Made by a program: the position numbers and the translations under genes
Notes under the pieces: model-generated
What the model was told of the DNA's origin: nothing
The model's input: the letters and a program-made list of their open reading frames with translations, nothing else
The model's database searches: none
Shown here: positions 1 to 64,000 of the stretch, piece after piece
Layout of the letters: each line of letters begins with the position of its first letter
Position numbering within the stretch: the stretch's first letter is position 1
Assembly: GCA_965214605.1 (NCBI GenBank)
Contig: OZ243961.1
Location: 1,632,001-1,696,000 of the forward strand
Direction: 5' to 3'
Source: an uncultured Candidatus Binatia bacterium
GTDB taxonomy: Bacteria > Desulfobacterota > Binatia > Bin18
DNA length: 64,000 nt

Positions 1-165
1 GCTCCCGTGCCTCGTCTTTGCCCAGCGCCCAATCGCGCGGCATCGCCCATTCGGGTTGCGGACCACCCCCGTAGCTCATACAGCCGAGACAGATACGTGA
101 GACCGTCATGCCCGTTTTACCAAGTCGTGCGTACTGCATACTCTCTCCAATCTGCTTGTACTGAC

Positions 166-1083
166 CTACTCTTGTCCCACTCCAGCCAGACCGGCCTGCA
201 TACGCTGATGCCCCCAGATGCTGCCCGAGGTATGTAGCTGGACCTGCCAGGTCGCGTCATCAATTTCACGAGCCCCCCAGCCGTACTCGACGGCGAAACC
301 CGACGGCGTCTGCATATAGAAGGACGTCATATGGTCGTTGGTATGCCGCCCCAGGCGCATTGTGATCGGAACGTTTCGGTCTTGGCATAAGTCATAGGTC
401 GAGCCGACATCGTCTAGAGACTGAACCTGAAGCATGAAATGGTTCAGGCGTCTGGTAATTTTTGGCGACTCGATGAACGCAATGGTATGATGACGCGGGT
501 TGCAGTGGAAAAACGTGGCCTGCAGGCTGACTCCCGGCGCTGGAGTGATCTGGACATAATCGCTAATACGCATGCCTAATACATCCCGATAAAAATGGAT
601 GCTTTGCTCAGCATTATCGACCAGAATCACAAAATGCCCGAGTCCCAACTCGCCGGTCCGAAAGCCAGAGATCGGCCGGGGCGACTGAAAGGGCTTCTCA
701 AAGCTCATCAGCGGACCGTAGAAAATTTCAGACGGAATACCGTTCGGATCTTGAAAACGGATTAAACCCGCCACTCGACGGGTGGTTCTCTCTTCCGCCG
801 TCCCCGGGCTGACCTCAAAACCCGCTTCCTCCAGCTGTATGGCCAGTTCGTGGCAGGCGTGCTCATCTGCCACCTCCCAGCCAAGATAGGCCACATCATC
901 ACTGCCGTTTGGATGAACGATGAAGCGGTGGTGATACTCATCCATGCGGAGAAAGAGAGAACCATCTTCGTCCCATCCGTTTGGCTGGAGGCCAAGGATA
1001 TCGGACGCAAATCGTTCCCATTCGTCAACGTCTTTTACACTCAGTCCGAGATAGCCCAACTGTGTCACGCGTTCCATTTCCAT
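166..1083 (-). CDS. Type I (VOC-fold) extradiol ring-cleavage dioxygenase, BphC/HsaC-like
   Basis: LGYLGL N-terminus, GLGHFV, HCNPRHHT, LGRHTND and EYGWG motifs carrying the His/His/Glu Fe(II) ligands. Confidence 0.9.
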   Translation of the reverse strand: MEMERVTQLGYLGLSVKDVDEWERFASDILGLQPNGWDEDGSLFLRMDEYHHRFIVHPNGSDDVAYLGWEVADEHACHELAIQLEEAGFEVSPGTAEERTTRRVAGLIRFQDPNGIPSEIFYGPLMSFEKPFQSPRPISGFRTGELGLGHFVILVDNAEQSIHFYRDVLGMRISDYVQITPAPGVSLQATFFHCNPRHHTIAFIESPKITRRLNHFMLQVQSLDDVGSTYDLCQDRNVPITMRLGRHTNDHMTSFYMQTPSGFAVEYGWGAREIDDATWQVQLHTSGSIWGHQRMQAGLAGVGQE

Positions 1084-1232
1084 ACGTTTCCCCTTTCTGC
1101 CTGCTGCTTTGCGCGGGTCCCTACAGTATCCTACCAGAGAACAATCGCCCTGCCCAGAACAGGGTGGTAAACAGTGAGTCTTGCATACGCTATGATACGG
1201 GGAGCAACGCCTCTTAAACCGGAGAAAACCTT

Positions 1233-1940
1233 ATGACATCACATAAAATCCTAGACTACGCACTCAACGACTCAGTCGCTCTCCTGCGGATCGACGACGG
1301 CAAGGCCAACGCCGTCAGTCAGGCTTTCATCGACGCGCTCAACGCCGGGCTCGACCGAGCGGCTCAGGAGGCACGCGCGGCCGTGATTGTGGGCAGACCT
1401 AGACGTTTTTCAGCCGGTTTTGACCTGTCCGTAGTCCGGGACGGAGGACCGGAAGCCGCCCGTGGTTTAGTCACCGCCGGAGCCAAAATGTTGATGAAGA
1501 TGTATGTCCACCCTCAACCCTTGCTGATTGCCTGCACCGGCCATGCTATTGCCGCTGGCGCCTTGATGCTCCTGGCCGCAGATACCCGCATCGGGGCTGA
1601 GGGGGAGTTTAAGATTGGCCTCAACGAGGTTGCCATTGGCATGACCCTCCCGTATTTTCTCCTCGCCCTGGCCCGCGAACGGTTGTCCAAACGTCATCTG
1701 ACCCAAGCCACCATACAGTCTCGTCTGTACGACCCGGCTGAAGCGATTGACGCGGGTTTTCTGGATCGCGTGTGTCCGGCCGACACGCTTATTGAGGAGA
1801 CGATGAAAGAGGCCAAGCAGCTGGCCGAGCTCCGCCCCAAGGTCTACCATGATGCCAAAATCCGGAACCGTCGGGCGGTGGCAGAGGAAGTGCTGGCCAC
1901 ACTTCAAGACGACCTAGACCTGCTGATGCCGAACTCCTGA
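1233..1940 (+). CDS. Crotonase/enoyl-CoA hydratase family protein
   Basis: DDGKANA, FSAGFDL, GHAIAAGA, IGLNEVAIG motifs. Confidence 0.9.
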   Translation: MTSHKILDYALNDSVALLRIDDGKANAVSQAFIDALNAGLDRAAQEARAAVIVGRPRRFSAGFDLSVVRDGGPEAARGLVTAGAKMLMKMYVHPQPLLIACTGHAIAAGALMLLAADTRIGAEGEFKIGLNEVAIGMTLPYFLLALARERLSKRHLTQATIQSRLYDPAEAIDAGFLDRVCPADTLIEETMKEAKQLAELRPKVYHDAKIRNRRAVAEEVLATLQDDLDLLMPNS

Positions 1941-1955
1941 CCTCCAGCCCCAGCT

Positions 1956-2825
1956 CTATTGAAACTGACGAATCAGGCCGGCATAACGCTCCAGAACCGG
2001 CCACTGGACATCAGGCTCAGCTGGCTCAATCAGGAACAATACCCGGTTAAAGCCTGTCTGTATCAGCCCTCGCACACGGTTTTCCGGCTCGCTCTGGCCA
2101 AACACTCTGTCGGCAGTAATCACGCTCAAATTAAACTCATCCATCGACCGGCCACCCTTGTCAGCCTCAGCCCGAATCGCCTCGACACCGGCCGACAGAT
2201 CGTGCGGCCCGTCGACCGGAAACCACCCGTCGCAATACTCGACTACCCGCTTGGCTGTCCACTTGGAGTCCGCCCCCATCAGGATAGGCGGCCCGCCGGT
2301 CTGCACCGGCTTTGGCCAGCACCAAATTGGGTCAAAGTCCACGAACTGGCCGTGGAACTCAGCCGCCTCTTTGGTCCAGATCTCCCGCATAGCCAATACC
2401 CGCTCGCGCGTAATTTTCCAGCGGTCCTGAAACGCCACCCCATGATTGGCCATCTCTTCGACATTCCAGCCTGCCCCGATACCAAACAGGAAGCGCCCAT
2501 TCGACACCCGGTCAAGACACGCCGCGGCCTTGGCCAAATTAATCGGGTGGTGCTCCGGCACCAGGCACACCGAGGTTCCGACCTTGAGCTTTTCCGTTAC
2601 CGCTGCCGCTGCGGTCAGGGCAATGAAAGGATCAAAAAACTGAGCGTAATACATCGGCAGTTCTCCGCCCAGTGGAAAAGGTGTCTGGCGGCTGGTCGGG
2701 ATGTGGGTATGTTCGCCATAGAATAGCGAATCAAAACCATTTTCCTCGGCCCAACGCGCCAGGTCCACAGGCGGAATGGAATAATGGGTGGGAATCGACA
2801 CAAGCCCAAAATCAGTCATACTCAC
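1956..2825 (-). CDS. LLM-class probable F420-dependent oxidoreductase
   Basis: GEHTHIP, DPFIALTAAAA, GIGAGWNVEE, PKPVQ motifs. Confidence 0.85.
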   Translation of the reverse strand: MSMTDFGLVSIPTHYSIPPVDLARWAEENGFDSLFYGEHTHIPTSRQTPFPLGGELPMYYAQFFDPFIALTAAAAVTEKLKVGTSVCLVPEHHPINLAKAAACLDRVSNGRFLFGIGAGWNVEEMANHGVAFQDRWKITRERVLAMREIWTKEAAEFHGQFVDFDPIWCWPKPVQTGGPPILMGADSKWTAKRVVEYCDGWFPVDGPHDLSAGVEAIRAEADKGGRSMDEFNLSVITADRVFGQSEPENRVRGLIQTGFNRVLFLIEPAEPDVQWPVLERYAGLIRQFQ

Positions 2826-2862
2826 TATCCCTCCTGTGAGAGTTTAAGACTCTGGTGCAGCA

Positions 2863-4377
2863 CTACTTTGACAACAGATGGGCGACCTGCCCGTTGTGGC
2901 TGGGGCCGACCTCAGTGTCCGCCAGGACGCTGGCGGCGGTCGCTTCAACAGCCGTGCCCTGAAAAAAGTCCGGGTTCGCCTGTCCCCAAAAGTGGATCGG
3001 ATTGTCACACACGAAATCCCGAAAATCGTCGGGGGTCATCAGTTCCTCTTCGACCAACTCATAGGCTTCGGGCAGCACGCGGCTCATATCCGATACGTCA
3101 AAGTGGCCAATATCCGAGCCAAACAACGCTCCCAACCGGGCACCAAACGCATTGCTACGGGTGTTAAAAGCCCAGGCGTTCATACGATCATCAGCCTCAC
3201 AGCCAAAATAAAAATTCCTGGCAAACAACTCTTTGATGTCTCGGACCTGACTGATCTCACAAGCGGAGAAGTCGTCCAGATTGCGAATCCCCCCGACATC
3301 GGTTGCGCCTCTCCCCTTCACCACCGTATCAAACGCCGCCTCTCGCTCACGGAAGGCTTCCGCCATATCGGGCGTGCCATAGGTTTCGGACAGCTCACGC
3401 AGCAGGGACAGATTGAGCTTGTCCGGGTTCACCTCGTCCAAGGCCTCAATATTGCGCTTCTCCCAGTGCTCAATGAGATCGGCGTATAGCTGACACGCCC
3501 AGCCCACGCCGCCCTCCAAAAAGGCAAACTTGAGCTGTGGAAAACGCCGCGTCACCCCGCCTAGGAAGAGCGCCTTACATACCGCCTCGTTGGCAGCGGC
3601 AAAATGGCCGATATGGTTATACACAAAGTTACTGGGCGAAATACGCAGCCCATAGCCACGCGACCCGCTATGGAAGGTCGGGGAGACTTTCAGTTCGACA
3701 CACTTCTGCCACACCGGATCGTAGTCATACTCACTGTCCAGGCCAAGCACATCGCGCCAGACGATCAGCTGTGGGGCGTCTCTGTGCTTGTCCGCGTGCC
3801 CGGGAATCGGCCGTTTGATCATGCTGCCCAGCATGACCACCTTGAGCCCGAGCTGGGTGACGGCATGGTCGAGTTCTTCGAGTGCCTCTTCCGGCGTATT
3901 CATCGGAATAACCGCCGTCGGGGTCATCCGATCCGAGAACTTGCTGAAGAAGTTCGCGCTGAAAATATTAAACGCCCGGCACGCCGAGCGGCGCGCCGCG
4001 GTATCCGGGATGCGGGGAATCCCCAGACCGGCCGTGGGGTAGAGGATCGCATAGTCGAGCCCGATCTCCTCCATCCGCTCGTATAGCAGTGCCGGCATCA
4101 TGGCTGTTGCCCGGTCACGGGTATTCTTTGTCGGTAGTCCCCAGAAGGCCTGCTGAGCCGTCCGCGTGTTGCGCCGTTCATCGACCGACATGGCCAGATC
4201 TTTCTGAACCTGACCGGTGAAGGCGGTAAAGCCTTCCACCGCTTTGTCCCCCCCGATGCGGCGCAGCTCTTTGCGGACATACGGCCCAAACTCTAACCAA
4301 TGGCCATCCGCATCAATAACCGGATGATTCAACTGTGCCCGCACACGCGACGCGGCGAGGTGTCCATTCGTGCTCAT
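2863..4377 (-). CDS. Amidohydrolase_2 family protein
   Basis: IDADGH metal motif, FLEGGVGW, FGSDIGHFD. Confidence 0.85.
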   Translation of the reverse strand: MSTNGHLAASRVRAQLNHPVIDADGHWLEFGPYVRKELRRIGGDKAVEGFTAFTGQVQKDLAMSVDERRNTRTAQQAFWGLPTKNTRDRATAMMPALLYERMEEIGLDYAILYPTAGLGIPRIPDTAARRSACRAFNIFSANFFSKFSDRMTPTAVIPMNTPEEALEELDHAVTQLGLKVVMLGSMIKRPIPGHADKHRDAPQLIVWRDVLGLDSEYDYDPVWQKCVELKVSPTFHSGSRGYGLRISPSNFVYNHIGHFAAANEAVCKALFLGGVTRRFPQLKFAFLEGGVGWACQLYADLIEHWEKRNIEALDEVNPDKLNLSLLRELSETYGTPDMAEAFREREAAFDTVVKGRGATDVGGIRNLDDFSACEISQVRDIKELFARNFYFGCEADDRMNAWAFNTRSNAFGARLGALFGSDIGHFDVSDMSRVLPEAYELVEEELMTPDDFRDFVCDNPIHFWGQANPDFFQGTAVEATAASVLADTEVGPSHNGQVAHLLSK

Positions 4378-4449
4378 ACGTCCCTCCTTGGCTATGGGCT
4401 CGGTTCTTCCTCAATAGTGGGTTTCCAACTCCTTTGCAACGCACCACGC

Positions 4450-5505
4450 CTAGTCGGCACGACAGACGATGTCCGGCCCTAAATCGCGCACGTTTGTTTG
4501 GCCGCACAAGGCCAGACCGACCGCCAACTCCTCGGCCACAAGCTCCAAGCTCCGCTGCACCCCGGCCGCACCGTCAACCACCAAGCCCCACAAAATGTTT
4601 CTGCCCATGGCCACGACATTGGCCCCCAACGCCAGCGCCTTAATGACATCGGTCCCACGCGAAAACCCGCCGTCAATGACGATCTCGGCCCGGCCATCGA
4701 CCGCCTCGACAATTTCGGGCAGAACATCGATCGTTGCCTGGGTTGAGTCAAGCTGACGGCCGCCGTGGTTCGATACCCAGATAATCTTCACCCCGGCTTC
4801 AACCGCCAGCCGCGCATCTTCGGCGGTCAAAATCCCCTTGAGACCAACCGGCACAGACACAACCCCTTGTAGCCAGGCCACATCGTCCCAGGTCAGCCGG
4901 GCCTGGTAATCCATGTCCGGCGGCTGCGGATTAGGGGCCAACAGCCGTGCAACACGCGGATCATAGCGCTGGATCAGATCACGCTCACGCCGGCCATAGA
5001 CCTGGAGATCAACCGTCAGACACACCGCCTTATAGGCCTCGGTTGCCTCAACCCGGCCGAGTAAGTCCTGTACCCATGAGCGTGGCCCGGCAAAGTACAG
5101 CTGAAAGAGCAGGGGGGCGCTGGCCGCCTCTGCCACCTCTTCAACCGACCAGCCGGTCACCCCGCTGACCACGGCCAGGCTGCCAGTCAGTCCTGCCCCC
5201 CGAACCATCTCGCAGTCACCCTGAGGATGGAACACCACTAACCCGCCCATAGGCGCCACCACAACCGGCGTGGGGAGCCGCAGCCCAAGAAACATCGTGC
5301 TAAGATTCACATTACGGACATCTCGGAGCACCCGCTGGCGAATGGCGAGCCTGCGGATCGCCTGCCGATTGCGGCGCAGCGTGCTCTCGGTTTCGGCACC
5401 GCCCGCCGCATAGCCCCACGGGCCGGGCGGAAGAATCTGTTTGGCGGCCCGACGAATTTCGGGCAGGGTCATAAAGCGTTGTGGACGTTCGGCCTGTTGT
5501 GCCAT
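4450..5505 (-). CDS. FMN-dependent alpha-hydroxy acid oxidase/dehydrogenase
   Basis: SNHGGRQLD signature, DGGFSRGTDVIKALALGA. Confidence 0.92.
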   Translation of the reverse strand: MAQQAERPQRFMTLPEIRRAAKQILPPGPWGYAAGGAETESTLRRNRQAIRRLAIRQRVLRDVRNVNLSTMFLGLRLPTPVVVAPMGGLVVFHPQGDCEMVRGAGLTGSLAVVSGVTGWSVEEVAEAASAPLLFQLYFAGPRSWVQDLLGRVEATEAYKAVCLTVDLQVYGRRERDLIQRYDPRVARLLAPNPQPPDMDYQARLTWDDVAWLQGVVSVPVGLKGILTAEDARLAVEAGVKIIWVSNHGGRQLDSTQATIDVLPEIVEAVDGRAEIVIDGGFSRGTDVIKALALGANVVAMGRNILWGLVVDGAAGVQRSLELVAEELAVGLALCGQTNVRDLGPDIVCRAD

Positions 5506-5622
5506 AGCTGCTCCCTCCCTGCGCTAAGCCTAACCCAAGCCGGCGTCGTGTTCCAGTTGGGTGGCGATACCTTGCAAGGTGAGGATGCGCTTAGTAGTCT
5601 GGCGTCAATAAGGAGGAAGCGT

Positions 5623-5961
5623 ATGGCAGTTTTTCGTCTCTACACTGGTGATGATGGGCATTCCCACATTGAGGATCAGTCCCTCAGCTCACATCCGTCC
5701 CTGACTAGTGAACAATCTACCGAGCATATTGTTTTCCGAGAGCTTGACGCCGGAGCATTCATGGACTGGCACAACGCCCCACGCCAGCAGTACGTCATTC
5801 TGCTGTCCGGTCAGATGGAGATCGGGCTTAACGACGGCTCACGACGCCAGTTCGGCGCGGGTGATGCCATCCTGGCCTCGGATCTGACCGGCAGCGGCCA
5901 TACCACTCGGGCAACCGGTGCCGAAGCCGCCCTGGTGGCAGTCGTTCCCTTGGCCACATAA
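5623..5961 (+). CDS. Small cupin-domain protein
   Basis: AGGAGG RBS before ATG 5623; WHNAPRQQY and DLTGSGHTT cupin motifs. Confidence 0.75.
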   Translation: MAVFRLYTGDDGHSHIEDQSLSSHPSLTSEQSTEHIVFRELDAGAFMDWHNAPRQQYVILLSGQMEIGLNDGSRRQFGAGDAILASDLTGSGHTTRATGAEAALVAVVPLAT

Positions 5962-5979
5962 GCTGCACGAGAAGAAACG

Positions 5980-6870
5980 ATGTCACCTCCCTGGACCTCC
6001 CACACCGCCCGCGTTAACGGCTTTCGCATGCATTACGTCACGGCTGGTTCGGGCTATCCGCTCGTCTTTCTCCACGGCTGGCCGCAGACCTGGTACGAGT
6101 GGCGCAAGATTATTCCCGCGGTGGCCGATCACTTCACCGTGATTGCCCCCGATCTCCGTGGCTTGGGTGACAGCGACCGGCCGATGACGGGCTACGACAA
6201 ACGCACCCTGGCCTCGGATGTGTATGCGCTTGTCAACCACCTCGGCTACCAGCACATTGGACTCACCGGCCACGACTGGGGTGGCACGGTGGCGTATTAT
6301 CTCGCCTACGATCATCCTGAAATGGTTGAGCGTCTGCTGATTCTGGAATCAACCCCCGGTCTGATTCGCAAAGACGAGCCCCTCGACATCCGGGGTCTTC
6401 GGCGTTTCTGGCACGTCATGTTCCAGGGCGGCTCGCCCGATCTGGCCGAGCTGCTGGTCCGCGACCATATTCCCCTGTACATCGACCGTCTGTGCCGAGT
6501 GGCGTGTTATAACCCGGCCGTGTTCAGCACCGAAGATATGGCCGAATACGTGCGAGCCTACTCCCAACCCGGCGCACTGCGGGCGGGTTTTCATTATTAC
6601 CGGGCGGCGCTGGAAGAGGACGTTGCACAACTCAGCACCTGTACCAACAAACTCACCATGCCCGTCCGGGCCTGGGGCGGTGAACGGTTCATGGGCGATC
6701 CCCTCCCGGTCTGGCAACGGGTGGCCGAACAGCTCAAGGGTGGTGTGGTGGAACGCTGCGGACATTTTGTGGCTGAGGAGCGGCCGGAGTTTGTGATTGG
6801 GCAGGTGAGAGAGTTTTTTACGCCCCTTGCGACCACCCCACCAACCCTGACCGGGCGGTCGGGCGACTAA
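5980..6870 (+). CDS. Alpha/beta hydrolase, epoxide hydrolase/haloacid dehalogenase-like
   Basis: HGWPQ oxyanion motif, GHDWGG Asp nucleophile, GHFVAEE. Confidence 0.9.
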   Translation: MSPPWTSHTARVNGFRMHYVTAGSGYPLVFLHGWPQTWYEWRKIIPAVADHFTVIAPDLRGLGDSDRPMTGYDKRTLASDVYALVNHLGYQHIGLTGHDWGGTVAYYLAYDHPEMVERLLILESTPGLIRKDEPLDIRGLRRFWHVMFQGGSPDLAELLVRDHIPLYIDRLCRVACYNPAVFSTEDMAEYVRAYSQPGALRAGFHYYRAALEEDVAQLSTCTNKLTMPVRAWGGERFMGDPLPVWQRVAEQLKGGVVERCGHFVAEERPEFVIGQVREFFTPLATTPPTLTGRSGD

Positions 6871-6934
6871 GGGCTTTCTCACTCCGTCCGCCTCGTTTGT
6901 CGCCCACTCACACCCGCCTAAGACACACCGGACT

Positions 6935-7846
6935 GTGACCTGGATTGAACTCAGCCTGGCCGGCGGCTGCTTGCAAACCGCCCGCAACGCCCTGTCAAAA
7001 AGCCTCGCCGGACAGATTTCGCCGACGCTGAACAGCTGGTCACGTTTTGCCTTCAACCTCCCGCTCTCGACCCTGCTGATGCTTAGCCTGCTGGTGTTGG
7101 GAGGCGTGCCAACGCTGTCCCTGCCCTTTTTTGCGTACTGCGCGGCCACCGCAGTGGCCCAGCTGCTGGGCAATATCGCTCTGGTGGCGGCCTTTAGGCA
7201 CGCCAATTTCGCCGAGACGATCGTCCTGCACAAGCTCGAGGTGGTGTTCACCGCTCTGGTCGGGGTCCTCTTTTTTGCCGAAATTCCGAGCCCGTTTGGC
7301 TGGGCGGGAGTCGTGCTGTGTGGGGCCGGCGTGTTGGTGATGAACTTCGGTCGTGAGGGCGGTCCCCAGGGCTTACGGCGAGCTTTCCACCTGAGTGGCG
7401 GGTCCGTACTCGCCCTCGTGTGCAGTATGCTGCTGGTGCTGGCCAGCTTTATGCTCAAGAGCGCCAGCGCTCAGTTTGTGTTGGTCAACCCGGCCGTAGG
7501 GAGCGAACGTTTTACTCCGGCCGTTCACACGCTGTTTCACACCACTTGGATGGAAGTCATCATTTTGACCGTGGCTCTCAGCCTGACCCGTCCGCAGGAA
7601 TTCCGACTCGTGCCGAGCCACTGGCGGCGAATGGCGATGATCGGGGTCCTGTCCTTCAGCGGTAGCCTGTGTTGGTTCTGGGCCTACTCGCTGACGCTGG
7701 TGGCCTATTCAAAAGCCGTCGGGCAAATCGAAGCCGTCCTGGCCGTTATCCTGGCACTCCTCGTATGGCGAGAACGTGAGGTGCTCCGGCAATTACCTGG
7801 GATGTCTATTGTTCTGCTTGGGATGGGGCTGGTGTTGCTGGGCTAA
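6935..7846 (+). CDS. EamA/DMT family transporter
   Basis: About 10 hydrophobic segments, QTARNA and AVGQIE motifs. Confidence 0.8.
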   Translation: MTWIELSLAGGCLQTARNALSKSLAGQISPTLNSWSRFAFNLPLSTLLMLSLLVLGGVPTLSLPFFAYCAATAVAQLLGNIALVAAFRHANFAETIVLHKLEVVFTALVGVLFFAEIPSPFGWAGVVLCGAGVLVMNFGREGGPQGLRRAFHLSGGSVLALVCSMLLVLASFMLKSASAQFVLVNPAVGSERFTPAVHTLFHTTWMEVIILTVALSLTRPQEFRLVPSHWRRMAMIGVLSFSGSLCWFWAYSLTLVAYSKAVGQIEAVLAVILALLVWREREVLRQLPGMSIVLLGMGLVLLG

Positions 7847-9143
7847 AAACACCTCCCGGCCGTTTATAAATCACCCCGTCTTTCATCACAAAACTCACGC
7901 GCTGCATACTGGCGATATCACGGCTGGGATCTCCCGGCACCGCAACCACGTCCGCTAGCTTGCCAGCCTCAAGCGTTCCCAGCCGTTCCTCCACCCCTAG
8001 CAGACGGGCGGCTACCAGGGTTGCTGACTGAATTGCCTCCACCGGCGTCATCCCAGCCTCAACCATGTAGGCAAACTCTTTGGCGTTCTCCCCGTGCGGT
8101 GAGACGCCGCTATCGGTGCCAAACGCAATCCGGACTCCGCTTTTGTAGGCCCGAGCAAAGGTGTCCTGAATTTTTGGACCAAGGGCCGTCGCTTTGGGCC
8201 GCACCGCGGCGGGGAAAAATCCCTCCTGCTTGGCTTTTTCCGCCACCCACTTGCCGGCAATAATCGTCGGCACATAGTAGGTGCCGTGCTGTTTCATCAG
8301 CTCCATGACTTCCTCATCCATGAGGGTTCCGTGTTCGATAGAGCGCACCCCGGCCCGAATCGCCCGTTTCATACCCTCTGCCCCGTGAGCGTGGGCAGCA
8401 ACGGCAAATCCATAGTCCTTGGCCGTTTCAACAACCGCTCGAATCTCTTCCTCGCTAAACTGTGGATTGTGTCCGCTCTTGGCCACACTCAGCACTCCGC
8501 CGGTGGCCGTGAGCTTGATCAAATCGGCGCCGTCTTTGTAGCGTTGACGGACCGCTTTGCGGGCATCCTGGGGGCTATTGATTACACCCTGGTGCGGACC
8601 GGGGTCACCGCTGAGATCACGCCGGAGGCCGTTGCTCGGGTCAGCATGGCCGCCGGTTGTGGCCAGTGATTTTGCCGCCGTATACACCCGTGGACCGATG
8701 ACCAAGCCGCGGCGGATAGCGTTCCGTAAGGAGACCGTTACATTGTAGCGGTCCCCCAAATCACGAATCGTGGTAAATCCCGCCAGGAGCGTCGTCTTGG
8801 CATGGCTAGCCGCCCGAAAAGCATAGTCGGCCGGGTTCAGCCGAAAGCGTTCGGTATACGACCGCTGACTGAGCTGCAGGGAGATGTGGGTATGCGAGTC
8901 AATTAGGCCCGGCATGCAGCTGTGGGTACGCAGATCGACCACGTGGTCGCCGTGATTCTGCGTGGCATAGCCCGATTCAAGCCGCTGAATCGTATTCCCC
9001 GCAATATGAATACTGACCGCCTGCCTGAGGGCTCCTGTTCTGACATCGACCACTTGTCCGCACTCCAGCACGGTCGGCCTACTCACGGCTGGAGAGGCCA
9101 GCAACACGCCGAACACGACACACAAACACTTGAGCTGCTTCAT
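7806..9143 (-). CDS. Secreted metal-dependent amidohydrolase (Xaa-Pro dipeptidase-like)
   Basis: Signal peptide, PGLIDSHTH, AAHAHG, SIEHG, FGTDSG. Confidence 0.88.
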   Translation of the reverse strand: MKQLKCLCVVFGVLLASPAVSRPTVLECGQVVDVRTGALRQAVSIHIAGNTIQRLESGYATQNHGDHVVDLRTHSCMPGLIDSHTHISLQLSQRSYTERFRLNPADYAFRAASHAKTTLLAGFTTIRDLGDRYNVTVSLRNAIRRGLVIGPRVYTAAKSLATTGGHADPSNGLRRDLSGDPGPHQGVINSPQDARKAVRQRYKDGADLIKLTATGGVLSVAKSGHNPQFSEEEIRAVVETAKDYGFAVAAHAHGAEGMKRAIRAGVRSIEHGTLMDEEVMELMKQHGTYYVPTIIAGKWVAEKAKQEGFFPAAVRPKATALGPKIQDTFARAYKSGVRIAFGTDSGVSPHGENAKEFAYMVEAGMTPVEAIQSATLVAARLLGVEERLGTLEAGKLADVVAVPGDPSRDIASMQRVSFVMKDGVIYKRPGGVFSPATPAPSQAEQ

Positions 9144-9282
9144 GGTAATCCCTCCCTTAAGGCGCTCTGCTTTTACACCCGGCTTCCCTTAGTACGCTTT
9201 CCGCCTCCCTTTGACGAGACGCTTGACCAGACTTCTTGATTGACGCATCCGTCCTGAGTATATCAGACTGGAAGGAGGGACT

Positions 9283-9561
9283 ATGAGCGCACAGAGTCTC
9301 AATATTATGCTGTCAGATCTCTTCCGTTCGGAAGAAATCTTAGTCCGCTATAATCAAGACCCGGACACTGTCTCTGCCCAGTATGGACTCAGCGATGAAG
9401 AGCGAGAAAAACTGAAAGCCAAAGATATGGGGTGGCTGTACGTGTGGGGCGTCCATCCCTATATCCTGGCCCAATACGCTTTCACTATCCACCTCGACCT
9501 TGGCCAGTACGTGCAGCAGATTCAGCAGGCAACGGGCTACAAGGGTCCGGCGGCCCGGTAA
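9283..9561 (+). CDS. LigA-like small subunit of aromatic ring-opening dioxygenase
   Basis: 92 aa, YGLSDEERE..L..GVHPY pattern, GGAGG RBS, directly upstream of LigB-like gene. Confidence 0.7.
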   Translation: MSAQSLNIMLSDLFRSEEILVRYNQDPDTVSAQYGLSDEEREKLKAKDMGWLYVWGVHPYILAQYAFTIHLDLGQYVQQIQQATGYKGPAAR

Positions 9562-9583
9562 TACAGAAAACGCGGAGGATACA

Positions 9584-10405
9584 ATGGCACAGATCGTTGC
9601 GGCTATGGGCTCCGTCCATAACCCGTTGTTAATCGCAGGTCCGGCCCGGGTGGAAGCACAAACATGGGAAAAGTTCGAACGCGGCTTTGCTGCCCTGCGG
9701 CAGACCCTCCAGGATTCGGGCACCGACACGGTGGTAGTCATTTCAGATGAGCATTTTAACGCCCTCAGCCCTCGCCACTATCCGTCCTTTGGTGTGGTCG
9801 CAGCCGAAACCTGCCGTGGTCCGTCAGAAAACTGGCTCGGGGTGCCATGCGATAGTATCACCGTAAACTGCCTGCCCGAGCTCGCCGAGGCAATCATGCA
9901 CGAGGGCCTACAGCAGGGCTTTGACCTGACCCGCATTGGCGAGGCCGGGCTGGACCACGGATTTCTGACCTGTCTGCATCACATGACCCCGGACTGGGAT
10001 TTATCCTATGTGTGGCTGATTCAGAACTGCGTGCTGCCCCCGCTGCCAAGCGTTAAGCGGTGCTACGATTTTGGTCGCATGGTCGGGGACGCGATTCGGG
10101 CCTGGGACGGCCCCCGCCGGGTTGCCTTGCTCGGTACGGGCGGCTTATCGCACGCCGTCGGCACCCCGGATATGGGTATCGTCGATGAAGAGTTCGATAC
10201 CAGGCTGCTCGACATGCTCTGCGAGAACAGCCCGGCGCTCTGCGATATTACGGATGCCGAGATGGACGCCCGGGGCAACGGAACGCATGAGATCCGTAAC
10301 TGGATTGCGGTGGCCGGAGCAGTCAACGGGGCTAAAGGCGAAGTGATCATGTACGAAAACGCCATGGGCTGCGGCTCGGGTATGATGCGCTACCATATGG
10401 CCTAA
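9584..10405 (+). CDS. LigB-family (type II) extradiol dioxygenase catalytic subunit
   Basis: SVHNP, DEHF, LDHG, GTGGLSH, EIRNWI motifs. Confidence 0.88.
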   Translation: MAQIVAAMGSVHNPLLIAGPARVEAQTWEKFERGFAALRQTLQDSGTDTVVVISDEHFNALSPRHYPSFGVVAAETCRGPSENWLGVPCDSITVNCLPELAEAIMHEGLQQGFDLTRIGEAGLDHGFLTCLHHMTPDWDLSYVWLIQNCVLPPLPSVKRCYDFGRMVGDAIRAWDGPRRVALLGTGGLSHAVGTPDMGIVDEEFDTRLLDMLCENSPALCDITDAEMDARGNGTHEIRNWIAVAGAVNGAKGEVIMYENAMGCGSGMMRYHMA

Positions 10406-10996
10406 GGAGACCCGCTGTGTCCGCGCGCACTCATGCCAAGACAATCGGTTCGCCGCCGGGCCCGGTGTCTTTCCACCAGACCCGGCAGGACTGCCAAAAG
10501 GGCCAGCTGTCCCTGCCGGATTTCAAGCGCAGTAAAGCCTGGGCGGGCGAGGTTCTCGGATTCGCAATCGTCACCGACGGCGACACGCACCCTCTTGTGT
10601 TTACTGGCAGCCTGACCGGGGCGCCCGAGGCGTATCACTCCCGTCTCAGGTCCACGCTGGGCATTGGTACGGAGTTACGCCGGAAGATGAGCTACCAGTG
10701 TGTCTAACCAGGAAAATTCGTCGCCGGCTGGCCGGCGAGCCGTTTGCCCATGCCCAGGGGCAAACGGATAAGCCGCTCAAGATATCCCTGTCCAACCCGC
10801 TGATGCCCGCCCTGGTATGGGTGTCCGAACACTCAACGGCCGTCTACACCGCTCCGTTCGCGCTGTTCGCCGATATCCTCTCTCAAGCAATCCAAGAACT
10901 CGCCGATCCGGGGGACCTGTATATTCAGATCACCGGGCCCGAGTTGGCCCAGCGGGCATGGTAAGCCGAGGCCCAAGTCTGGCCCCCAGCCGTTAT

Positions 10997-11779
10997 ATGA
11001 CCGAGTACGACCAGCTCGACGCAGTTTTCTACGATCACTATTCACTCGGTCTGGACGGCGACGTCGAGTTCTATGTTGAGGAGGCCAAACAGGCCGGCTC
11101 GAGGGTCTTAGAGCTGGGCTGCGGGACGGGTCGCATTCTCATCCCCACCGCTCAAGCCGGCATCCCGATCATCGGTCTCGACCGCGCTACGGCCATGTTG
11201 ACCAGGACTGAGCAAAAAATCGCAACTCTGTCCCCCGCTGTCCGTAGTCTGGTGACTCTTAAACACGCCGACATGCGCGCCTTCCGAATCGACCCGGCAC
11301 TGCGGCTCATCACCGTTCCGTACCGTGCTTTTCTCTACCTGCTGACCCTCAAGGACCAACGTCAAGCCCTCGCCTGCATCCACCGCCATCTGAGTCCACG
11401 CGGCCGTCTTATCCTCAATATCTTTGATCCAGATGTCGAAACCCTGGCCACCCATAGCGGGCCGCTGGGGTCGGTCCTCAAGAGAGACCTCGTCTTTCAA
11501 CATCCGCACACCGGGCGGCGGGTGATAAGCTGGGAGGCGCGCCGCTACGATCTAGAACGTCAGCTGCTCGAACAGTCAACCATCTTCGAAGAGGTCGATG
11601 CGGCGGGCTGCACCTTGTCCCGCACCCACCGCTCGCTCACCCTCCGCTATATGTTTCGCTACGAAATGCGTCACCTGCTGGAGTTGACCGGTTTCAGAGT
11701 CGAGGCCTTATACGGCGACTTTCGGCGGGGACCATTTACCCATGGTGGTGAACAGATTTGGATTGCGAGAAAAGCCTAG
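10997..11779 (+). CDS. Class I SAM-dependent methyltransferase
   Basis: VLELGCGTGR motif I, ADMR. Confidence 0.88.
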   Translation: MTEYDQLDAVFYDHYSLGLDGDVEFYVEEAKQAGSRVLELGCGTGRILIPTAQAGIPIIGLDRATAMLTRTEQKIATLSPAVRSLVTLKHADMRAFRIDPALRLITVPYRAFLYLLTLKDQRQALACIHRHLSPRGRLILNIFDPDVETLATHSGPLGSVLKRDLVFQHPHTGRRVISWEARRYDLERQLLEQSTIFEEVDAAGCTLSRTHRSLTLRYMFRYEMRHLLELTGFRVEALYGDFRRGPFTHGGEQIWIARKA

Positions 11780-11795
11780 GGGAAAGGAAGCCGTC

Positions 11796-13583
11796 ATGAA
11801 GAAGTTCTTGGTTCGCACCTTGGCAACAATCGGCGCCTCGGTTGTCATCATCGTCATTTTTGGACTGCTGTCATCATTCATGTTCCGACAGCATGTCCCG
11901 GACAGCGTGGTCTTGGAGATGGACCTCGGTCGGGGGCTAGTTGAGTATCTACCGGCCGATCCCGTAGCCGGCCTGATGTTTGAGAGAGTGTATACCACGC
12001 GAGACGTAGTGGACGCCCTAGAACGGGCGGCCCAGGACGAACGGGTTGTCGGACTGCTGGCCCGGATCACACCGGGCAGTCTGGGCTTGGCCCAGATCCA
12101 GGAAATTCGTGACGCGGTCCACTTCTTTCGGGCTCAGGGGAAACCCGCCGTGGCCTACGCCGAATCATTGGGGGGCATTGGTCCGGGCAACGGCGTATAT
12201 TATCTGGCCACCGCCTTTGAGGAAATCTATATCCAACCATCCGGTGGGGTGGGTTTGACCGGTCTGATGGTTGAAAGCACCTTCTTTCAGGGCACGCTTG
12301 AGAAACTTGGCATTGAGCCACGTATCGGCTTTCGCGGCAAGTATAAAAACGCGGTCAATCTGTACACCCAACGGAAATACACTCCACCGCATAAAGAGGC
12401 CGTGCAGCGGGTTATGGATTCGCAGTTCGATCAGCTGGTGGGCGGTATTGCCCAAGCCCGCGACCTTGACCAGGACCAAGTACGAGCCCTGATTAACACC
12501 GGACCTTTCCTCGCCCAGGATGCGCTCAAGGCCAATCTCGTAGACGGCCTCGCCTATCGGGATGAAGTGTATTCCACAATGACCGAACGAATCGGACAAG
12601 AGGCCGCTCGGCTATCCCTGTTCACCTATCTGGATCGGGCCGGCCGGCCCCATGCTGAGGGCGACGGTATCGCTCTTATCTACGGGGTTGGCATCGTCCA
12701 ATCCGGTAAAACGAGCTACGATCCGCTGTTCGGCGGTCCGACCATGGGCGCTGACACGGTCGCCGCCGCCTTTCGGCGTGCGGTTGCCGATACTGACGTC
12801 CGGGCCATTATCTTTCGCGTTGACAGCCGGGGCGGCTCACCCATTGCCTCGGAGACAATCTGGCATGAGACGATTCGTGCCAAACTGGCAGGGAAGCCAG
12901 TGATTGTCTCAATGGGCAACATGGCTGGCTCGGGGGGCTATATGATTGCAACCGGGGCCGATAAAATCGTCGCCCAACCGGGAACGATTACCGGCTCAAT
13001 CGGCGTCTTTGGCGGTAAACTCTTGACCGCTCGGCTGTCAGAAAAAATGGGCTTGTCGTCCGATGAGGTCCATACCAGCGACAACGCCACGATGTGGAGT
13101 AGCAACCTGGACTTCAGCTCTGCCCAGTGGGAAAAATTTAATCAGCAGCTCGACTGGATTTATCACGACTTCACCACAAAAGTGGCCCAGGGCCGAAAGC
13201 TGGACCACGAACAGGTCCTCTCGGTCGCCGAGGGCCGTATCTGGACCGGCGAAGACGCCAAAGCGCACGGGCTAGTTGATGAGTTGGGTGGCTTTCCAGT
13301 CGCGCTACGTTTGGCTAAAGAAGCGGCGGGGATCGCCGCAGACGCACCGGTTCAGGTCAGACTCTTTCCCCGTGCACAGTCTTTTGCCGCCATCCTCCTC
13401 TCCCGCCTGTTAGGCGATGAAGACACCGAAGACCAGGCCTATATCCCTGGGGCGGCCCTGCGACCCATCCTCCACACCCTCCAACCCCTCATCCATCTGA
13501 TACAAGACCTCGGTTTGGGTGCTGAACCGGGTGCCTTGACCATGCCGGCGTGGCAGCTAAGAGGAGAGAAGAGCATGCCCTAA
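11796..13583 (+). CDS. sppA: Signal peptide peptidase SppA (long, two-domain form)
   Basis: N-terminal TM, GKYKNA, RVDSRGGS, AGSGGY, TITGSIGV, EGRIWTG..A. Confidence 0.9.
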   Translation: MKKFLVRTLATIGASVVIIVIFGLLSSFMFRQHVPDSVVLEMDLGRGLVEYLPADPVAGLMFERVYTTRDVVDALERAAQDERVVGLLARITPGSLGLAQIQEIRDAVHFFRAQGKPAVAYAESLGGIGPGNGVYYLATAFEEIYIQPSGGVGLTGLMVESTFFQGTLEKLGIEPRIGFRGKYKNAVNLYTQRKYTPPHKEAVQRVMDSQFDQLVGGIAQARDLDQDQVRALINTGPFLAQDALKANLVDGLAYRDEVYSTMTERIGQEAARLSLFTYLDRAGRPHAEGDGIALIYGVGIVQSGKTSYDPLFGGPTMGADTVAAAFRRAVADTDVRAIIFRVDSRGGSPIASETIWHETIRAKLAGKPVIVSMGNMAGSGGYMIATGADKIVAQPGTITGSIGVFGGKLLTARLSEKMGLSSDEVHTSDNATMWSSNLDFSSAQWEKFNQQLDWIYHDFTTKVAQGRKLDHEQVLSVAEGRIWTGEDAKAHGLVDELGGFPVALRLAKEAAGIAADAPVQVRLFPRAQSFAAILLSRLLGDEDTEDQAYIPGAALRPILHTLQPLIHLIQDLGLGAEPGALTMPAWQLRGEKSMP

Positions 13584-13602
13584 CCAACCCTGAAACCTGT
13601 CC

Positions 13603-16290
13603 CTACCTGACCAAACGGGGGGCGACACTCGGATCAGCCAGCGGACCCGTCACCCGGAACGACAGCGTCGTCAGGCGGTTTGCCCCACGGGCCAGGAGTT
13701 TTCCCGCCAACGGCACTTTAGCAACACTGCTGGTGATGCCGTGCAGGGGCACCAACGCCGTGGTCAGATCCAAGCGAGGTGGAGCGAGAGCCAGGCTGCC
13801 GCTGGTATCGAACCGCACCGCGCTGCTGGTGAGCACCAGATTGTCGGTCCGAATCATCCCCGTGTCGATTGTCAGGTCTCCGCTTAAGGAGGAAAAGGCC
13901 AAGCCGGTGCCGAGACTCGGCAACTCAAAGCTGAGCAAACCCTGGAGACTCAAGGCCGACCACAGCCGGACCAGAATGGGCAACCGCTGGACAACACCGT
14001 CGCGCAGCACCAACGACAAATCGGCGTCCCAATCAACCAAGTGCTCCCACCGCTGCCAGTCGGGCATGTGAATCCGGCCGTTTCCGCTCAGCGTGCCGCT
14101 CAGCGTGCTGGTCGGCTTACCGATCGCCCGCAAGAAATGCGATGCGTCCACCTCGGTTAGCCGTGGCGTCAGCAACACCGCCCGACGATCGGGCCACAGC
14201 ACGGCCTGCCCCTCTACCCGCCCCCCGGCGATGTGTGCGCCGGTCAACGTTAGATCGGCCTGACGGTCGTGCCAGTGGTAGGCCAGGCGCAAGTCTTGAG
14301 CCTGCAGAGATTTATAGCGCAAGCGGTCGGTCCTCAGATTGCCACGGACCACCGCGCCGGATATTCCTGCCCCCTGCTGCGGCCTGCCGAGTGCCAGGGC
14401 TGCCTCAAGATCAAGAGCGGTCAGGTCAGCGGACAACTCGACATGCGGAGGATACAGGGACTCGAACCGCCCCTGTCCGCTCAAGGCGGCACCGGCCAAG
14501 CTGCCCTGACTCACGCGAAACGTTCCCTCCTGGCCGTGCCAGGCAACCCGCCCCTGGCCCACCTCAAGCGGCTGGAGAAAAGACACCAGATCAACCACAA
14601 TCCGCTTCAGTTGCAGCTCGCCCGCGGTATGTGGCGCACGCCTGTCCGTGGTTAGGGAGGCCTCAATATAACCGCTGAGCGTCCCGTTTGCGGCGAGCAG
14701 CGTTCCGGGCGGCAGAGGCAGCAAGGTCGCCACGTCACGGTCATGGGCCTTGAGGACTGCCACGTGTAGCTCAGCGGTACGACGCGGCGATAGGTAATCG
14801 GCCACCCAACCACGGACGTTGAAGGACGACTGCCCGATCTGTAAGGCCAGTTCGTCAATCGTCACCCGTACCGGATCGACGTGCAGCGTTCCGGCCAGTC
14901 CAGAGATATCGGCGTGCCAGCCCGGCAGATGAAAGGCGGCCTGCCGCAGGCGCACCTGTCCATTATAGCGCAGTTCGGCTGGCCGGCCCTGCAGGCGGAG
15001 CTGTACGCGCGCCTGTCCGCGAGCCTTTTGCACCTGCTGCAACACATGTCCGGGTTCGACTCCAGCCGCAACGGCCAGCACTGGCACGAGCCCGTCTGAG
15101 AGGTCGACCTCGGCGTCTAGCCACAGCTCGGCCTGAGGCTGGGCAGACAGGACGCGGGCGATACGACCCCGGACGCTGACGGATGACTCGCCAGCGCTCG
15201 CTCGCACCCCGCTAAGCGCCAACTGGCCCTGGTCCAGGTGCAGCGAGCCGGCGTGAATCACAACCGGCAGGAGGTGCGGGCCAACTTCGACCCGCCCGTC
15301 CATCATCTCGGCTTGCGCGCTGATACGGTCCGGCGCCTGCCACACCAGCTTGCTCAGCACCGTTTTCCCGTGGCTCAGCCGCCCCATACCGAACGGCATC
15401 TCGCTGAGTTCAGCCTCCCCGCTCAGTTCAAGCCGCCGAGTCCCCCTCGTCGCCCAGCGTCCGTTAAAATCAAGCCGGGCCTGTGGCCACCGCCTCCCCA
15501 GCCAACGACCAGCTTGAGCGAGGCTCAGATTGCGCAGACGGGCCGTGCCCTCGCACTCCAGCCGGTCAAGGACAGCGTCCGGCCTCCAGCCCGGCAGCCA
15601 TGCCTGGAGACTGATCTGCCCCATCCCTCCACTGGATCCGAGGCCGAACTGTAAGCGTGCGCTCAGTCCCTTGCCCTCGCTATAGCTGAGGTCCAGATCG
15701 CTCCCCACCATCACCAGATCAGCGTCTTGCGCCGAACCGCCATACCACACCTGACTGTCCTGTAATACCAGGTGACGCACCGCAAGCCTCGGAGACAGCC
15801 AGCCGTGTCCGGCCCGCCCGGCGTGCGTCTGCCCTTGCAAGGCCCGCTCCACCAAGGGCGGGAGAGACGCGGTCCCATCCTCGGCTGCCAGCCGGATGCG
15901 GGGACGCAGACAGTAGATATGCCGAAACAGGAGCTGACCGCGCAGTAGAGCGGTCAAGTCGAGGAGTACGTCGACGCGCTCAGCAGTCAAAAACGGCGCA
16001 TCCTCTGACCGATTTTGGACCACTAGCTCCTCAAGCCCAATCCCCAAGCCACGGCGAAACGACACTGCGCTGCCGGCCACCCGTACCTGAGCTCCCAGCA
16101 GGGCACTCAGGTGCTGCGTCAGAAACGGCTGAGAGCGGTGGGACGACAGCCACCAGGCAACCGCCAGTAAAACGAGCAGGCAGCCCACTGCACCGCCGCT
16201 ACCCACTATACACAAGCCGCGCCACAGGCGACGGCAGTTGAATCTGGCTCTCAAGAGGGATTTTTTCCTCCCTATCGGACACGTGACCAA
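13603..16290 (-). CDS. AsmA-like (YhdP/AsmA_2) envelope protein
   Basis: N-terminal TM anchor, long beta-rich body, C-terminal KVPLAG..F.VTGPLADPSV; start uncertain. Confidence 0.7.
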   Translation of the reverse strand: MVTCPIGRKKSLLRARFNCRRLWRGLCIVGSGGAVGCLLVLLAVAWWLSSHRSQPFLTQHLSALLGAQVRVAGSAVSFRRGLGIGLEELVVQNRSEDAPFLTAERVDVLLDLTALLRGQLLFRHIYCLRPRIRLAAEDGTASLPPLVERALQGQTHAGRAGHGWLSPRLAVRHLVLQDSQVWYGGSAQDADLVMVGSDLDLSYSEGKGLSARLQFGLGSSGGMGQISLQAWLPGWRPDAVLDRLECEGTARLRNLSLAQAGRWLGRRWPQARLDFNGRWATRGTRRLELSGEAELSEMPFGMGRLSHGKTVLSKLVWQAPDRISAQAEMMDGRVEVGPHLLPVVIHAGSLHLDQGQLALSGVRASAGESSVSVRGRIARVLSAQPQAELWLDAEVDLSDGLVPVLAVAAGVEPGHVLQQVQKARGQARVQLRLQGRPAELRYNGQVRLRQAAFHLPGWHADISGLAGTLHVDPVRVTIDELALQIGQSSFNVRGWVADYLSPRRTAELHVAVLKAHDRDVATLLPLPPGTLLAANGTLSGYIEASLTTDRRAPHTAGELQLKRIVVDLVSFLQPLEVGQGRVAWHGQEGTFRVSQGSLAGAALSGQGRFESLYPPHVELSADLTALDLEAALALGRPQQGAGISGAVVRGNLRTDRLRYKSLQAQDLRLAYHWHDRQADLTLTGAHIAGGRVEGQAVLWPDRRAVLLTPRLTEVDASHFLRAIGKPTSTLSGTLSGNGRIHMPDWQRWEHLVDWDADLSLVLRDGVVQRLPILVRLWSALSLQGLLSFELPSLGTGLAFSSLSGDLTIDTGMIRTDNLVLTSSAVRFDTSGSLALAPPRLDLTTALVPLHGITSSVAKVPLAGKLLARGANRLTTLSFRVTGPLADPSVAPRLVR

Positions 16291-16306
16291 GAGCTTAGGT
16301 GTCGAT

Positions 16307-17152
16307 TTAGTTCGCCTCCGGCTTCACAAATTTGAGCGTCATGCGGTCGCTCTCACCGATGGTGAGGTAGGTGTCGCGGTCTGTGTCCCCTAACCGTAAG
16401 ACGGGCGGCAGCGTCCACACCCCGCCCTCGTAGTCTTTGGTATCCCTTGAATTGGCGTTTATTTCCGAGCGGTCAAGCAGTTCGAAGCCTGCAGCCTGGG
16501 CTAGAGCGATCACATGGTCTTCATTCACATAGCCTGAAGCTGCCTTGGGATCCTGAGCGACCTCGGGGTTGCCACGATGCTCGGTCAGGCCCAGAATCCC
16601 TCCCGGCTTGAGCGCCTTATACAGGGCGGCAAAAACGGCGGCAGCATAGCCCCCGCCCATCCAGTTATGCACGTTACGGAAGGTCAGCACCATATCGGCC
16701 GAGCCCTCAGGAGCGATCGCCGTCTTGTCGGCCTGCGGGGCGAGCTCGGTTACCGTCACCGCGCTGTACAGTTCAGCATTAGCGGCGAGCTTCTCATTCA
16801 TGGCCTTGACTGAACGCTGGATATAGTCCACTGACGACTCCGCATTCGGTCCAGCCGCATAGTACTTACCCTGGTCTTTGAGAAACGGAGCCAGAATTTC
16901 CATATACCAGCCTGCTGAGCCGGGCCAAATCTCAACCACTGTCATATCCGACTGAAGACCGAACCAGGTCAGCGTCTCGACCGGATGGCGGTAGCTATTG
17001 CGGGCTTTGTGCTCGGCTGAGCGGTGCTCGCCATCGGCCAGGGCCTGCAGAGCCATCTGGACCGAGTCACCCTGTCCATGCTGGTCGGCATACACTGGCA
17101 AGCTGAGTAATAACCCACTGATGACCAGGCTTTGACACACCACGCTCTTCAT
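16307..17152 (-). CDS. Secreted predicted methyltransferase (COG4798-like)
   Basis: Signal peptide, RHPVETL, VVEIWPG, TFRNVHNW, GVWTLPP, GESDRMTLKF. Confidence 0.8.
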   Translation of the reverse strand: MKSVVCQSLVISGLLLSLPVYADQHGQGDSVQMALQALADGEHRSAEHKARNSYRHPVETLTWFGLQSDMTVVEIWPGSAGWYMEILAPFLKDQGKYYAAGPNAESSVDYIQRSVKAMNEKLAANAELYSAVTVTELAPQADKTAIAPEGSADMVLTFRNVHNWMGGGYAAAVFAALYKALKPGGILGLTEHRGNPEVAQDPKAASGYVNEDHVIALAQAAGFELLDRSEINANSRDTKDYEGGVWTLPPVLRLGDTDRDTYLTIGESDRMTLKFVKPEAN

Positions 17153-17309
17153 ACAACAACTCTCCTTATTTCTGTCAGCGCTTGACCGCCACTCAGCGCT
17201 CTGGGTGACGGGCTAGACAACTCCCGAAACGGCCGGGCCAACGACCCGGCCCCTCACGGGATCCACTTAATCGACTGGGATAAACACGGCAGGACCACCG
17301 CGCTCCCCC

Positions 17310-18068
17310 CTAGGCAGCAAGTTTCCGGCTGCCCTGCATGGCCGGGAGACTGGGATCTAGCGCAAACCGCAGCCGCGGCAGATCCGTGTCACATCGCGTA
17401 AACGTGGCGGTCATCGGATTGGTACACTGCAAACGGTTGTCCGCACCCCAGGCCGACGCGTCGAGCGTTTTGAGGTGAGGAATCCCACGCTGGGCGGCGT
17501 GAAAGACGTATTCCGGATCGACCTGAATGATCAGCGGTTTTTCTTCACCGTCCTCGCGCACTCGCACGAGATGCAAGCTGTCGATATACGTCACATCCGA
17601 CCCAGAGACATGTTCCGGATTTTCGGCCTCCATGTTTAAGATCGTCCGGCCGTCCCGCTCGACCGTACCAATCACTCGGTCATGACGCGCCTGAAGGCCG
17701 ATCGTGCCCAGCTCAAGCGTGAATCCCCAGCGCACCCTGAGCTCGTCTGCCGCCCGCTCAGAATTGGTGTAAGCGCCCACAACATAGCCCCGGGGCCGAA
17801 TCCCGGCTCGGACAACCAGCCGGACCTGAGCCAGCGCATACGGCCCGACCGGACTGTCAGGAAAACGAGCGACCGACAATGTGGCATACGGCGGAATACT
17901 CGGATGCAGAGCAGGCGCAACCAGCCATTCGGCCGGCTCTTCAACAACCTCAAAACTCAGCTGCAAAATCTCGGCCCCTTTGAGTTCCCACGGGTCGGTA
18001 TCGAGTCCGCTCAGAAGCGGCGCACGCGCCGCCGCGGCCTGCACGTCCTGTTTTCCAAACACCGGCAT
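17310..18068 (-). CDS. Acetoacetate decarboxylase-like family protein
   Basis: PALHPSIPPY..DSPVGPY fold signature; ATG overlaps upstream TAA (TAATG). Confidence 0.65.
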   Translation of the reverse strand: MPVFGKQDVQAAAARAPLLSGLDTDPWELKGAEILQLSFEVVEEPAEWLVAPALHPSIPPYATLSVARFPDSPVGPYALAQVRLVVRAGIRPRGYVVGAYTNSERAADELRVRWGFTLELGTIGLQARHDRVIGTVERDGRTILNMEAENPEHVSGSDVTYIDSLHLVRVREDGEEKPLIIQVDPEYVFHAAQRGIPHLKTLDASAWGADNRLQCTNPMTATFTRCDTDLPRLRFALDPSLPAMQGSRKLAA

Positions 18069-19177
18069 TAGCTCGCTCCTCCAGTCGCCGCGTTGGCCTG
18101 TGAGTCGGCAAAGGCCGGCATGACCTCTTTGGCAAACAGCCGAAGACTGTCGAGGACCTGCTGCTGGGGGATGATCTCGGCCGCGTTGAGCATGAACCCG
18201 ACCCGGTCCACCCCACAGGCTTCCCACTTCTTGAGCTCTTTAACTAGGTGAGCCGGGTTGCCGACCGCAATCCCCTCCGGCGCGGCGTTATATTCGCCCG
18301 GACTCGAGGCCTGGCGGCGCAGCGATGGCAGCAGTCCTGCAGACGGATAGGACTTGGCTGGGTAGGCTTCCTTGGCCATATCAAGCTGGGCGGCCAAATA
18401 ATTGAAGTGCTGAATCATCCGCATCCCCGTCTTGGCCCCGACCTCGTTGTCTTCATGGCAGTACAGGAAGTTGACCGTATTGACCTGGTTGTTCACAAAG
18501 CCGCCAACCGGAGTACAGTTCTGTATACGCCGCCGGTACTCTTTGACCTTGGCCTCTTGCTCGGCAAACGTGGTAAACGTCACCCCCAAGCTTCCGATAC
18601 CACGGTCGGCGGCGTCGAGTTCGGTGCCGGGACTGGTGACCGCCACCCACATAGGCGGATGGGGCTTCTGATACGGTTTGGGCAACACCGCCCGGGACGG
18701 CATGGAGAAATATTTACCCGCATAGCTGAAGCGTTCCTGCATCCACATTTTGGGAATGCAGTGCACAAACTCGTCCCAGCTCTTCTTGGTATCGTCCGGG
18801 TTAGCACCAAAGCCACCCAACTCCGTCCACGTTGCCGAACGGCCCGTCCCAAACTGCAAGCGCCCACCGGACAGAATGTCCAGGGCTGCCGCCCGCTCGG
18901 CGATCCGAATCGGATGATTAAACTCCGGCACACAGATGACAATACCGTGGCCGACATTGATCTGCTCGGTCTGCATGGCGCACGCAGTCAGGAACAGTTC
19001 GGGCGCGGCACAGTGCGAGTATTCTTCCAGAAAATGATGCTCAACCGCCCAGACCTGATCAAAGCCAAGCTCGTCGGCCAGCCGCACTTGTTCAAGGGCG
19101 TTCAGATACACAGCCCGCTCAGATTCCCGATCCCAAGGACGCGGCACAGACAGTTCATAGAAAATACCAAACTTCAT
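18068..19177 (-). CDS. LLM-class flavin-dependent oxidoreductase
   Basis: MKFGIFYE, VEHHFLEEYSH, PKPYQKPHPP. Confidence 0.88.
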   Translation of the reverse strand: MKFGIFYELSVPRPWDRESERAVYLNALEQVRLADELGFDQVWAVEHHFLEEYSHCAAPELFLTACAMQTEQINVGHGIVICVPEFNHPIRIAERAAALDILSGGRLQFGTGRSATWTELGGFGANPDDTKKSWDEFVHCIPKMWMQERFSYAGKYFSMPSRAVLPKPYQKPHPPMWVAVTSPGTELDAADRGIGSLGVTFTTFAEQEAKVKEYRRRIQNCTPVGGFVNNQVNTVNFLYCHEDNEVGAKTGMRMIQHFNYLAAQLDMAKEAYPAKSYPSAGLLPSLRRQASSPGEYNAAPEGIAVGNPAHLVKELKKWEACGVDRVGFMLNAAEIIPQQQVLDSLRLFAKEVMPAFADSQANAATGGAS

Positions 19178-19276
19178 AACGACCTCCTCCAAAAAACGAT
19201 GCGCTTATCCACTCTCGCCTCTCCTCTTAGCGTATCCAGAGGCCTGCGGTAAAGAGCCAGACTGAGCGCAGCGGCT

Positions 19277-20056
19277 TTACTGTTTTCGAAACGGGGCCAA
19301 GGCCTCGGCGGCCTGGAGCGTGGCCTGTCTGAGGAGGACCAGATCGGTGCCGTACAAAATATACTGGGCCCCGCTATGCACAACGGCCTCGACGCTGTCC
19401 GGTCTGGTCAGAGCCCCGGCGGTGGCAATCCCGCGTTCTTTGCACAGCGTTCGCACTCGGCCGACGATGTCGCGCAGTTCGGGCCGATCAAATTCGCCCG
19501 GAAACCCCAAGCTGTGAGCCAGGTCTTGGGTACCGACCAAAGCCAGATCAATGCCGGGCTGTAAAATGTCGTCCAGATTTTCAACCGCCTGCTCGGTCTC
19601 AATAATGACTCCCAGTAGGGTATTGGCGTTCGCGTGGGCCATGGCCTGCACCGAATCAATATCCTCGTAATCCGTGCTGGCACCCAGATAAATGGCGACC
19701 CCGCGCTTTCCCTGAGGATGATACTTGGCCATTTTAATGAAATGGCGGACTTCGTCCCCGGTTCTGACGTGAGGCACGATCAGACTCTGACAGCCTGAGT
19801 CCAACAGTCGGGTGACGTGCTCATATTCCAGGTCGGGAATACGCACGACCGGGCTGAGCCCGGCGGCGTGGGCCTGATGTACCAGTTCGACCACGGTTTC
19901 CAGGTTATAGGCCGAGTGCTCGCTACAGATCATGACGAAATCCATCCCGGCCGCGGCCAGGGTATGCAGGACCCCCCGACCGCGCACCTCCCAGAGTAAG
20001 GTCCCCAGCGCCACGTCACCCGCCTTGAGAGTTTTCTTGAGCTGATTTTCACGCAT
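19277..20056 (-). CDS. HpcH/HpaI aldolase family protein
   Basis: DFVMICSEH, VVRIP, IIET..AVENLDDIL, G..DLAHSLG. Confidence 0.85.
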   Translation of the reverse strand: MRENQLKKTLKAGDVALGTLLWEVRGRGVLHTLAAAGMDFVMICSEHSAYNLETVVELVHQAHAAGLSPVVRIPDLEYEHVTRLLDSGCQSLIVPHVRTGDEVRHFIKMAKYHPQGKRGVAIYLGASTDYEDIDSVQAMAHANANTLLGVIIETEQAVENLDDILQPGIDLALVGTQDLAHSLGFPGEFDRPELRDIVGRVRTLCKERGIATAGALTRPDSVEAVVHSGAQYILYGTDLVLLRQATLQAAEALAPFRKQ

Positions 20057-20174
20057 GGTCTTATCCTCCTAGCACCCGATTATCCTGTCGAGAGCAGACC
20101 ACAGTCAAGCAGAGAAAAGTGTTTCTTTGTGCTATGACAGCAGCACGCGCAGCAGGAAAGGCGGCAGACACACG

Positions 20175-21092
20175 ATGGACACGGCAAGCATCTTGCTCTT
20201 ACCTGTGCTGTTTATGGCGCTGGCGGGGATCTCACCGGAGAGCGAGCATAGACACAGCCGGGAACGCGCAAGACTGTACGGGGCAGTTCACAGCGTGAGA
20301 AGTGAAACCGCCCAGTACGTCCGCCACAACGAGGAGTGGGTCGAAGGCGTCCGTGGCCAGGAACAACTCGACACCTATGATCGCGCCGGGCGCTTGATCG
20401 AGCAAGTCTTGTACAACCCCGACGGCACTCACTTTCAGCGCAAAGTGCGCGCCTACAGTCAAGCTGGCCAGCCCAGCCAGGAGATCGTCTACGCCCCGGA
20501 TGGATCCCTGTGGCACCGCCTGGTCTGGAGCTATGATGAACGCGGGGCGATGACCGCGGCCGCTCGCTATGAGGCCGATGGGACGCTCCTCTCCAAAGAG
20601 CTCTTCAGTTACAACAGGACAACACTCAGACCCGTTGAATCGGTCAACCAGGACAAAGACGAGACGTTTTTCGGCCGCGTCGTGTATCGTTACGATGCGG
20701 CCGGTCGGATGGTTGAGCGCAGCTGGGTTGACGACGAACGCAAGCCTGTGTCACGCAATGTGTACGTCTATGACGAGCGGGACAACCTGATCACCGTCGA
20801 AGTGTATGATCGTCAAGACGCGCTGGCATCCCGCTGGGTCTATACCTATGACGACAAGCGAAATCGAACCGAGTGGCTCGACTATCATCCCGACGGCAGC
20901 CTGGCAGGCAGACAGGTCTATTGCTATGAGTTTGACGACTGGGGGAACTGGACCAAGAAGGTGATTGCGGACTGGACCGGCGATGGCCAGGCCGGCCGGC
21001 TCGAACCCTCAGAGGTTGTCCATCGGACGCTGAGTTATTACTCGGCCGAGCCGCCACAAGAAACAACCCACGCTCAAGCTCCACAGCAATAA
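20175..21092 (+). CDS. Secreted YD-repeat protein
   Basis: Hydrophobic N-terminus then repeated YD..G / Y..DG units and terminal DDWGNWTKK. Confidence 0.7.
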   Translation: MDTASILLLPVLFMALAGISPESEHRHSRERARLYGAVHSVRSETAQYVRHNEEWVEGVRGQEQLDTYDRAGRLIEQVLYNPDGTHFQRKVRAYSQAGQPSQEIVYAPDGSLWHRLVWSYDERGAMTAAARYEADGTLLSKELFSYNRTTLRPVESVNQDKDETFFGRVVYRYDAAGRMVERSWVDDERKPVSRNVYVYDERDNLITVEVYDRQDALASRWVYTYDDKRNRTEWLDYHPDGSLAGRQVYCYEFDDWGNWTKKVIADWTGDGQAGRLEPSEVVHRTLSYYSAEPPQETTHAQAPQQ

Positions 21093-21134
21093 GCGGCCCA
21101 ATTCTGAGGGCAGAAGTCGGGCCACGGGTTTGCC

Positions 21135-21785
21135 CTAGGCACCGCGTAGCCTCCCTCTGGCCCTTTCGTGCAGGCTGGCGTCCGCGCTGGGCCGGGCAGC
21201 AACCCGTTCAAACCAAGCCGTCATGTTTGTGAGCTGGGGCTTGATCGTCTGGCCGACCCCGGCTCCAAAGTCGAGGGCACTGTACAGAATAATATCGGCC
21301 ACGGTGAAGCGTTCGCCTACGATGAAAGACTTCTTCTCCATCAAGCCGTCGAGCCATTCGAGCCTCTCCTGGACAATCTCCTTGAGACCGGCCGCAGCCT
21401 CGGGCAAACAGTGCAGCCGATTTTTGAACATCTCAAAGCCCTCGGCGTAGCGATAGCCGTTGTACAGATGTTCAGTGATATTCATCTCGATGCGGCGTTG
21501 CCACATCCGGGTTTGGGCTTTCTCTTCGGGCGTACTGCCGATCAGGGCCGGGGTCGGATGTAGGTCTTCCAGATATTCGCAGATCGCAACCGTCTCGGCC
21601 AGGTAACTGCCATCGTCAAGTTCCAGCGACGGCATCTGGCCGCCAGGGTTCTTGGCGGTATAGGGTGGCCTACGGTTCTCACCGGCCTGGATATCAAGAT
21701 CGATGGTCTCCAGGGTGAGGCCTTTTTCAGCCATAAACATGCGGACACAGCGAGGGTTGGGACCAAGTGAATTAACAAGTTTCAT
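21135..21785 (-). CDS. Glutathione S-transferase family protein
   Basis: SLGPNPR, NPGGQMPSLELDDG, ETVAICEYLE, FTVADI. Confidence 0.9.
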   Translation of the reverse strand: MKLVNSLGPNPRCVRMFMAEKGLTLETIDLDIQAGENRRPPYTAKNPGGQMPSLELDDGSYLAETVAICEYLEDLHPTPALIGSTPEEKAQTRMWQRRIEMNITEHLYNGYRYAEGFEMFKNRLHCLPEAAAGLKEIVQERLEWLDGLMEKKSFIVGERFTVADIILYSALDFGAGVGQTIKPQLTNMTAWFERVAARPSADASLHERARGRLRGA

Positions 21786-21900
21786 AGCGATCTCCTGTCT
21801 GCAGAAACGAAGTATGGCTGCGGTGTATCCTATTTCTCCGGGGCCATGCAAGCATTCCGAAGGCTCTCGGATCCTCTTAGTGTTTCCTGCCCTCTTCACC

Positions 21901-23193
21901 CTACCAGGTCACTTTATCTGAACTGCCTTTATACAGGGAGCGCACATAGGCGATGATTTTCCAGGCCTGGTCTGGATCAATAGAGTCTTTGAAGGATGGC
22001 ATCTTGCCCCGCCCTTCCATGATCTGCTGCATGACATCGGCGTCTGTCCCTTTGCCAACGCTCCACTTCGCGTCGTTGATACTCGGCCCCATGCCTCCCC
22101 CGCCGCGCATCCCGTGACAACCGTAGCAGTTCAGCATCTTGTAATACTCCTTGCCCTCGGCAATGGCCTCCAGATCGCCGGTGAACGGATTTTTGGCAAC
22201 GCGTGCCAGCTCGTCGTGGAAGGCTGCCGCGGCCGTTTCCTGCGCCGCTTTGGCGGGTGACGTCTCGGCCTGAGCGGTCTGCACGGACACATCCGGGGGC
22301 GAGGTAGAGACGGACGTTTCCCCAAGCTCCCCGTCGTCCAGTAGGGGCACCCCGTAGTCTTGCAGAATAGCCCGAATCGATCCAGCGTGCTGGGACAACA
22401 AGGCATCCAGCTCTGCCTTGAGGGTCTGGTTGCCACGACGGACGCCCATGGCGATGTTATACCGAAACGGGAGCCGAGCCGAGCCCGCATCTGCCGGCAG
22501 CGGAGTTACCTGTAGAGGCGGCGTATGCTGTTGGGCGAAATAGCCCGCAATCGGTCCCCAGACCAGAGCGGCATCAATCTCGCCGGCCGCAACCGCAGTG
22601 ACAATTCTGCCAGACGGACTGTCCTCGGCATAATTGCCGTACACACTGTAGCCGACCACATTATCGACCAACCCACGCTGGCTAAGGGCATGGGCGGGCG
22701 GACTGTTGGTGTAATCGTCACCAATCAGATGCACGCCGATACGCAGGCGGCTCAGCACCGCGTCGTTCAAGGAAGTCAGCCGATAGTCGGCGTCGGAGCG
22801 ATACACAAAGGCATACGTGGACCGGTAGTAGGGCCGGGTTGTGAGCACTAACTCGTCCTCGGCCGGGAGCCCCATGACTACTTCACACCGACCGGCGTTC
22901 AGCGTCCCACGCAGAAAACCGCGGCGCTGCGGCCACCAGGTGTAGGCCACATCGCCACCTCGCGCCTTGGCAAAAAGCTCGGCGATTTTGTTCTCAAAGC
23001 CCTGGCGTTGCTGGTTCGAGAAGGGCAGGTTGTTTGGATCCGCACACACGCGCAAGACGGGCGGACTGCCAGGAGCCTGTTCACCCCGGCTAGACACAGC
23101 GAACAGCAAGACCCAGCACAACGCCCCCAGCCCGGCGAACAGGAGACAACGCGGCGGAGAATCTCGGTTGTCTAAAAAGCTCTGCGGCGACAT
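21901..23193 (-). CDS. XoxJ/MoxJ-type periplasmic binding protein fused to a C-terminal c-type cytochrome (XoxG-like)
   Basis: LRVCADPNNLPFS..GFENKIAEL, QRRGF, PYYRSTY (MoxJ family); S/T/P/A-rich linker; CYGCH haem motif with GGGMGP. Confidence 0.85.
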   Translation of the reverse strand: MSPQSFLDNRDSPPRCLLFAGLGALCWVLLFAVSSRGEQAPGSPPVLRVCADPNNLPFSNQQRQGFENKIAELFAKARGGDVAYTWWPQRRGFLRGTLNAGRCEVVMGLPAEDELVLTTRPYYRSTYAFVYRSDADYRLTSLNDAVLSRLRIGVHLIGDDYTNSPPAHALSQRGLVDNVVGYSVYGNYAEDSPSGRIVTAVAAGEIDAALVWGPIAGYFAQQHTPPLQVTPLPADAGSARLPFRYNIAMGVRRGNQTLKAELDALLSQHAGSIRAILQDYGVPLLDDGELGETSVSTSPPDVSVQTAQAETSPAKAAQETAAAAFHDELARVAKNPFTGDLEAIAEGKEYYKMLNCYGCHGMRGGGGMGPSINDAKWSVGKGTDADVMQQIMEGRGKMPSFKDSIDPDQAWKIIAYVRSLYKGSSDKVTW

Positions 23194-23269
23194 GAGACGA
23201 TAATGAGGAGGCAAGGTCCGCTGACTCAGCCCCCGTACCCCAAGGGGAAAACGCAGATCACCCCCCCTA

Positions 23270-25078
23270 TCAGTCGAGCCCAAACACGTACAGCGTCCCG
23301 CCTTTGTTGGTGTCTTGGCCCAGGTCCCCAAAGGCACCCACGGCTCCTAGGGCTGCGGTCGGGTCGTCTGTGGCCAGATCACCCGCAACCACCAGGCCGG
23401 ACCAGCCGCCGATACCGGACAGAATAGCGACGTACTGTTTGCCGTTCGGACCAAGGTAGGTCATCGGCGCACCAATGATGCCTGAGCCGGTTTTGAACTT
23501 CCACAGCTCCTCACCATTTGTGGCATCAACCGCCTTGAACCAACCCTCCATGGTACCGTAGAAGACGACCTCACCCGCCGTGGACAGCGCACCGCTCCAG
23601 GCCGCCCACTTTTCTTTGATGCCCCATTTTTTCTCACCCGTCACCGGATCCCAGGCCAGAAACTCGCCCCGATGTCCGCCCGGTCCGGGCGACATATTCA
23701 CAATCGCTCCCACATAGGGGATACCCGCCATATAGTTGACCTGCATCCCCTCGTATTCCATACACAGATTGTTAGTCGGCACATATAACAGACCTGTCTT
23801 GGGCGAATACGCAGCCGGCTGCTGATCCTTGGCCCCCATTGCTGCCGGGCAGATATCGGTCACATTCTCACCCTGTTTGGTGCGCTTCTCCGGGTTTTCA
23901 ACAGGCAGTCCTGTCTCTAAATCAACGCGGCTAGCCCAGTTCACATGCCCAAACGGCTTGGCACTGATCAGCCTACCGCTCACACGGTCAAGCACATAGG
24001 CAAAACCGTTGCGGTCAAAGTGGACCAAGACCTTCTGCGTACCGTTGCCGTTCGCGCCCGGCAGATCAATCAGAATACTCTCGTTAATCCCGTCATAGTC
24101 CCAGGCATCGTGCGGGGTCATCTGGTAAGCCCACTTGGCCATCCCGGTGTCAGGATTGCGAGCAAACAGCGTCATCGACCACTTGTTCTCGCCTGGGCGC
24201 TGGTCGGGATTCCAGGCACCCGGGTTGCCCGTGCCATAATAGAACAGGTTCAGCTCTGGGTCGTAGCTATACCAACCCCAGGTCGTGCCGCCTCCACGTT
24301 TCCACTCCTCACCTTTCCAGGTTGACACTCCCAGGTCCTTGCCCTGGTGTGAGGCGTAGGGTGACGAGAAATCCTCGCCAATGAGCACCTCGGAGTCAGG
24401 CCCGGTACTGTAAGCCCGCCACACCTGCTCGCCAGTTTCGATATTGTTGGCCGTCACAAAGCCGCGCACCCCGAACTCTCCACCGCTGATGCCGGTCAAG
24501 ACCTTGTCCCGAATCACCAGAGGCACCATCGTAATCGTCTGGCCCTGGCCGATATCGCCCTGTTTGACCTTCCACACCTGTTTACCGGTCTCGGCATCCA
24601 AAGCAACCGTGTGGGCGTCGAGCTGGTTGAAGAAAATTTTTCCCTCGGCGTAGGCAACCCCACGGTTGACCGTATCGCAGCAGGCCACCGCAATGGCCGC
24701 CTCGTCCTGTTCGGGCGCGTACTTCCACTTCACCGCGGGCCCCGGTTTACTTAAATCCAGGGCATACACAATGTTGGGAAAAGGCGTAACGACATACATC
24801 ATGTGACCGACGACCAGCGGGGCGCCCTCATGGCCGCGCAAAACACCGGTCGAGAAGGTCCAGGCCGCTTTGAGATTCTTAACGTTATCCTTGGTAATCT
24901 GTGTCAGCGGGCTATGACGGGTCAGGGCATAGTCCTTTCCGGGCAAGACCCACTGACCGTGGTCCTGCTGCATCTCGGTCAAATCCTGAGCGCCCACGTG
25001 GGGGGCAGCTCCAAATAGAAATCCACACATGAAAAACACTGCCGAAAGCCGGATCCATCGCTGTCGCTGCATGCCCAC
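23270..25078 (-). CDS. xoxF: Lanthanide-dependent PQQ methanol dehydrogenase
   Basis: Signal peptide, ACCDTVNRG vicinal disulfide, GGEFGVRG, WDYDGINE containing the extra Asp diagnostic of Ln binding; no mxaI nearby. Confidence 0.88.
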   Translation of the reverse strand: MGMQRQRWIRLSAVFFMCGFLFGAAPHVGAQDLTEMQQDHGQWVLPGKDYALTRHSPLTQITKDNVKNLKAAWTFSTGVLRGHEGAPLVVGHMMYVVTPFPNIVYALDLSKPGPAVKWKYAPEQDEAAIAVACCDTVNRGVAYAEGKIFFNQLDAHTVALDAETGKQVWKVKQGDIGQGQTITMVPLVIRDKVLTGISGGEFGVRGFVTANNIETGEQVWRAYSTGPDSEVLIGEDFSSPYASHQGKDLGVSTWKGEEWKRGGGTTWGWYSYDPELNLFYYGTGNPGAWNPDQRPGENKWSMTLFARNPDTGMAKWAYQMTPHDAWDYDGINESILIDLPGANGNGTQKVLVHFDRNGFAYVLDRVSGRLISAKPFGHVNWASRVDLETGLPVENPEKRTKQGENVTDICPAAMGAKDQQPAAYSPKTGLLYVPTNNLCMEYEGMQVNYMAGIPYVGAIVNMSPGPGGHRGEFLAWDPVTGEKKWGIKEKWAAWSGALSTAGEVVFYGTMEGWFKAVDATNGEELWKFKTGSGIIGAPMTYLGPNGKQYVAILSGIGGWSGLVVAGDLATDDPTAALGAVGAFGDLGQDTNKGGTLYVFGLD

Positions 25079-25226
25079 CCTCCTTATGTGACCAGTGCGT
25101 ATGCAAAAAGGCTACTCTGAACCCGGAGGGTTTGTCAATTCCAAACCGTCCCAACTCAGGCGACGCTTTCCTTGACTCCGTCAGACGGCCTTGCTAAGCC
25201 ACGGAGAGGACAGACAGGAGGATACG

Positions 25227-26006
25227 GTGGCGCAAACGTGGTCTGAAAGTGCGGTTGAAGTCGCGGGTGGGCAGGTCGAGCTGCTGACGGGCGGCAGCGG
25301 CCCTCCCCTCGTCGTTCTCCACCATGATATTGGCAACCCGGGCCGGCTGCCCTTTTACGACGCGCTGTCCCGACAGTTCAGCGTCTATGTCCCCTCCCAC
25401 CCAGGCTATGGTAAATCCGAGCGGCCGGACTGGATGCGCAATGTCCGTGACTTGGCGATTGTCCACCAATGGCTGGTAAAAGATCTCAAGCTAGACAAGC
25501 CCTGTTTGGTCGGGCTCGGCTTTGGCGGCTGGCTAGCGGCTGAGATGGCCAGCATGAGCCCGGGTCAGTACCGACGGCTGATCCTGGTCGGGGCAATGGG
25601 AATCAAGCCGACCGAAGGCGAGATCGTTGACCAATTCCTGCTCTACACCACCGATTATATTAAGAGCGGCTTTTTTGACGTCGCCGCCTATGAGGCCCAG
25701 TTTACCAGCGAGCCGGATATTGACCAGCTCGTCGAGTGGGAGGTCCACCGCGAAATGACCACTCGGATCGCCTGGAAACCGTATATGTTCAACCCCGGAC
25801 TGCCGCACCTGCTCGGCGGGGTAGAGGCACCGACGCTGGTAGTGTGGGGCAAACACGATCGCATCGTGCCGCTCAACTGCGGCGAACAATATGTGAAGGC
25901 TCTGCCTCATGCGCAGCTGACCGTTCTGGACGAGTGTGGGCATTTTGTCGACATGGAGAAGGCAGAAGAGTTGGCTGGCGTGGTCTGTGACTTTCTCTCC
26001 GTATGA
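25227..26006 (+). CDS. Alpha/beta hydrolase-fold protein with atypical nucleophile elbow
   Basis: PGYGKS, VGLGFGGW (Gly where Ser is usual), WGKHD, CGHF; GTG start after AGGAGG. Confidence 0.75.
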   Translation: MAQTWSESAVEVAGGQVELLTGGSGPPLVVLHHDIGNPGRLPFYDALSRQFSVYVPSHPGYGKSERPDWMRNVRDLAIVHQWLVKDLKLDKPCLVGLGFGGWLAAEMASMSPGQYRRLILVGAMGIKPTEGEIVDQFLLYTTDYIKSGFFDVAAYEAQFTSEPDIDQLVEWEVHREMTTRIAWKPYMFNPGLPHLLGGVEAPTLVVWGKHDRIVPLNCGEQYVKALPHAQLTVLDECGHFVDMEKAEELAGVVCDFLSV

Positions 26007-26018
26007 AGGAGTGTTGCC

Positions 26019-27251
26019 ATGCATCTGATGTATTTCACCGAACAACCGATGTCCACCTACCCTCAGGAAGAGGGCGAGAAGTTTGGCTATACCGCCCTGC
26101 TGTTTCCCAACAAATTTTTCGATCCGGTTGAGGGCAGCCGCCTGTACAATGAGCGGATCGAAGAATACCAGTATGCCGAGGAGTGCGGCGTGGACGGCAT
26201 TATGCTCAACGAGCACCATAACGCGCCGTTCTGCATGCAAGCCAAGACCAATATCTGTGCCGCGATTCTGGCCGCCAAGACCGAGCGGGTGAAGATCGTG
26301 CTGTTGGGCAATCCACTGCCGATTACAGACAACCCGGTCCGGCTAGCCGAAGAGCTAGCCATGATCGATATGATCTCCAGAGGGCGTCTTGTTTCCGGTT
26401 TCGTACGCGGCGGCGGCGTGGAGTCGTTGGCCGCCAACGCCAACCCGGCCTATAACCGCGAGCGGTTTGCCGAAGCCCACGATCTGATTATCAAGGCCTG
26501 GACCCAACCCGGGCCGTTTCGGTGGGAGGGCGACCATTACCATCTCCGGGTCGTTAATCCCTGGGCCGTGCCCCTTCAGCAGCCGCATCCCCGAGTCTGG
26601 ATTCCGGGCGTGGTCAGCCGTGAGACTATCGTCTGGGCGGCCGCACACCGCTATCCGTACATTATTCTGAACGCGCCGGTCCAAGAGTGCCGAAAAATCT
26701 GGCAGCTGTACGACGAGACCGCCGAGCGAGCGGGCTATACCTCAGGTCCGGAGCAGCGCGGCTATTTGATCCGGTGTCACGTTGCCGAAACCGAGGAAAA
26801 AGCGCTCAGGAATGCCAAGGAATTCATGTGGATGCAGGGTGAATTCACCGGCCTCACCCATCCGCTATGGGCATCCCCGGCCGGCTATTTGGGCGAGTGG
26901 GCGCGCCGTCCCCTGGCCGAGTATCGCGTTGGCAGACGCCAGCAGAACATGCCGCCGTACGAAAAACAATTAGAGAACATGTCGATTATCGCCGGCACGC
27001 CCAAACAGGTGATTGACAAACTGCAGGTCATCGTCGAAGAAACCCGCCCATCGATTCTGGCCCTGTGGGGCAACGATGGCAAGGTCAATCATACCGATTC
27101 GATGGACTGTATCCGTCTGCTCGGGCAAGAGGTTATGCCGGCCATTCGAGAGATTGGCGACAAACTCGGTCTCAAGAGTCCGTTTGAGGCCAACAGCCCG
27201 GTCAGCCTAGCCGCCTCCCAAGAGACTGCTAGGATTGCCGCAGCCGACTGA
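26019..27251 (+). CDS. LLM-class flavin-dependent oxidoreductase
   Basis: NEHH, RLAEELAMID.ISRGRL, PLQQPHP. Confidence 0.85.
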   Translation: MHLMYFTEQPMSTYPQEEGEKFGYTALLFPNKFFDPVEGSRLYNERIEEYQYAEECGVDGIMLNEHHNAPFCMQAKTNICAAILAAKTERVKIVLLGNPLPITDNPVRLAEELAMIDMISRGRLVSGFVRGGGVESLAANANPAYNRERFAEAHDLIIKAWTQPGPFRWEGDHYHLRVVNPWAVPLQQPHPRVWIPGVVSRETIVWAAAHRYPYIILNAPVQECRKIWQLYDETAERAGYTSGPEQRGYLIRCHVAETEEKALRNAKEFMWMQGEFTGLTHPLWASPAGYLGEWARRPLAEYRVGRRQQNMPPYEKQLENMSIIAGTPKQVIDKLQVIVEETRPSILALWGNDGKVNHTDSMDCIRLLGQEVMPAIREIGDKLGLKSPFEANSPVSLAASQETARIAAAD

Positions 27252-27263
27252 AGGGAGCCAACC

Positions 27264-27668
27264 ATGGGAACCGCAGAAAACAAACAGGTGATCCGAGACG
27301 CGTTTGCGGCCTGGGCCAACGGCGATGGAGCGGCCTTCTTTAACACCTTAGCCGACGACGTGCGTTGGACGGTGATTGGCACCAGCCCAGTATCCCGGAC
27401 TTACACCAGCCGCCAGGCCTTTCTGGAGGGGGCGGCCAGGCCGCTGAACGCCAGGCTAGCCGGTCCGATCAGTCCCACCGTGATCAGTATCATTGGTGAG
27501 GGCGACACTGTGGTCCTCCAGTGGAAGGGGCGCGCCACCACAAAATCTGGCAGCCCCTACAACAACAGCTACTGCTGGGTCATGCGCCTGGTCAACGGCA
27601 AAGTTATCGAAGGCACGGCCTATATCGACACCGAGCTCGTCTCGGAGTTATGGAAAGAGACGCCGTGA
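27264..27668 (+). CDS. SnoaL/NTF2-like protein
   Basis: LADDVRWTVIG, YNNSYCWV, YIDT. Confidence 0.8.
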   Translation: MGTAENKQVIRDAFAAWANGDGAAFFNTLADDVRWTVIGTSPVSRTYTSRQAFLEGAARPLNARLAGPISPTVISIIGEGDTVVLQWKGRATTKSGSPYNNSYCWVMRLVNGKVIEGTAYIDTELVSELWKETP

Positions 27669-27730
27669 GTTCGCAAAAGAAAGCCGCGCCTCACTCGTCA
27701 CCCCGATGACGATCTCTTCCGGCATGGGGC

Positions 27731-29026
27731 TCAAGCCGACGATCCCCCCTCCCGTGCCGCCACCTCCGGCAGTCCACCCTCCAGCTCAATCGGCTCGGGC
27801 ACGACGAGGAAATAGTACACCAGAGTCGCTACCAGCAGCATGGCGGCAATGACCACCAGGGGCAGCTCCCAGCTGCCCGTTGCCGCCACCAGAAAGCCGG
27901 CGCTCATCGGCCCGAAAATCCCGGCGCAATTGCCCGCTCCGTTCATCACGCCCGAGATCGCGCCGATTTGTTTGGGGTTCAGTTCAACCGGCACCGCCCA
28001 ACACGCTCCACTGCCCAGATTGGTGAAATACATATACAAGGCCAGACACGCGACCGACACGATCGGCCACGGCACGAACGCGGCGGCCAGGATGCTGGGA
28101 ATGCCCAGAAACGCGCACAGTGCGGGTGCCTGCGCCCGGGCCACCCGTGGACTCCAACCACGCCGCAGCAAGACATCCGAAATCGTCCCGCCGGAGATCA
28201 GCCCCAAGGCTCCCGCCACGGTCGGGATCATGCCCAAGAGCCCCATTGCTTCCAGCGAGAAGCCGCGGGCTTGGACCAGATAGGTCGGCAGCCATAGGAT
28301 GACCATCCACAGCCCATACACCATGCACAGATAGGCCAGGGAGAGCAGCAGGACGTGCCGATTTCTGAGAATGCGCAGCGGAGAAATCGTTGCCTTGGAA
28401 CGCGGGGCCAGATTCTCCTCAATTTCCCGCAGCTCTTGTTTGCTGATGCGGGGATGCTCGGCCGGCGTATTCGTTACCGAAGCCAGCCACACGATCAGCC
28501 ACAGCACGCCCAGGGCCCCATTAAAATAAAAAACCGCCGGCCAGGCAAAGGTGGCGATAATCCAGGTCGTCAGCGGATAGGCCAGGGCTTGGCCCAGGTG
28601 TGATCCGGACAGACTGATATTCTGGGCCCGGCCGTACTCATAGCGCGGAATCCAGCGGGCGTTCAGCACCGCGTAGGCTGGAAAGCTGACCGATTCGAGC
28701 AGACCTACGCCGAACCGCAAGGCCAGCATCAGGCCGAAGGCGGCCGCCCCAAGCGGCGTCAGCGCGGTAAACAGCGAAAAGCCAAAACACGCAATCGCCA
28801 CCACCCAGACCGTATTCCAGCGGTCGGCGATAATTCCGCCCGGAATCTGGAGCAGCGTATAGCCCAGCAGAAAGGCCGAAAAAACCAGACCGAACTGAGC
28901 CTCATCCCAGCCCAGAGCGGCCATCATGACGGGCGCGGCAACCGAGATATTCACCCGGTCGGCATAGTTGATCATACTGCCCGTGGCCAGCAGCCCGACA
29001 AGTTTGTAGCGCACCGGTAGGGCCAT
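27731..29026 (-). CDS. MFS transporter (anion:cation symporter-like)
   Basis: INYADRVNISVA, QIPGG..ADR, about 12 TM segments. Confidence 0.88.
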   Translation of the reverse strand: MALPVRYKLVGLLATGSMINYADRVNISVAAPVMMAALGWDEAQFGLVFSAFLLGYTLLQIPGGIIADRWNTVWVVAIACFGFSLFTALTPLGAAAFGLMLALRFGVGLLESVSFPAYAVLNARWIPRYEYGRAQNISLSGSHLGQALAYPLTTWIIATFAWPAVFYFNGALGVLWLIVWLASVTNTPAEHPRISKQELREIEENLAPRSKATISPLRILRNRHVLLLSLAYLCMVYGLWMVILWLPTYLVQARGFSLEAMGLLGMIPTVAGALGLISGGTISDVLLRRGWSPRVARAQAPALCAFLGIPSILAAAFVPWPIVSVACLALYMYFTNLGSGACWAVPVELNPKQIGAISGVMNGAGNCAGIFGPMSAGFLVAATGSWELPLVVIAAMLLVATLVYYFLVVPEPIELEGGLPEVAAREGGSSA

Positions 29027-29036
29027 ACGGTTTTCC

Positions 29037-29357
29037 TTAAGACCGGATCAAATCGTGGGCGCGGATTGTGACCGAAGGAGCCGACCCGTCCTCAAAAAAA
29101 TAATCCTCAGTGACCTGACTCATCGGTCCAAACTCCAGGTTCATGGCGACCGTGTCCTCGCTCGGCCACCAACGCAGGCGCACACCGAGTGCCCCGGCCG
29201 GCACCTCATGTCGGGTCGGGCGGCCGCCCGACCCGTCGTAAAAATAGTCGCCCTCCTCGCCCTCACGCGAGACCAACCAACTGCCCATCCAGCGCTTACG
29301 GCGATCTTCCGCCAGCTCGGCCTCACCCCAGTCCACAATCAATCGGTCCGGTTTCAT
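29037..29357 (-). CDS. Hypothetical protein
   Basis: ATGA overlap with upstream amidohydrolase stop; same-strand operon position. Confidence 0.55.
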   Translation of the reverse strand: MKPDRLIVDWGEAELAEDRRKRWMGSWLVSREGEEGDYFYDGSGGRPTRHEVPAGALGVRLRWWPSEDTVAMNLEFGPMSQVTEDYFFEDGSAPSVTIRAHDLIRS

Positions 29358-30475
29358 GCCCGTCCCTCGTCCGGAATCTCAAACCCGTACAATTCGGCCG
29401 CCGTTCGCCCCAACACCTGGCGTCGCTCGTCATCGCTCAGCGTGCCCATCGTGCGCTCGATAACCTCCCGAGAGCGCGGCCAGGTCCCCTCGTGATGCGG
29501 ATAGTCATCGCCCCACATCAGGTTTCCGACGCCGATCCACTGGTGCGTCTCCAGCCCGATCGGATCATCTTGAAACGTGGCATAGCCCTGGCGGCGGAAG
29601 TACTCGCTGGGCAACATCTCCAGCTTTGGCGCGACCCAAAAGTGGTGCTTCTGATAGCCCTCATCCATGACCCACAGGGTCCACGCCAGCCAGCCGATCC
29701 CGGCTTCAACCGTGGCAAACTTGAGTTGCGGAAAGCGCTGCAAAATACCCGACACACACATCTGGGTTACCGGTTCAATCGCGGTGGACAGCGCGTGCCA
29801 CACATAGTTGAGAATGGCCCCGCCGTTTCCGGTCGCGGTACGTGGATCTTTGCCTGTCCCGACATGAAAACTCACCGGCAGGCCGGCGGCCTGAATCGCC
29901 GCCCACAACGGCTCGTACAGCGGGAGATTATAGGGCTGGTCCGGGACCTGGACCGGCAGAAAGACCACCCGATAGCCGAGCTTGGCTACCCGTTCAACTT
30001 CCTTGACCGCGGTCTCGACGTTCTGGGGAGCAATCGCCGCCACTGGCAGCGAACGCTTTTGGGTGGGCGAAAAGACCTCAATCGCCCAGTCGTTCCACAC
30101 CCGACACATCTCGGTCTGATGGTCCGGGTCCGGCGAGGCCCACATCAATAGGCCCCGGTTGGGATACACGACCTCGGCATCAATGCCGTCCCGATCCAGG
30201 TCGGCGTGGCGTTTGCCCGCCTCCCAGCTCCCGCCTTTGGCGCGTTCCAGATCGTCCCCTTCGAGGTTGAAATCCCGAATCCGAGTCGGCCGCTGGCCCT
30301 CAACAATGAGCGTTTTTCGACCCCTGGCATCCAGTTCCATGCGGGGCAACCGGTGGCGAAACTTGGGCGCAACACGGCGCTCCCACAAATCCGGCGGCTC
30401 CAGTACGTGGCAGTCTGCCGATATCACAAAATACTTTTTAGCAGCTCTCGCATATTCAGAGCCCGCCGACGCCAT
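29354..30475 (-). CDS. Amidohydrolase_2 family protein
   Basis: ISADCH, VEAGIGW, WGDDYPHHEGTWP. Confidence 0.88.
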   Translation of the reverse strand: MASAGSEYARAAKKYFVISADCHVLEPPDLWERRVAPKFRHRLPRMELDARGRKTLIVEGQRPTRIRDFNLEGDDLERAKGGSWEAGKRHADLDRDGIDAEVVYPNRGLLMWASPDPDHQTEMCRVWNDWAIEVFSPTQKRSLPVAAIAPQNVETAVKEVERVAKLGYRVVFLPVQVPDQPYNLPLYEPLWAAIQAAGLPVSFHVGTGKDPRTATGNGGAILNYVWHALSTAIEPVTQMCVSGILQRFPQLKFATVEAGIGWLAWTLWVMDEGYQKHHFWVAPKLEMLPSEYFRRQGYATFQDDPIGLETHQWIGVGNLMWGDDYPHHEGTWPRSREVIERTMGTLSDDERRQVLGRTAAELYGFEIPDEGRA

Positions 30476-30501
30476 AATCACACCTCCCGCCCTATATCCA
30501 T

Positions 30502-31464
30502 TCACTTAATCGCGTACGCATTAGCCGGCGATCCGACTCCGCCCGGCAAATTGAGCGGCACCGACACCAAAAAGAACGCATACACCCCATCCCGGGCGCA
30601 ATCCCGGGCCAGTTCCTCCAGGTCCCACACCTCACCGATCGGCATCCCCTGCAGGGCGATCAGCCGCCGATGCTGGAAGCCGCCCGTCTCGGCCTTGACC
30701 GGCAGCGCCTCAAGCGCCACGTTATCCGAGGCCATGGCGGCAATCCGATGATCCCACAGCCAGGCCGCGGTCTCCTGCCCGGCATCCAACCCGGGACAGG
30801 CCATGCCCCCCTCGCCCGGATGCAGGGTCCCGCGCAAGGCCTCACGGCCGGCCGCATCCAGCCCGCTGTACCAGGCCAACCAGCCGGTGCGGAGAATCAG
30901 CACATCCCCGGCTTGCAGCGTCACGTTCTCGGCCTCGGCAATCTGCTCCAAAAATGGGCCGTCCATCGCAAACCGTCGGCCAGCGTCCAACGGCGTGCCT
31001 CTCTGTTCCATATAACGGGCCGCATCAAGCAAAACGCCGCGTCCAACAATACCGTGACGGGCCCAGTTCTCAATCCCCAGCTCGCCCTTCTCGTCCAACT
31101 CCTCATCCTGGCGACCACCATAATAGCCGAACTCCCGGTAGCGGATATGACGTAGGCTGTCCCACTGGCTTGAGCCCTGCAGAGCAAAATTATCCACATA
31201 ATCGTCGCGTCCACCCCGGTTGACCTCGATATGGTGCCGATAACCGGTCCGAAACCCACCGTACAGACTAATCGGAAAGTTGAGCGGGAGGCTGAGGTTG
31301 ATCACCCGGCCGGTCCGCACCAGACCGGCCGCCTGTTTGACCCGCTCCGGGGTCAACAGATTGACCGTGCCGAGCTGATCTCCAGGCCCAAATACCTCCC
31401 AGGCCTGACGTTCTCCGGTTTGTCCGACCTGGGGAAGATCGCGGAACAGCGGTATGTTCGCCAT
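30502..31464 (-). CDS. Cyclase family (kynurenine formamidase-like) protein
   Basis: DQLGTVNLL, SSQWDSLRH, GRGVLLD, GDVLILRTG, GVGSPAN. Confidence 0.85.
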   Translation of the reverse strand: MANIPLFRDLPQVGQTGERQAWEVFGPGDQLGTVNLLTPERVKQAAGLVRTGRVINLSLPLNFPISLYGGFRTGYRHHIEVNRGGRDDYVDNFALQGSSQWDSLRHIRYREFGYYGGRQDEELDEKGELGIENWARHGIVGRGVLLDAARYMEQRGTPLDAGRRFAMDGPFLEQIAEAENVTLQAGDVLILRTGWLAWYSGLDAAGREALRGTLHPGEGGMACPGLDAGQETAAWLWDHRIAAMASDNVALEALPVKAETGGFQHRRLIALQGMPIGEVWDLEELARDCARDGVYAFFLVSVPLNLPGGVGSPANAYAIK

Positions 31465-31643
31465 AACAGCCTCCTTGGTAGCCCAACAGCCCGCGCTCCT
31501 CATAGCAAAGTCCCGCCCGGACCGCAAAGCGGGGGGGAGGGAAAGGGGGAATGTCAAAAGGCAAATGGAGAGGGAGTCCCTTCACGGCTGCGCCCGATCT
31601 TAGCGTTGCGGCAAGCAGTGCTTTTGCCTATGATGCCCCTTAT

Positions 31644-32510
31644 ATGCACCCGAAACTCCAGTCCCTCGACGAAGCGGCAGCCGGAGTGCGGCCGGGGTCC
31701 CTGCTCGGCATGACATCGGCCGTGCTCGACAACGCTCCCATGGCTTTTTTGCGAGCGCTGGTCAAACGCGGGGTCGACCGCCTTGGGCTTGTGACTCTGA
31801 CCGGCGGCGGACTCAACGCCGATCTGCTGATCGGTGCCGGAGTAGTGGACAGCTACGAAACCTGCTCCTGTACCCTCGGTCCCTACGGCCCGGCTCCCAA
31901 CTTCCAACGCGCCGTGCAGGCGGGCTTGATCAAAATGAAGGATAGTACTTGAGGGGTGCTGTACAGCATGGTCCAGGCTGGATCAATGGGGGTGCCCTTT
32001 GTTGCCGTGCGCGGTTTGCTCTACTCCGATATGCTGAAATATCGCCCTGATCTGCTCGTCCAGGATAATCCGTTCAATCCCGGCGAGCAGGTTGTCGTGG
32101 CCCAGCCGATCCGGCCCGATGTCGCCGTTTTCCACGCCCTGCAGGCCGACCGATGGGGCAATACAATTACGCCCGGTCCCCGGGACGATGTGATGCTGGC
32201 CCGCGCCGCTCGGCGGGTGATCGTCACCACCGAGACCGTGGTCGACACCCCGCTCAGCCCAGGGGATGCTCCCCGGGATACCTTCCTGCCCGCCATTGAT
32301 GTGGATGTCGTGGTTGAGGCGCCGCTGGGCGCCCACCCGTGCGGTCTAGGCCGGCTGTATGAACACGACCCGGACCACTGTCGGACCTATCTCATCGCGG
32401 CCCAACACCAAGAACGGTTTCGAGCCTATCTCGAACACTACATTTTTGGTATCATGAGCCATGATGGCTACCTCAGCCGGGCAGACGAGACGCTCCGGGG
32501 AAGAGCCTAG
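31644..32510 (+). CDS. CoA-transferase subunit A (GctA-like) with in-frame TGA at 31950-31952, probable selenocysteine
   Basis: ORFs 31551-31952 and 31956-32510 are in the same frame and join as ADLLIGAG..APNFQRAV..KDST*GVLYSMVQAGSMGVPF..RGL..SD; hairpin follows the TGA. Confidence 0.75.
31953..31999 (+). promoter_or_regulatory. Candidate bacterial SECIS element
   Basis: GGGTGC..CAT-GGTCCA-GGC-TGGATC-A-ATG..GTGCCC can fold into a stem-loop with a G-initiated apical loop 23 nt after the TGA (folded by eye). Confidence 0.5.
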
Positions 32511-32513
32511 CCC

Positions 32514-33242
32514 GTGTCGGCCTATACCCCACAAGAACTAATGGCCGTGCTCATCGCCCGTCAGGTTCGCGATGGAGAAACCGTAGCGGTTGGAGCGGTC
32601 TCACCCATCCCGGCTGCCGGCTGTGTGTTGGCCGAACAGACTCATGCGCCCGACATCACCCTGATTATTCTTGACTGTGAGGAGTACTATCCGTTCTCCG
32701 GCGGCAGCAGCGCGCTACACTTTCTGGCCCAGCGTGGAGAGTTAGACCTGTTTTTTCTCAGCGGGATACAGATCGACCAACACGCCAATGTGAATCTGCA
32801 CGTCATTGGCGATTACTCCACGCCTAGTCTCCGCCTGGCCGGGGCGTATGGCTCGGCCATGTTGTACTACATGGCCCGCCGCGTCATCCTGTTTCGGACC
32901 GAACATTCTCGGCGGAGTCTGGTTCACCACGTCGATTTTGTCACCAGCCCGGGCAGCACCCCGGCCTCGGTTCACCGCCAGGGCGGTCCGAGTCTGTTGA
33001 TTACGCCCAAGGCCGTGCTGGAGTGGCGGGCCGATGGCTGGGCGTGTCACAGCATTCACCCTGGCTACGGCGTCCAAGACCTCCGCGAAAACACCGGTTT
33101 TGACCTTGTCTTATCCCCTTCCCCACCAACCACCCCTCCCCCAAGCGAAGAGGAACTCTCGGTCCTGCGCACCGTTGTCCGGACCAAGCTCGCCCACAGC
33201 TACCCGGACTTTTTTGAGCAGAAAGTCCTGCTCGGGGGCTGA
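32514..33242 (+). CDS. CoA-transferase subunit B (GctB-like)
   Basis: DLFFLSGIQID..ANVNL, RLAGAYGS, EHSRRSLV..VDFVTSPG, ENTGFDL. Confidence 0.82.
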   Translation: MSAYTPQELMAVLIARQVRDGETVAVGAVSPIPAAGCVLAEQTHAPDITLIILDCEEYYPFSGGSSALHFLAQRGELDLFFLSGIQIDQHANVNLHVIGDYSTPSLRLAGAYGSAMLYYMARRVILFRTEHSRRSLVHHVDFVTSPGSTPASVHRQGGPSLLITPKAVLEWRADGWACHSIHPGYGVQDLRENTGFDLVLSPSPPTTPPPSEEELSVLRTVVRTKLAHSYPDFFEQKVLLGG

Positions 33243-33251
33243 GGGTTGACA

Positions 33252-34418
33252 ATGAACGTTAGCCATCTCGCATGTGCCGCCTGTCAGCGCCACCACCCGC
33301 CCAACCAGCTCTATAACCTGTGCCACACGTGTCATAAGCCGCTCCTGGTCCACTATCGGCTCGACCGTGTCGCCCGCGCCCTCGACAAACACAGCCTGGC
33401 CAGTCGTCCAGCCAACCTGTGGCGTTACCGAGAGGTGTTGCCGGTTGAACACGCGGCAAACATCATCAGCCTTGGAGAGGGCTGGACACCGCTCATCCAT
33501 GCCCACCACCTGGGGCGCCGACTCGGACTCTCTCAGCTCTATATCAAAGACGAGGCGCTCAACCCGACCGCCTCGTTCAAGGCCCGAGGCATGAGCGCCG
33601 CGGTGTCAATGGCCAAAGAGCTCGGGGTCAAAAAACTGGTCGCGCCCTCGGCCGGCAACGCGGCCAGCGCCTTAGCCGCCTATGCGGCCCGAGCCAAGCT
33701 GGAAGCCCACATCTTTATGCCGCGCGACGCGCCGGCAACCAATCGCATTGAGTGCCAATACTACGGAGCCCGGATCACTCTGGTTGACGGCCTGATTACC
33801 GATTGCGGCCGTATTGTGGCCGAACGCAAAGACCGGGAGGGCTGGTTTGATGTCTCAACGCTCAAAGAGCCATACCGCCTTGAGGGCAAAAAAACGATGG
33901 GCTACGAATTGGCCGAGCAGTTCGACTGGCAGTTGCCCGAGGTGATTGTGTATCCAACCGGAGGCGGAACCGGGCTCATCGGCATGTGGAAGGCGTTTGA
34001 CGAACTGGAACAACTGGGCTGGATCGGTTCCGCCCGGCCGCGCATGGTCAGCGTCCAGGCCGAGGGCTGCGCACCGATTGCCCAGGCCTGGGCGGCCGGC
34101 GCCCGGACCGGAGCGCACATCCCACAGCCCTACACCGTCGCCGCGGGGCTGCGCGTGCCCAAGGCCATCGGCGACTTTATCGTGCTTGACATTCTGCGGG
34201 ACAGCGGTGGTAGTGCGGTCAGCGTCAGCGACGCGGCGATCCTCGCCGCGGCCCAGGAGTTGAGCGCGGCGGAAGGCATTTTCCCCGCCCCTGAAGCGGC
34301 CGCCTGCATACCAGCCCTCCGCATCCTCCTTGAACGCGGCGCACTCACACCCGACGAGCGGGTGGTCATGTTTAACACCGGTTCGGGCCTGAAGTACACG
34401 GAGCTGTGGCGGGACTGA
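33252..34418 (+). CDS. thrC: Threonine synthase family PLP enzyme
   Basis: SLGEGWTPL, NPTASFKARG (PLP Lys), SAGNA, YPTGGGTG, FNTGSGLKY. Confidence 0.85.
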   Translation: MNVSHLACAACQRHHPPNQLYNLCHTCHKPLLVHYRLDRVARALDKHSLASRPANLWRYREVLPVEHAANIISLGEGWTPLIHAHHLGRRLGLSQLYIKDEALNPTASFKARGMSAAVSMAKELGVKKLVAPSAGNAASALAAYAARAKLEAHIFMPRDAPATNRIECQYYGARITLVDGLITDCGRIVAERKDREGWFDVSTLKEPYRLEGKKTMGYELAEQFDWQLPEVIVYPTGGGTGLIGMWKAFDELEQLGWIGSARPRMVSVQAEGCAPIAQAWAAGARTGAHIPQPYTVAAGLRVPKAIGDFIVLDILRDSGGSAVSVSDAAILAAAQELSAAEGIFPAPEAAACIPALRILLERGALTPDERVVMFNTGSGLKYTELWRD

Positions 34419-34771
34419 GCGCCCTGCCGGCGTGTGTGATGAAATCCTCAGTCGATGCGGGTCGGCAATCCGGCCGTGAACATTCCGGAGGCCGTGCTAG
34501 TCAAGCCTGGCGGTGTGGTAAAGCCGGGTCAGGGCCCTGCCCGTCTCAATTCCGAGGTCGCCTCGACCTCGGAGTCGACTTAGTATGACCCCGGTCGTAC
34601 TTAATCCCCCCACGTCGGTCTTCCTGCCGCTCATCCCATGTCCCGGAAGCCGAGGCCGGGGTTCGGCCCTACACACCGATCAGCGGCTCCCAGCCGGCTC
34701 CCAGGCAGACCGTCGATTGGGTCCTTGATGCGTCTGACGGTTCCTTCGGCGTCCGCTTCACCCTTCCTAAA

Positions 34772-34960
34772 ATGAAGGCAGGATACAACGGCAACGACAT
34801 CGTGGAGCGCAAGAACCACAAGCCGCAGCCGTGGCGGTGTCGCACTTGCCGCTACGATTTTTCCGTGAAAGTGGGCACGGTAATGCACAGTTCCAAGTTC
34901 CCGTTACGGGACTGGCTGGCGGCGCTGTGGATAGTCGCCAAACAGCCGAATGGACAATTT
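34772..34960 (+). mobile_element. IS1595-family transposase N-terminal remnant
   Basis: PWRCRTCRYDFSVKVGTVMHSSKFPLRDWLAAL zinc-ribbon region; truncated, no DDE domain. Confidence 0.7.
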
Positions 34961-34969
34961 CGGCCTCCA

Positions 34970-35321
34970 TTTCCTTTTTAAACAGCTCCGGCCGACCACT
35001 GCCAGTCATCGGAACTCGTCCTGGTAGTAGTCCATACATGCCCGTGAGAGAATTTTTCGAGCGCGCTTATGGATCTCGTCAAAGACGACTCGCAAAGGAC
35101 GGCCGGGGGCGCGGCTTTCTTTTGCCAGGAAAGCAGGGGCGGTGAGGAATTTTCCGCTGGTGGGGAAAGGATATCCCGATTGAGACAGGTCCCCTGTCCG
35201 AACCGGCATTGATCATGGCGGGGCCAAAGTCGTTTTTCCCACCTGAAGCGGCCCGCCGACAAAGGCCATTTTGTGGAAGTCAGGAATAATCGTTCAGACC
35301 GGGGACAGGACGCTCAACCAT
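34970..35321 (-). pseudogene. Decayed AAA_14/DUF4143-type ATPase 5' fragment
   Basis: Across frameshifts: MAFVGGPLQVGKTTLA (Walker A), VVFDEIHK (Walker B), MTGSGR.ELFKK; AGGAGG RBS before ATG 35321. Confidence 0.6.
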
Positions 35322-35405
35322 GCCCCTCCTTCTTAGACTGAAGTCAAAAAAGTCATGGCTTTCTTTCAGATAGACTCGAAAATGTACGTCATCCGGGGAC
35401 AGAGA

Positions 35406-37091
35406 TCACTGTTCCACATTGGCTCGCAACACCCGGCCCGCCAGCGGCCCGGTCTGCTCTCCCTCAGAGAACAGCACTTGACCGTTCAGGATAGTGTGGA
35501 TAATGCCGCTCGACTTTTCAATGTAGCGGAGTCCCCCGCCCGGAAAATCGTGGACTGCCTCCTGTTTGCCGCAGTTGACGGTGGCCGGGTCAAAGATCAC
35601 GATATCGGCGATATTGCCCGGCCGCAGGCTGCCCCGCAACGGCACGCCAAAGACGCCGGCCGGAACTGCGGTGAGCTTGTGGATGGCGTCTTCGAGCGAC
35701 AGCATCTGTTTGTCACGTACCAGCGTACCCAGCAGATAGGTCGAGTACCCAGCCTCGCAGCGCATGTCGGCATGGGCTCCGCCGTCAGACAGGCCGACCA
35801 GGGTATGCGGATGGGTCAGCATGTCGGGATTGACCTCACCAAACTCGTACAAGAACTGCATGTCCAGGTCGTCTTTGAGAGCCAGATCGAGAAACAGGTC
35901 AAGCGGGTCCTGTCCCCGCTCGGCACTCAGGCCGGCCAGGCTCTTGTCCAATAGGGCTTGCAGCTCCGGCCTGCCGACCGTAAACACGCTGACCTGCTCC
36001 CACTGTCCGGTAAAAAGACGCGGCTGTTTCAGCTCTTCTCGAAACGCGGCCCGAAAGGCGGGGTCGGCACACATGCGTTTCTGCTCGTGCAGGGGTTGGT
36101 CAAAGATCGGCTTCCAGCAGTCAAAATTACCAAAAATGAACGGCCGCCGGAGACTAAAGCGTGCGCTCTTGTAGTGACATGGAACCTGGCCCAAGGGCAG
36201 ATAGCCGCGGTCAAACAGCGGCACCACGCGGTGCAAGGCCGCTTTCCAGGCATCGGGCGCGGCTTCGGGTTTTTGCAGCACGCCGAGCCAGGTCACAGGG
36301 CGTTCACTGTGGCGCAGCAAAAAGGTCAGCAACTCATACTCGTCGTCCGACAGGCTGCCCGGACTGCGCGTCAGGGCAATCTCAATGCTGCCCCGGCCCA
36401 AGTCCTTGAGAATTCCGGACAGGGCGCTCAGCTCAGCGCGACTCGCTAGGCGACACGGCAGCGGCCGACCCTGAAAGCCCAAATGCTGGGGCAACACAGT
36501 GGTCGAAAAGCCAAACGCGCCAGCCTCCATGGCCGCCCGGAACAGGGCTTGTATCTGCTCGAGTTCGTCCCGATTGGCGGCCCGCTCCTTGCTCTCCTCG
36601 CCCAGCACGAATTGGCGCAGAGGCGAGAGCGGAACCATCATGCCGACATTCATGCCCAGCCCCTGGTCGCCAATCGCGTCTAGATACCCGCCAAAGGTCT
36701 GCCAGGTCCAGTTCACCCCGCGCCGCAGCACGTCAATCGACATGCCTTCGACATTGACTAGGTCGCCAACCAGGGCTTCGCGGTCGATCGGCTTACACGG
36801 GGCCAGCCCGACTCCGCAGTTGCCCATAATGATTGACGTCACCCCGTGCCACGACGAGCAGGTGGCCAGCGGGTCCCACAGAATCTGGGCGTCATAATGG
36901 GTGTGGTGGTCAATAAAACCGGGACAGACGACGAGGCCGGCGGCATCGATGACCCGGGTCGCCTCGGTTGGGGCGATATGGGGTTCAACCGCGCCAATCC
37001 GGTCGGCACGGACAGCAACGTCAGCCACCCGGCGGTTCCGGCCGGTCCCGTCAATGACTGTTCCGCCTTTGAGTAAAAGATCGTAGGACAT
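35406..37091 (-). CDS. N-acyl-D-amino-acid deacylase-like amidohydrolase
   Basis: PGFIDHHTHYD, GNCG, SDGGAH, ADIVIFDP. Confidence 0.88.
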   Translation of the reverse strand: MSYDLLLKGGTVIDGTGRNRRVADVAVRADRIGAVEPHIAPTEATRVIDAAGLVVCPGFIDHHTHYDAQILWDPLATCSSWHGVTSIIMGNCGVGLAPCKPIDREALVGDLVNVEGMSIDVLRRGVNWTWQTFGGYLDAIGDQGLGMNVGMMVPLSPLRQFVLGEESKERAANRDELEQIQALFRAAMEAGAFGFSTTVLPQHLGFQGRPLPCRLASRAELSALSGILKDLGRGSIEIALTRSPGSLSDDEYELLTFLLRHSERPVTWLGVLQKPEAAPDAWKAALHRVVPLFDRGYLPLGQVPCHYKSARFSLRRPFIFGNFDCWKPIFDQPLHEQKRMCADPAFRAAFREELKQPRLFTGQWEQVSVFTVGRPELQALLDKSLAGLSAERGQDPLDLFLDLALKDDLDMQFLYEFGEVNPDMLTHPHTLVGLSDGGAHADMRCEAGYSTYLLGTLVRDKQMLSLEDAIHKLTAVPAGVFGVPLRGSLRPGNIADIVIFDPATVNCGKQEAVHDFPGGGLRYIEKSSGIIHTILNGQVLFSEGEQTGPLAGRVLRANVEQ

Positions 37092-37122
37092 TGTTTATTC
37101 CTCTCCGGGCAGTGGACGCGCG

Positions 37123-37512
37123 TCATTTGTCCAAGACCGCAATCGCATCAATTTCAATTAGGGCATCGGGCCGCAGCAGCTCTTTGACCACAATACCGGT
37201 TGCGGCCGGAAAGCCGTTCTTGAAATACTCGCGGCGTACCTCGGCCGTGCCCTTGTAGCCCCGTTTGGTGGTGATGTAGTCAACCGTCTTAACAATATCA
37301 TCCATGCTGCCGCCGGCCTCGGCCATTAGAGCCGTAATTTTCTCAAAGATATGGCGAGTTTGGGCCACAATATCGCCCGGCCCAACAATATTGCCCCGAT
37401 CATCGGTTGCTGTCAGACCAGAGAGAAACAACAGATTGCCCTTGCGGACCGCCGGAGAAAAGGTATAGCGCTCGGTAAACGCCCAGGGGTCGATAACTTC
37501 GAGTTCTGGCAT
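37123..37512 (-). CDS. RidA/YjgF family protein
   Basis: FSPAVR.GNLLFLSG, PAAT, LIEIDAIAV. Confidence 0.88.
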   Translation of the reverse strand: MPELEVIDPWAFTERYTFSPAVRKGNLLFLSGLTATDDRGNIVGPGDIVAQTRHIFEKITALMAEAGGSMDDIVKTVDYITTKRGYKGTAEVRREYFKNGFPAATGIVVKELLRPDALIEIDAIAVLDK

Positions 37513-37574
37513 GACTCCGCCTTTCTGGCTTAGCCGGCCCGACCGCTTGCAGGGCCGGTTTTTCCGTGACCATC

Positions 37575-38735
37575 CTACAACCTAGGCGGTTTTTCAAGCG
37601 GGGAGACCTCAGCGGCCTGGGGTTCTGCCATAGAGTGAGGTCGGACACCTGGAAAGCCGTTGGCCAGATACAGAGTCGAGGTCGGAAAGGCGATCTCGGC
37701 CCCGTGATCTTCAATAATGGCGAGAATGCGCAGCAACACGTCTTGCTTGACCCGATGAAAGGTGGCCCAGTCAGTCGTTTTGGTAAAGGTATAGACAAAG
37801 AAGTCCAAGGACGATGGGGCAAAGGTGGTGAAATTGACCATCATCAGCGCCTGCGTTTCGATATCAGGATGGCTGCGCAGCATGTGTTCAACATCCGACA
37901 AAATATCCGCCATTTTATCGGCATCGTCGTAGCGAAGACCAATTGTCTCGTAGATACGACGATTGTGCATGCGGGACGGATTTTCGAGAGCGATGGTGGT
38001 GAAGAGCGCATTTGGGACATACAGCGGTCGTTTGTCAAAGGTCCGAATCAGGGTCAGCCGCCAGCCGATCCGTTCGACCGTTCCCTCAATGTCTCTGTCG
38101 GGTGAGCGAATCCAGTCGCCGACCGAAAACGGACGGTCGAGGTAGATCATCAGGCCACCAAAAAAGTTGGCCAGCAAATCCTTGGCCGCAAAACCGACCG
38201 CCAGGCCACCGATGCCGCCAAAGGCCAACACCCCCGAGACGCTAAGGCCCAGGGTCTGGAGCGTCACCAGGGTGGCTGCGACAAAGACGGACACCCGCAG
38301 GAGCTTGGCAATCGCGTCGAACGTGGCCCGGTCATACGGTTCGCCGGCCTCTTGGCTCTGGGCGATAAGATACTCCTCTAAGAGCGTGATCAGCCGAGCT
38401 AAAAACCAGGTAAAGGCGGCGATGATGCCGAGGTCCCGCAGGGGGACAAGGATTTCGGCCAGAGCGGTGTTGGTGAGACTCACATCGAGTGCAAACCCCA
38501 GGCCGACCACCCATATGATTAGACTGAACGGCCTGCGCAGCGCTTGAACAACCGCATTGTCCCAAGGCGCCGATGTTTTTTCGAGTCGCGCCTGCAGGTG
38601 GCTCAGCACGAGGCGCTGGATGAAATCGACGAGCCCGGTCAGGACGACGAGCAGCAGCCCCGCCTGCCAGGAGTCCATCCCGTTCGCCTCGGACAGGACT
38701 TGGGCCGAGTCCCACAGCTGGGTCAGAGTGTTCAT
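37575..38735 (-). CDS. Small-conductance mechanosensitive channel (YnaI-like)
   Basis: GGIGGLAVGFAAKDLLANFFGG, DRPFSVGDWI, IAFPT. Confidence 0.9.
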   Translation of the reverse strand: MNTLTQLWDSAQVLSEANGMDSWQAGLLLVVLTGLVDFIQRLVLSHLQARLEKTSAPWDNAVVQALRRPFSLIIWVVGLGFALDVSLTNTALAEILVPLRDLGIIAAFTWFLARLITLLEEYLIAQSQEAGEPYDRATFDAIAKLLRVSVFVAATLVTLQTLGLSVSGVLAFGGIGGLAVGFAAKDLLANFFGGLMIYLDRPFSVGDWIRSPDRDIEGTVERIGWRLTLIRTFDKRPLYVPNALFTTIALENPSRMHNRRIYETIGLRYDDADKMADILSDVEHMLRSHPDIETQALMMVNFTTFAPSSLDFFVYTFTKTTDWATFHRVKQDVLLRILAIIEDHGAEIAFPTSTLYLANGFPGVRPHSMAEPQAAEVSPLEKPPRL

Positions 38736-38769
38736 GGCGTCATAAGCACTATTCGCAGGTCCCCCCCAA

Positions 38770-39852
38770 TTATCGCAGCAGCGGTATGACCTGCTGACTA
38801 AAGCGCTGCAGCATCTCGGCGTCCTGTTGGTACGGAAACATGGCGATAAAATAGTCAAACCCGAGCTGCCGAAATCCGTGCAGGGTTTCGGCTATCTGCT
38901 CAGGCGTGCCTGCGGTGCGTATCTTGCGGCCGGCTCTAATGATGTCGGCCGTGCCCAGGGCTTTTTCCAGCTCCGCCCCTCGGGTTCTGAGTTCCGCCTC
39001 GGTGTCGACCACACAACACAGGAGGAACAGAGATTTTTCAATCGCGGCATAGTCTCGCCCGACCGCATCACAGTGACGGCGGAGGACGTCGAGCTTTTTA
39101 CGCATCGCCTCAACCGGCACCCCAGGCATGGCATTCCAGCCGTCGGCGTGACGCGCGACCATGCGCAGCAGCTTTTTCTCACCCATACCGCCAATCCAGG
39201 TCTTGAGCGGCTGCTGGACCGGCTTGGGCGCACACACTGCCCGATCAAGCTGATAGTATTTGCCCTGAAATGACGAACGTTGCTGGGTCCATAACATTTT
39301 CATGAGCTGGACGGCTTCTTCGAGCTGGGCTAGTCGGGTCCCAATTGGCGGAAACGGAATGCCGTAGGCTCTATACTCCATCTCCTTCCAGCCCGCGCCA
39401 ATACCAAACTCCAGGCGGCCGTTGCTCAGATGGTCGAAACTGGCCGCGACCTTGGCCAGCACACTTGGCAGGCGGTAGGAGTTGCAGGTAACCAAGGTGC
39501 CTAAACGCAAACGGCGAGTAACGGGGGCCAGGGCGGTCAGCAGGGTCCAGGCGTCCATACAGTTACGCTGTTCGGACTGCGCGTCCCAAAACAGATGGTC
39601 GGACACCCACATGGCGTCAAAACCAAGCCGCTCGGCGTCTTTGGCCAAGCCCGCAACCTCGTCGTACGAGAATCCAAACTGCGGTTCGATCTGAATCCCA
39701 AAGCGTGCCATAGACCGATCCTTTCTTGTTTGCCGTGCCTGCGTGTGGCCGGTCGGCCAGCCGGACGCGGTAAGCGCAGCGGCGCCCAGGCCGCCGAGAA
39801 ACCGGCGACGGCTGAAGGGCTGGCCGCGGTCATGTTTTTTGTCGGCACTCAT
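38770..39852 (-). CDS. LLM-class F420-dependent oxidoreductase, possibly with a Tat leader (alternative start 39711)
   Basis: WVSDHL, LGTLVTCNSYR.PSVLAK, GIGAGW; N-terminal SRRRFLGGLGAAAL. Confidence 0.82.
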   Translation of the reverse strand: MSADKKHDRGQPFSRRRFLGGLGAAALTASGWPTGHTQARQTRKDRSMARFGIQIEPQFGFSYDEVAGLAKDAERLGFDAMWVSDHLFWDAQSEQRNCMDAWTLLTALAPVTRRLRLGTLVTCNSYRLPSVLAKVAASFDHLSNGRLEFGIGAGWKEMEYRAYGIPFPPIGTRLAQLEEAVQLMKMLWTQQRSSFQGKYYQLDRAVCAPKPVQQPLKTWIGGMGEKKLLRMVARHADGWNAMPGVPVEAMRKKLDVLRRHCDAVGRDYAAIEKSLFLLCCVVDTEAELRTRGAELEKALGTADIIRAGRKIRTAGTPEQIAETLHGFRQLGFDYFIAMFPYQQDAEMLQRFSQQVIPLLR

Positions 39853-39957
39853 CCCGGGCTGGCATTATAGCCTATTTCCCAGCCCTTCTCAGCATCCTTG
39901 TTGACCGAGCTCCAAATGCGTATAGTGCTGCAATACTTCAGTGTTACGGATACCGGC

Positions 39958-41640
39958 ATGGAAAAAGACAGCCGTCGTAGACGCCACCGGGGGGCCGGCG
40001 CCAGAGCCAAAGGCCGAGCAGTCGATCCCCAGGCTTTGGCCCAGGTCCAAAGCCTGCTCGGCGATGAACCCCGACGGCGCGATCTGCTGATTGAGCATCT
40101 CCATAAAATTCAGGACCACTATGGCCATCTGTCCGCGGCCCATCTCGTCGCCTTGGCCGCCGAGATGAAGCTGGCGCCGGTCGAGGTCTACGAGGTCGCC
40201 AGCTTTTATCATCACTTCGATGTAGTCAAAGAAAACGAGACGCCGCCACCGGCCTTGACCGTCCGGGTGTGTGATTCGGTCAGCTGTGAGCTGGCCGGTG
40301 CGCAAACGCTGATGACATCCTTGCAACACGCCCTTGGCGGGACCGTCCGGGTGCAGCGGGTGCCGTGTGTTGGCCGGTGTGACACTGCCCCGGCCGTTAT
40401 TGTCGGTCAGAATCCGGTCGCTCAGGCCACTCTGGACAAGGTGCAGCAGGCCGTCGCTCAAAGGGCTACGTCCTGCCCTGCCCCGGCGACGGTCATCAAT
40501 TACCAGGCGTATAAGAAAGACGGCGGTTACCGGCTCTTGCAAGCCTGTGTGCAGGACGAGCGTGAGGTCGACTCTGTGCTCCAAGCCCTGGAAGACGCCG
40601 GGCTGCGCGGCCTCGGCGGGGCGGGTTTTCCGGCCGGCCGCAAGTGGCGCATTGTCCGCAGCTACCCCGCCCCCCGGCTGTTGGCTGTCAATATTGACGA
40701 GGGCGAACCGGGCACGTTTAAGGATCGCTACTATATGGAACGTGACCCGCACCGCTTTTTGGAAGGGATGCTGGTTGCCTGCTGGGCGGTCGGCATTGAG
40801 GAAGTCTACATTTACATCCGCGACGAATACCCGGCCTGCATCCAGGTCATCAAGGACAGCATCGCCGCCCTGCGGGCCGACCCGCCCGTCCCCCTGCCCC
40901 GGATTCATGTGCGACGCGGAGCAGGAGCCTACATCTGCGGTGAAGAGTCGGGCATGATCGAATCCATTGAGGGGAAGCGCGGCATGCCACGGCTGCGGCC
41001 ACCGTACGTGGCCGAGGTCGGGCTCTTTGGACGACCGACCTTGGAACATAATTTCGAGACGCTGTTTTGGGTGCGTGAGATCATCGAAAAAGGGCCGACC
41101 TGGTTTGCCGGCCAGGGTCGTAACGGCCGCAAGGGGCTACGTTCCTTCTCGGTCAGCGGCCGGGTCAGCAAACCCGGTGTTCACCTAGCACCGGCCGGCA
41201 TCACCCTGCGCGAGCTGATCGCCGACTATTGCGGCGGTATGCTGCCCGGCCATGAGTTGTACGGCTATTTCCCCGGCGGGGCCTCGGGCGGTATGCTGCC
41301 GGCCTCGCTGGCCGACGAACCCCTCGATTTCGACACCCTCCAGCCCCACGGCTGCTTTATCGGGTCGGCCGCAATTATCGTCCTGTCGGATAAAGACAGT
41401 GCCAAAGCCGCAGCCCTCAACGCGATGCGTTTCTTTTCCCACGAGTCGTGCGGCAAGTGTACGCCCTGCCGGGTCGGCACGGCAAAAGCGACCAGACTGA
41501 TGGAGCAGGACAGCTGGGACACCGATCTGCTCGAAGCACTCGCCCGGGTGATGGGCGATGCGTCTATCTGCGGGCTGGGCCAGGCCGCCCCTAACCCCCT
41601 GCGGAGCGTGATCAAATACTTTCCCCAGGAGCTTTCCTAA
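39958..41640 (+). CDS. Formate dehydrogenase beta/diaphorase subunit (NuoE-like plus NuoF-like fusion)
   Basis: 2Fe-2S cysteines (CDSVSC, CVGRC), GLGGAGFP, DEGEPGTFKDR, YICGEE, CGKCTPCR. Confidence 0.88.
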   Translation: MEKDSRRRRHRGAGARAKGRAVDPQALAQVQSLLGDEPRRRDLLIEHLHKIQDHYGHLSAAHLVALAAEMKLAPVEVYEVASFYHHFDVVKENETPPPALTVRVCDSVSCELAGAQTLMTSLQHALGGTVRVQRVPCVGRCDTAPAVIVGQNPVAQATLDKVQQAVAQRATSCPAPATVINYQAYKKDGGYRLLQACVQDEREVDSVLQALEDAGLRGLGGAGFPAGRKWRIVRSYPAPRLLAVNIDEGEPGTFKDRYYMERDPHRFLEGMLVACWAVGIEEVYIYIRDEYPACIQVIKDSIAALRADPPVPLPRIHVRRGAGAYICGEESGMIESIEGKRGMPRLRPPYVAEVGLFGRPTLEHNFETLFWVREIIEKGPTWFAGQGRNGRKGLRSFSVSGRVSKPGVHLAPAGITLRELIADYCGGMLPGHELYGYFPGGASGGMLPASLADEPLDFDTLQPHGCFIGSAAIIVLSDKDSAKAAALNAMRFFSHESCGKCTPCRVGTAKATRLMEQDSWDTDLLEALARVMGDASICGLGQAAPNPLRSVIKYFPQELS

Positions 41641-44435
41641 TGGCTGACATCTCTACCAATACCGATGGGCTAATCACCTTCACTTTAGACGGGCGGACGC
41701 TTACCGCCCGGCCCGGGGAAACCATTCTCCAGGCCGCCCAGCGACACGGGGTGGAGATTCCCCACCTGTGTTATACCGACGGCCTGCGGCCCGACGGCAA
41801 CTGCCGGGTGTGTGTGGTGGAAATCAGCGGCGAGCGGCCCTTGGCTCCGTCGTGCTGTCGGACGCCGACCAACGGCATGGAGGTGTCGAGTCACAGTGAG
41901 CGGGCGCGTCATTCGCAAAAAATGGTCTTGGAATTGCTTCGGTCCGATGTGACCGATACGCCGTATACGCGCGAGTCGGAGCTGGAGCTGTGGACACACA
42001 AGCTGGAGGTTGGCCCCCCCCGCTTTGCGCCCCGTCAGCAGCTACATTCAGACGTGTCCCACCCGGCTATTGCGGTCAATCTCGACGCCTGTATTCAGTG
42101 CACCCGCTGTCAGCGTGCCTGCCGCGAAGAGCAGGTCAACGATGTGATCGGCTATGCGAAACGCGGCAGCCAAGCCGAAATTGTCTTTGATATTGCCGAT
42201 CCAATGGGTCACAGTTCGTGCGTTGGCTGCGGCGAGTGTGTTCAAGCCTGCCCAACTGGCGCGCTGATGCCAGAGGGTGGTGTAGGGCTGGTTGAACCGG
42301 AGAAAACCGTAGACTCGGTGTGTCCCTACTGTGGGGTAGGCTGTTTGCTGACCTACCACGTCAAAGACAACACAATTCTATATGTCACCGGTCGGGACGG
42401 GCCAGCCAACCACGGCCGGCTATGTGTCAAAGGCCGCTTTGGCTTTGACTATGTGAATCACCCCCAGCGTTTAACACACCCCCTGATCCGCAAGCCCGGC
42501 GTATCCAAATCGGCCGAGGTCAACTTTGATCCGGCTCACTGGGAAGACATCTTTTACAAAGCCGATTGGGACGAAGCTCTTGAGGCGGCGGCCAACGGGC
42601 TTAAGAAAATCCGCGACCAAAAGGGCGGCCATGCCTTGGCCGGCTTTGGTTCGGCCAAGGGCAGCAACGAAGAGGCATATTTATTCCAGAAGCTGATTCG
42701 GACCGGTTTTGGCAGCAATAATGTTGATCACTGCACGCGCTTATGCCACGCCTCATCAGTAGCCGCCTTACTCGAAGGTATTGGATCGGGTGCGGTCTCC
42801 AATCAGGTTGAGGACGTGGCCGAAGCCGAGGTGATCGTCATCATCGGCTCGAACACCCCCGAAAACCATCCGGTTGCCGCCACCTTTATGAAAAACGCGG
42901 CCAAAGCCGGAAAGACGCTGATCGTCATGGATCCGCGGCGCACCGCGTTGGCCCGCCACGCCAGCTACTATCTCCAGTTCAAACCTGACACTGACGTAGC
43001 GCTACTGAACGCCATGCTCCACACCATCATCGAAGAGAATCTCGTCAACACCGAGTTTGTCGAAAAGCGCACCGAAGACTTTGAGCTGCTTCGCCAAAAT
43101 GTGGCCGGCTTTAGTCCCGAGGAGATGGCTCCCGTCTGCGGTATTGAGGCGGCCACAATCCGTGAGGTGGCCCGACGTTATGCCACGGCCTCGGGGGCCA
43201 TGATATTCTGGGGCATGGGCGTCTCGCAGCACATCCACGGCACTGACAATGCCCGGTGTCTGATCGCCCTAGCCTTGATAACCGGCCAGGTCGGCCGTCC
43301 CGGTACCGGTCTGCACCCCCTGCGCGGCCAGAACAACGTCCAGGGTGCCTCTGACGCGGGTCTCATTCCAATGGTCTTTCCCGACTATCAGCGGGTGGAC
43401 AACGAAACAGCCCGGGAGCGGTTTGAAGCGCTGTGGCACACCACGCTGGACGCCAAACCGGGGCTGACGGTTGTCGAGATCATGAATGCCATTCTGGATG
43501 GCAGCCTGCACGGCATGTACATCATGGGGGAAAACCCGGCCATGTCCGATCCCAATCTCCACCATGCCCGCCAGGCGCTGGCCGCGCTCGATCATCTAGT
43601 CGTCCAAGACCTCTTCCTGACCGAAACCGCCGCCTTTGCCGATGTCGTCCTGCCGGCCTCAGCTTTTCCAGAAAAAACCGGCACGTTCACCAACACGGAC
43701 CGCCGGGTACAGTTAGGTCGGCGGGCGCTTGACCCGCCGGGCGAGGCTCGCCAAGACCTGGACCTCCTCCAAGCAATCGCCCGGCGGCTGGGGCTGGCCT
43801 GGCACTATGCAGATGCCGAGAGCGTCTTTGCCGAAATGCGCCAGGCCATGCCCAGCATTGGGGGAATTAGCTGGGAGCGGCTGGAGCAGCACGGCTCGGT
43901 CACCTATCCCTGTACCAGTGAGGCTGACCCAGGGCAGCCGGTCGTTTTCCAAGAAGATTTTCCCACCGCCAGCGGTCGAGGCCGCTTTGTCCCGGCCCGA
44001 CTGATCAGCGCTGACGAGCTGCCGGATGAAGAGTTCCCCTATGTCCTCATTACTGGCCGTCAGCTGGAGCACTGGCATACCGGTGCCATGACCCGCCGCT
44101 CCCGTGTGTTGGATGCGATTGAACCCCAGCCGGTGATTAACATCCATCCTGATGCGCTGACGACTATTGGCGGCACGGAAGGCGCGCTGCTCAGAGTTGC
44201 CTCGCGACGCGGTGAACTCATCGCCGCCGCCCGGGCTGACAGCAACATGCGCCGGGAAGAAATTTTCATACCGTTTTGCTACCAGGAAGCCGCCGCCAAT
44301 CTGCTGACCAATGACGCCCTCGACCCGTATGGAAAAATTCCCGAGTTCAAGTACTGTGCGGTACAGATTGAGGTGGCGAAAGGGGTGGGTGGAGATCTAG
44401 GAGGAGCTGTCGGCCCCAGAACTCCTAAGGGATGA
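41640..44435 (+). CDS. fdhF: Mo/W formate dehydrogenase alpha subunit (Cys-type)
   Basis: N-terminal Fe-S domains, CPYCGVGC, RLCHASS (Cys ligand), LRGQNNVQG, PEFKYCAV. Confidence 0.9.
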   Translation: MADISTNTDGLITFTLDGRTLTARPGETILQAAQRHGVEIPHLCYTDGLRPDGNCRVCVVEISGERPLAPSCCRTPTNGMEVSSHSERARHSQKMVLELLRSDVTDTPYTRESELELWTHKLEVGPPRFAPRQQLHSDVSHPAIAVNLDACIQCTRCQRACREEQVNDVIGYAKRGSQAEIVFDIADPMGHSSCVGCGECVQACPTGALMPEGGVGLVEPEKTVDSVCPYCGVGCLLTYHVKDNTILYVTGRDGPANHGRLCVKGRFGFDYVNHPQRLTHPLIRKPGVSKSAEVNFDPAHWEDIFYKADWDEALEAAANGLKKIRDQKGGHALAGFGSAKGSNEEAYLFQKLIRTGFGSNNVDHCTRLCHASSVAALLEGIGSGAVSNQVEDVAEAEVIVIIGSNTPENHPVAATFMKNAAKAGKTLIVMDPRRTALARHASYYLQFKPDTDVALLNAMLHTIIEENLVNTEFVEKRTEDFELLRQNVAGFSPEEMAPVCGIEAATIREVARRYATASGAMIFWGMGVSQHIHGTDNARCLIALALITGQVGRPGTGLHPLRGQNNVQGASDAGLIPMVFPDYQRVDNETARERFEALWHTTLDAKPGLTVVEIMNAILDGSLHGMYIMGENPAMSDPNLHHARQALAALDHLVVQDLFLTETAAFADVVLPASAFPEKTGTFTNTDRRVQLGRRALDPPGEARQDLDLLQAIARRLGLAWHYADAESVFAEMRQAMPSIGGISWERLEQHGSVTYPCTSEADPGQPVVFQEDFPTASGRGRFVPARLISADELPDEEFPYVLITGRQLEHWHTGAMTRRSRVLDAIEPQPVINIHPDALTTIGGTEGALLRVASRRGELIAAARADSNMRREEIFIPFCYQEAAANLLTNDALDPYGKIPEFKYCAVQIEVAKGVGGDLGGAVGPRTPKG

Positions 44436-45281
44436 AACGCGGAGTTCGCCCAGACCAAATACCGTACCTTTACCGACGTGGGTCCAACAAGCCGCCGCGA
44501 ATACAGGCCACAGCTGTCCAGGCCCAGCGGGGAACTCCAACCCTCCGGTGACGCCATGCAGGTCAATCTCACGTTGCTGGGCGGCAGACCAGCGCACCAG
44601 GTCGCTCCGTTCACCGTTCCAGTGGCTGGCGGCTAACCCTGCCGCCTCCTGCCGAACAGCCCGCATTAGATCCCGATATACGTCTCCCCTCGCTTCACCT
44701 GCGAGACTGGCAACACGGCGCCCGGCAGCGGCAGCGATATCAGCAGAATCGGGGGCAGTGAGCAGTGTACCCTGGCGGATCAACCGCAAGGGCGCAGGAA
44801 AATCCAGACGGCACGGGGTCGAAGTCGGATCACCTGACAGTGGCCAAGCAGCGTCGGATAAAGGCCACCGTTTCGCTTGACAGAATGCCACATCGTTTCC
44901 TGGTCCCAACGGCAAGCGCTCACGGATGGAAAACGGTGCACGTCTCGGGCCAAGACCCATACCAGTGGCGATATCCCAGGCACGCCATAAGACCGGCTCT
45001 AGAGACTCGTCGACGCCCAGCAGTATCCACTCCACAGCTGGAGCAGTCCCTGGGTCAGGTGGGGCAGGCCGCAGAATATAGCGAGGCAAACGGAGGTGTG
45101 GCACCCCATCGGGGGCGAACACCTGCTGGTACGCTTCCGCGTCAACATGGCACAGAGCACGGCCCCAAACGCCACGCACCATCGGTATGGTCGCCCGGAC
45201 CTGTGGTGTTACCAGCAGAAGCCGCCACGCCCTGATTTCCACGCGCTCCAGCAGTGATGTCATGTCCTCTTGCCAGCTCAT
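44397..45281 (-). CDS. cas6: CRISPR pre-crRNA processing endoribonuclease Cas6
   Basis: RG.WG.AL N-terminus, PLRL, C-terminal Gly loop HVGKGTVFGLG; GGAGG RBS. Confidence 0.82.
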   Translation of the reverse strand: MSWQEDMTSLLERVEIRAWRLLLVTPQVRATIPMVRGVWGRALCHVDAEAYQQVFAPDGVPHLRLPRYILRPAPPDPGTAPAVEWILLGVDESLEPVLWRAWDIATGMGLGPRRAPFSIRERLPLGPGNDVAFCQAKRWPLSDAAWPLSGDPTSTPCRLDFPAPLRLIRQGTLLTAPDSADIAAAAGRRVASLAGEARGDVYRDLMRAVRQEAAGLAASHWNGERSDLVRWSAAQQREIDLHGVTGGLEFPAGPGQLWPVFAAACWTHVGKGTVFGLGELRVSSLRSSGADSSS

Positions 45282-45319
45282 CCACACCCTCCCGTTCTCA
45301 TTCCAGCTACTATCTCACT

Positions 45320-45590
45320 CGGTCCCTGGACTTTCAATCCAGGGCCTCCCAACCGATGTTCAGTGGCTGGTATGTGGTGGGGCTACGACGACATTTCAGT
45401 CCCTCCCAAGCGCGCTTCTTCAAAAGACCTTTGGCGAGCGCCTTGGACTTATCTCACTTCTGGTTCCGATACAGACGTATGACTCTCAAAACGTCCCGGT
45501 CCGTGAATTCGCGGCCCAGTTTCACGGCGAGGGTGACACGGCGAGCCCAGGCCGCCCTCGGCTCAAGCGGCGGGGCTTCGGCTGCACTCG
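45320..45590 (-). pseudogene. 3' remnant of an unidentified gene upstream of cas6
   Basis: Frame VTLAVKLGREFTDRDVLRVIRLYRNQK*DKSKALAKGLL..., fused to the truncated DprE1-like gene. Confidence 0.3.
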
Positions 45591-45968
45591 CGCCGAAGGT
45601 TCCGTCGCGGTGATGGTTCTTGCCGTGCACGTCCGCGGCGATCATGCCGCCAACGGTGACGAACCTGGTTCCCGGAACCACCGGCGGAAACCAGCCCCGC
45701 GGCGCGAAGGTGGCCAGGATGTCGGCGAGCAACACGCCGGCCTCGCAGGTCAACAGGCCGGTCTCGGCGTCGAACGCCTGCATCCGGTCCATCGCCAGCA
45801 TGCAGAGCGTCAGGTCCGGGCTGAACGCGGCGTCGCCGTAGGAACGGCCGTTGCCGCGGGCGATGAGGGTATCGCCGCTGCGAAGCAGGGCGGGTAGGCC
45901 TCGCCCTCGCGAAGGTGCTCGACCCGGCAGTCGAGCACCGGATACTGGCCCCAGCCGGAGAGCTTCAT
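45591..45968 (-). pseudogene. DprE1-like FAD-binding oxidoreductase, frameshifted and 3'-truncated
   Basis: MKLSGWG, then shifted frame IARGNGRSYGDAA..PVVPGTRFVTVGGMIAADVHGKNHH; stops abruptly after GTFGA. Confidence 0.85.
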
Positions 45969-46381
45969 GCTCCCGCTCCCTGGAAGACGAAGCGCCGGTC
46001 CAGCCGGTACTTGATCGCATAGCCGGCGGACAGTCCGAGAACGGCCCCCGCGAAGGGCAGCCAGCGCGCATCGCCCATGGCCGCGAACGCCAGCTCCGTC
46101 GCCTAGAAGAGGCAGGTCGTCGGCGCATACAGGGCGAACTCCCGCGAACGACCGCACAGCGAGGCGGGCAGGCCACGGAAGATCCAGCGGCGGTCGAGCG
46201 CATACTTGGCGAGCAGGACGGCGAGGGTGCCCGCCGCCAGCGCCATGTGCAGATCGTAGCGGTCGGTATACAGCACGAGGCTCAGGGCCTGCGTCGCGAT
46301 GTTGACCGCCGTGGCCAGCGCGGCGAACGCGCCATAGCGCAAGGCCAGCGCCGGACCCGAGCCCGAACCTATGGCGCCCAT
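45965..46381 (-). pseudogene. GtrA-family flippase-like protein with premature TAG at 46103-46105
   Basis: RYGAFAALATAVNIATQ..KYALDRRWIF, frame resumes after TAG to KYRLDRRFVF; stop overlaps next ATG. Confidence 0.8.
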
Positions 46382-46542
46382 CACGGCGCAGCGGCGCACG
46401 CGGCCGCCAGTGCCGGACCGGTCAGCTGGCACGTACGGTCCCGCAGCCCAAACATCACCGGGTCGCCGCCTCTCCGTAATCGCGGGAGACGACGGATTCA
46501 AACGCCAACCGTTACGGGTTCGAACAGGCGCGCAATCCCCGT

Positions 46543-48213
46543 TCATCTTGCCACCTTGAAGACAACACCGTCCGCCAGGTCCGCCACCGGTTCCAGGCCC
46601 GGCAATAGCCGCAAGTCGGGCTCACCGTAGTCATAGCCTGCGGAGGAGCCGATATCGAACCAGATCACGTAATCCGGGATGATCTCCGCAAACTGATACG
46701 CCATCTGGCGGCGGGATGCCCCGAGAGCATGGTAGCGATTCATGCCCTCTCCACCTATGTAGAGAGACAAGGGCTGTGGCACGTTACTGAATATCTCTCC
46801 CGCAACGGGATTTGCGCGGACATATCGCAGCACCTCGGAATCGACCCAGCGTGGCCCATTGAAGAGGAGGAACTGGTAGCCGCAGTTTCCGAGCATGATG
46901 GTGGAGGCTGCCGGAACTATCTGTTTCGCCACCCCCAGGGATAGAACGATCGTCACGATGGCGACCAGCACGCTTCCTTTCTTGCCCGGCCTCATCGTTC
47001 GAACTATAGGCAGGCTGCCGACGTTTCCCAAAAGCCTCCTCTCCCGTTCGTGGACGAGAATACGGTCCAGTACGAACACCCCGGCTATCAGGAGCGGAAT
47101 ATACAGCGGAGTCAGGTATCTCGACGTAATACCACCCGGCCCTATGTAGATAGCGGCCAGAAGCGATATGGCCACGATGAGCAGGACGAGGTACGTCAGC
47201 GCAAAGCCCCCGAACAGCCAGAGAGGGCGCCAGTGGGCAACTGTCCATCGCTTCCAATGCTCTCCGACGAGGATGCAGCCGACCGTCGCCAGGACCGCGG
47301 CGGCCATCGCCAGCAACGCAAGTACCGCTCTGTCGAAGAGAGGCCACCAAGGCAGCCCGAGGAATCGGCACCTCTGAGGCTGCACCCAACTCTCCAGGAT
47401 GTCGTAAACATCTCGCAGCATCGTCGGCAAGGGATAGCCGGCGGGCGGCTGGTGCGGGGTGAGCGCTCCGATGGCCAGGTAATTGCGCAAAAGCCACAGA
47501 ACCATCGGCACCGCCACGATCAGCGAGTAAGCCGTGACGCGTCTTACCCTCTGGGCCATGGGGACCCCCGTCCGATGGGGGGGGGGGTAGAAGAGAAGCA
47601 ACAGCCCCACGAAAGCCGGCACAGCCACTCCGATGTACCTGCTTTGCCAGGCCAGGGCGCTGAACGCCGCCGCCCAGACCAGCGCCCGGGCCCTACCCTC
47701 GGTCAGGAACCTGTCGGTCTGGATCAGGGCGAGGGTCACCAGCAGGATGAACAGGGGATCGGACAATGCGCGCGGCGACTCCTCGAGTAGAGGGATTGCC
47801 AAAGCCGTCGCGAGACAGCCCCATACCGCCAGAAATCGGGACTCCAGACGCTGCCGTAGGTCCCCGCCCACCACGAATACGGTCAGTCCGAAGATGACGG
47901 CGTTGAGGGGGCCGGCAACGGCGATTGGATCGAATATCCCCAAGCTGGCCGCAGCCAGAAGCAAGGGGTAGAGAGGCGGCCACCAAGCGAGAGGAAGTCC
48001 ATCGAATCCGCTAACGCCTTCTCCGGCCAGCAGATTTCGGGCGGCGGCTATGTAGTGCGCCGAATCCGGAGTCAGTGTCACTCCGAAGGCGATCTCGCGC
48101 CCCAGCACCAGGGCGACACCCAGCAAGGCGATGGCGGCCGTCAACAGGAGAAGGCGGTCGTCGGGCCGAAAGCGCGCCGGCAAGGCCGTCAACGAGCTTG
48201 CATTGAGCGACAT
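46543..48213 (-). CDS. Polytopic GT-C fold glycosyltransferase (ArnT/PMT-like)
   Basis: TPDSAHY..AARNL, WPPLYPLLLA, LSDPLF, SRYIG, RYLTPLY, many TM segments; TGATG coupling to upstream gene. Confidence 0.75.
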   Translation of the reverse strand: MSLNASSLTALPARFRPDDRLLLLTAAIALLGVALVLGREIAFGVTLTPDSAHYIAAARNLLAGEGVSGFDGLPLAWWPPLYPLLLAAASLGIFDPIAVAGPLNAVIFGLTVFVVGGDLRQRLESRFLAVWGCLATALAIPLLEESPRALSDPLFILLVTLALIQTDRFLTEGRARALVWAAAFSALAWQSRYIGVAVPAFVGLLLLFYPPPHRTGVPMAQRVRRVTAYSLIVAVPMVLWLLRNYLAIGALTPHQPPAGYPLPTMLRDVYDILESWVQPQRCRFLGLPWWPLFDRAVLALLAMAAAVLATVGCILVGEHWKRWTVAHWRPLWLFGGFALTYLVLLIVAISLLAAIYIGPGGITSRYLTPLYIPLLIAGVFVLDRILVHERERRLLGNVGSLPIVRTMRPGKKGSVLVAIVTIVLSLGVAKQIVPAASTIMLGNCGYQFLLFNGPRWVDSEVLRYVRANPVAGEIFSNVPQPLSLYIGGEGMNRYHALGASRRQMAYQFAEIIPDYVIWFDIGSSAGYDYGEPDLRLLPGLEPVADLADGVVFKVAR

Positions 48214-49655
48214 CACAACGCGGCGGCGAACGCGGCCGCCATCGCCAGGCCGGCCAGCCAGCTCGTGCGGTCCCGCAGCGTGAACACCATCGGATCGTCG
48301 TCCACCGCCCCGCGGTTGGCGAGCAGCAGCATGCGCCCCAACCAGTAGATCAGCAGCGGGCAGATCAGCCACAGAAACTCCACCCGGCGATACAGCACGC
48401 TCACTTCCGGGCTCCAGATGTACAGGGCGAAGATGATCACCGAGGCAAGGCCGGCGGCCGTGCCGAACGCCGTCAGCACCGGAAGATCCTCAATGCGCCA
48501 GGCGCGTCCTTCGACCGCAGTGCCCTCGGATACGCGCAACCTCTGCAGCTCGCTCTGGCGCTTGACGGTGGCCAGGGACAGGAACGCGAACATGAAGAAG
48601 GCGAGGAACCATGGGGACAGCGTGATCGAGACCACTATCCCCCCGGCGAAGACGCGCACCATGTAGAGCAGGCCGAGCGTCACCACGTCGACGAACAGCC
48701 TTCGTTTCAGCGACAGCGAGTAGGCCAGGGTCAGGATCAGGTAGAGCAGCACGCAGAGCCCACTTGACCAGGAAAGCTTGAAGGCGAGGGCGAGCCCGCC
48801 CGCCGCCAGCACCGCGCTAAGGCCCATCGCCGGCAGCAACGCCACCTTCCCCGCCGCCATGGGGCGGCGGCGCTTGCTCGCGTGCCGCCGGTCGTGGGGC
48901 AGATCAAGCAGGTCGTTGAGCAAGTACGCGCCCGATGCGCAGACCGACAGTGCCGCGAACATCCCGGCCGCCGTCAGATACGGTCCGGCACCGGTCTCGT
49001 GGGCGGCGGCGAGAGGTGCGAACACCAGCAGATTCTTGCCCCACTGGTGGGGGCGCAATGCCCGGAGCCAGTCGTGCGGACCGCTCCCGAGCCCCGGAAG
49101 AAACCGGGCGTCTTCGTCCAGCGCGTGCACTTCCCGAGCGAGGCGTGCCGGGAGGCCGACGCCGACGGCGCGCCGCGCGTGCCTCCACACCGCCAGGTCG
49201 CGCCGTTCGTTGCCGGCGTAATCGAACCCGCCCTCGCCGAAGCGCTCGACCAGGGCGGCGGCCTTGGCCTCGCCGGCCAGATTGGTGCGCCCGTCGGAGG
49301 CGAGAAAGCCCGCCGTGCCCACGGCTTCGGCAAGCGGCGCGACCGCCAGCTCGTCGGCGGCCGACGCCAGCCAGACCTCGCGTCCCGCGGCCTTGGCGGC
49401 GGCGATTTCGGCGAGCACCGCCGGGTTCAGCACCAGCGTCGACGGCGCAAGCGGAACCTTCTGCGCGACCCTGCGCTTGAGCGCCGCGCGTCCCTCGGCG
49501 AGCCAGAAGAGAAGGCTGAGAAGATTGAGGGGGGAGGCGGCGAACAGCCGGGCGACGCCTTCGATTAGCAGGTCGCCGCTGACCAGCGTGCCGTCGACGT
49601 CAACGACTAGGGGTGTCGCGGACGAACGTACCGGATGTATCGGGTGACCCTCCAT
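48213..49655 (-). CDS. UbiA-family prenyltransferase with N-terminal HAD-like domain (decaprenyl-phosphate phosphoribosyltransferase-like)
   Basis: VVDVDGTL HAD motif, LRPHQWGKNLLVF, YLLNDLLD..DRRH..KRRRP, DDDPMVF. Confidence 0.88.
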   Translation of the reverse strand: MEGHPIHPVRSSATPLVVDVDGTLVSGDLLIEGVARLFAASPLNLLSLLFWLAEGRAALKRRVAQKVPLAPSTLVLNPAVLAEIAAAKAAGREVWLASAADELAVAPLAEAVGTAGFLASDGRTNLAGEAKAAALVERFGEGGFDYAGNERRDLAVWRHARRAVGVGLPARLAREVHALDEDARFLPGLGSGPHDWLRALRPHQWGKNLLVFAPLAAAHETGAGPYLTAAGMFAALSVCASGAYLLNDLLDLPHDRRHASKRRRPMAAGKVALLPAMGLSAVLAAGGLALAFKLSWSSGLCVLLYLILTLAYSLSLKRRLFVDVVTLGLLYMVRVFAGGIVVSITLSPWFLAFFMFAFLSLATVKRQSELQRLRVSEGTAVEGRAWRIEDLPVLTAFGTAAGLASVIIFALYIWSPEVSVLYRRVEFLWLICPLLIYWLGRMLLLANRGAVDDDPMVFTLRDRTSWLAGLAMAAAFAAAL

Positions 49656-49675
49656 GTCTGGTCTGGCGTGTCTCA

Positions 49676-49748
49676 GTTTCAACCCCGTACTTGTATATCG
49701 TAGAGCAACGCGTTTCAATCCCTTATCAAGCGGGGCAGAGGTTTAGTC
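49676..49748 (-). CRISPR. Solitary variant CRISPR repeat (49712-49748) plus 25-nt spacer-like stretch and 11-nt repeat 3' remnant
   Basis: GTTTCAATCCCTTATCAAGCGGGGCAGAGGTTTAGTC matches the array repeat at 32/37 in the same orientation; GTTTCAACCCC at 49676-49686. Confidence 0.8.
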
Positions 49749-51409
49749 TTGCCCTGTTCCACATCGTCCCGGCGCTTTTGGTGGAGCCAGCGGCCATTCC
49801 AGTCGTCACGCTCCACTCCCAGTTTATCCGGGTCAATGCCCGCACCGGCCAGCCATTCTGCGGCTGCTACCGTTGCTGTGTCGAGGAAGCGCAGGGCGGC
49901 GGGGTCGATATACAGTTCACCGGTGAGGAATGCCAAGGAGGCAAACCGCTTGCACAGCGCAATCGCGGAAAAGCGCTCTTGGCCGCGTAAGCGGATACCG
50001 TTGACGGTGATCTTGGCAGCGGACTTGTCCCAGAAGCCGCGCGAAGCGTTGAGGCCTGCCGGCCCCATTTGCTCATAGGAGCCGAGCAGGCTGCACTTGG
50101 GCGGAGAAGCCTCGTCCTGAGAGGTCTGTCGGATTGGGATGTGGAGAATAGAACGCTGCGCCTCTCGCAACCGCGCCGACGCTTCAAGCCGGATGGGCCT
50201 GCCAGAGACCGGCTGAGCGTTAGCCGTAGTAGTCGGGACGCTCCTTGCCTGGGATCGCGTCGGCCAGCCCACGTACCTTGGCGATCTCCGGCCACACGCC
50301 ATCGAATGAGTCCGTACTTCCGAGGAGTTGAGCCAAGGTTTTGTTGTCAAGGGCACGCTCAGGTAGGGTCGCTGTCCTTACCTCAAAAAAGCTCTCTCTC
50401 TGCCCCTTCCAACGCCGCGCCCAATCGGGATCAATGGCCGATAGCGGCCGGTCGAGGCGGGCATACAGTGCCTGCCAGGCGGCACCAAGCCGCGCGGACC
50501 GCCTTGGCGCAGACGTCTGCCATACTGTGCACGTCCGCGCCGTTCCGACCCCACGGAACAAGCGCGACAAAACGATTGGGAATAGACGGAGCGCGGCACG
50601 CTTCTTCCGATGGAAGCGGCATGACGCCTCCAAGACCGGCGTGGTCACGCAACCACAAGTCCATCAGCGGGTTACCGCAAGGCCAGATAGACAAGCGCGG
50701 TCGGACCGAGTGTCTCCAATATCGGGCGGATGCCCTGGAAGACGAGCCATGATAGGATGGCACTTCCCGACCACAAACCGCGCACGCTGCGAGCTGCCGC
50801 TATGAAGCTCTGTACCGGACCGAGCGAGAGTGACAAGTAGGCACGGCCTTGCACGCCTTCACTAGCCCACAGGCCACTCGCTATGTCCGCGTGCTGGATT
50901 AGGGCGTGATCGGGAACGCGGGTGTCGGCGGACAGCCATACGAACCCGTGACCCAAGCGTTTTGCGAGCCGCTCGGGGAGAAGCCGCCAGAGGGCCAGAA
51001 ACCGGGAACGCGCGGCTTGTAGACCATCCACGATACCGCCGATGGTTTCTAATACGCTGACCTCGTCGATGGCCAAGCCCTCCAGAACGCTCGCCTGCAC
51101 GCTGACCGGGTGGCGCACTTCGATCCGTCCGTTCTCTGGACCGACCGCGCGCTCACCGTTGGCGCCTGCGGTCGGCATCGGGAGACGCTCAGCGATCGCA
51201 GCGAGTTGATCTGCCAGCGAAGCCAGACTCTTGATCTCATTCCGGGTTACATCCCAGTCAAGCGCGCAAGAAGTGTGGCGGACGGCTCGTCCCTCATGTG
51301 TACGTATGTCCAGGGCCTTATCAATCAGGTCGTGAAGGTAGGCCAGCAGCAGTCGATCCTAGGCGATCTGTGCTAGTTTTCCGTACTCGCTGTGGGCTCT
51401 CTCAACCAT
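49749..51409 (-). pseudogene. cas10: cas10/cmr2 pseudogene (TAG at 51359-51361, several frameshifts, truncated before the GGDD palm domain)
   Basis: LLLAYLHD..DKAL, ADTRVPDH, SLGPVQSFIAAARSVR.LWSGS, GNPLMDLWL, PNRFVALVP, KCSLLGSYEQMGP spread over successive frames. Confidence 0.85.
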
Positions 51410-51489
51410 GACATTGTTCATTGTTATTATAGTTTGCACCTAATGATCTATTCACATGAAAGGGGAAGAGAGGTACTCAATTCCTCACA

Positions 51490-51635
51490 CCAAAAAGCTG
51501 GCGGCAGGACGATTCGAGTCCATTGACCGTACCGAATCTCAAAAGCTTAGCTTTCAGCAAGGTTCGCTCGACATCGGCTCCATCGCCGGTACCGACGGCA
51601 AGTACCAGCGCTTTTGGACCATTGTAGGTTGTCAT
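51490..51635 (-). pseudogene. 5' stub of a CARF gene paralogous to 59282-60619
   Basis: MTTYNGPKALVLAVGTGDGADVERTLLK..(shift)..GQWTRIVLP aligns with RVLVLTIGTGNPKDLEGSLY..GHWARVVLFP. Confidence 0.65.
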
Positions 51636-51670
51636 TCGCGTCTCTCTCAGTGTTTGCCGCTAGAGTCCCA

Positions 51671-51880
51671 TCAAGGGGTAAAGAACAACGCCTCCAGAGA
51701 AACCTCGACCTGTTTGTTGTCGATGATCTTGGAGGCGTCAAGAATCTCAATTTCCAGCGGCCGTCCATTTTTAGAAAAGTGCACGATGACCCCCTCAGTC
51801 ATGTCTGTGGAGTCGCAGGGTTGTCCCTCGCTCAACTGAATGGTGAGCACGTCCGCATCACGAGAGTATACGATCTTCAT
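51671..51880 (-). CDS. DUF2283-family small protein (putative antitoxin)
   Basis: MKIVYSRDADVLTIQL..GVIVHF..GRPLEIEILDAS. Confidence 0.8.
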   Translation of the reverse strand: MKIVYSRDADVLTIQLSEGQPCDSTDMTEGVIVHFSKNGRPLEIEILDASKIIDNKQVEVSLEALFFTP

Positions 51881-52200
51881 ATTTTCCCCCTCCCTGGAAA
51901 TAGCGCTTTGCAAGCGGACGATACGCGGTCACTGCAACAGGCCGCCTTTCTTCATACTCATATATCACCCGAACGAGATGTTCTCCTCTGCGGAGATGAG
52001 CAATAAAACGGCCATGATGACCGACGAGCACCTCTTCAGGGAAGAGCATCGTCCGTACCCAGATCGTCTGTAAGACGCCACTGTTCGAGCCTTCTCAGGA
52101 CGTGACGGGTGAGCAAGACCGCAACACTTTTCCCATTCGCCTGAATTTCATATACTTTCCCACGCGGATGGTCATGGATTGCGGTGAACCAGTACGCCAT
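51858..52200 (-). pseudogene. DUF4258-like (RelE-like) putative toxin, frameshifted near 52045
   Basis: LTRHVLRRL..(shift)..FPEEVLVGH.GRFIAH..LVRVIYEYE..VAVTAY; overlaps the DUF2283 start. Confidence 0.65.
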
Positions 52201-52254
52201 AGTATATGGGTGCTCGTTAGCGACGTCTCCGTTGAGGTGTCCGTGCACCGGCGC

Positions 52255-52420
52255 GTTGGTCCGCCAGCGAAGCTAAGCTCTTGATCTTATCCCCGGTCAC
52301 ATCCCAGGCGAGCGCACGAGCCGCGTACCGGGCGGCGCGTCTCTCATATCCGGGTATGTCCTGGGCCTTGTCAATCGGGTCATGGAAATAGGCCAACAAC
52401 AATCGATCCCAGTCACCAAC
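52255..52420 (-). pseudogene. cas10: Second, short 5' stub of cas10/cmr2
   Basis: DWDRLLLAYFHDPIDKAQDIPGYERRAARY..AWDVT..IKSLASLADQ aligns with the 51205-51362 copy. Confidence 0.8.
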
Positions 52421-52502
52421 CGGTCGATTTTCCTGACCGCCATGAATCAGGGCAGGGGCCTGTGTGAGGTGACGGTCGGCGTTATGGACGGGGAATTTCG
52501 CT

Positions 52503-53097
52503 ATGACTTTTCGTAATCGAATCACCCCCCACCGGGTCTCAACCCGGCTTGCGCACGGCATTGCTGCTTGTGACGGCGTGGTGGTGCGTCACACTGGTGG
52601 CCTGCTCCAAGCCCAGGATGCCTCGGTTATTCGGAGGAACGCCGGACACGGTGACGCGGCTCAGCTTGGCCGCCAGCCAATATCTGAACCCGAATGTCGC
52701 CGGCGTCCCGTCACCCGTTGTGCTGATTCTGTATGAACTGGCCGAGACGACCGGTTTTGAGGGCGCTGCGTTCAACCAGCTCTTCTATAACGACCGGCAG
52801 ACGCTCGGGGGCGGGGTGCTGGCGCGGCAGGAGTTCCGCATCGAACCCGGCAAGATCCTCACCATGAACCGCGTTCTGGACCCGAAGACAACGCATCTGG
52901 GATTTGTTGCCGGCTACCGGATCGAACAAAACCGCTGGCGCCTCATGGTCGATGTGGAGCCCCAGACGACCCAGAAGCATGTCATTATCGTTGGCTCACA
53001 CACCCTATCCTTTTCTGAGGCCGCGGCCGCTCCAAGGCATGAACTCACACCCGAGCCTTTGGTCAGCAGGCTTTCCTCTCTCTTCGAGCAAACGTAA
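52503..53097 (+). CDS. tssJ: Type VI secretion lipoprotein TssJ (5' end probably frameshifted)
   Basis: LVAC lipobox, LNPN..G.PSPVVL.LYEL, LGFVAGYR..WR; ATG 52503 is out of frame with the body (52549-53097). Confidence 0.75.
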
Positions 53098-53905
53098 CGG
53101 CAGAACTCAGCAAACCCATCTGGTATCAGGGCATGTTCATGCGCCCGCAGCATTTTCAGCAACAGAAGCGCTACTGGGAGACCTTCATCAATGAGCATAG
53201 CTCGGGCCTGTTCGGGTACGGCTGGGGACTCCGGCAGCTTGAGATTGACCAATCCGCGCTTGAGGTGGGCAGCTTCCATATCAGCCGGATCGTCGTCACC
53301 CTGCCGGACGGTACCCCGCTCAGCGCACCAGGCGGTGCCGATTTGCCACCGCCCCGGGCCTTTAGGGCTGAGGCCGCTGGCGAACGCGTGATGTTGGCCC
53401 TCCCCGTCCGCCGGGCCGATGCAACCGAAGTCTCAGGGACAAATGCCACCGAACACGAACGGCGGTGGCGAAGGCTCTCAGTCTCGCTGCGCGACACCAG
53501 CAGCGAGGACGAGGACTATTGCGATGTCCAGGTGGGCCGTCTGGCTCCAGCGTTATTGCTGGAAAAGGAAGTGACGGGCGCCTACGGGACTGTGCCGATC
53601 GCCCGGATCGAAAGCGCCTCCGAGAACGCTATCAGCCTGGATGAAAACTATCTGCCACCCGTGATGAACTGCAACGCTCATGCCGGATACAGGCGTGTGC
53701 TGGGCGATATCCGCGCAATCCTGCACCACCGTGCCGAGAGGCTGGCCAAACAGCTCGACCCGTCAACAGCCACGGGCCTGTCGGACATACTGGATTTCCT
53801 GCTGCTCCAGATGATCAACCGGCACGAAGCCACTTTTGTGCATATGATGCAGCTCAATCATATTCAGCCTGAACGGGCCTTTGTTGCTACGGCCGAGTTG
53901 GCCGA
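53097..53905 (+). pseudogene. tssK: Type VI secretion baseplate TssK, start mutated (ACG) and 3'-truncated
   Basis: KPIWYQGMFMRPQHFQQQ, WGLRQLEID, PDGT, YLPP, DFLLLQMINR; family-like sequence ends at about 270 aa. Confidence 0.8.
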
Positions 53906-54093
53906 CGTGCCCATGTGTTCCGACCTTGGCCCCCACCACCACGACCCGCCATCACACTGATCGCCATCCCGCAACCACGGCCTATATTGCCCGCTTACGC
54001 CTGTTTCGACCACCGGATGCCCGATGCCCACACGCCCGCCCCGCGTCAACCAACCCCCTTCCCACCTGCGTGACTACAGGATCGTCCTGACGG

Positions 54094-55060
54094 TCAACTG
54101 CCAATGTATTGATCGTAAGCTGCAGCGAGCATTTGAGAATCCGTGTACCTGGGCTGCCAATTCAGTTGGTTCCTGGTGTGGGAGATGTCAAGTACCAAAG
54201 TCTTGTCGGCAACGGCAAATTGCTCAGGGTACAGTATGGTCAGGCCAGACCAATCGAGCACGGTCAGGATATTTTTTACAAGCAGCCCTGGTATTTTCAG
54301 AATCTTCGACGAAGATCCCTTTGATTGAATCAAATCGAGTAGAAGATCGTATACGCATGGCGGGTCTTCTGATCCAAGGTTGTATTCGGAGTTTGGCACG
54401 TTTTTATCCAATGCACAGATTATGGCGGAAACACAATCATGCACGGAAACCATCTGATAACAATTCTTGCCGTCACCAATGATTGGTACGGGCAGGTTGT
54501 TTCTGATATTCGAAAACAGCTTCTCCAATACGCCGAGTCTGCCTGGTCCGATTATCAATCGAGGCCTGAAGATAGTAATGTTCATGTTGCGTTTTCGATA
54601 TTCCTGAATCAACAGCTCTGATTTCTTCTTGCTATTGCCGTACTCGCCATTAGGACATTTCACATGATCAGTTCTTACGGGGAGGGATTTCGGATTCCCA
54701 TAGATCATGTCAGTACTGAAGAAAATCATCTTCTTGCATTTTGCTCGAACCATGTGTTCCAGGACGAGTCTAGTGCCCGTGGTATTGACTTCGTCAAAAA
54801 ATCTCTGTCGTCGAAAACGAGGTACGGAAGAATGGTATTGTCTGGCAGCAAGATGATAAACTGTATCAGATGGTGTCAATAAAAGATTTTCGATTGAAGA
54901 CTTATCCGTAATATCCAATAGACGAAATTCGATTTGATTCAGATGGTTGTTTTGCATGTCATGAATATCACAACATACGACCCTTTCGTCCCTTTCAATC
55001 AGCTTACGTGCCAGAAATCGACCTACGAATCCCAGCTCCACCTATGATGATATGGGCCAT
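54094..55060 (-). pseudogene. NAD-dependent epimerase/dehydratase with +1 frameshift in the Rossmann motif
   Basis: MAHIIIGGAG|FVG split by an extra G near 55032; YHLAA, YGNSK, RPRLIIGPGRLG; low GC. Confidence 0.8.
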
Positions 55061-55065
55061 GGTCT

Positions 55066-55455
55066 CTAATTGCTTTTCGAAATGAACACTATGCCAGTAC
55101 AAATCAAAAATATACCGATGATTCGAAACATATTCATCGATTCATGGAAAAATAGATAACCGGCAACAGCTACAACAACATATCCAATGCTCAGAAAAGG
55201 ATAGGCAAAGCTTACTTCTGCTCGTAACAGAACGACCATCCAAAGTCCAACGCTCGAGATATAGCAGAATATCGCAATTATAACATAGTGATTGGTGCGA
55301 ATTTCATAAGAAATTGATCCAATGTCCTTGAATGTCAAAGCTATAGGACCAGGGATAGTCATTCCCTTTTTCAGAAATAACTGGGCTCCTGCATTAAGGA
55401 GGACACTCGTTAATATCAACGATATCAGTTTTGTGGAGGATTCGTTATTGTTCAT
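55066..55455 (-). CDS. SMR/EamA-like small transporter (ArnE/ArnF-like flippase subunit)
   Basis: 4 TM segments, AQLFLKKGM, EVSFAYPFLSIGYV, FHE; low GC. Confidence 0.8.
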   Translation of the reverse strand: MNNNESSTKLISLILTSVLLNAGAQLFLKKGMTIPGPIALTFKDIGSISYEIRTNHYVIIAIFCYISSVGLWMVVLLRAEVSFAYPFLSIGYVVVAVAGYLFFHESMNMFRIIGIFLICTGIVFISKSN

Positions 55456-55499
55456 AATTTATTGTCCAGGGAAGATGGTGTTGGGAGGAGCATTATCCT

Positions 55500-55757
55500 G
55501 CCCTTCCGCGCCCGTGTCCAGCACTACCATGAGGGTCGGGCACTTCGCACCGAGACGGTCATCAACAACACTTACGACTTCGATGTCGGCAGAAGGCTGC
55601 ACAACCTTGAACAGCTCTGCGAGCTCGGCTTCGCCGCCAATCGACGCCTGCTGCGTGTACAACGTATCAGCCATGACGCGACTATCGGAGTGAAGGTGTT
55701 CGATGAGCTGAGCCGTCCTCGCGTGGTGGGCCGGCAGCGAGCTCCCGCGCTACGCTT
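55500..55757 (+). mobile_element. Internal fragment of a conserved putative mobile-element (transposase-like) protein
   Basis: HYHEGRALRTETVINNTYDFDVGRRLHNL..LGFAANRRLL.VQRISHD..QRAPALR resembles, from memory, a multicopy IS-like protein family; frame runs directly into the repeat. Confidence 0.45.
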
Positions 55758-57739
55758 GTTTCAATCCCCTATCAAGCGGGGCGTAGGTTTAAACATGACT
55801 TTACAAGAGACCCTTAATGCAGTTCGTAATTCAATGGTTTCAATCCCCTATCAAGCGGGGCGTAGGTTTAAACGTTCGGATACAAAATCGCATTCCCGTT
55901 CACAGTCCCTTGCGGACTGGGTTTCAATCCCCTATCAAGCGGGGCGTAGGTTTAAACACAGCGTATCGAGCAGTTGACGTCACGGCTCCCCCGCGCAGTA
56001 AAAAAGTTTCAATCCCCTATCAAGCGGGGCGTAGGTTTAAACTTAATGACACACGATTCTCATGCTTTGTCAAAAAGCACATATCCTGTTTTTGTTTCAA
56101 TCCCCTATCAAGCGGGGCGTAGGTTTAAACCGGCTTGATGAGCTGGTGGCGATCTGCCCCAATCCTCTCAAAAGTTTCAATCCCCTATCAAGCGGGGCGT
56201 AGGTTTAAACTTACGGGCCATGCGATTACCCGGTAAGGGACTGCGAATACCAGCTGTTTCAATCCCCTATCAAGCGGGGCGTAGGTTTAAACCGCTCCAT
56301 ATTAGAATCCTTACATGGAACATGTAAATCAATTGCACATTGAAGTTTCAATCCCCTATCAAGCGGGGCGTAGGTTTAAACTTGTCGATCTGACTTCTAT
56401 TGCTTGCAGAAGATGTACCCAGTACCAGAAGTTTCAATCCCCTATCAAGCGGGGCGTAGGTTTAAACAGTTGACTGCTTCCTTAAGCAAGACCGAGCGCA
56501 TCGAGAGTTTCAATCCCCTATCAAGCGGGGCGTAGGTTTAAACATGGTGACGACCTGTCCGTCGGCCGTAGTGAGAGCGCAGGCAGTTTCAATCCCCTAT
56601 CAAGCGGGGCGTAGGTTTAAACACCACGACCATTACGTACGCCGCATTACTTGCGAGGCATGGAGTTTCAATCCCCTATCAAGCGGGGCGTAGGTTTAAA
56701 CACGTTGAAAGCGAGGCACCCACCGATCAGGGCGATGCACAAAGTTTCAATCCCCTATCAAGCGGGGCGTAGGTTTAAACCGGAGAGAACTTTCGCGCGC
56801 TCTACGACGCGACCTTCACCTGGGTTTCAATCCCCTATCAAGCGGGGCGTAGGTTTAAACTTTTCGGGAAAGTGATGACCGGAAAGCGATGATGACCATT
56901 GTGTTTCAATCCCCTATCAAGCGGGGCGTAGGTTTAAACCGGCCAAAGATATCAGCGCCGCTTGAGCGCGTCGGACATCTCCAAGTGTTTCAATCCCCTA
57001 TCAAGCGGGGCGTAGGTTTAAACTCCCACAGGAAGAAATTCTCCCCAAGACCATGGCCAAGTGTTTCAATCCCCTATCAAGCGGGGCGTAGGTTTAAACG
57101 GTGGAGCTGGCAAAGATCCGGCAAAACATGCTCCTGGTCGGGTTTCAATCCCCTATCAAGCGGGGCGTAGGTTTAAACTCCGCAGTACTTGCACGGCATG
57201 GACATAGCGCCAACGCAAAGTTTCAATCCCCTATCAAGCGGGGCGTAGGTTTAAACAGGAGGACAGCATGGCCTACACGAAAGTGACCCACGGTCGGCTC
57301 GTTTCAATCCCCTATCAAGCGGGGCGTAGGTTTAAACGCGCGGCCTTCAGCGAGAATAGGAGCCCTATGGCCCCGCAAGTTTCAATCCCCTATCAAGCGG
57401 GGCGTAGGTTTAAACCCGGGAAACGGTCGGACGCCGGCGGTACCGTGCAACCGGGTTTCAATCCCCTATCAAGCGGGGCGTAGGTTTAAACAAGCAGAAT
57501 CCTCGCATTATCGCGCTACTTGATCTTATTGATTCTCTTCCGTTTCAATCCCCTATCAAGCGGGGCGTAGGTTTAAACCTGGTCGACCGCGAATGTCTTG
57601 GTCAGCCTCACGGACCGGGACAAGTTTCAATCCCCTATCAAGCGGGGCGTAGGTTTAAACCCCTAAATCTATCCCAATCGTGCACGGACCAACGCGATAT
57701 TTGTTTCAATCCCCTATCAAGCGGGGCGTAGGTTTAAAC
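55758..57739 (-). CRISPR. CRISPR array, 25 identical 37-bp repeats and 24 spacers of 39-52 bp
   Basis: Plus-strand repeat GTTTCAATCCCCTATCAAGCGGGGCGTAGGTTTAAAC; minus strand ends ATTGAAAC with a CCCC/GGGG hairpin, so it is transcribed from the cas2 side. Confidence 0.98.
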
Positions 57740-57936
57740 CCTCTACCAAATTTCTTCTTATCTGACAAGCGTTTACCTCAACGTTTTTCGTAACCCAAGG
57801 ATTGAGACGGCACCCATCGCTTGATGAGGCAGCTCTCAATTTGGCGAATGGCGCGAAACTGTAGCAGCTTCAAAGAATTGGCCAATTTCGTACCCCCAGG
57901 TGATTCCTAGAGCCACCTAGAGGTTACGACTGCCGC
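57740..57936 (-). promoter_or_regulatory. CRISPR leader
   Basis: Non-coding, relatively AT-rich segment between the cas2 stop and the first repeat; repeated TCGTAACC-like motifs. Confidence 0.75.
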
Positions 57937-58224
57937 TCACACTATGAAGACATCCTCCTCGCCAACTCGCTCCGTCTTCTCGCTCACGCCCATATAGACC
58001 TGCTCCTTCTCACAGGAAGCGCAGAGGCGACAAGCGAGCACGTTGTCCTCGGTCGAATCAATCAGAGCAGATAGCTCGGACAGGCACTTGTCAAAGAGCA
58101 CACGATCAACCACTAGCTCGAACACGCTGTCCTGGACACGATCACCGTATGCATCCAAGCATTCGGCCACCCGACGACGACGCTGGTCACTAGTAATATC
58201 ATAGCATACAACAAAGCGGGGCAT
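57937..58224 (-). CDS. cas2: CRISPR-associated endonuclease Cas2
   Basis: VVCYDITSD.RR.RVA..L..YG.RVQDSVFE. Confidence 0.95.
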   Translation of the reverse strand: MPRFVVCYDITSDQRRRRVAECLDAYGDRVQDSVFELVVDRVLFDKCLSELSALIDSTEDNVLACRLCASCEKEQVYMGVSEKTERVGEEDVFIV

Positions 58225-58235
58225 CAGTAATCTCC

Positions 58236-59273
58236 TCACGAATGGCGTAGAAGCAGGGGCCGGTAGGGTTCATGGCCACGCACGTGAGCGGCCAAGCGGT
58301 CGGCCTGACGGCGGAGTAAGTCCTCGGGTGGAATGTCCTCTGCAAGCCCTGGTAGGGGCGCATCCATGAACGCTTCCCAGGCACGGAAAAAAGTCCGCAG
58401 GCCGTTACGCGTGAGACGTACACCGCCTCGTTCAAGGTCAGACTCAAAATGCTCGGGACGCAATTGGCGCAGATTGCAAACCCGCAAAACAAAGCGGTCA
58501 ACAATTGGATGGCGCATTTCCTCCAGCAGGTCGAGTGCCAGACTCGGCCGACCAGAACGGACCGTGTGCATGAAGCCAAGGTAGGGATCGAAACCGCGCG
58601 CCTCCAGCAGGCTGGCCAACGTATTGGCCAGTAGCACATATCCGAAGGACAGCAGAGCGTTGGCAGGGTCAGGTGGTGGGCGGCGGGCACGGCCCGTAAA
58701 GCAAATGTCACCGGTAAACCCGATCTGCAGTCCCGCAAAATAGCGCCGTGCAGCGTCACCCTCAAAGCCCATCAGGACCTCTCGGCTGGACGCCTGCGAG
58801 ATCGTCTCACTCATCGTCTTGAGTTCGCTGATCGCCCGTCCCAGGGCTGGCTCACCTCGACGGTTGGAGCGTAGGGCGGTGAGGACACCAGCCGCATTGT
58901 GCAGCTTGGCCGAGACAAAGGTCTTGGTAAGTGGGAGCGCCTGCTGACTGTTCTCAACCAGACGGAACTGAGCGATACGCAGGTCGGCGGTACGTGACAG
59001 TTCGGGGACAAGACGACCAACAAAATCTCCGTTGGCCAAAAACCACGCGACCGCAATGCCTTGCTCTAGGCAGAGCTGTGTAGCATCCGAAGTGATATGG
59101 ACTCGGCCTAAGAGGGCGATCAGTTCAAGACGGTGGGGTTCAACCTCAATCAACCGGCGGCGGCGCTCAGGCTGCGATCCGGGCCCATCGGGATCTTTAT
59201 CGATCGTGACCACAATGGAACCAGCCGACCGACGCACCACTGCGCCCGGCTCTGTGACGTACAGGGTAGGCAT
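58236..59273 (-). CDS. cas1: CRISPR-associated endonuclease Cas1
   Basis: TLYVTEPGA, LMGFEG.AAR.YF, RPPPDPANALLSFGY, DPYLGFMH, SLALDLLEE.R. Confidence 0.95.
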   Translation of the reverse strand: MPTLYVTEPGAVVRRSAGSIVVTIDKDPDGPGSQPERRRRLIEVEPHRLELIALLGRVHITSDATQLCLEQGIAVAWFLANGDFVGRLVPELSRTADLRIAQFRLVENSQQALPLTKTFVSAKLHNAAGVLTALRSNRRGEPALGRAISELKTMSETISQASSREVLMGFEGDAARRYFAGLQIGFTGDICFTGRARRPPPDPANALLSFGYVLLANTLASLLEARGFDPYLGFMHTVRSGRPSLALDLLEEMRHPIVDRFVLRVCNLRQLRPEHFESDLERGGVRLTRNGLRTFFRAWEAFMDAPLPGLAEDIPPEDLLRRQADRLAAHVRGHEPYRPLLLRHS

Positions 59274-59281
59274 AACGCTTA

Positions 59282-60619
59282 TCAGATTGTTGCGACAAAG
59301 TTATTATCAAAGCTCAGCCAGCGCGCTGTCTTCAGGCGCTCCTCAGCAACCTTATCATCAAGGATCAAAAGTTTTTCCATCTCCTGATAAATCCGTCGTA
59401 AAGAATCGGAGTCGGGAGCTTGAGCGTCAAATTCGTGGTTGAGGATGCTCTGATTGCGCAGCTTGCCTAGGCTAAACAGGTTGGCGGCCTCAAGTAACTT
59501 TTCACCCAGAGGGTCCCCCTGCCATCGCAGCAGGAGCGCGGCCTTCTCTCGGGTAGCTTCCAAGTAGCCGGGCTTTCTGGCCTTTGCAAGCGGCCGCTCG
59601 TTTTTCGCCCGCAAGGAATCTTGGAATTTTTGAATGTACGGATTGGATTCCGGTAGCGCGGAGGAATCGAGCTGTACGTCAAAAAGGCGTATCTGACCGA
59701 GCATCTCGAGCACTCGATAGGCCCGAATCAGCGCATCCTCCAGCTCGCCGTTGCGCAGACGTCGCTCGCCGTTGACCAGGACATCGCAGACTACAAGGCG
59801 CAGCCACGCCGCAAATTGTCTATGCCTGCCACGGTCCGCTTGTCGGGCAAGTCCCCGCACCCACCCCTTGACTTCTGCGTCCGGCAGGAAAACGCGCAAC
59901 TCCTGTGGAAAGGCCCGTGCTTTTGGCAGCTTACTCAGTACATCGGCGGCACGTTGGTAGTCGAGTCGGTCCCACGCGCTCAGGAAACCGGCCAGGGGAC
60001 GTACGGCAACCAGTGTCTCGTGATCCTCCGGGGTCGACAGCCCCGGTCTCGGCAGTAGATCAATCGCAGCAGCGTAACGACCGTGGCGAAACATCAAGTG
60101 GACATTTTCGATCTGTTTCCGCTCGGAAAGCGCCTGGGTATCGAAAGTCCCAACGTTTTCGGTACCCGCGATGACCGTGCCGCCCGGCCCGTGCCGGTCC
60201 CCGCTAATGTAGCGGAATTGCGGTACATTATGGGCAGCTGCAGCGAGTACCAGTGCAGCGCTCATTGCCTTGGTTCCGCGGGTGAAGTCAACCAGCACCT
60301 CAGCGGCGTCAACGTCCTTTAGGGTGTCGCGGAGCTTTTTATTGAAAAAAGCAAAACAAGCGTCGGCATCGTCCTCCATTCCCGGTTCAGGTAAGGCGTA
60401 TGTTTTGAACTTTATGTCGTGCTCCGCGTGCCTCCTGGTCAGCTCTCTGGCGTGCGGTTTTGTATCCTGGGACGGAAAGAGCACCACCCGCGCCCAGTGC
60501 CCTGTATCAATCGATTTTTGTAGGGGCGTATATAAGGATCCCTCAAGGTCTTTCGGGTTACCCGTTCCAATAGTCAAAACCAGCACTCTTCGATGGCCAG
60601 CGATTTGTGACATGGTCAT
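59282..60619 (-). CDS. CARF-HEPN ancillary ribonuclease (Csm6-like/TIGR02710-like)
   Basis: VLTIGTG and VDFTRGTKAMSAAL CARF motifs, AWDRLDY, RAYRVLE, RNQSILNH HEPN motif. Confidence 0.82.
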   Translation of the reverse strand: MTMSQIAGHRRVLVLTIGTGNPKDLEGSLYTPLQKSIDTGHWARVVLFPSQDTKPHARELTRRHAEHDIKFKTYALPEPGMEDDADACFAFFNKKLRDTLKDVDAAEVLVDFTRGTKAMSAALVLAAAAHNVPQFRYISGDRHGPGGTVIAGTENVGTFDTQALSERKQIENVHLMFRHGRYAAAIDLLPRPGLSTPEDHETLVAVRPLAGFLSAWDRLDYQRAADVLSKLPKARAFPQELRVFLPDAEVKGWVRGLARQADRGRHRQFAAWLRLVVCDVLVNGERRLRNGELEDALIRAYRVLEMLGQIRLFDVQLDSSALPESNPYIQKFQDSLRAKNERPLAKARKPGYLEATREKAALLLRWQGDPLGEKLLEAANLFSLGKLRNQSILNHEFDAQAPDSDSLRRIYQEMEKLLILDDKVAEERLKTARWLSFDNNFVATI

Positions 60620-60732
60620 CCCTCTGAATCTGGAGTCTGATACACTTCTCTATCGTCACCCGCGGAGCCGACTAGATAAAATCAAGTATGAGGCAGAACC
60701 TACCTTGTCGTCTTATTCCTGCCTTTGCCCCG

Positions 60733-60843
60733 GCAGACTGTCGAGTCTCTTACGCCACGTTGTCTCCCATTATCATGACTTTCTTAGGCTTCTTGAAACG
60801 GATTATCCAGCAGATTGTCGAGTCTCTTACGCCACGTTGTCTC
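60733..60843. repeat. 34-bp direct repeat duplicating the 3' end of the cmr6-cmr1 gene
   Basis: GCAGA(C/T)TGTCGAGTCTCTTACGCCACGTTGTCTC at 60733-60766 and 60810-60843, 33/34 identical. Confidence 0.9.
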
Positions 60844-63168
60844 GGAGTGCTTCTTATCCTTCCACAAACTTTTCTTGCCTCCTCGCATCAGCCATTCCTT
60901 AAGCAGCTGAGCACATTCGTCACGGTCGGCCGAAGGAGGGAGTTGAGCGATCTGCTCCACAATTTCTGGCATTTTGCTGACATCTCCTCTTCCCCCGAGA
61001 TTCTGGATTCGGGCCTTGACGCGCTTAGCCTTTTCGCTTGCTGAAGAGAGATTTCCCTTTTCCTCTGACGGTTTGGCTCCAGAGCGGACCGACCGCGATG
61101 GGGCTTCACATTGACCTATAGACGCTCTCTTCTGAATGCGCCTCTTCAGTTCCTCCTTGAGAAACCCCAACAGCTCATTTAGCATTCTCTGGCTCTCACT
61201 GAGGCTCGGTAGGTAGTGCGAGGGAAAAGCGGTTACGCGGATGAGCAGAGGTCCGGCGTCTGATCTTGCCAAGTGGTAGAGAATAGGGGCAGCATGACGT
61301 TTTACCTTTTTTGCGGACAATTTCTGCGGCGGTTGATGGGTAGCAGGTTGCTGATGACCTATTGGGCGGTTTCGCGGACCGTGGATTTCCCGCGGCAAAC
61401 CGAGCGCTAGCTTTTCTTCTCTATGGGCGTACTTCTGCGCAAAGGCTTGCGTCGCGTATCCGAGTTGATCAAGCGCTGTCCAAAAATCACGCCAGGGGGT
61501 TTGAATCTCAAGCGGCTTTATTTTCCCGAGCGCAGGTGAGCGTGCTGATTGTCTCTCGTCCGCCAGATCACGAAGCTGGCACGTCTTCCTGAAGTCTTGG
61601 GCAAGGTTTTGGCAATCCTCTATACTGGTAATGTCCTTGGCTTCAATACCCTCGAATGAGCCGAATCCTTTTCGTCCCTTCGAGCCAACACCACCGAAAT
61701 GGCACAGCAGCCAAAGAGCAGCCACCGCTTGATTGAGTATATCCTCAGCCTTAGGGAGCATCGGTTTGTCGGAATTTTCTGGGAAAAAACGGCCGCGCCG
61801 GGCGTCAATGCGAATAGACCACTGTGTTCCTGCCGGACGGAACCAACGCTTCTCTCTTTTAGGACCGTCGTCCATTCCATAGGAGGCGTAGAATAGTCCT
61901 TGGGTTGTCTTCTTGTTCGGAGGATTTTCAAGGTCATGTTGGCATTTGAATGTAGGATCAGGCTGAAATGTTTTCTGGCGATCTTTGTAGTCGTATTTCT
62001 TCGGCCTTTCGCCTTCCTTGAAATCTACCGCAATACGCACCGGACTGCCCGACTGTACGTCTCCCCAGACCGCGGTCTCTAGCCGCTTGAGCGTGGCTCG
62101 GTCGAGGTGGGCCGCGTGCATGGTCCGCCACCACCAACGCAGCAGGCCGCGTAGGGTGGCCGGGCGTAGGTCGCAGTCCCCCTCCTGCTGCTCGGCACCG
62201 GCGAGGAACGCCGGGGTGACCAGCTTCAGGTCAAAATTCGCACTGGCAACTCCGACGTCCGTGAAATCAGGCGAGAGCGTCGTAGAGGTTTCACCTTCAG
62301 TCGGTTTGAAACGTCCATAGCCGGCCGCGGTCTTGGCCCCAGCGCCTTCGGATGTCAGCGCGGTCCGAAGCCAGCCGTAAGCTGTTTCCAGGAAGTCATC
62401 GCTGCCGGGCTTGCGGTCGGAGATGGCAAATTCAAACTGTTCGTCTCCATCAACAGCGAGAAAATAGACCAGATTCGGTTCTTCCTGGTCACCCGGGTCG
62501 TCTTCGCCCGTATAGTATTCGCCATGGTGGTTGTTGATGACATCCAGAATCAGACGGGGCCAGCGGAGTGGCCAAGCATCGTGGAAGACGAGCCGACCGA
62601 CCGAAGCTCCCGCCTGTGACTTGATTTCGCTTGGACGCCAACCCGGCGAGCCGCTTTTCGGATGCAGAAACTTGTGCTTTTCGGAACGAGGACTCCAGCC
62701 GAAGGCTTCTTCGATCCGACGCCAGGCTCGCTCTTTGTCGGGCTGCGCGGGAGCCCACACTGTCTCGGCCCAGGCGCGGGCCAATCCTTTGATGCCGCTG
62801 CCCGGCAAATAGACAAAACCGTAGACCGGATGCAGGGCGATGCCGGCGTTCTCCAGCGCCCCCGAGCGCGATAAGTGCAGGGTCAAGGAGCTACGTGTAG
62901 TCATCCGCAGGCACTTTACGCCGAGCGCTTTGAGCATGGTCCGGCGGCGGTCAAGCAGCGCGTTCAGCAGTTTTGAATCGCCTTGGGTCTCCATCACCTT
63001 TTCCAATACACGCCGCTGTTCCTTTTGAGTCCCGACAGCCGACAGCTTGTCAAGTTGTAAGCCTGGGTGGCGACAGTCAAGCGAAACTATCGGGCTATTA
63101 TCCAATCTCACAAGCTCACATGTGCGCTTGGGCAGAATCGGCCCCGCAAGCAGTTTCTCAGCTGACAT
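60784..63168 (-). CDS. cmr6: Cmr6-Cmr1 RAMP fusion protein
   Basis: N-half HPVYG..YLPGSGIKG..FHDAWP..GAGAKTAAGYG (Cmr6); C-half LVTPAFLAGA..LRPATLRGLLRWWWR..GGVGSKGRKGFGS (Cmr1); single open frame. Confidence 0.85.
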   Translation of the reverse strand: MSAEKLLAGPILPKRTCELVRLDNSPIVSLDCRHPGLQLDKLSAVGTQKEQRRVLEKVMETQGDSKLLNALLDRRRTMLKALGVKCLRMTTRSSLTLHLSRSGALENAGIALHPVYGFVYLPGSGIKGLARAWAETVWAPAQPDKERAWRRIEEAFGWSPRSEKHKFLHPKSGSPGWRPSEIKSQAGASVGRLVFHDAWPLRWPRLILDVINNHHGEYYTGEDDPGDQEEPNLVYFLAVDGDEQFEFAISDRKPGSDDFLETAYGWLRTALTSEGAGAKTAAGYGRFKPTEGETSTTLSPDFTDVGVASANFDLKLVTPAFLAGAEQQEGDCDLRPATLRGLLRWWWRTMHAAHLDRATLKRLETAVWGDVQSGSPVRIAVDFKEGERPKKYDYKDRQKTFQPDPTFKCQHDLENPPNKKTTQGLFYASYGMDDGPKREKRWFRPAGTQWSIRIDARRGRFFPENSDKPMLPKAEDILNQAVAALWLLCHFGGVGSKGRKGFGSFEGIEAKDITSIEDCQNLAQDFRKTCQLRDLADERQSARSPALGKIKPLEIQTPWRDFWTALDQLGYATQAFAQKYAHREEKLALGLPREIHGPRNRPIGHQQPATHQPPQKLSAKKVKRHAAPILYHLARSDAGPLLIRVTAFPSHYLPSLSESQRMLNELLGFLKEELKRRIQKRASIGQCEAPSRSVRSGAKPSEEKGNLSSASEKAKRVKARIQNLGGRGDVSKMPEIVEQIAQLPPSADRDECAQLLKEWLMRGGKKSLWKDKKHSETTWRKRLDNLLDNPFQEA

Positions 63169-63589
63169 CGTTCTCCCCCTCATCAGGCTTGAACTCGGCT
63201 TCGCTGAACCGGGTCAGCCATTGCAAGTACAACAATGCCTCCTCGGTGGCGCGGCGCAGCAGGTCCGCATTACCGTCGATGATAGCCCGAATCACGGCGT
63301 TGCGACCGTTGGTACCTTTCGGCGAAGGTACCAAACGACGCTTCTCCAACAGCCAGTCACCTAGCTCCTTCAGCAACCGACTTCGATAATCCTCGTCGCC
63401 CTTGTCCGACTCCGACTTGGCGTAGAGAAAGGCCAACGCCTGTCCTAGGCCGGCGGTCTTAATGCGGACGGGTAGCCGCTTGGCCTCGCGGGCAAAGTTC
63501 TTGGGGTCGTTCAGTTTGCGGGCGCGCTCTACGGCTTTCCAGGCGTGTTGGGCGCGGCGCTGGTCGAGGGTAGGCCGGCTATCGCTCAT
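63158..63589 (-). CDS. cmr5: Type III-B small subunit Cmr5
   Basis: TLDQRRAQHAW, LPVRIKTAGLGQALAFL, ATEEAL.YLQWL.RF. Confidence 0.92.
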   Translation of the reverse strand: MSDSRPTLDQRRAQHAWKAVERARKLNDPKNFAREAKRLPVRIKTAGLGQALAFLYAKSESDKGDEDYRSRLLKELGDWLLEKRRLVPSPKGTNGRNAVIRAIIDGNADLLRRATEEALLYLQWLTRFSEAEFKPDEGENDVS

Positions 63590-63601
63590 TATCCGTCCTC
63601 C

Positions 63602-64000
63602 TTATCCCGCAAAATCGGCGAAGCGGACCGCGCAGAAACCCTTGCCGACCGTTTCACCGCTGCCAACCTGGAGCGTCCGGGGCGTTTTTTCGCGCAGCCA
63701 CTCAAGAATCTTCGCAGCGCTTTTGGGGTGTGAGTCTAGGCGGCTGTCGCTGCACATCACCAGCGAGTAGAAGAGGGTCTCGGCCGGTAGATATTCTTCG
63801 TAAAAAAGCGCACCCTCGCGGACAGTTTTCGTGTCGTAATTGAGTCCAACTCGGGCCACGATCTCGGTAGCGTTGCAGGCGAAGTGCGTGAAATCGTCGT
63901 CGTGCAGGACGGCCAGATGCGAGCGCAGCCGGTCTTGCGTACCGTCGTCTTTCACGGTCTGCTTTGCAATCCAGTCAGCAAGCGCGCCTGCACCGTCAGC
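63602..64000 (-). CDS. cmr4: Type III-B RAMP Cmr4, C-terminal part (runs off the window)
   Basis: TKTVREGALFYEEYLPAETLFY, LQVGSGETVGKG. Confidence 0.92.
   Translation of the reverse strand, partial: ADGAGALADWIAKQTVKDDGTQDRLRSHLAVLHDDDFTHFACNATEIVARVGLNYDTKTVREGALFYEEYLPAETLFYSLVMCSDSRLDSHPKSAAKILEWLREKTPRTLQVGSGETVGKGFCAVRFADFAG

Follow-up and report, generated by a model that had tools for sequence, protein, structure and literature searches.

The best-scoring relative of known structure for the gene pair described here is GctAB of Acidaminococcus fermentans (1POI). Its beta subunit has the catalytic residue Glu54 in a loop with the sequence ESGL, and Glu54-beta is described as the residue that forms the anhydride in GCT; IpdAB, described as lacking this residue, is no transferase (PMC5380842). 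In AibB the position of the transferase Glu is described as being occupied by Cys56, and the enzyme is a decarboxylase (PMC7756340). AibAB was obtained from Myxococcus xanthus (5MZW-5N03) and acts on 3-methylglutaconyl-CoA. IpdAB of Mycobacterium tuberculosis and Rhodococcus jostii (6CO6, 6CO9, 6COJ, 6CON) likewise consists of an alpha and a beta subunit, belongs to the GctAB branch and functions as a COCHEA-CoA ring-opening hydrolase. The alpha subunit IpdA possesses a Glu which we take to be Glu105-alpha, the catalytic base, and the structure 6COJ presumably represents its E105A variant.

The window analysed here is a stretch of 64,000 nucleotides from an uncultured Candidatus Binatia bacterium (GCA_965214605.1 OZ243961.1:1632001-1696000). 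The gene pair at 31644-33242 (Table 1) is, with good confidence, an alpha/beta enzyme of the GctAB/IpdAB/AibAB branch whose alpha subunit is a selenoprotein. It resembles GctAB in the sizes of the subunits and in gene order, with E values of 1.7e-32 for the alpha and 6.1e-23 for the beta subunit; the corresponding values were 7e-28 and 5e-18 for AibAB and about 1e-21 for IpdA. Differences are found in both subunits. In the alignment column of the in-frame TGA, where the present alpha subunit would have selenocysteine (Sec), the residue is Gln in GctA, Gly in AibA and, in IpdA, Glu (6CO6, 6CON) or Ala (6COJ). Both the ESGL loop of GctB and the beta loop with Cys56 of AibAB are missing from the present beta subunit. 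With IpdAB the present pair shares the absence of the catalytic Glu from the beta subunit, but it differs from IpdAB in sequence (identity about 25-30%), in lacking a steroid gene context and in phylogeny, since the Cys/Sec clade is separate (100% support).

Table 1. Features of the locus, numbered from the first letter of the window
Feature	Position	Strand	Remarks
Alpha-subunit gene, GctA/IpdA-like, CoA-transferase fold	31644..32510	+	PF01144 8.1e-16; 288 residues, Sec = residue 103
In-frame TGA, predicted Sec codon	31950..31952	+	TGA/Cys conservation of the column among orthologues
Putative SECIS-type hairpin CAUGGUCCA-GGC-UGGAUC(A)AUG	31967..31988	+	9 pairs, 3-nt GGC loop 31976-31978, bulge 31985
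Beta-subunit gene	32514..33242	+	GTG start 3 nt past alpha stop; PF01144 2.1e-18, 67 bits
ThrC-like PLP enzyme	33246..34418	+	NF006050 threonine synthase, 593.8 bits; context only

An earlier note on this DNA had described a GctA-like gene with a single in-frame TGA (KDST[TGA]GVLY) and had regarded both of its halves, as well as the beta subunit, as intact. This description proved accurate. Between ATG 31551 (or ATG 31644) and the TAG at 32508-32510 the TGA is the sole interruption of the frame. When the two halves were joined across it, PF01144 matched the alpha subunit from end to end (residues 37-257, profile positions 2-217 of 217), and the next open reading frame encodes a second PF01144 protein. 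Both subunits pass the Pfam cut-off of 23 bits, the alpha subunit with 58.5 and the beta subunit with 67 bits. The NCBIfam models for CoA-transferase subunits scored far under their cut-offs (29.7 vs 128.5 and 23 vs 243.6), so the pair would be a distant member of the fold, and NCBIfam 20.0 holds no dedicated model for the alpha family. The start of the alpha gene at 31551 is kept within the genus only, and because more distant orthologues begin at the Met of 31644 we provisionally took 31644-32510 as the gene; in the numbering of P0001, which counts from the upstream ATG 31551, Sec is residue 134.

An interrupted frame might simply reflect a pseudogene or an error of sequencing or assembly. 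Decay does occur in the genus: one member (L029, genome G007) carries a copy with two TGAs and a disrupted N-terminal half, and its beta gene was not found. For the present gene this explanation is extremely improbable. Contigs from three studies (X2, X5 and X6, of which X2 is possibly the source) span the TGA and agree letter for letter, with 0 differences; contigs from X7 do not span it, and among 14 runs listed none was an RNA run containing the stretch. Moreover, the TGA and the hairpin behind it were met in 55 distinct sequences, which belong to three or more named lineages. Apart from L026 and the decayed copy L029 the orthologues (27 of 29) have no further stop, and amino acid identity is 51-91% on either side of the TGA, with many synonymous changes in both halves of the alpha gene.

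The distribution of the TGA among relatives was followed at increasing distance. A search of 41 related genomes gave 17 matches at 66-100% identity, all of which have TGA, in one and the same alignment column; among the weaker, paralogous matches there was none. Sampling 401 genomes from the phylum added 8 carriers of one other family, with TGA in 8/8, and a scan of named genome records yielded 17 loci. The titles of these last records name Candidatus Binatia, 'Deltaproteobacteria', a Methylomirabilota MAG, Syntrophaceae, a Dehalococcoidia MAG and a few Enterobacteriaceae/Klebsiella, the latter apparently mislabelled. The column is occupied by TGA in 41 of the 42 loci (Binatia, Syntrophaceae-like bacteria and other MAGs), the remaining one being the Dehalococcoidia MAG with TGC. 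Within Dehalococcoidia a homologue was present in 48 of 301 genomes, and the 30 loci that were fetched showed TGA (25), TGC (4) or TGT (1). The Dehalococcoidia loci display a second Sec motif, DSTUP, which is like the DSTCP of Cys forms, and Sec is therefore not confined to a single branch of the Cys/Sec clade. The occurrence of TGA in other genomes, which the earlier note had proposed as a check, is thus well documented. The apparent short 'post-TGA' members of one protein cluster (cluster 7) turned out to be unrelated TPR proteins and were dropped.

Protein databases present a different picture of the same genes. The 120 best metagenome proteins comprise 118 of 175-193 residues, whose N-terminus lies 3-12 residues past the column, and two that are full-length and have Cys in the column. 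The short proteins are explained by gene callers treating TGA as a stop. If these gene callers were right, TGA would be a true stop, and the subunit would consist of two polypeptides, one N-terminal and some 100 residues long, the other C-terminal and initiated anew at GTG 31956 or ATG 31968, that come together with residue 103 left out. Such a reading agrees with the database annotation, and TGA is indeed an ordinary stop elsewhere in the genome, for instance at the end of the beta gene (33240-33242). On the other hand, the Val codon two codons past the TGA is a non-start codon in 7 of 30 sequences (GTT 4, GTA 2, GTC 1), and the break would coincide with just that residue by which the Cys clade of this family is defined. 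A true stop would also leave without reason a number of features of the nucleotide sequence behind the TGA, to which we now turn.

The hairpin of Table 1 begins 14 nt past the TGA. The earlier note had described a stem-loop (GGTCCA-GGC-TGGATC) with a G-led loop 23 nt downstream of the TGA, resting on a GGGTGC/GTGCCC base. The upper stem-loop lies at 31970-31984, and its loop does begin 23 nt past the TGA. These two parts fared differently. The lower base forms in the window but is not kept in orthologues, where T occupies column 8 in 30/31 and column 45, with which it should pair, in 18/31. The upper stem-loop recurs in the 55 sequences. At codons +7 to +10 synonymous variation falls to 0-0.21 bits, compared with 1-2 bits in the flanks. 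The codons that make up the stem were almost fixed in 31 distinct sequences (GTC 17/17, CAG 31/31, GCT 30/30, GGA 30/31), whereas flanking residues of equal conservation use 3-5 codons each. By contrast with the stem, the third position of the Ser codon, which is bulged, is free (T 10, C 9, G 7, A 5). Each stem pair is formed by 29-31 of the 31 sequences. When all 55 distinct rows were considered, 93.9% of the stem cells pair, as against 88.7 ± 0.6% after shuffling (none of 500 shuffles reached the observed value) and 18-40% with slid partners. Pair 22-34 is compensatory (GU 28, AU 15, CG 11 in the 55 sequences), but the covariation comes mostly from this one pair and is common to related sequences, so that it stands for few events rather than 11.

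Taken as a lone sequence the hairpin does not stand out. Its fold energy has a z value of -1.57, a fold as good was reached by 15 of 200 shuffles and the value is not significant by itself; a scan of 31800-32150 against Rfam at E <= 10 gave no match. It is the comparison between sequences which suggests that the stem-loop is maintained by selection at the RNA level, and on the existence of a conserved, covarying structure downstream of the TGA the earlier note is supported. In five distinct Cys-form genes no more than 2-4 of the 6 core pairs are possible, so the hairpin is lacking in just those genes that have TGC or TGT. A true stop at the TGA gives no account of this, nor of the frozen synonymous sites, the compensatory pair and the likeness of the hairpin to that of selD (see below), and we consider it highly improbable. 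Decoding of the UGA as selenocysteine is, in turn, very probable. During translation SelB together with Sec-tRNA(Sec) would bind the hairpin while the ribosome is positioned on the UGA.

The machinery required by this step, selA, selB, selC and selD, which the earlier note had named as a further check, was found in the genome. The genes selB (382 bits), selA (583 bits) and selD (388 bits) all scored above curated cut-offs, and a tRNA-Sec (tca) adjoins selA at C1:3624480-3624574. selD adjoins selB and is itself interrupted by an in-frame TGA. As in the alpha gene, a hairpin with a G-rich apical loop follows within about 15 nt (GGGUCC-GGC-GGACCU in selD, GGUCCA-GGC-UGGAUC in the alpha gene), although the host protein family is a different one (PF01144 in the case of the alpha gene). 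The pattern G[GA]TCC-N?-GGC-N?-GGA[CT]C has 9 occurrences in the genome, and only in selD and in the alpha gene does it stand behind an in-frame TGA within a long open frame. An AhpD-like gene is the third selenoprotein gene located in the genome. Its hairpin differs, so the likeness between selD and the alpha gene is not a genome-wide rule. The co-occurrence of selB with the TGA is uninformative, because selB is nearly universal, occurring in 38 of 41 relatives, and the Cys-form genome G432 has it too. A selB match at E <= 1e-60 was absent from 2 of the 8 TGA-carrying genomes of the other family, both of which are fragmented assemblies.

If the UGA is read as Sec, the residues found in the same column of homologous proteins become informative. 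The earlier note had given KDATCPA as the sequence of related subunits and had asked whether homologues have Cys here rather than Trp or Arg. Among 1.84 billion representatives searched, 2015 matched, and the best 150 of these were aligned. In these 150 the column contains Glu (53), Cys (40), a gap (14), Asn (10), Gly (9), His (7) and few others; the gaps are fragments starting past the TGA, and the Cys count becomes 43 when the query and two earlier matches are added. The Cys forms commonly show the motif D(S/A)TCP(A/V), which confirms the statement of the note, and Cys is also found at the column in the homologues P0004 and P0008. A tree of 128 full-length rows places 28 sequences with Cys, 6 with Sec and 1 with Ala in a clade of 100% support, apart from the rest, in which Glu dominates; within this clade Cys is present in 28 of the 29 rows without Sec. 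The Sec group (100% support) has P0004 and P0008, both of them Cys forms, as its sister (support 91). The only name given to proteins of the Cys clade is 'glutaconate CoA-transferase subunit A', and no specific NCBIfam model covers them. Judged from these alignments, the Sec column is the position of the Glu of IpdA and is occupied by Cys in the whole sister clade. Sec is therefore predicted to sit at the active site of the enzyme, which we regard as probable; that it is the catalytic residue is somewhat less certain, though still the likelier role.

The beta subunit bears on the question of which reaction might be catalysed. It had been noted before that the usual ESG Glu is not clearly evident in this protein, and the alignment explains why: a gap of 4 residues lies exactly opposite ESGL (Glu54) of GctB and CVGS (Cys56) of AibB. 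No catalytic-Glu motif of the transferases (ESG/SENG loop) is conserved among 27 distinct beta sequences. Since the short loop has been lost whose Glu, in real transferases, forms the acyl-anhydride and CoA-thioester intermediates, ping-pong CoA transfer by the present pair is very unlikely, and the pair is probably not a family I CoA-transferase. The Cys in the beta loop that characterises the AibAB-type decarboxylase is lacking as well, because the loop is deleted. By its sequence the pair is not an IpdAB-type hydrolase either; it has neither the alpha Glu nor the steroid context (neighbours such as echA20, ipdC and fadA6 were not seen), although it is like IpdAB in the place of its key residue and in the absence of the beta Glu.

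What is left is probably a Sec-dependent enzyme that acts on a CoA thioester and is not a CoA-transferase. The suggestion of the earlier note, a Sec/Cys-dependent variant with different chemistry, is on present evidence the best reading, although it is reached by inference. The heterodimer would hold the acyl-CoA at the interface of alpha and beta, and towards the acyl part the selenolate would serve as nucleophile or as base. Candidate reactions include a retro-Claisen cleavage of a C-C bond, IpdAB-like or thiolase-like, or an addition of the Michael type. This particular chemistry, with an acyl-CoA bound at the interface and the selenolate acting on its acyl part, is put forward tentatively. 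A more far-reaching version of it would make the protein the founding Sec-dependent non-redox enzyme with the CoA-transferase fold. The selenolate, acting as a nucleophile (via a selenoester or selenohemiketal) or as a base, would then replace both the beta Glu of the transferases and the alpha Glu of IpdAB, and the Sec form would be commoner than the Cys form in Binatia, Syntrophaceae-like bacteria and Dehalococcoidia. We offer this version, too, as a conjecture which is more doubtful than the assignment of Sec itself.

It might be asked whether Sec has a redox function instead. Sec could form a selenenylsulfide with Cys105 of the alpha subunit (P0001 numbering) or with Cys37 of the beta subunit. 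It would then act not on an acyl group but on a thiol, disulfide or persulfide, for instance CoA-SH or CoA-disulfide. Thiol-based oxidoreductases are described as making up most known selenoprotein families (PMC13188914). Both potential partners are conserved at close range, alpha Cys105 being invariant in 8 aligned sequences including the nearest Cys forms and beta Cys37 in the 27 distinct beta sequences. In the wider Cys clade (43 rows), however, the column of Cys105 contains Ser (15), Gly (12), Ala (7) and Cys (5), and the alpha and beta proteins have no motif of the CxxC/UxxC type and no thioredoxin-like domain. Furthermore, IpdA and the related E-type clade have a carboxylate in the Sec column, which speaks for chemistry of an acid-base or nucleophilic kind. 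A redox role is thus rather unlikely, and action on a CoA thioester is preferred. A metal cluster formed by alpha Cys105, Cys107, His262 and Cys264 was considered and dropped, these residues not being kept across the Cys clade.

More than 110 families of prokaryotic selenoproteins are known according to a 2026 review (PMC13188914). Searched by term, the family tables of this review and of an earlier one from 2022 (PMC9312934) have no entry for CoA-transferase, glutaconate or PF01144. Titles and abstracts likewise yielded no relevant literature on a CoA-transferase selenoprotein, although the supplementary tables of selenoproteome surveys may list the family. The present pair would be a kind of selenium enzyme that the catalogues of selenoproteins consulted here do not contain. 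Nearly all selenoproteins known so far are oxidoreductases. If Sec indeed occupies a working position in a fold of acyl-CoA enzymes, this would widen the known biological chemistry of selenium and would provide a natural series of Sec, Cys and Glu at one catalytic position for comparison. There is also a practical side. Public annotation splits the gene at the TGA and thereby hides its abundance in bacteria of soil, groundwater and sediment; a dedicated family model would mend hundreds of records. The whole Cys clade around the Sec group is likewise uncharacterised.

The neighbourhood of the gene pair varies by lineage. Cyclase, amidohydrolase, MFS transporter, thrC-like and tRNA-Thr_ED-like genes were encountered, and no pathway or substrate emerged from the gene neighbourhoods of the loci. 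Only the beta gene is constant. It adjoins the alpha gene in 30/30 Dehalococcoidia loci and in 33 of the 38 loci of the Binatia/Syntrophaceae type that had any neighbour match, some of these loci ending earlier. In the window the ThrC-like gene is possibly co-transcribed with the alpha/beta pair. As a neighbour it is restricted to loci of the same genus (L014-L017, L041), and the genome contains two more ThrC-like paralogues with 37% and 30% identity. The tRNA-Thr_ED-like and MFS genes are met again at a few loci.

Formate dehydrogenase alpha is the most widely distributed selenoprotein of bacteria. The gene for this subunit in the window contains no in-frame stop codon at all, which means that the Binatia genome relies on an enzyme without Sec in this case. 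Sec is kept in three other proteins of the genome: SelD, an AhpD-like protein and the CoA-transferase-fold enzyme encoded by the alpha gene, whose in-frame TGA is almost certainly read as Sec. selD is directly adjoined by selB. The hairpin 3' of the Sec codon in the AhpD-like gene has a U-rich loop and differs from the type with a GGC loop that is shared by selD and the alpha gene.

The alpha gene and the beta gene downstream of it are followed directly by a thrC-like gene. The genome has three thrC-like genes in all, and the two located elsewhere share 37% and 30% identity with this one. A comparison of neighbours across the loci with alpha-gene homologues showed that the thrC-like gene adjoins the alpha/beta pair only within the genus. 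The divergent gene set on the other side of the pair includes a putative cyclase (PF04199), an Amidohydro_2 gene (PF04909) and a 106-residue ORF for which no family was matched. This set is likewise kept beside the pair within the genus, and in part it is also found at two other loci with alpha-gene homologues, L027 and L050.

A second threonine-related neighbour of the alpha gene was observed at three further loci (L044, L045 and L046) in the form of a free-standing gene for a ThrRS editing domain. Pfam was run on the genes of L044 and L046, which matched the 'archaea-specific' ThrRS editing domain with an E-value of about 1e-34, while the L045 gene was assigned to the same group on the basis of sequence similarity.

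Genes and gene sets of the Binatia genome (G000) and of loci with alpha-gene homologues
Feature	Location	Strand	Remarks
thrC-like gene	window 33246-34418		
Formate dehydrogenase alpha gene	window 42318-44369 (G000 C1:1674318-1676369)		TIGR01591, 759.5 bits
selD (selD/selB region)	G000 C1:1899798-1902715	minus	own in-frame TGA; KAAG-U-AGK
AhpD-like selenoprotein gene	G000 C1:598263	plus	DCSY-U
Divergent gene set upstream of alpha gene	window 27731-31557	minus	cyclase, Amidohydro_2, 106-residue ORF, MFS transporter
ThrRS editing-domain gene	L044:3273-3701		immediately upstream of alpha gene; PF08915
ThrRS editing-domain gene	L045:3234-3896		immediately upstream of alpha gene
ThrRS editing-domain gene	L046:3393-3962		immediately upstream of alpha gene; PF08915
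Decayed alpha gene, L029	G007 C1:3380187-3383648		
Alpha gene, L026	G019 C11:53057-56905		
Dehalococcoidia homologue, L087	G520 C4:28557-32417		

Four homologues (L043, L055, L056 and L057) come from MAG records that bear the title 'uncultured Enterobacteriaceae' or 'Klebsiella pneumoniae'. Their genes are 67-75% identical to the Binatia alpha gene, and in the region flanking the TGA they do not differ from loci of Binatia-family genomes; the labels look wrong.

In one genus member (L029) the alpha gene is decayed: it contains two TGAs, its N-terminal half is disrupted, and the match spans residues 61-226 only. The locus yielded no beta gene. L026 has a second TGA close to the 5' end of the gene, within a poorly aligned stretch, which may reflect either a frameshift in this MAG or translation starting further downstream. 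The Dehalococcoidia homologue at L087 has TGT in the column of the Sec codon, and the genome search recorded one TGA elsewhere within the match.

What the first reader, a model, noticed from the sequence alone, without database searches (positions are those of the whole stretch)
44397..55757. A 10.5-kb cargo mosaic inside a type III-B locus, with junctions falling exactly on CRISPR repeats
Seen: between the array and cas6 lie at least six unrelated segments of differing GC, most of them truncated. Two junctions coincide with repeat edges: the transposase-like frame ends at 55757/55758 and cas10 is cut at 49748/49749. The array's trailer repeat is perfect, while a 32/37 variant repeat in the same orientation sits 6.0 kb further on. 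Known: trailer repeats are normally the degenerate ones, and Cas1-Cas2 integrates at repeat borders. Inference: the 6-kb block may occupy a spacer position, meaning repeats act as capture or recombination sites for gene-sized DNA. Alternatives are a collapsed tandem second CRISPR locus or a mis-assembly.
Basis: partly seen in the sequence, partly recalled or inferred. Interest (0 to 1): 0.72.

Follow-up and report, generated by a model that had tools for sequence, protein, structure and literature searches.

The report
Foreign gene blocks inside a CRISPR array
The old end of a type III-B CRISPR array holds two multi-kilobase blocks of DNA from other bacteria, joined exactly at repeat edges, which suggests that CRISPR repeats can take in gene-sized DNA.

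Summary
The window has a 25-repeat type III-B array (55758-57739) transcribed on the minus strand. A 32/37 solo repeat lies 6,009 nt beyond its perfect trailer repeat. A partial repeat and a degenerate terminal repeat (45394-45429) lie just upstream of cas6.

The whole 10.3 kb between array and cas6 therefore lies inside the old array trailer. Same-genus genomes G007 and G001 have fdh, cas6 and array contiguous.

Three of four junctions between array and foreign DNA sit within 2 nt of a repeat edge: 55757/8, 49748/9 and 49675/6. The cargo includes a cas10 pseudogene and at least three fragments about 91% identical to MAGs titled Gammaproteobacteria.

Public contigs from other studies bridge three of the four junctions (55757/8 only in X1), at the host's depth. 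This is not a mis-assembly.

Two more genomes of the family have unrelated 6.7-kb and 7.4-kb blocks at the same position. No recombinase, complete IS or Ku gene explains the pattern.

My best reading (confidence about 0.4) is aberrant Cas1-Cas2-type joining of long DNA ends to repeat borders, tolerated only at the trailer. Ordinary illegitimate recombination plus decay of a second locus remains a serious rival.

The parts
41640..44435 (+). fdhA-like molybdopterin oxidoreductase. This is the conserved left flank of the CRISPR-Cas island.
   Evidence: Pfam. It is 74-85% identical in DNA in G001-G007, G014, G020 and G024.
44397..45287 (-). cas6
   Evidence: Pfam CRISPR_Cas6, E 6.5e-10. It is 77% identical in DNA to cas6 of G007 and G001, which lies directly after their arrays.
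45394..45429 (-). Degenerate terminal repeat of the ancestral array.
   Evidence: It aligns position for position with the terminal repeats of G001 (L025:2004-2040) and G007 (L021:8555-8591). The local score is 26, against a shuffled 95th percentile of 25.
45430..45588 (-). 159 nt of unassigned sequence. It begins with a weak match to the 5' part of a repeat (CCGAAGCCCCG..CCGCTTGA).
   Evidence: Scores of 22 and 16 are not above the shuffled null, whose median is 20. Treat as inconclusive.
45589..49675 (-). Block 2. One contiguous foreign fragment holding HAD-UbiA (48213-49658, full length), a 609-aa membrane protein (46543-48372; only a faint NCBIfam glycosyltransferase hint, no Pfam family), a UbiA 3' remnant (46379-46468) and a DprE1 fragment (aa 39-134 of 449, ending at 45589).
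   Evidence: NCBIfam. It is collinear with L030-L035 at 77-91% DNA identity. Five of the six alignments stop at 45589 and the L033 one at 45590, while those genomes continue. The 5' end ...TGAGACACGCC lies at 49675.
49676..49687 (-). Partial repeat: the 3' end ..GGGGTTGAAAC in crRNA sense.
   Evidence: It is one of only two GTTTCAA[TC] sites in 11.4 kb; the other is the solo repeat 24 nt away.
49688..49711 (-). 24-nt spacer-like remnant.
   Evidence: No partial target was found in 84 kb around the locus.
49712..49748 (-). Solo variant repeat, 32/37 to the array repeat.
   Evidence: No repeat within 3 mismatches of it was found in 54 other family genomes.
49749..51362 (-). cas10/cmr2 pseudogene covering aa 27 to about 565 of 884, with at least 3 frameshifts and one stop.
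   Evidence: tblastn against P0001 gives 59-75% identity. blastn gives 71% to the intact cmr2.
51671..52248 (-). DUF2283 gene (51671-51913, intact) and DUF4258-like gene (51858-52248, frameshifted). I read this as a putative toxin-antitoxin pair.
   Evidence: 89% DNA identity to G005, where the pair is intact. Pfam on the G005 copies gives DUF2283 at 1.9e-12 and DUF4258 at 0.013, which is weak. An 82% paralogue lies at C1:943743-944169.
52247..52415 (-). Second cas10 5' fragment (aa 25-80).
   Evidence: 68% aa identity. family D3 (77% to 51201-51362).
52549..53897 (+). tssJ (52549-53097) and the N-terminal 257 of 429 profile positions of tssK (53133 to about 53897).
   Evidence: Pfam. The genome has no other copy of either gene.
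53898..53999 (.). 102-nt interspersed element.
   Evidence: 11 near-full copies at 89-94% identity in G071. It also occurs in G072 and G074.
53999..55493 (-). Fragment F2: NAD-dependent epimerase (54094-55041) and an ArnE/F-like small transporter (55066-55455). GC is about 0.40.
   Evidence: 91% DNA identity to G071:C1:4016920-4018413 and to G073. Pfam and NCBIfam.
55506..55757 (+). Fragment F1: an internal piece (roughly aa 325-406) of a multi-copy gene of about 533 aa. A filler of about 12 nt (55494-55505) precedes it.
   Evidence: Homology ends at 55757, and the repeat starts at 55758.
55758..57739 (-). Active array: 25 identical repeats and 24 spacers of 39-52 nt.
57740..57936 (-). Leader.
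   Evidence: It lies between the first repeat and cas2. In this sense the repeat ends in ATTGAAAC.
57937..64000 (-). cas2, cas1, csm6, a fused RAMP protein, cmr5 and cmr4. The intact cmr3, cmr2, a 403-aa gene and a Cas_NE0113 gene lie just beyond the window.
   Evidence: Pfam.

Best explanation
The region from 45430 to 55757 is the old trailer of a single type III-B array. Kilobase-sized pieces of foreign DNA were joined to the borders of CRISPR repeats there, in the places where spacers normally sit. I propose that the joining was an aberrant reaction of the locus's own Cas1-Cas2 integrase.

Proposed steps. Free 3'-OH ends of long DNA were transferred to the spacer-side border of one repeat. 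That DNA came from lysed neighbouring bacteria and from another III-B locus. In the oldest event the other end was also transferred to the leader-side border of the next repeat. Later fragments were added at the same repeat border, and their other ends were joined untidily. This would explain why block 1 is a stack of fragments with no repeats between them, and why about 12 nt of filler sits at 55494-55505.

Why the trailer. Such inserts survive only at the trailer end. There they cost one old spacer and leave cas6 with its own upstream region intact. Today the cargo is most likely inert.

Shown versus inferred. Shown: the anatomy, the foreign origin of the fragments, the precision of the junctions, the recurrence in relatives and the read support. 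Inferred: the enzyme, the order of events and the inertness of the cargo.
For: (1) Three of four junctions between array and foreign DNA lie within 2 nt of a repeat edge. At 55757/8 the G072 relative continues CACCGAC where the window starts the repeat. At 49748/9 the evidence is. At 49675/6 it is. My hand estimate of the chance of at least 3 of 4, if ends fell evenly over an 80-nt repeat-spacer unit, is about 0.007.

(2) The cargo is random chromosomal DNA, not a mobile element. Block 2 and F2 match two places about 430 kb apart in G071, at 77-91% and 91% identity. F1 matches G072 at 91%. Relatives at 90-95% identity are 5-15 times more abundant than the host in the same public runs.

(3) No other joining enzyme is in sight. 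None of 81 tyrosine-recombinase matches and none of 25 serine-recombinase matches in G000, G056 and G059 lie in the blocks. No Pfam transposase or integrase appears among the 20 ORFs scanned in 44397-63183. There is no Ku gene, no complete IS and no hidden repeats inside the blocks.

(4) The pattern recurs. G059 has a 6,715-nt block and G056 a 7,405-nt block between the last perfect repeat and a variant repeat. In G056 cas6 follows about 210 nt later. The three blocks share no similarity.

(5) In G059 a Cas_NE0113 fragment starts at aa 219 directly at a repeat's 3' edge. A 73-nt stretch that is 95-97% conserved elsewhere ends directly at another repeat.

(6) In G006, seven ORF-bearing units of about 180-190 nt sit between repeats.

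(7) G007 and G001 show the uninterrupted state.
Against: The two repeats around block 1 differ at 5 of 37 positions. An integration event should leave identical copies, so later drift has to be assumed.

The inserts are about 100 times longer than the 39-52-nt spacers of the same array. From memory, no in vivo precedent for this is known to me, and my searches found none.

Block 1 is a composite without internal repeats. The far end of block 2 cannot be placed on a repeat.

The inserts sit at the trailer, not at the leader where integration normally happens. None of the 24 spacers matches G071-G075.

Part of the G059 block seems to be native DNA: the only thrS match that search returned in G059. 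Not every block is therefore plainly foreign.

The two cas10 fragments fit a decayed second locus as well as they fit capture.
Confidence: 0.4

Rival explanations
1. Ordinary decay. A second III-B locus once stood in tandem between the present array and cas6. It was eroded by deletions. Foreign DNA entered by illegitimate or homology-facilitated recombination at a place where insertions are neutral. The repeat-edge junctions are coincidence.
For: Two extra cas10 fragments lie between the array and the solo repeat, with a putative toxin-antitoxin pair between them. G059 has two tandem III-B loci, the first with a truncated cas1 (aa 1-46) and a one-repeat array. The island as a whole is variable: G004 has an empty site and G005 holds only an IS plus the same gene pair. 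One junction lies inside a repeat (49687/8) and one cannot be placed (45588/9). Selection alone can explain the trailer position.
Against: Three of four junctions lie within 2 nt of repeat edges in this genome, and two or three more do so in G059. The fragments 91% identical to MAGs titled Gammaproteobacteria are no part of any CRISPR locus. No second leader, cas1, cas2 or cmr3-6 remnant is seen in 44001-58000 apart from the cas10 pieces. Neither the region's 20 scanned ORFs nor a blastn of it against its own genome brought up one; a direct tblastn with those proteins was not run.
Confidence: 0.3
2. Spacer-target recombination. Normal spacers had been taken from these foreign genes. Later homologous recombination between a spacer and matching incoming DNA dragged in the neighbouring sequence. 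The foreign gene then seems cut exactly at the repeat.
For: This needs no new enzymology and explains exact edges. Recombination between spacers and their targets has been reported for staphylococcal phages (recalled, not read here). The stretch 55757 to 55716 read as crRNA is antisense to the IS-like gene, which is the productive orientation for type III (inferred).
Against: The two ends of block 1 come from unrelated sources, so no single donor would carry both. Three of the four virtual spacers are in the sense orientation: cas10, HAD-UbiA and DprE1. If fragments were stacked one after another at the same edge, a matching spacer would have been needed each time. Yet the sequence at the edge was then the previous fragment.
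Confidence: 0.12
3. A mobile element whose attachment site mimics the CRISPR repeat integrated site-specifically and then decayed. The model is the S. pyogenes prophage that integrates into repeats.
For: Prophage integration into every repeat of a type II-A array, with an 8-bp shared core, is documented (passages of 10.1101/2020.10.09.333658). It leaves the insert flanked by repeat-like sites, one of which may be a hybrid.
Against: The blocks of G000, G056 and G059 contain no integrase or resolvase (0 of 81 and 0 of 25 matches). The junctions are at repeat edges, not inside a core. The cargo is a patchwork of chromosomal fragments from at least four sources. The three blocks share nothing.
Confidence: 0.05
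4. Chimeric assembly of a metagenome, with false joins at repeats.
For: The genome sits in communities that also hold abundant organisms with 90-95% identical copies of block 2 and F2.
Against: Contigs with 0 differences cross every array-facing junction at the host's own depth of about 10-14x, not the 50-150x of the look-alikes. This holds in runs of two further studies for 49412-50106, and in one of them for 44952-45631. The solo repeat is unique in sequence, so it cannot cause a repeat-collapse join.
Confidence: 0.02

Closest known systems
Canonical Cas1-Cas2 spacer integration
   Same: Foreign DNA is joined exactly at repeat borders and sits between two repeats. Several fragments from one donor lineage are present. 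An intact cas1-cas2 stands beside the array.
   Different: The inserts are 250 nt to 6 kb instead of 39-52 nt. The flanking repeats are not identical (32/37). The position is at the trailer. One slot holds several fragments with no repeats between them.
Prophage integration into CRISPR repeats (S. pyogenes phage AP1.1; passages read)
   Same: Gene-sized DNA lies between repeats of an array. Integration can also delete or rearrange repeat-spacer units.
   Different: That case uses a phage integrase and an 8-bp core inside the repeat, and the insert is one coherent prophage. Here there is no recombinase, the junctions are at repeat edges and the cargo is a patchwork.
Arrays split by IS elements, and degenerate trailer repeats
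   Same: The array is interrupted. Repeats become more degenerate toward the trailer: 0, then 5, then many mismatches.
   Different: No complete IS, terminal inverted repeats or target duplication is present. Only an internal piece of about 250 nt of a multi-copy gene is there, and the genome has no other copy.
Recombination between spacers and their targets (staphylococcal phages; recalled, not read)
   Same: It would place foreign DNA flush with a repeat without a new enzyme.
   Different: It needs matching spacers at each end. The block ends come from unrelated sources and are mostly in the non-targeting orientation.
Casposons (Cas1-family integrases that move kilobase elements; recalled, not read)
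   Same: A Cas1-family enzyme inserts kilobase-sized DNA.
   Different: Casposons carry their own casposase and terminal inverted repeats, and they duplicate the target. None of these is seen here.
Tandem or decayed CRISPR-Cas loci
   Same: Extra cas10 fragments are present. G059 has two III-B loci in tandem with a collapsed first array.
   Different: This does not account for the gammaproteobacterial fragments or for the precision of the junctions.

Membership tests
Type III-B CRISPR-Cas locus with array | Cmr2/Cas10, Cmr3-6 RAMP proteins, cas6 and a repeat array with a leader | tested here: met
   Pfam hits for Cmr2_N plus palm2, Cmr3, Cmr5, RAMPs, Cas6, Cas1, Cas2 and Csm6. 25 repeats are present.
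Product of Cas1-Cas2 spacer integration | Insert bounded on both sides by repeat borders | tested here: met
   Block 1 is bounded at 55757/8 and 49748/9, within 2 nt. The near end of block 2 is at 49675/6. Its far end is inconclusive.
Product of Cas1-Cas2 spacer integration | The two flanking repeats are copies of one repeat | tested here: not met
   The identity is 32/37. Later drift is possible but not shown.
Product of Cas1-Cas2 spacer integration | Insert length set by the integrase ruler | tested here: not met
   The inserts are 6,009 and 4,087 nt, against 39-52 nt for the 24 spacers.
Product of Cas1-Cas2 spacer integration | Integration at the leader-proximal repeat | not testable with these tools
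   The inserts now lie behind repeat 25. They could have been leader-proximal when they were made.
Site-specific integration of a mobile element into a repeat | Integrase or recombinase gene inside the insert | tested here: not met
   None of 81 PF00589 matches and none of 25 PF00239 matches in G000, G056 and G059 fall inside the blocks.
Site-specific integration of a mobile element into a repeat | Crossover inside a shared core of the repeat | tested here: not met
   Homology to relatives runs up to the first or last base next to the repeat.
IS insertion into an array | Complete IS with ends and a target duplication | tested here: not met
   Only roughly aa 325-406 of a protein of about 533 aa is present. 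It is the sole trace in the genome.
Decayed tandem second III-B locus | Remnants of a second gene set and a second leader and array | tested here: inconclusive
   Two cas10 fragments are present. No second cas1, cas2, cmr3-6 or leader turned up in 44001-58000, in the 20 ORFs scanned or in the blastn of the region against its own genome; I ran no tblastn with those proteins. The solo repeat could belong to either array.
CreA-like regulatory mini-array | Pseudo-spacer with a partial match to a nearby promoter | tested here: not met
   The 24 nt between the solo and partial repeats has no match with 6 or fewer mismatches in 84 kb.

The most novel reading that the evidence does not exclude
In this bacterial family the type III-B adaptation machinery joins kilobase-sized DNA to repeat borders. 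That DNA includes chromosomal pieces from other phyla. In G059 it includes 20.9 kb holding a whole second CRISPR-Cas locus. CRISPR arrays would then act as entry gates for horizontal gene transfer and as vehicles for moving CRISPR-Cas loci themselves.
Probability: 0.3. Interest if true: 0.88.

Novelty: new variant of a known kind. Interest (0 to 1): 0.68.

Why it matters
If repeat borders take up long DNA, CRISPR adaptation is more than a 40-bp memory device. It would also be a rare, homology-free route by which genes cross between distant bacteria living together.

It would also give a simple answer to how whole CRISPR-Cas loci come to sit in tandem.

The idea is directly testable with purified Cas1-Cas2 and long DNA.

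Even on the ordinary reading, the locus marks the trailer slot between the last repeat and cas6 as a recurrent dumping ground. Array-finding and annotation tools would split or miss it.

Tried and rejected
Other strains or arrays
- Exact or degenerate repeat patterns found nothing in genome contigs or metagenome contigs.
- The trailer-most spacer found nothing in metagenome contigs.
- These collections may leave out the window's own genome.
- Among 55 family genomes, only the window's own holds a repeat within 3 mismatches of the solo repeat.

RNA
- No RNA holder was listed. Nothing can be said on read-through or Cas6 cuts.

Read laying gaps
- No single short-read contig spans the whole stretch.
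- Parts between the listed contigs are tangled by abundant look-alikes.

The minus-frame 96-aa ORF at 55462-55749
- It has 136 hits in the representative library.
- Those hits vary from 46 to 556 aa, have no Pfam family and look like antisense ORFs.
- The plus frame has far stronger hits to proteins of about 533 aa.
- I therefore rejected the minus-frame ORF as a gene.

Other negative checks
- Hidden repeats at inner junctions of the blocks: none above chance.
- CreA-like regulator: no target.
- Ku-dependent end joining: no Ku gene.
- Spacers against donor-like genomes G071-G075: no match.
- Relatives of tssJ/tssK and of the cas10 pseudogene: nothing above 66% in 26 MAG genomes. Their sources stay unknown.
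- The small ORF of the G006 array: only self hits.
- Literature on very long spacers or genes between repeats: searches gave nothing to the point except the prophage preprint. One search gave only a general review, which I did not open.

Tools not used or closed
- Supplementary files were not consulted.
- Structure and complex prediction were not used.

My error
- One search used a wrong pattern, with 8 N instead of 7. It found nothing even in the window's own genome, so its result means nothing. One search repeats it correctly on the family only.

Full report
Setting. The window is G000:C1:1632001-1696000, on a 4.31-Mb contig of a 9-contig genome rated 99.99% complete. A type III-B locus lies on the minus strand. 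Just past the window are a Cas_NE0113 gene, a 403-aa gene, intact cmr2 (P0001, 884 aa) and cmr3. Inside the window are cmr4, cmr5, a fused RAMP protein, csm6, cas1 and cas2. A leader of about 200 nt follows, and then 25 identical 37-nt repeats at 55758-57739 with spacers of 39-52 nt. Read on the minus strand the repeat ends in ATTGAAAC, so the leader is at 57740-57936 and the trailer end at 55758. cas6 (44397-45287, minus strand) lies 10.5 kb further on, beside a conserved fdhA gene.

What relatives show. In the same-genus genomes G007 and G001 the order is fdhA, cas6, about 45-135 nt, degenerate terminal repeat, array, cas2, cas1, with nothing in between. G004 has the empty site. G005 has only an IS, a DUF4258/DUF2283 gene pair and a duplicated fdhA 3' end. 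The island's other flank is at window coordinate about 77530.

An alignment of the cas6 upstream region with G001 and G007 shows that the window keeps a strongly degenerate terminal repeat at 45394-45429, in the homologous position. Everything from 45430 to 55757 therefore lies inside the former array.

Anatomy of the insert, in crRNA sense. After the last perfect repeat comes block 1 (55757 down to 49749, 6,009 nt). Its parts are:
- F1: about 250 nt of a multi-copy gene of about 533 aa, roughly aa 325-406.
- About 12 nt of filler.
- F2: 53999-55493, an epimerase and an ArnE/F-like gene, GC about 0.40.
- A 102-nt interspersed element.
- tssJ and the first 257 of 429 profile positions of tssK.
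- A 170-nt cas10 5' fragment.
- A DUF2283 gene and a frameshifted DUF4258-like gene.
- A cas10 pseudogene covering aa 27 to about 565, in three frames with a stop.

Then come the solo repeat (49748 down to 49712, 32/37), 24 nt, and the 3' 12 nt of another repeat.

Block 2 follows (49675 down to 45589, 4,087 nt). It holds a full-length HAD-UbiA gene, a 609-aa membrane protein with only a faint NCBIfam glycosyltransferase hint, a UbiA 3' remnant, and a DprE1 gene cut at aa 134 of 449.

After block 2 come 159 unassigned nt, the terminal repeat remnant, and cas6.

Where the pieces come from. The genome has no other tssJ, tssK, HAD-UbiA or IS-like gene. Block 2 is collinear with a cluster in chromosome-level MAGs titled Gammaproteobacteria, Pseudomonadales, Thalassobaculaceae and Nitrospirales, with protein identity up to 88% and DNA identity of 77-91%. 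Five of the six alignments stop at 45589 and the sixth (L033) at 45590, while those genomes continue.

F2 is 91% identical to a place in G071 about 430 kb from G071's copy of block 2. F1 is 91% identical to G072. The 102-nt element has 11 near-full copies in G071. No match above 66% was found for the cas10 pseudogene, and none for tssJ/tssK, in the 26 MAG genomes tried. The pseudogene is 68-71% identical in DNA to every cmr2 of the family that was found.

Junctions.
- At 55757/8 the window reads ...GCGCTACGCTT|GTTTCAATCC and G072 reads ...GCGCTGCGCTT|CACCGACC. The break is exact and there is no microhomology.
- At 49748/9 DNA homology to the intact cmr2 runs to 49751 and protein homology to the edge.
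- At 49675/6 homology to L030 and L031 begins with TGAGAC directly after ...GTTGAAAC.
- At 45588/9 the next bases resemble the 5' part of a repeat, but not above shuffled controls.
- One junction, 49687/8, lies inside a repeat.

By hand: if ends fell evenly over an 80-nt unit, the chance that an end lies within 2 nt of an edge is about 0.125. The chance of at least 3 of 4 is then about 0.007. This is a rough figure, computed after the pattern had been noticed.

Is it real DNA? Eleven public runs from seven studies hold part of the stretch. All laid runs are stored as contigs. Contigs with 0 differences cover:
- X1: 44000-45631 (part of a 58.5-kb contig), 49412-50105, 50077-53951, and 55165-55755 joined to 57701-58500 with the array collapsed.
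- X5: 44952-45631 and 49465-50106.
- X6: 49478-49857.

X1 may be the source sample. X5 and X6 belong to other studies. The host's depth is about 10-14x throughout. Over 45589-49658 and 53680-55131 there are additional contigs at 50-150x and 90-95% identity, with loose ends at 45589 and 49658. These are other, abundant organisms that carry the donor-like sequence. This excludes a chimeric assembly and shows that donor-like bacteria live beside the host.

Recurrence. Nine of 55 family genomes carry the repeat core.
- G059 (another genus) has 30 perfect repeats, then 6,715 nt, then a variant repeat with 4 mismatches. The block holds a DDE transposase fragment, a thrS gene, a Mutator transposase fragment and a binding-protein gene.
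- G059 has a further variant repeat 11.9 kb upstream. It differs from the first variant at only 2 positions. It is preceded by csm6, cas1 aa 1-46 and 24 leader-like nt. It is followed at once by a Cas_NE0113 gene starting at aa 219 and a whole second III-B locus.
- Thus 20.9 kb, including a complete locus, lies between two repeats of one type.
- Next to the first variant repeat, a 73-nt stretch that is 95-97% conserved in three other genomes ends at the repeat. An IS-like segment starts 4-5 nt from its other edge.
- G056 has 44 repeats, then 7,405 nt, then a variant repeat with 2 mismatches, then about 210 nt, then cas6. Its block has no relative in the other 54 family genomes, apart from an 833-nt element repeated within G056.
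- The three blocks share no similarity.
- G056's other array, G046 and G020 end normally.
- G006 has seven units of about 180-190 nt, plus a 432-nt interval, between variant repeats. The seven units each carry a ribosome-binding site and a 41-48-codon ORF.

Mechanism. No recombinase lies in any of the three blocks. There is no complete IS, no Ku gene and no internal repeat. From established knowledge, not tested here, the only enzyme known to cut and join DNA exactly at both borders of a CRISPR repeat is the Cas1-Cas2 integrase. An intact cas1-cas2 pair stands beside the array.

I therefore favour aberrant joining of long DNA ends at repeat borders. Later fragments would be stacked at the same border, with their other ends joined untidily. 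The trailer position can be explained by selection. A kilobase insert elsewhere would cut off the downstream spacers. At the last slot it costs one old spacer and leaves the conserved stretch upstream of cas6 untouched.

This reading has real weaknesses: unequal flanking repeats, a hundred-fold excess in length, no precedent, and one unplaced junction.

The main rival is plain decay of a tandem second locus with illegitimate insertions. It fits the cas10 fragments and G059's tandem loci, but not the junction precision or the gammaproteobacterial pieces. Spacer-target recombination would give exact edges, but it needs matching spacers that the composite structure makes unlikely.

Literature seen.
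- Passages of 10.1101/2020.10.09.333658: prophage integration into repeats by a phage integrase with an 8-bp core.
- Search listings and abstract starts only for PMC8390005, PMC10284694, PMC4524480 and PMC8860593.
- Recalled, not read: work on spacer-target recombination in staphylococci, on casposons, on homology-facilitated illegitimate recombination, and on Cas1-Cas2 site choice.
- Searches found no report of kilobase inserts flush with repeat edges. The library does not hold most subscription journals.

Verdict. This is a new variant of a known kind of system: a CRISPR array whose last slot holds gene-sized foreign DNA. A plausible but unproven link to the integrase exists.

Noticed in passing
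L022:7322-9896 (G006, same genus): The trailer half of the array uses a variant repeat. It alternates a duplicated 46-nt spacer with seven units of about 180-190 nt, plus a 432-nt interval. The seven units each carry a ribosome-binding site and a 41-48-codon ORF with a hydrophobic first half and an acidic tail. No cas6 homologue was matched between this array and fdhA. The ORF has only self hits in the 5.8-billion protein set.
   Followed up: partly
window 56544-56585: This spacer matches the host's own chromosome 42/42 at C1:51258-51299. The target gene was not identified.
   Followed up: no
window 56940-56986: 30 nt of this spacer match C1:337619-337648 exactly. The same 30 nt are 93-97% conserved in at least seven other genomes of the class. 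No tRNA was found there.
   Followed up: partly
window 53898-53999: A 102-nt interspersed element is present in 11 near-full copies in G071. It also occurs in G072 and in G074, a MAG titled Nitrospirales. The host has only this one copy.
   Followed up: partly
L023:5829-7864 (G005): At the otherwise empty island site, fdhA is followed by an IS5-like transposase in two frames. Then come an intact DUF4258/DUF2283 pair and a 133-nt duplicate of the fdhA 3' end at 83% identity.
   Followed up: partly
L129/L128 (G059:C1:1161785-1177973): Two III-B loci stand in tandem. The first ends in cas1 aa 1-46, 24 leader-like nt and a single repeat. The second has a divergent cmr2 (24-31% aa identity) but a cas1 that is 88% identical to the window's.
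   Followed up: partly
L030-L054: The cluster of HAD-UbiA, a large membrane protein gene and DprE1 is shared at 58-88% protein identity. It appears in chromosome-level MAGs titled as many different phyla: Gammaproteobacteria, Nitrospirales, Binatia, Alphaproteobacteria, Vicinamibacterales and Bryobacterales. This suggests wide transfer.
   Followed up: no
L130/L138 (G004:C4:3423236-3423259): An orphan repeat of this class sits in a genome whose fdhA site is empty. A multi-copy IS-like segment lies about 600 nt away.
   Followed up: no
window 55462-55749 minus strand: An antisense ORF of the IS-like fragment has 136 hits among predicted proteins of very uneven length. These are probably miscalled antisense ORFs in public gene calls.
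   Followed up: yes
C1:943743-944169: A second copy, 82% identical, of the DUF4258/DUF2283 region lies beside an HSDR_N-type gene elsewhere in the genome.
   Followed up: no
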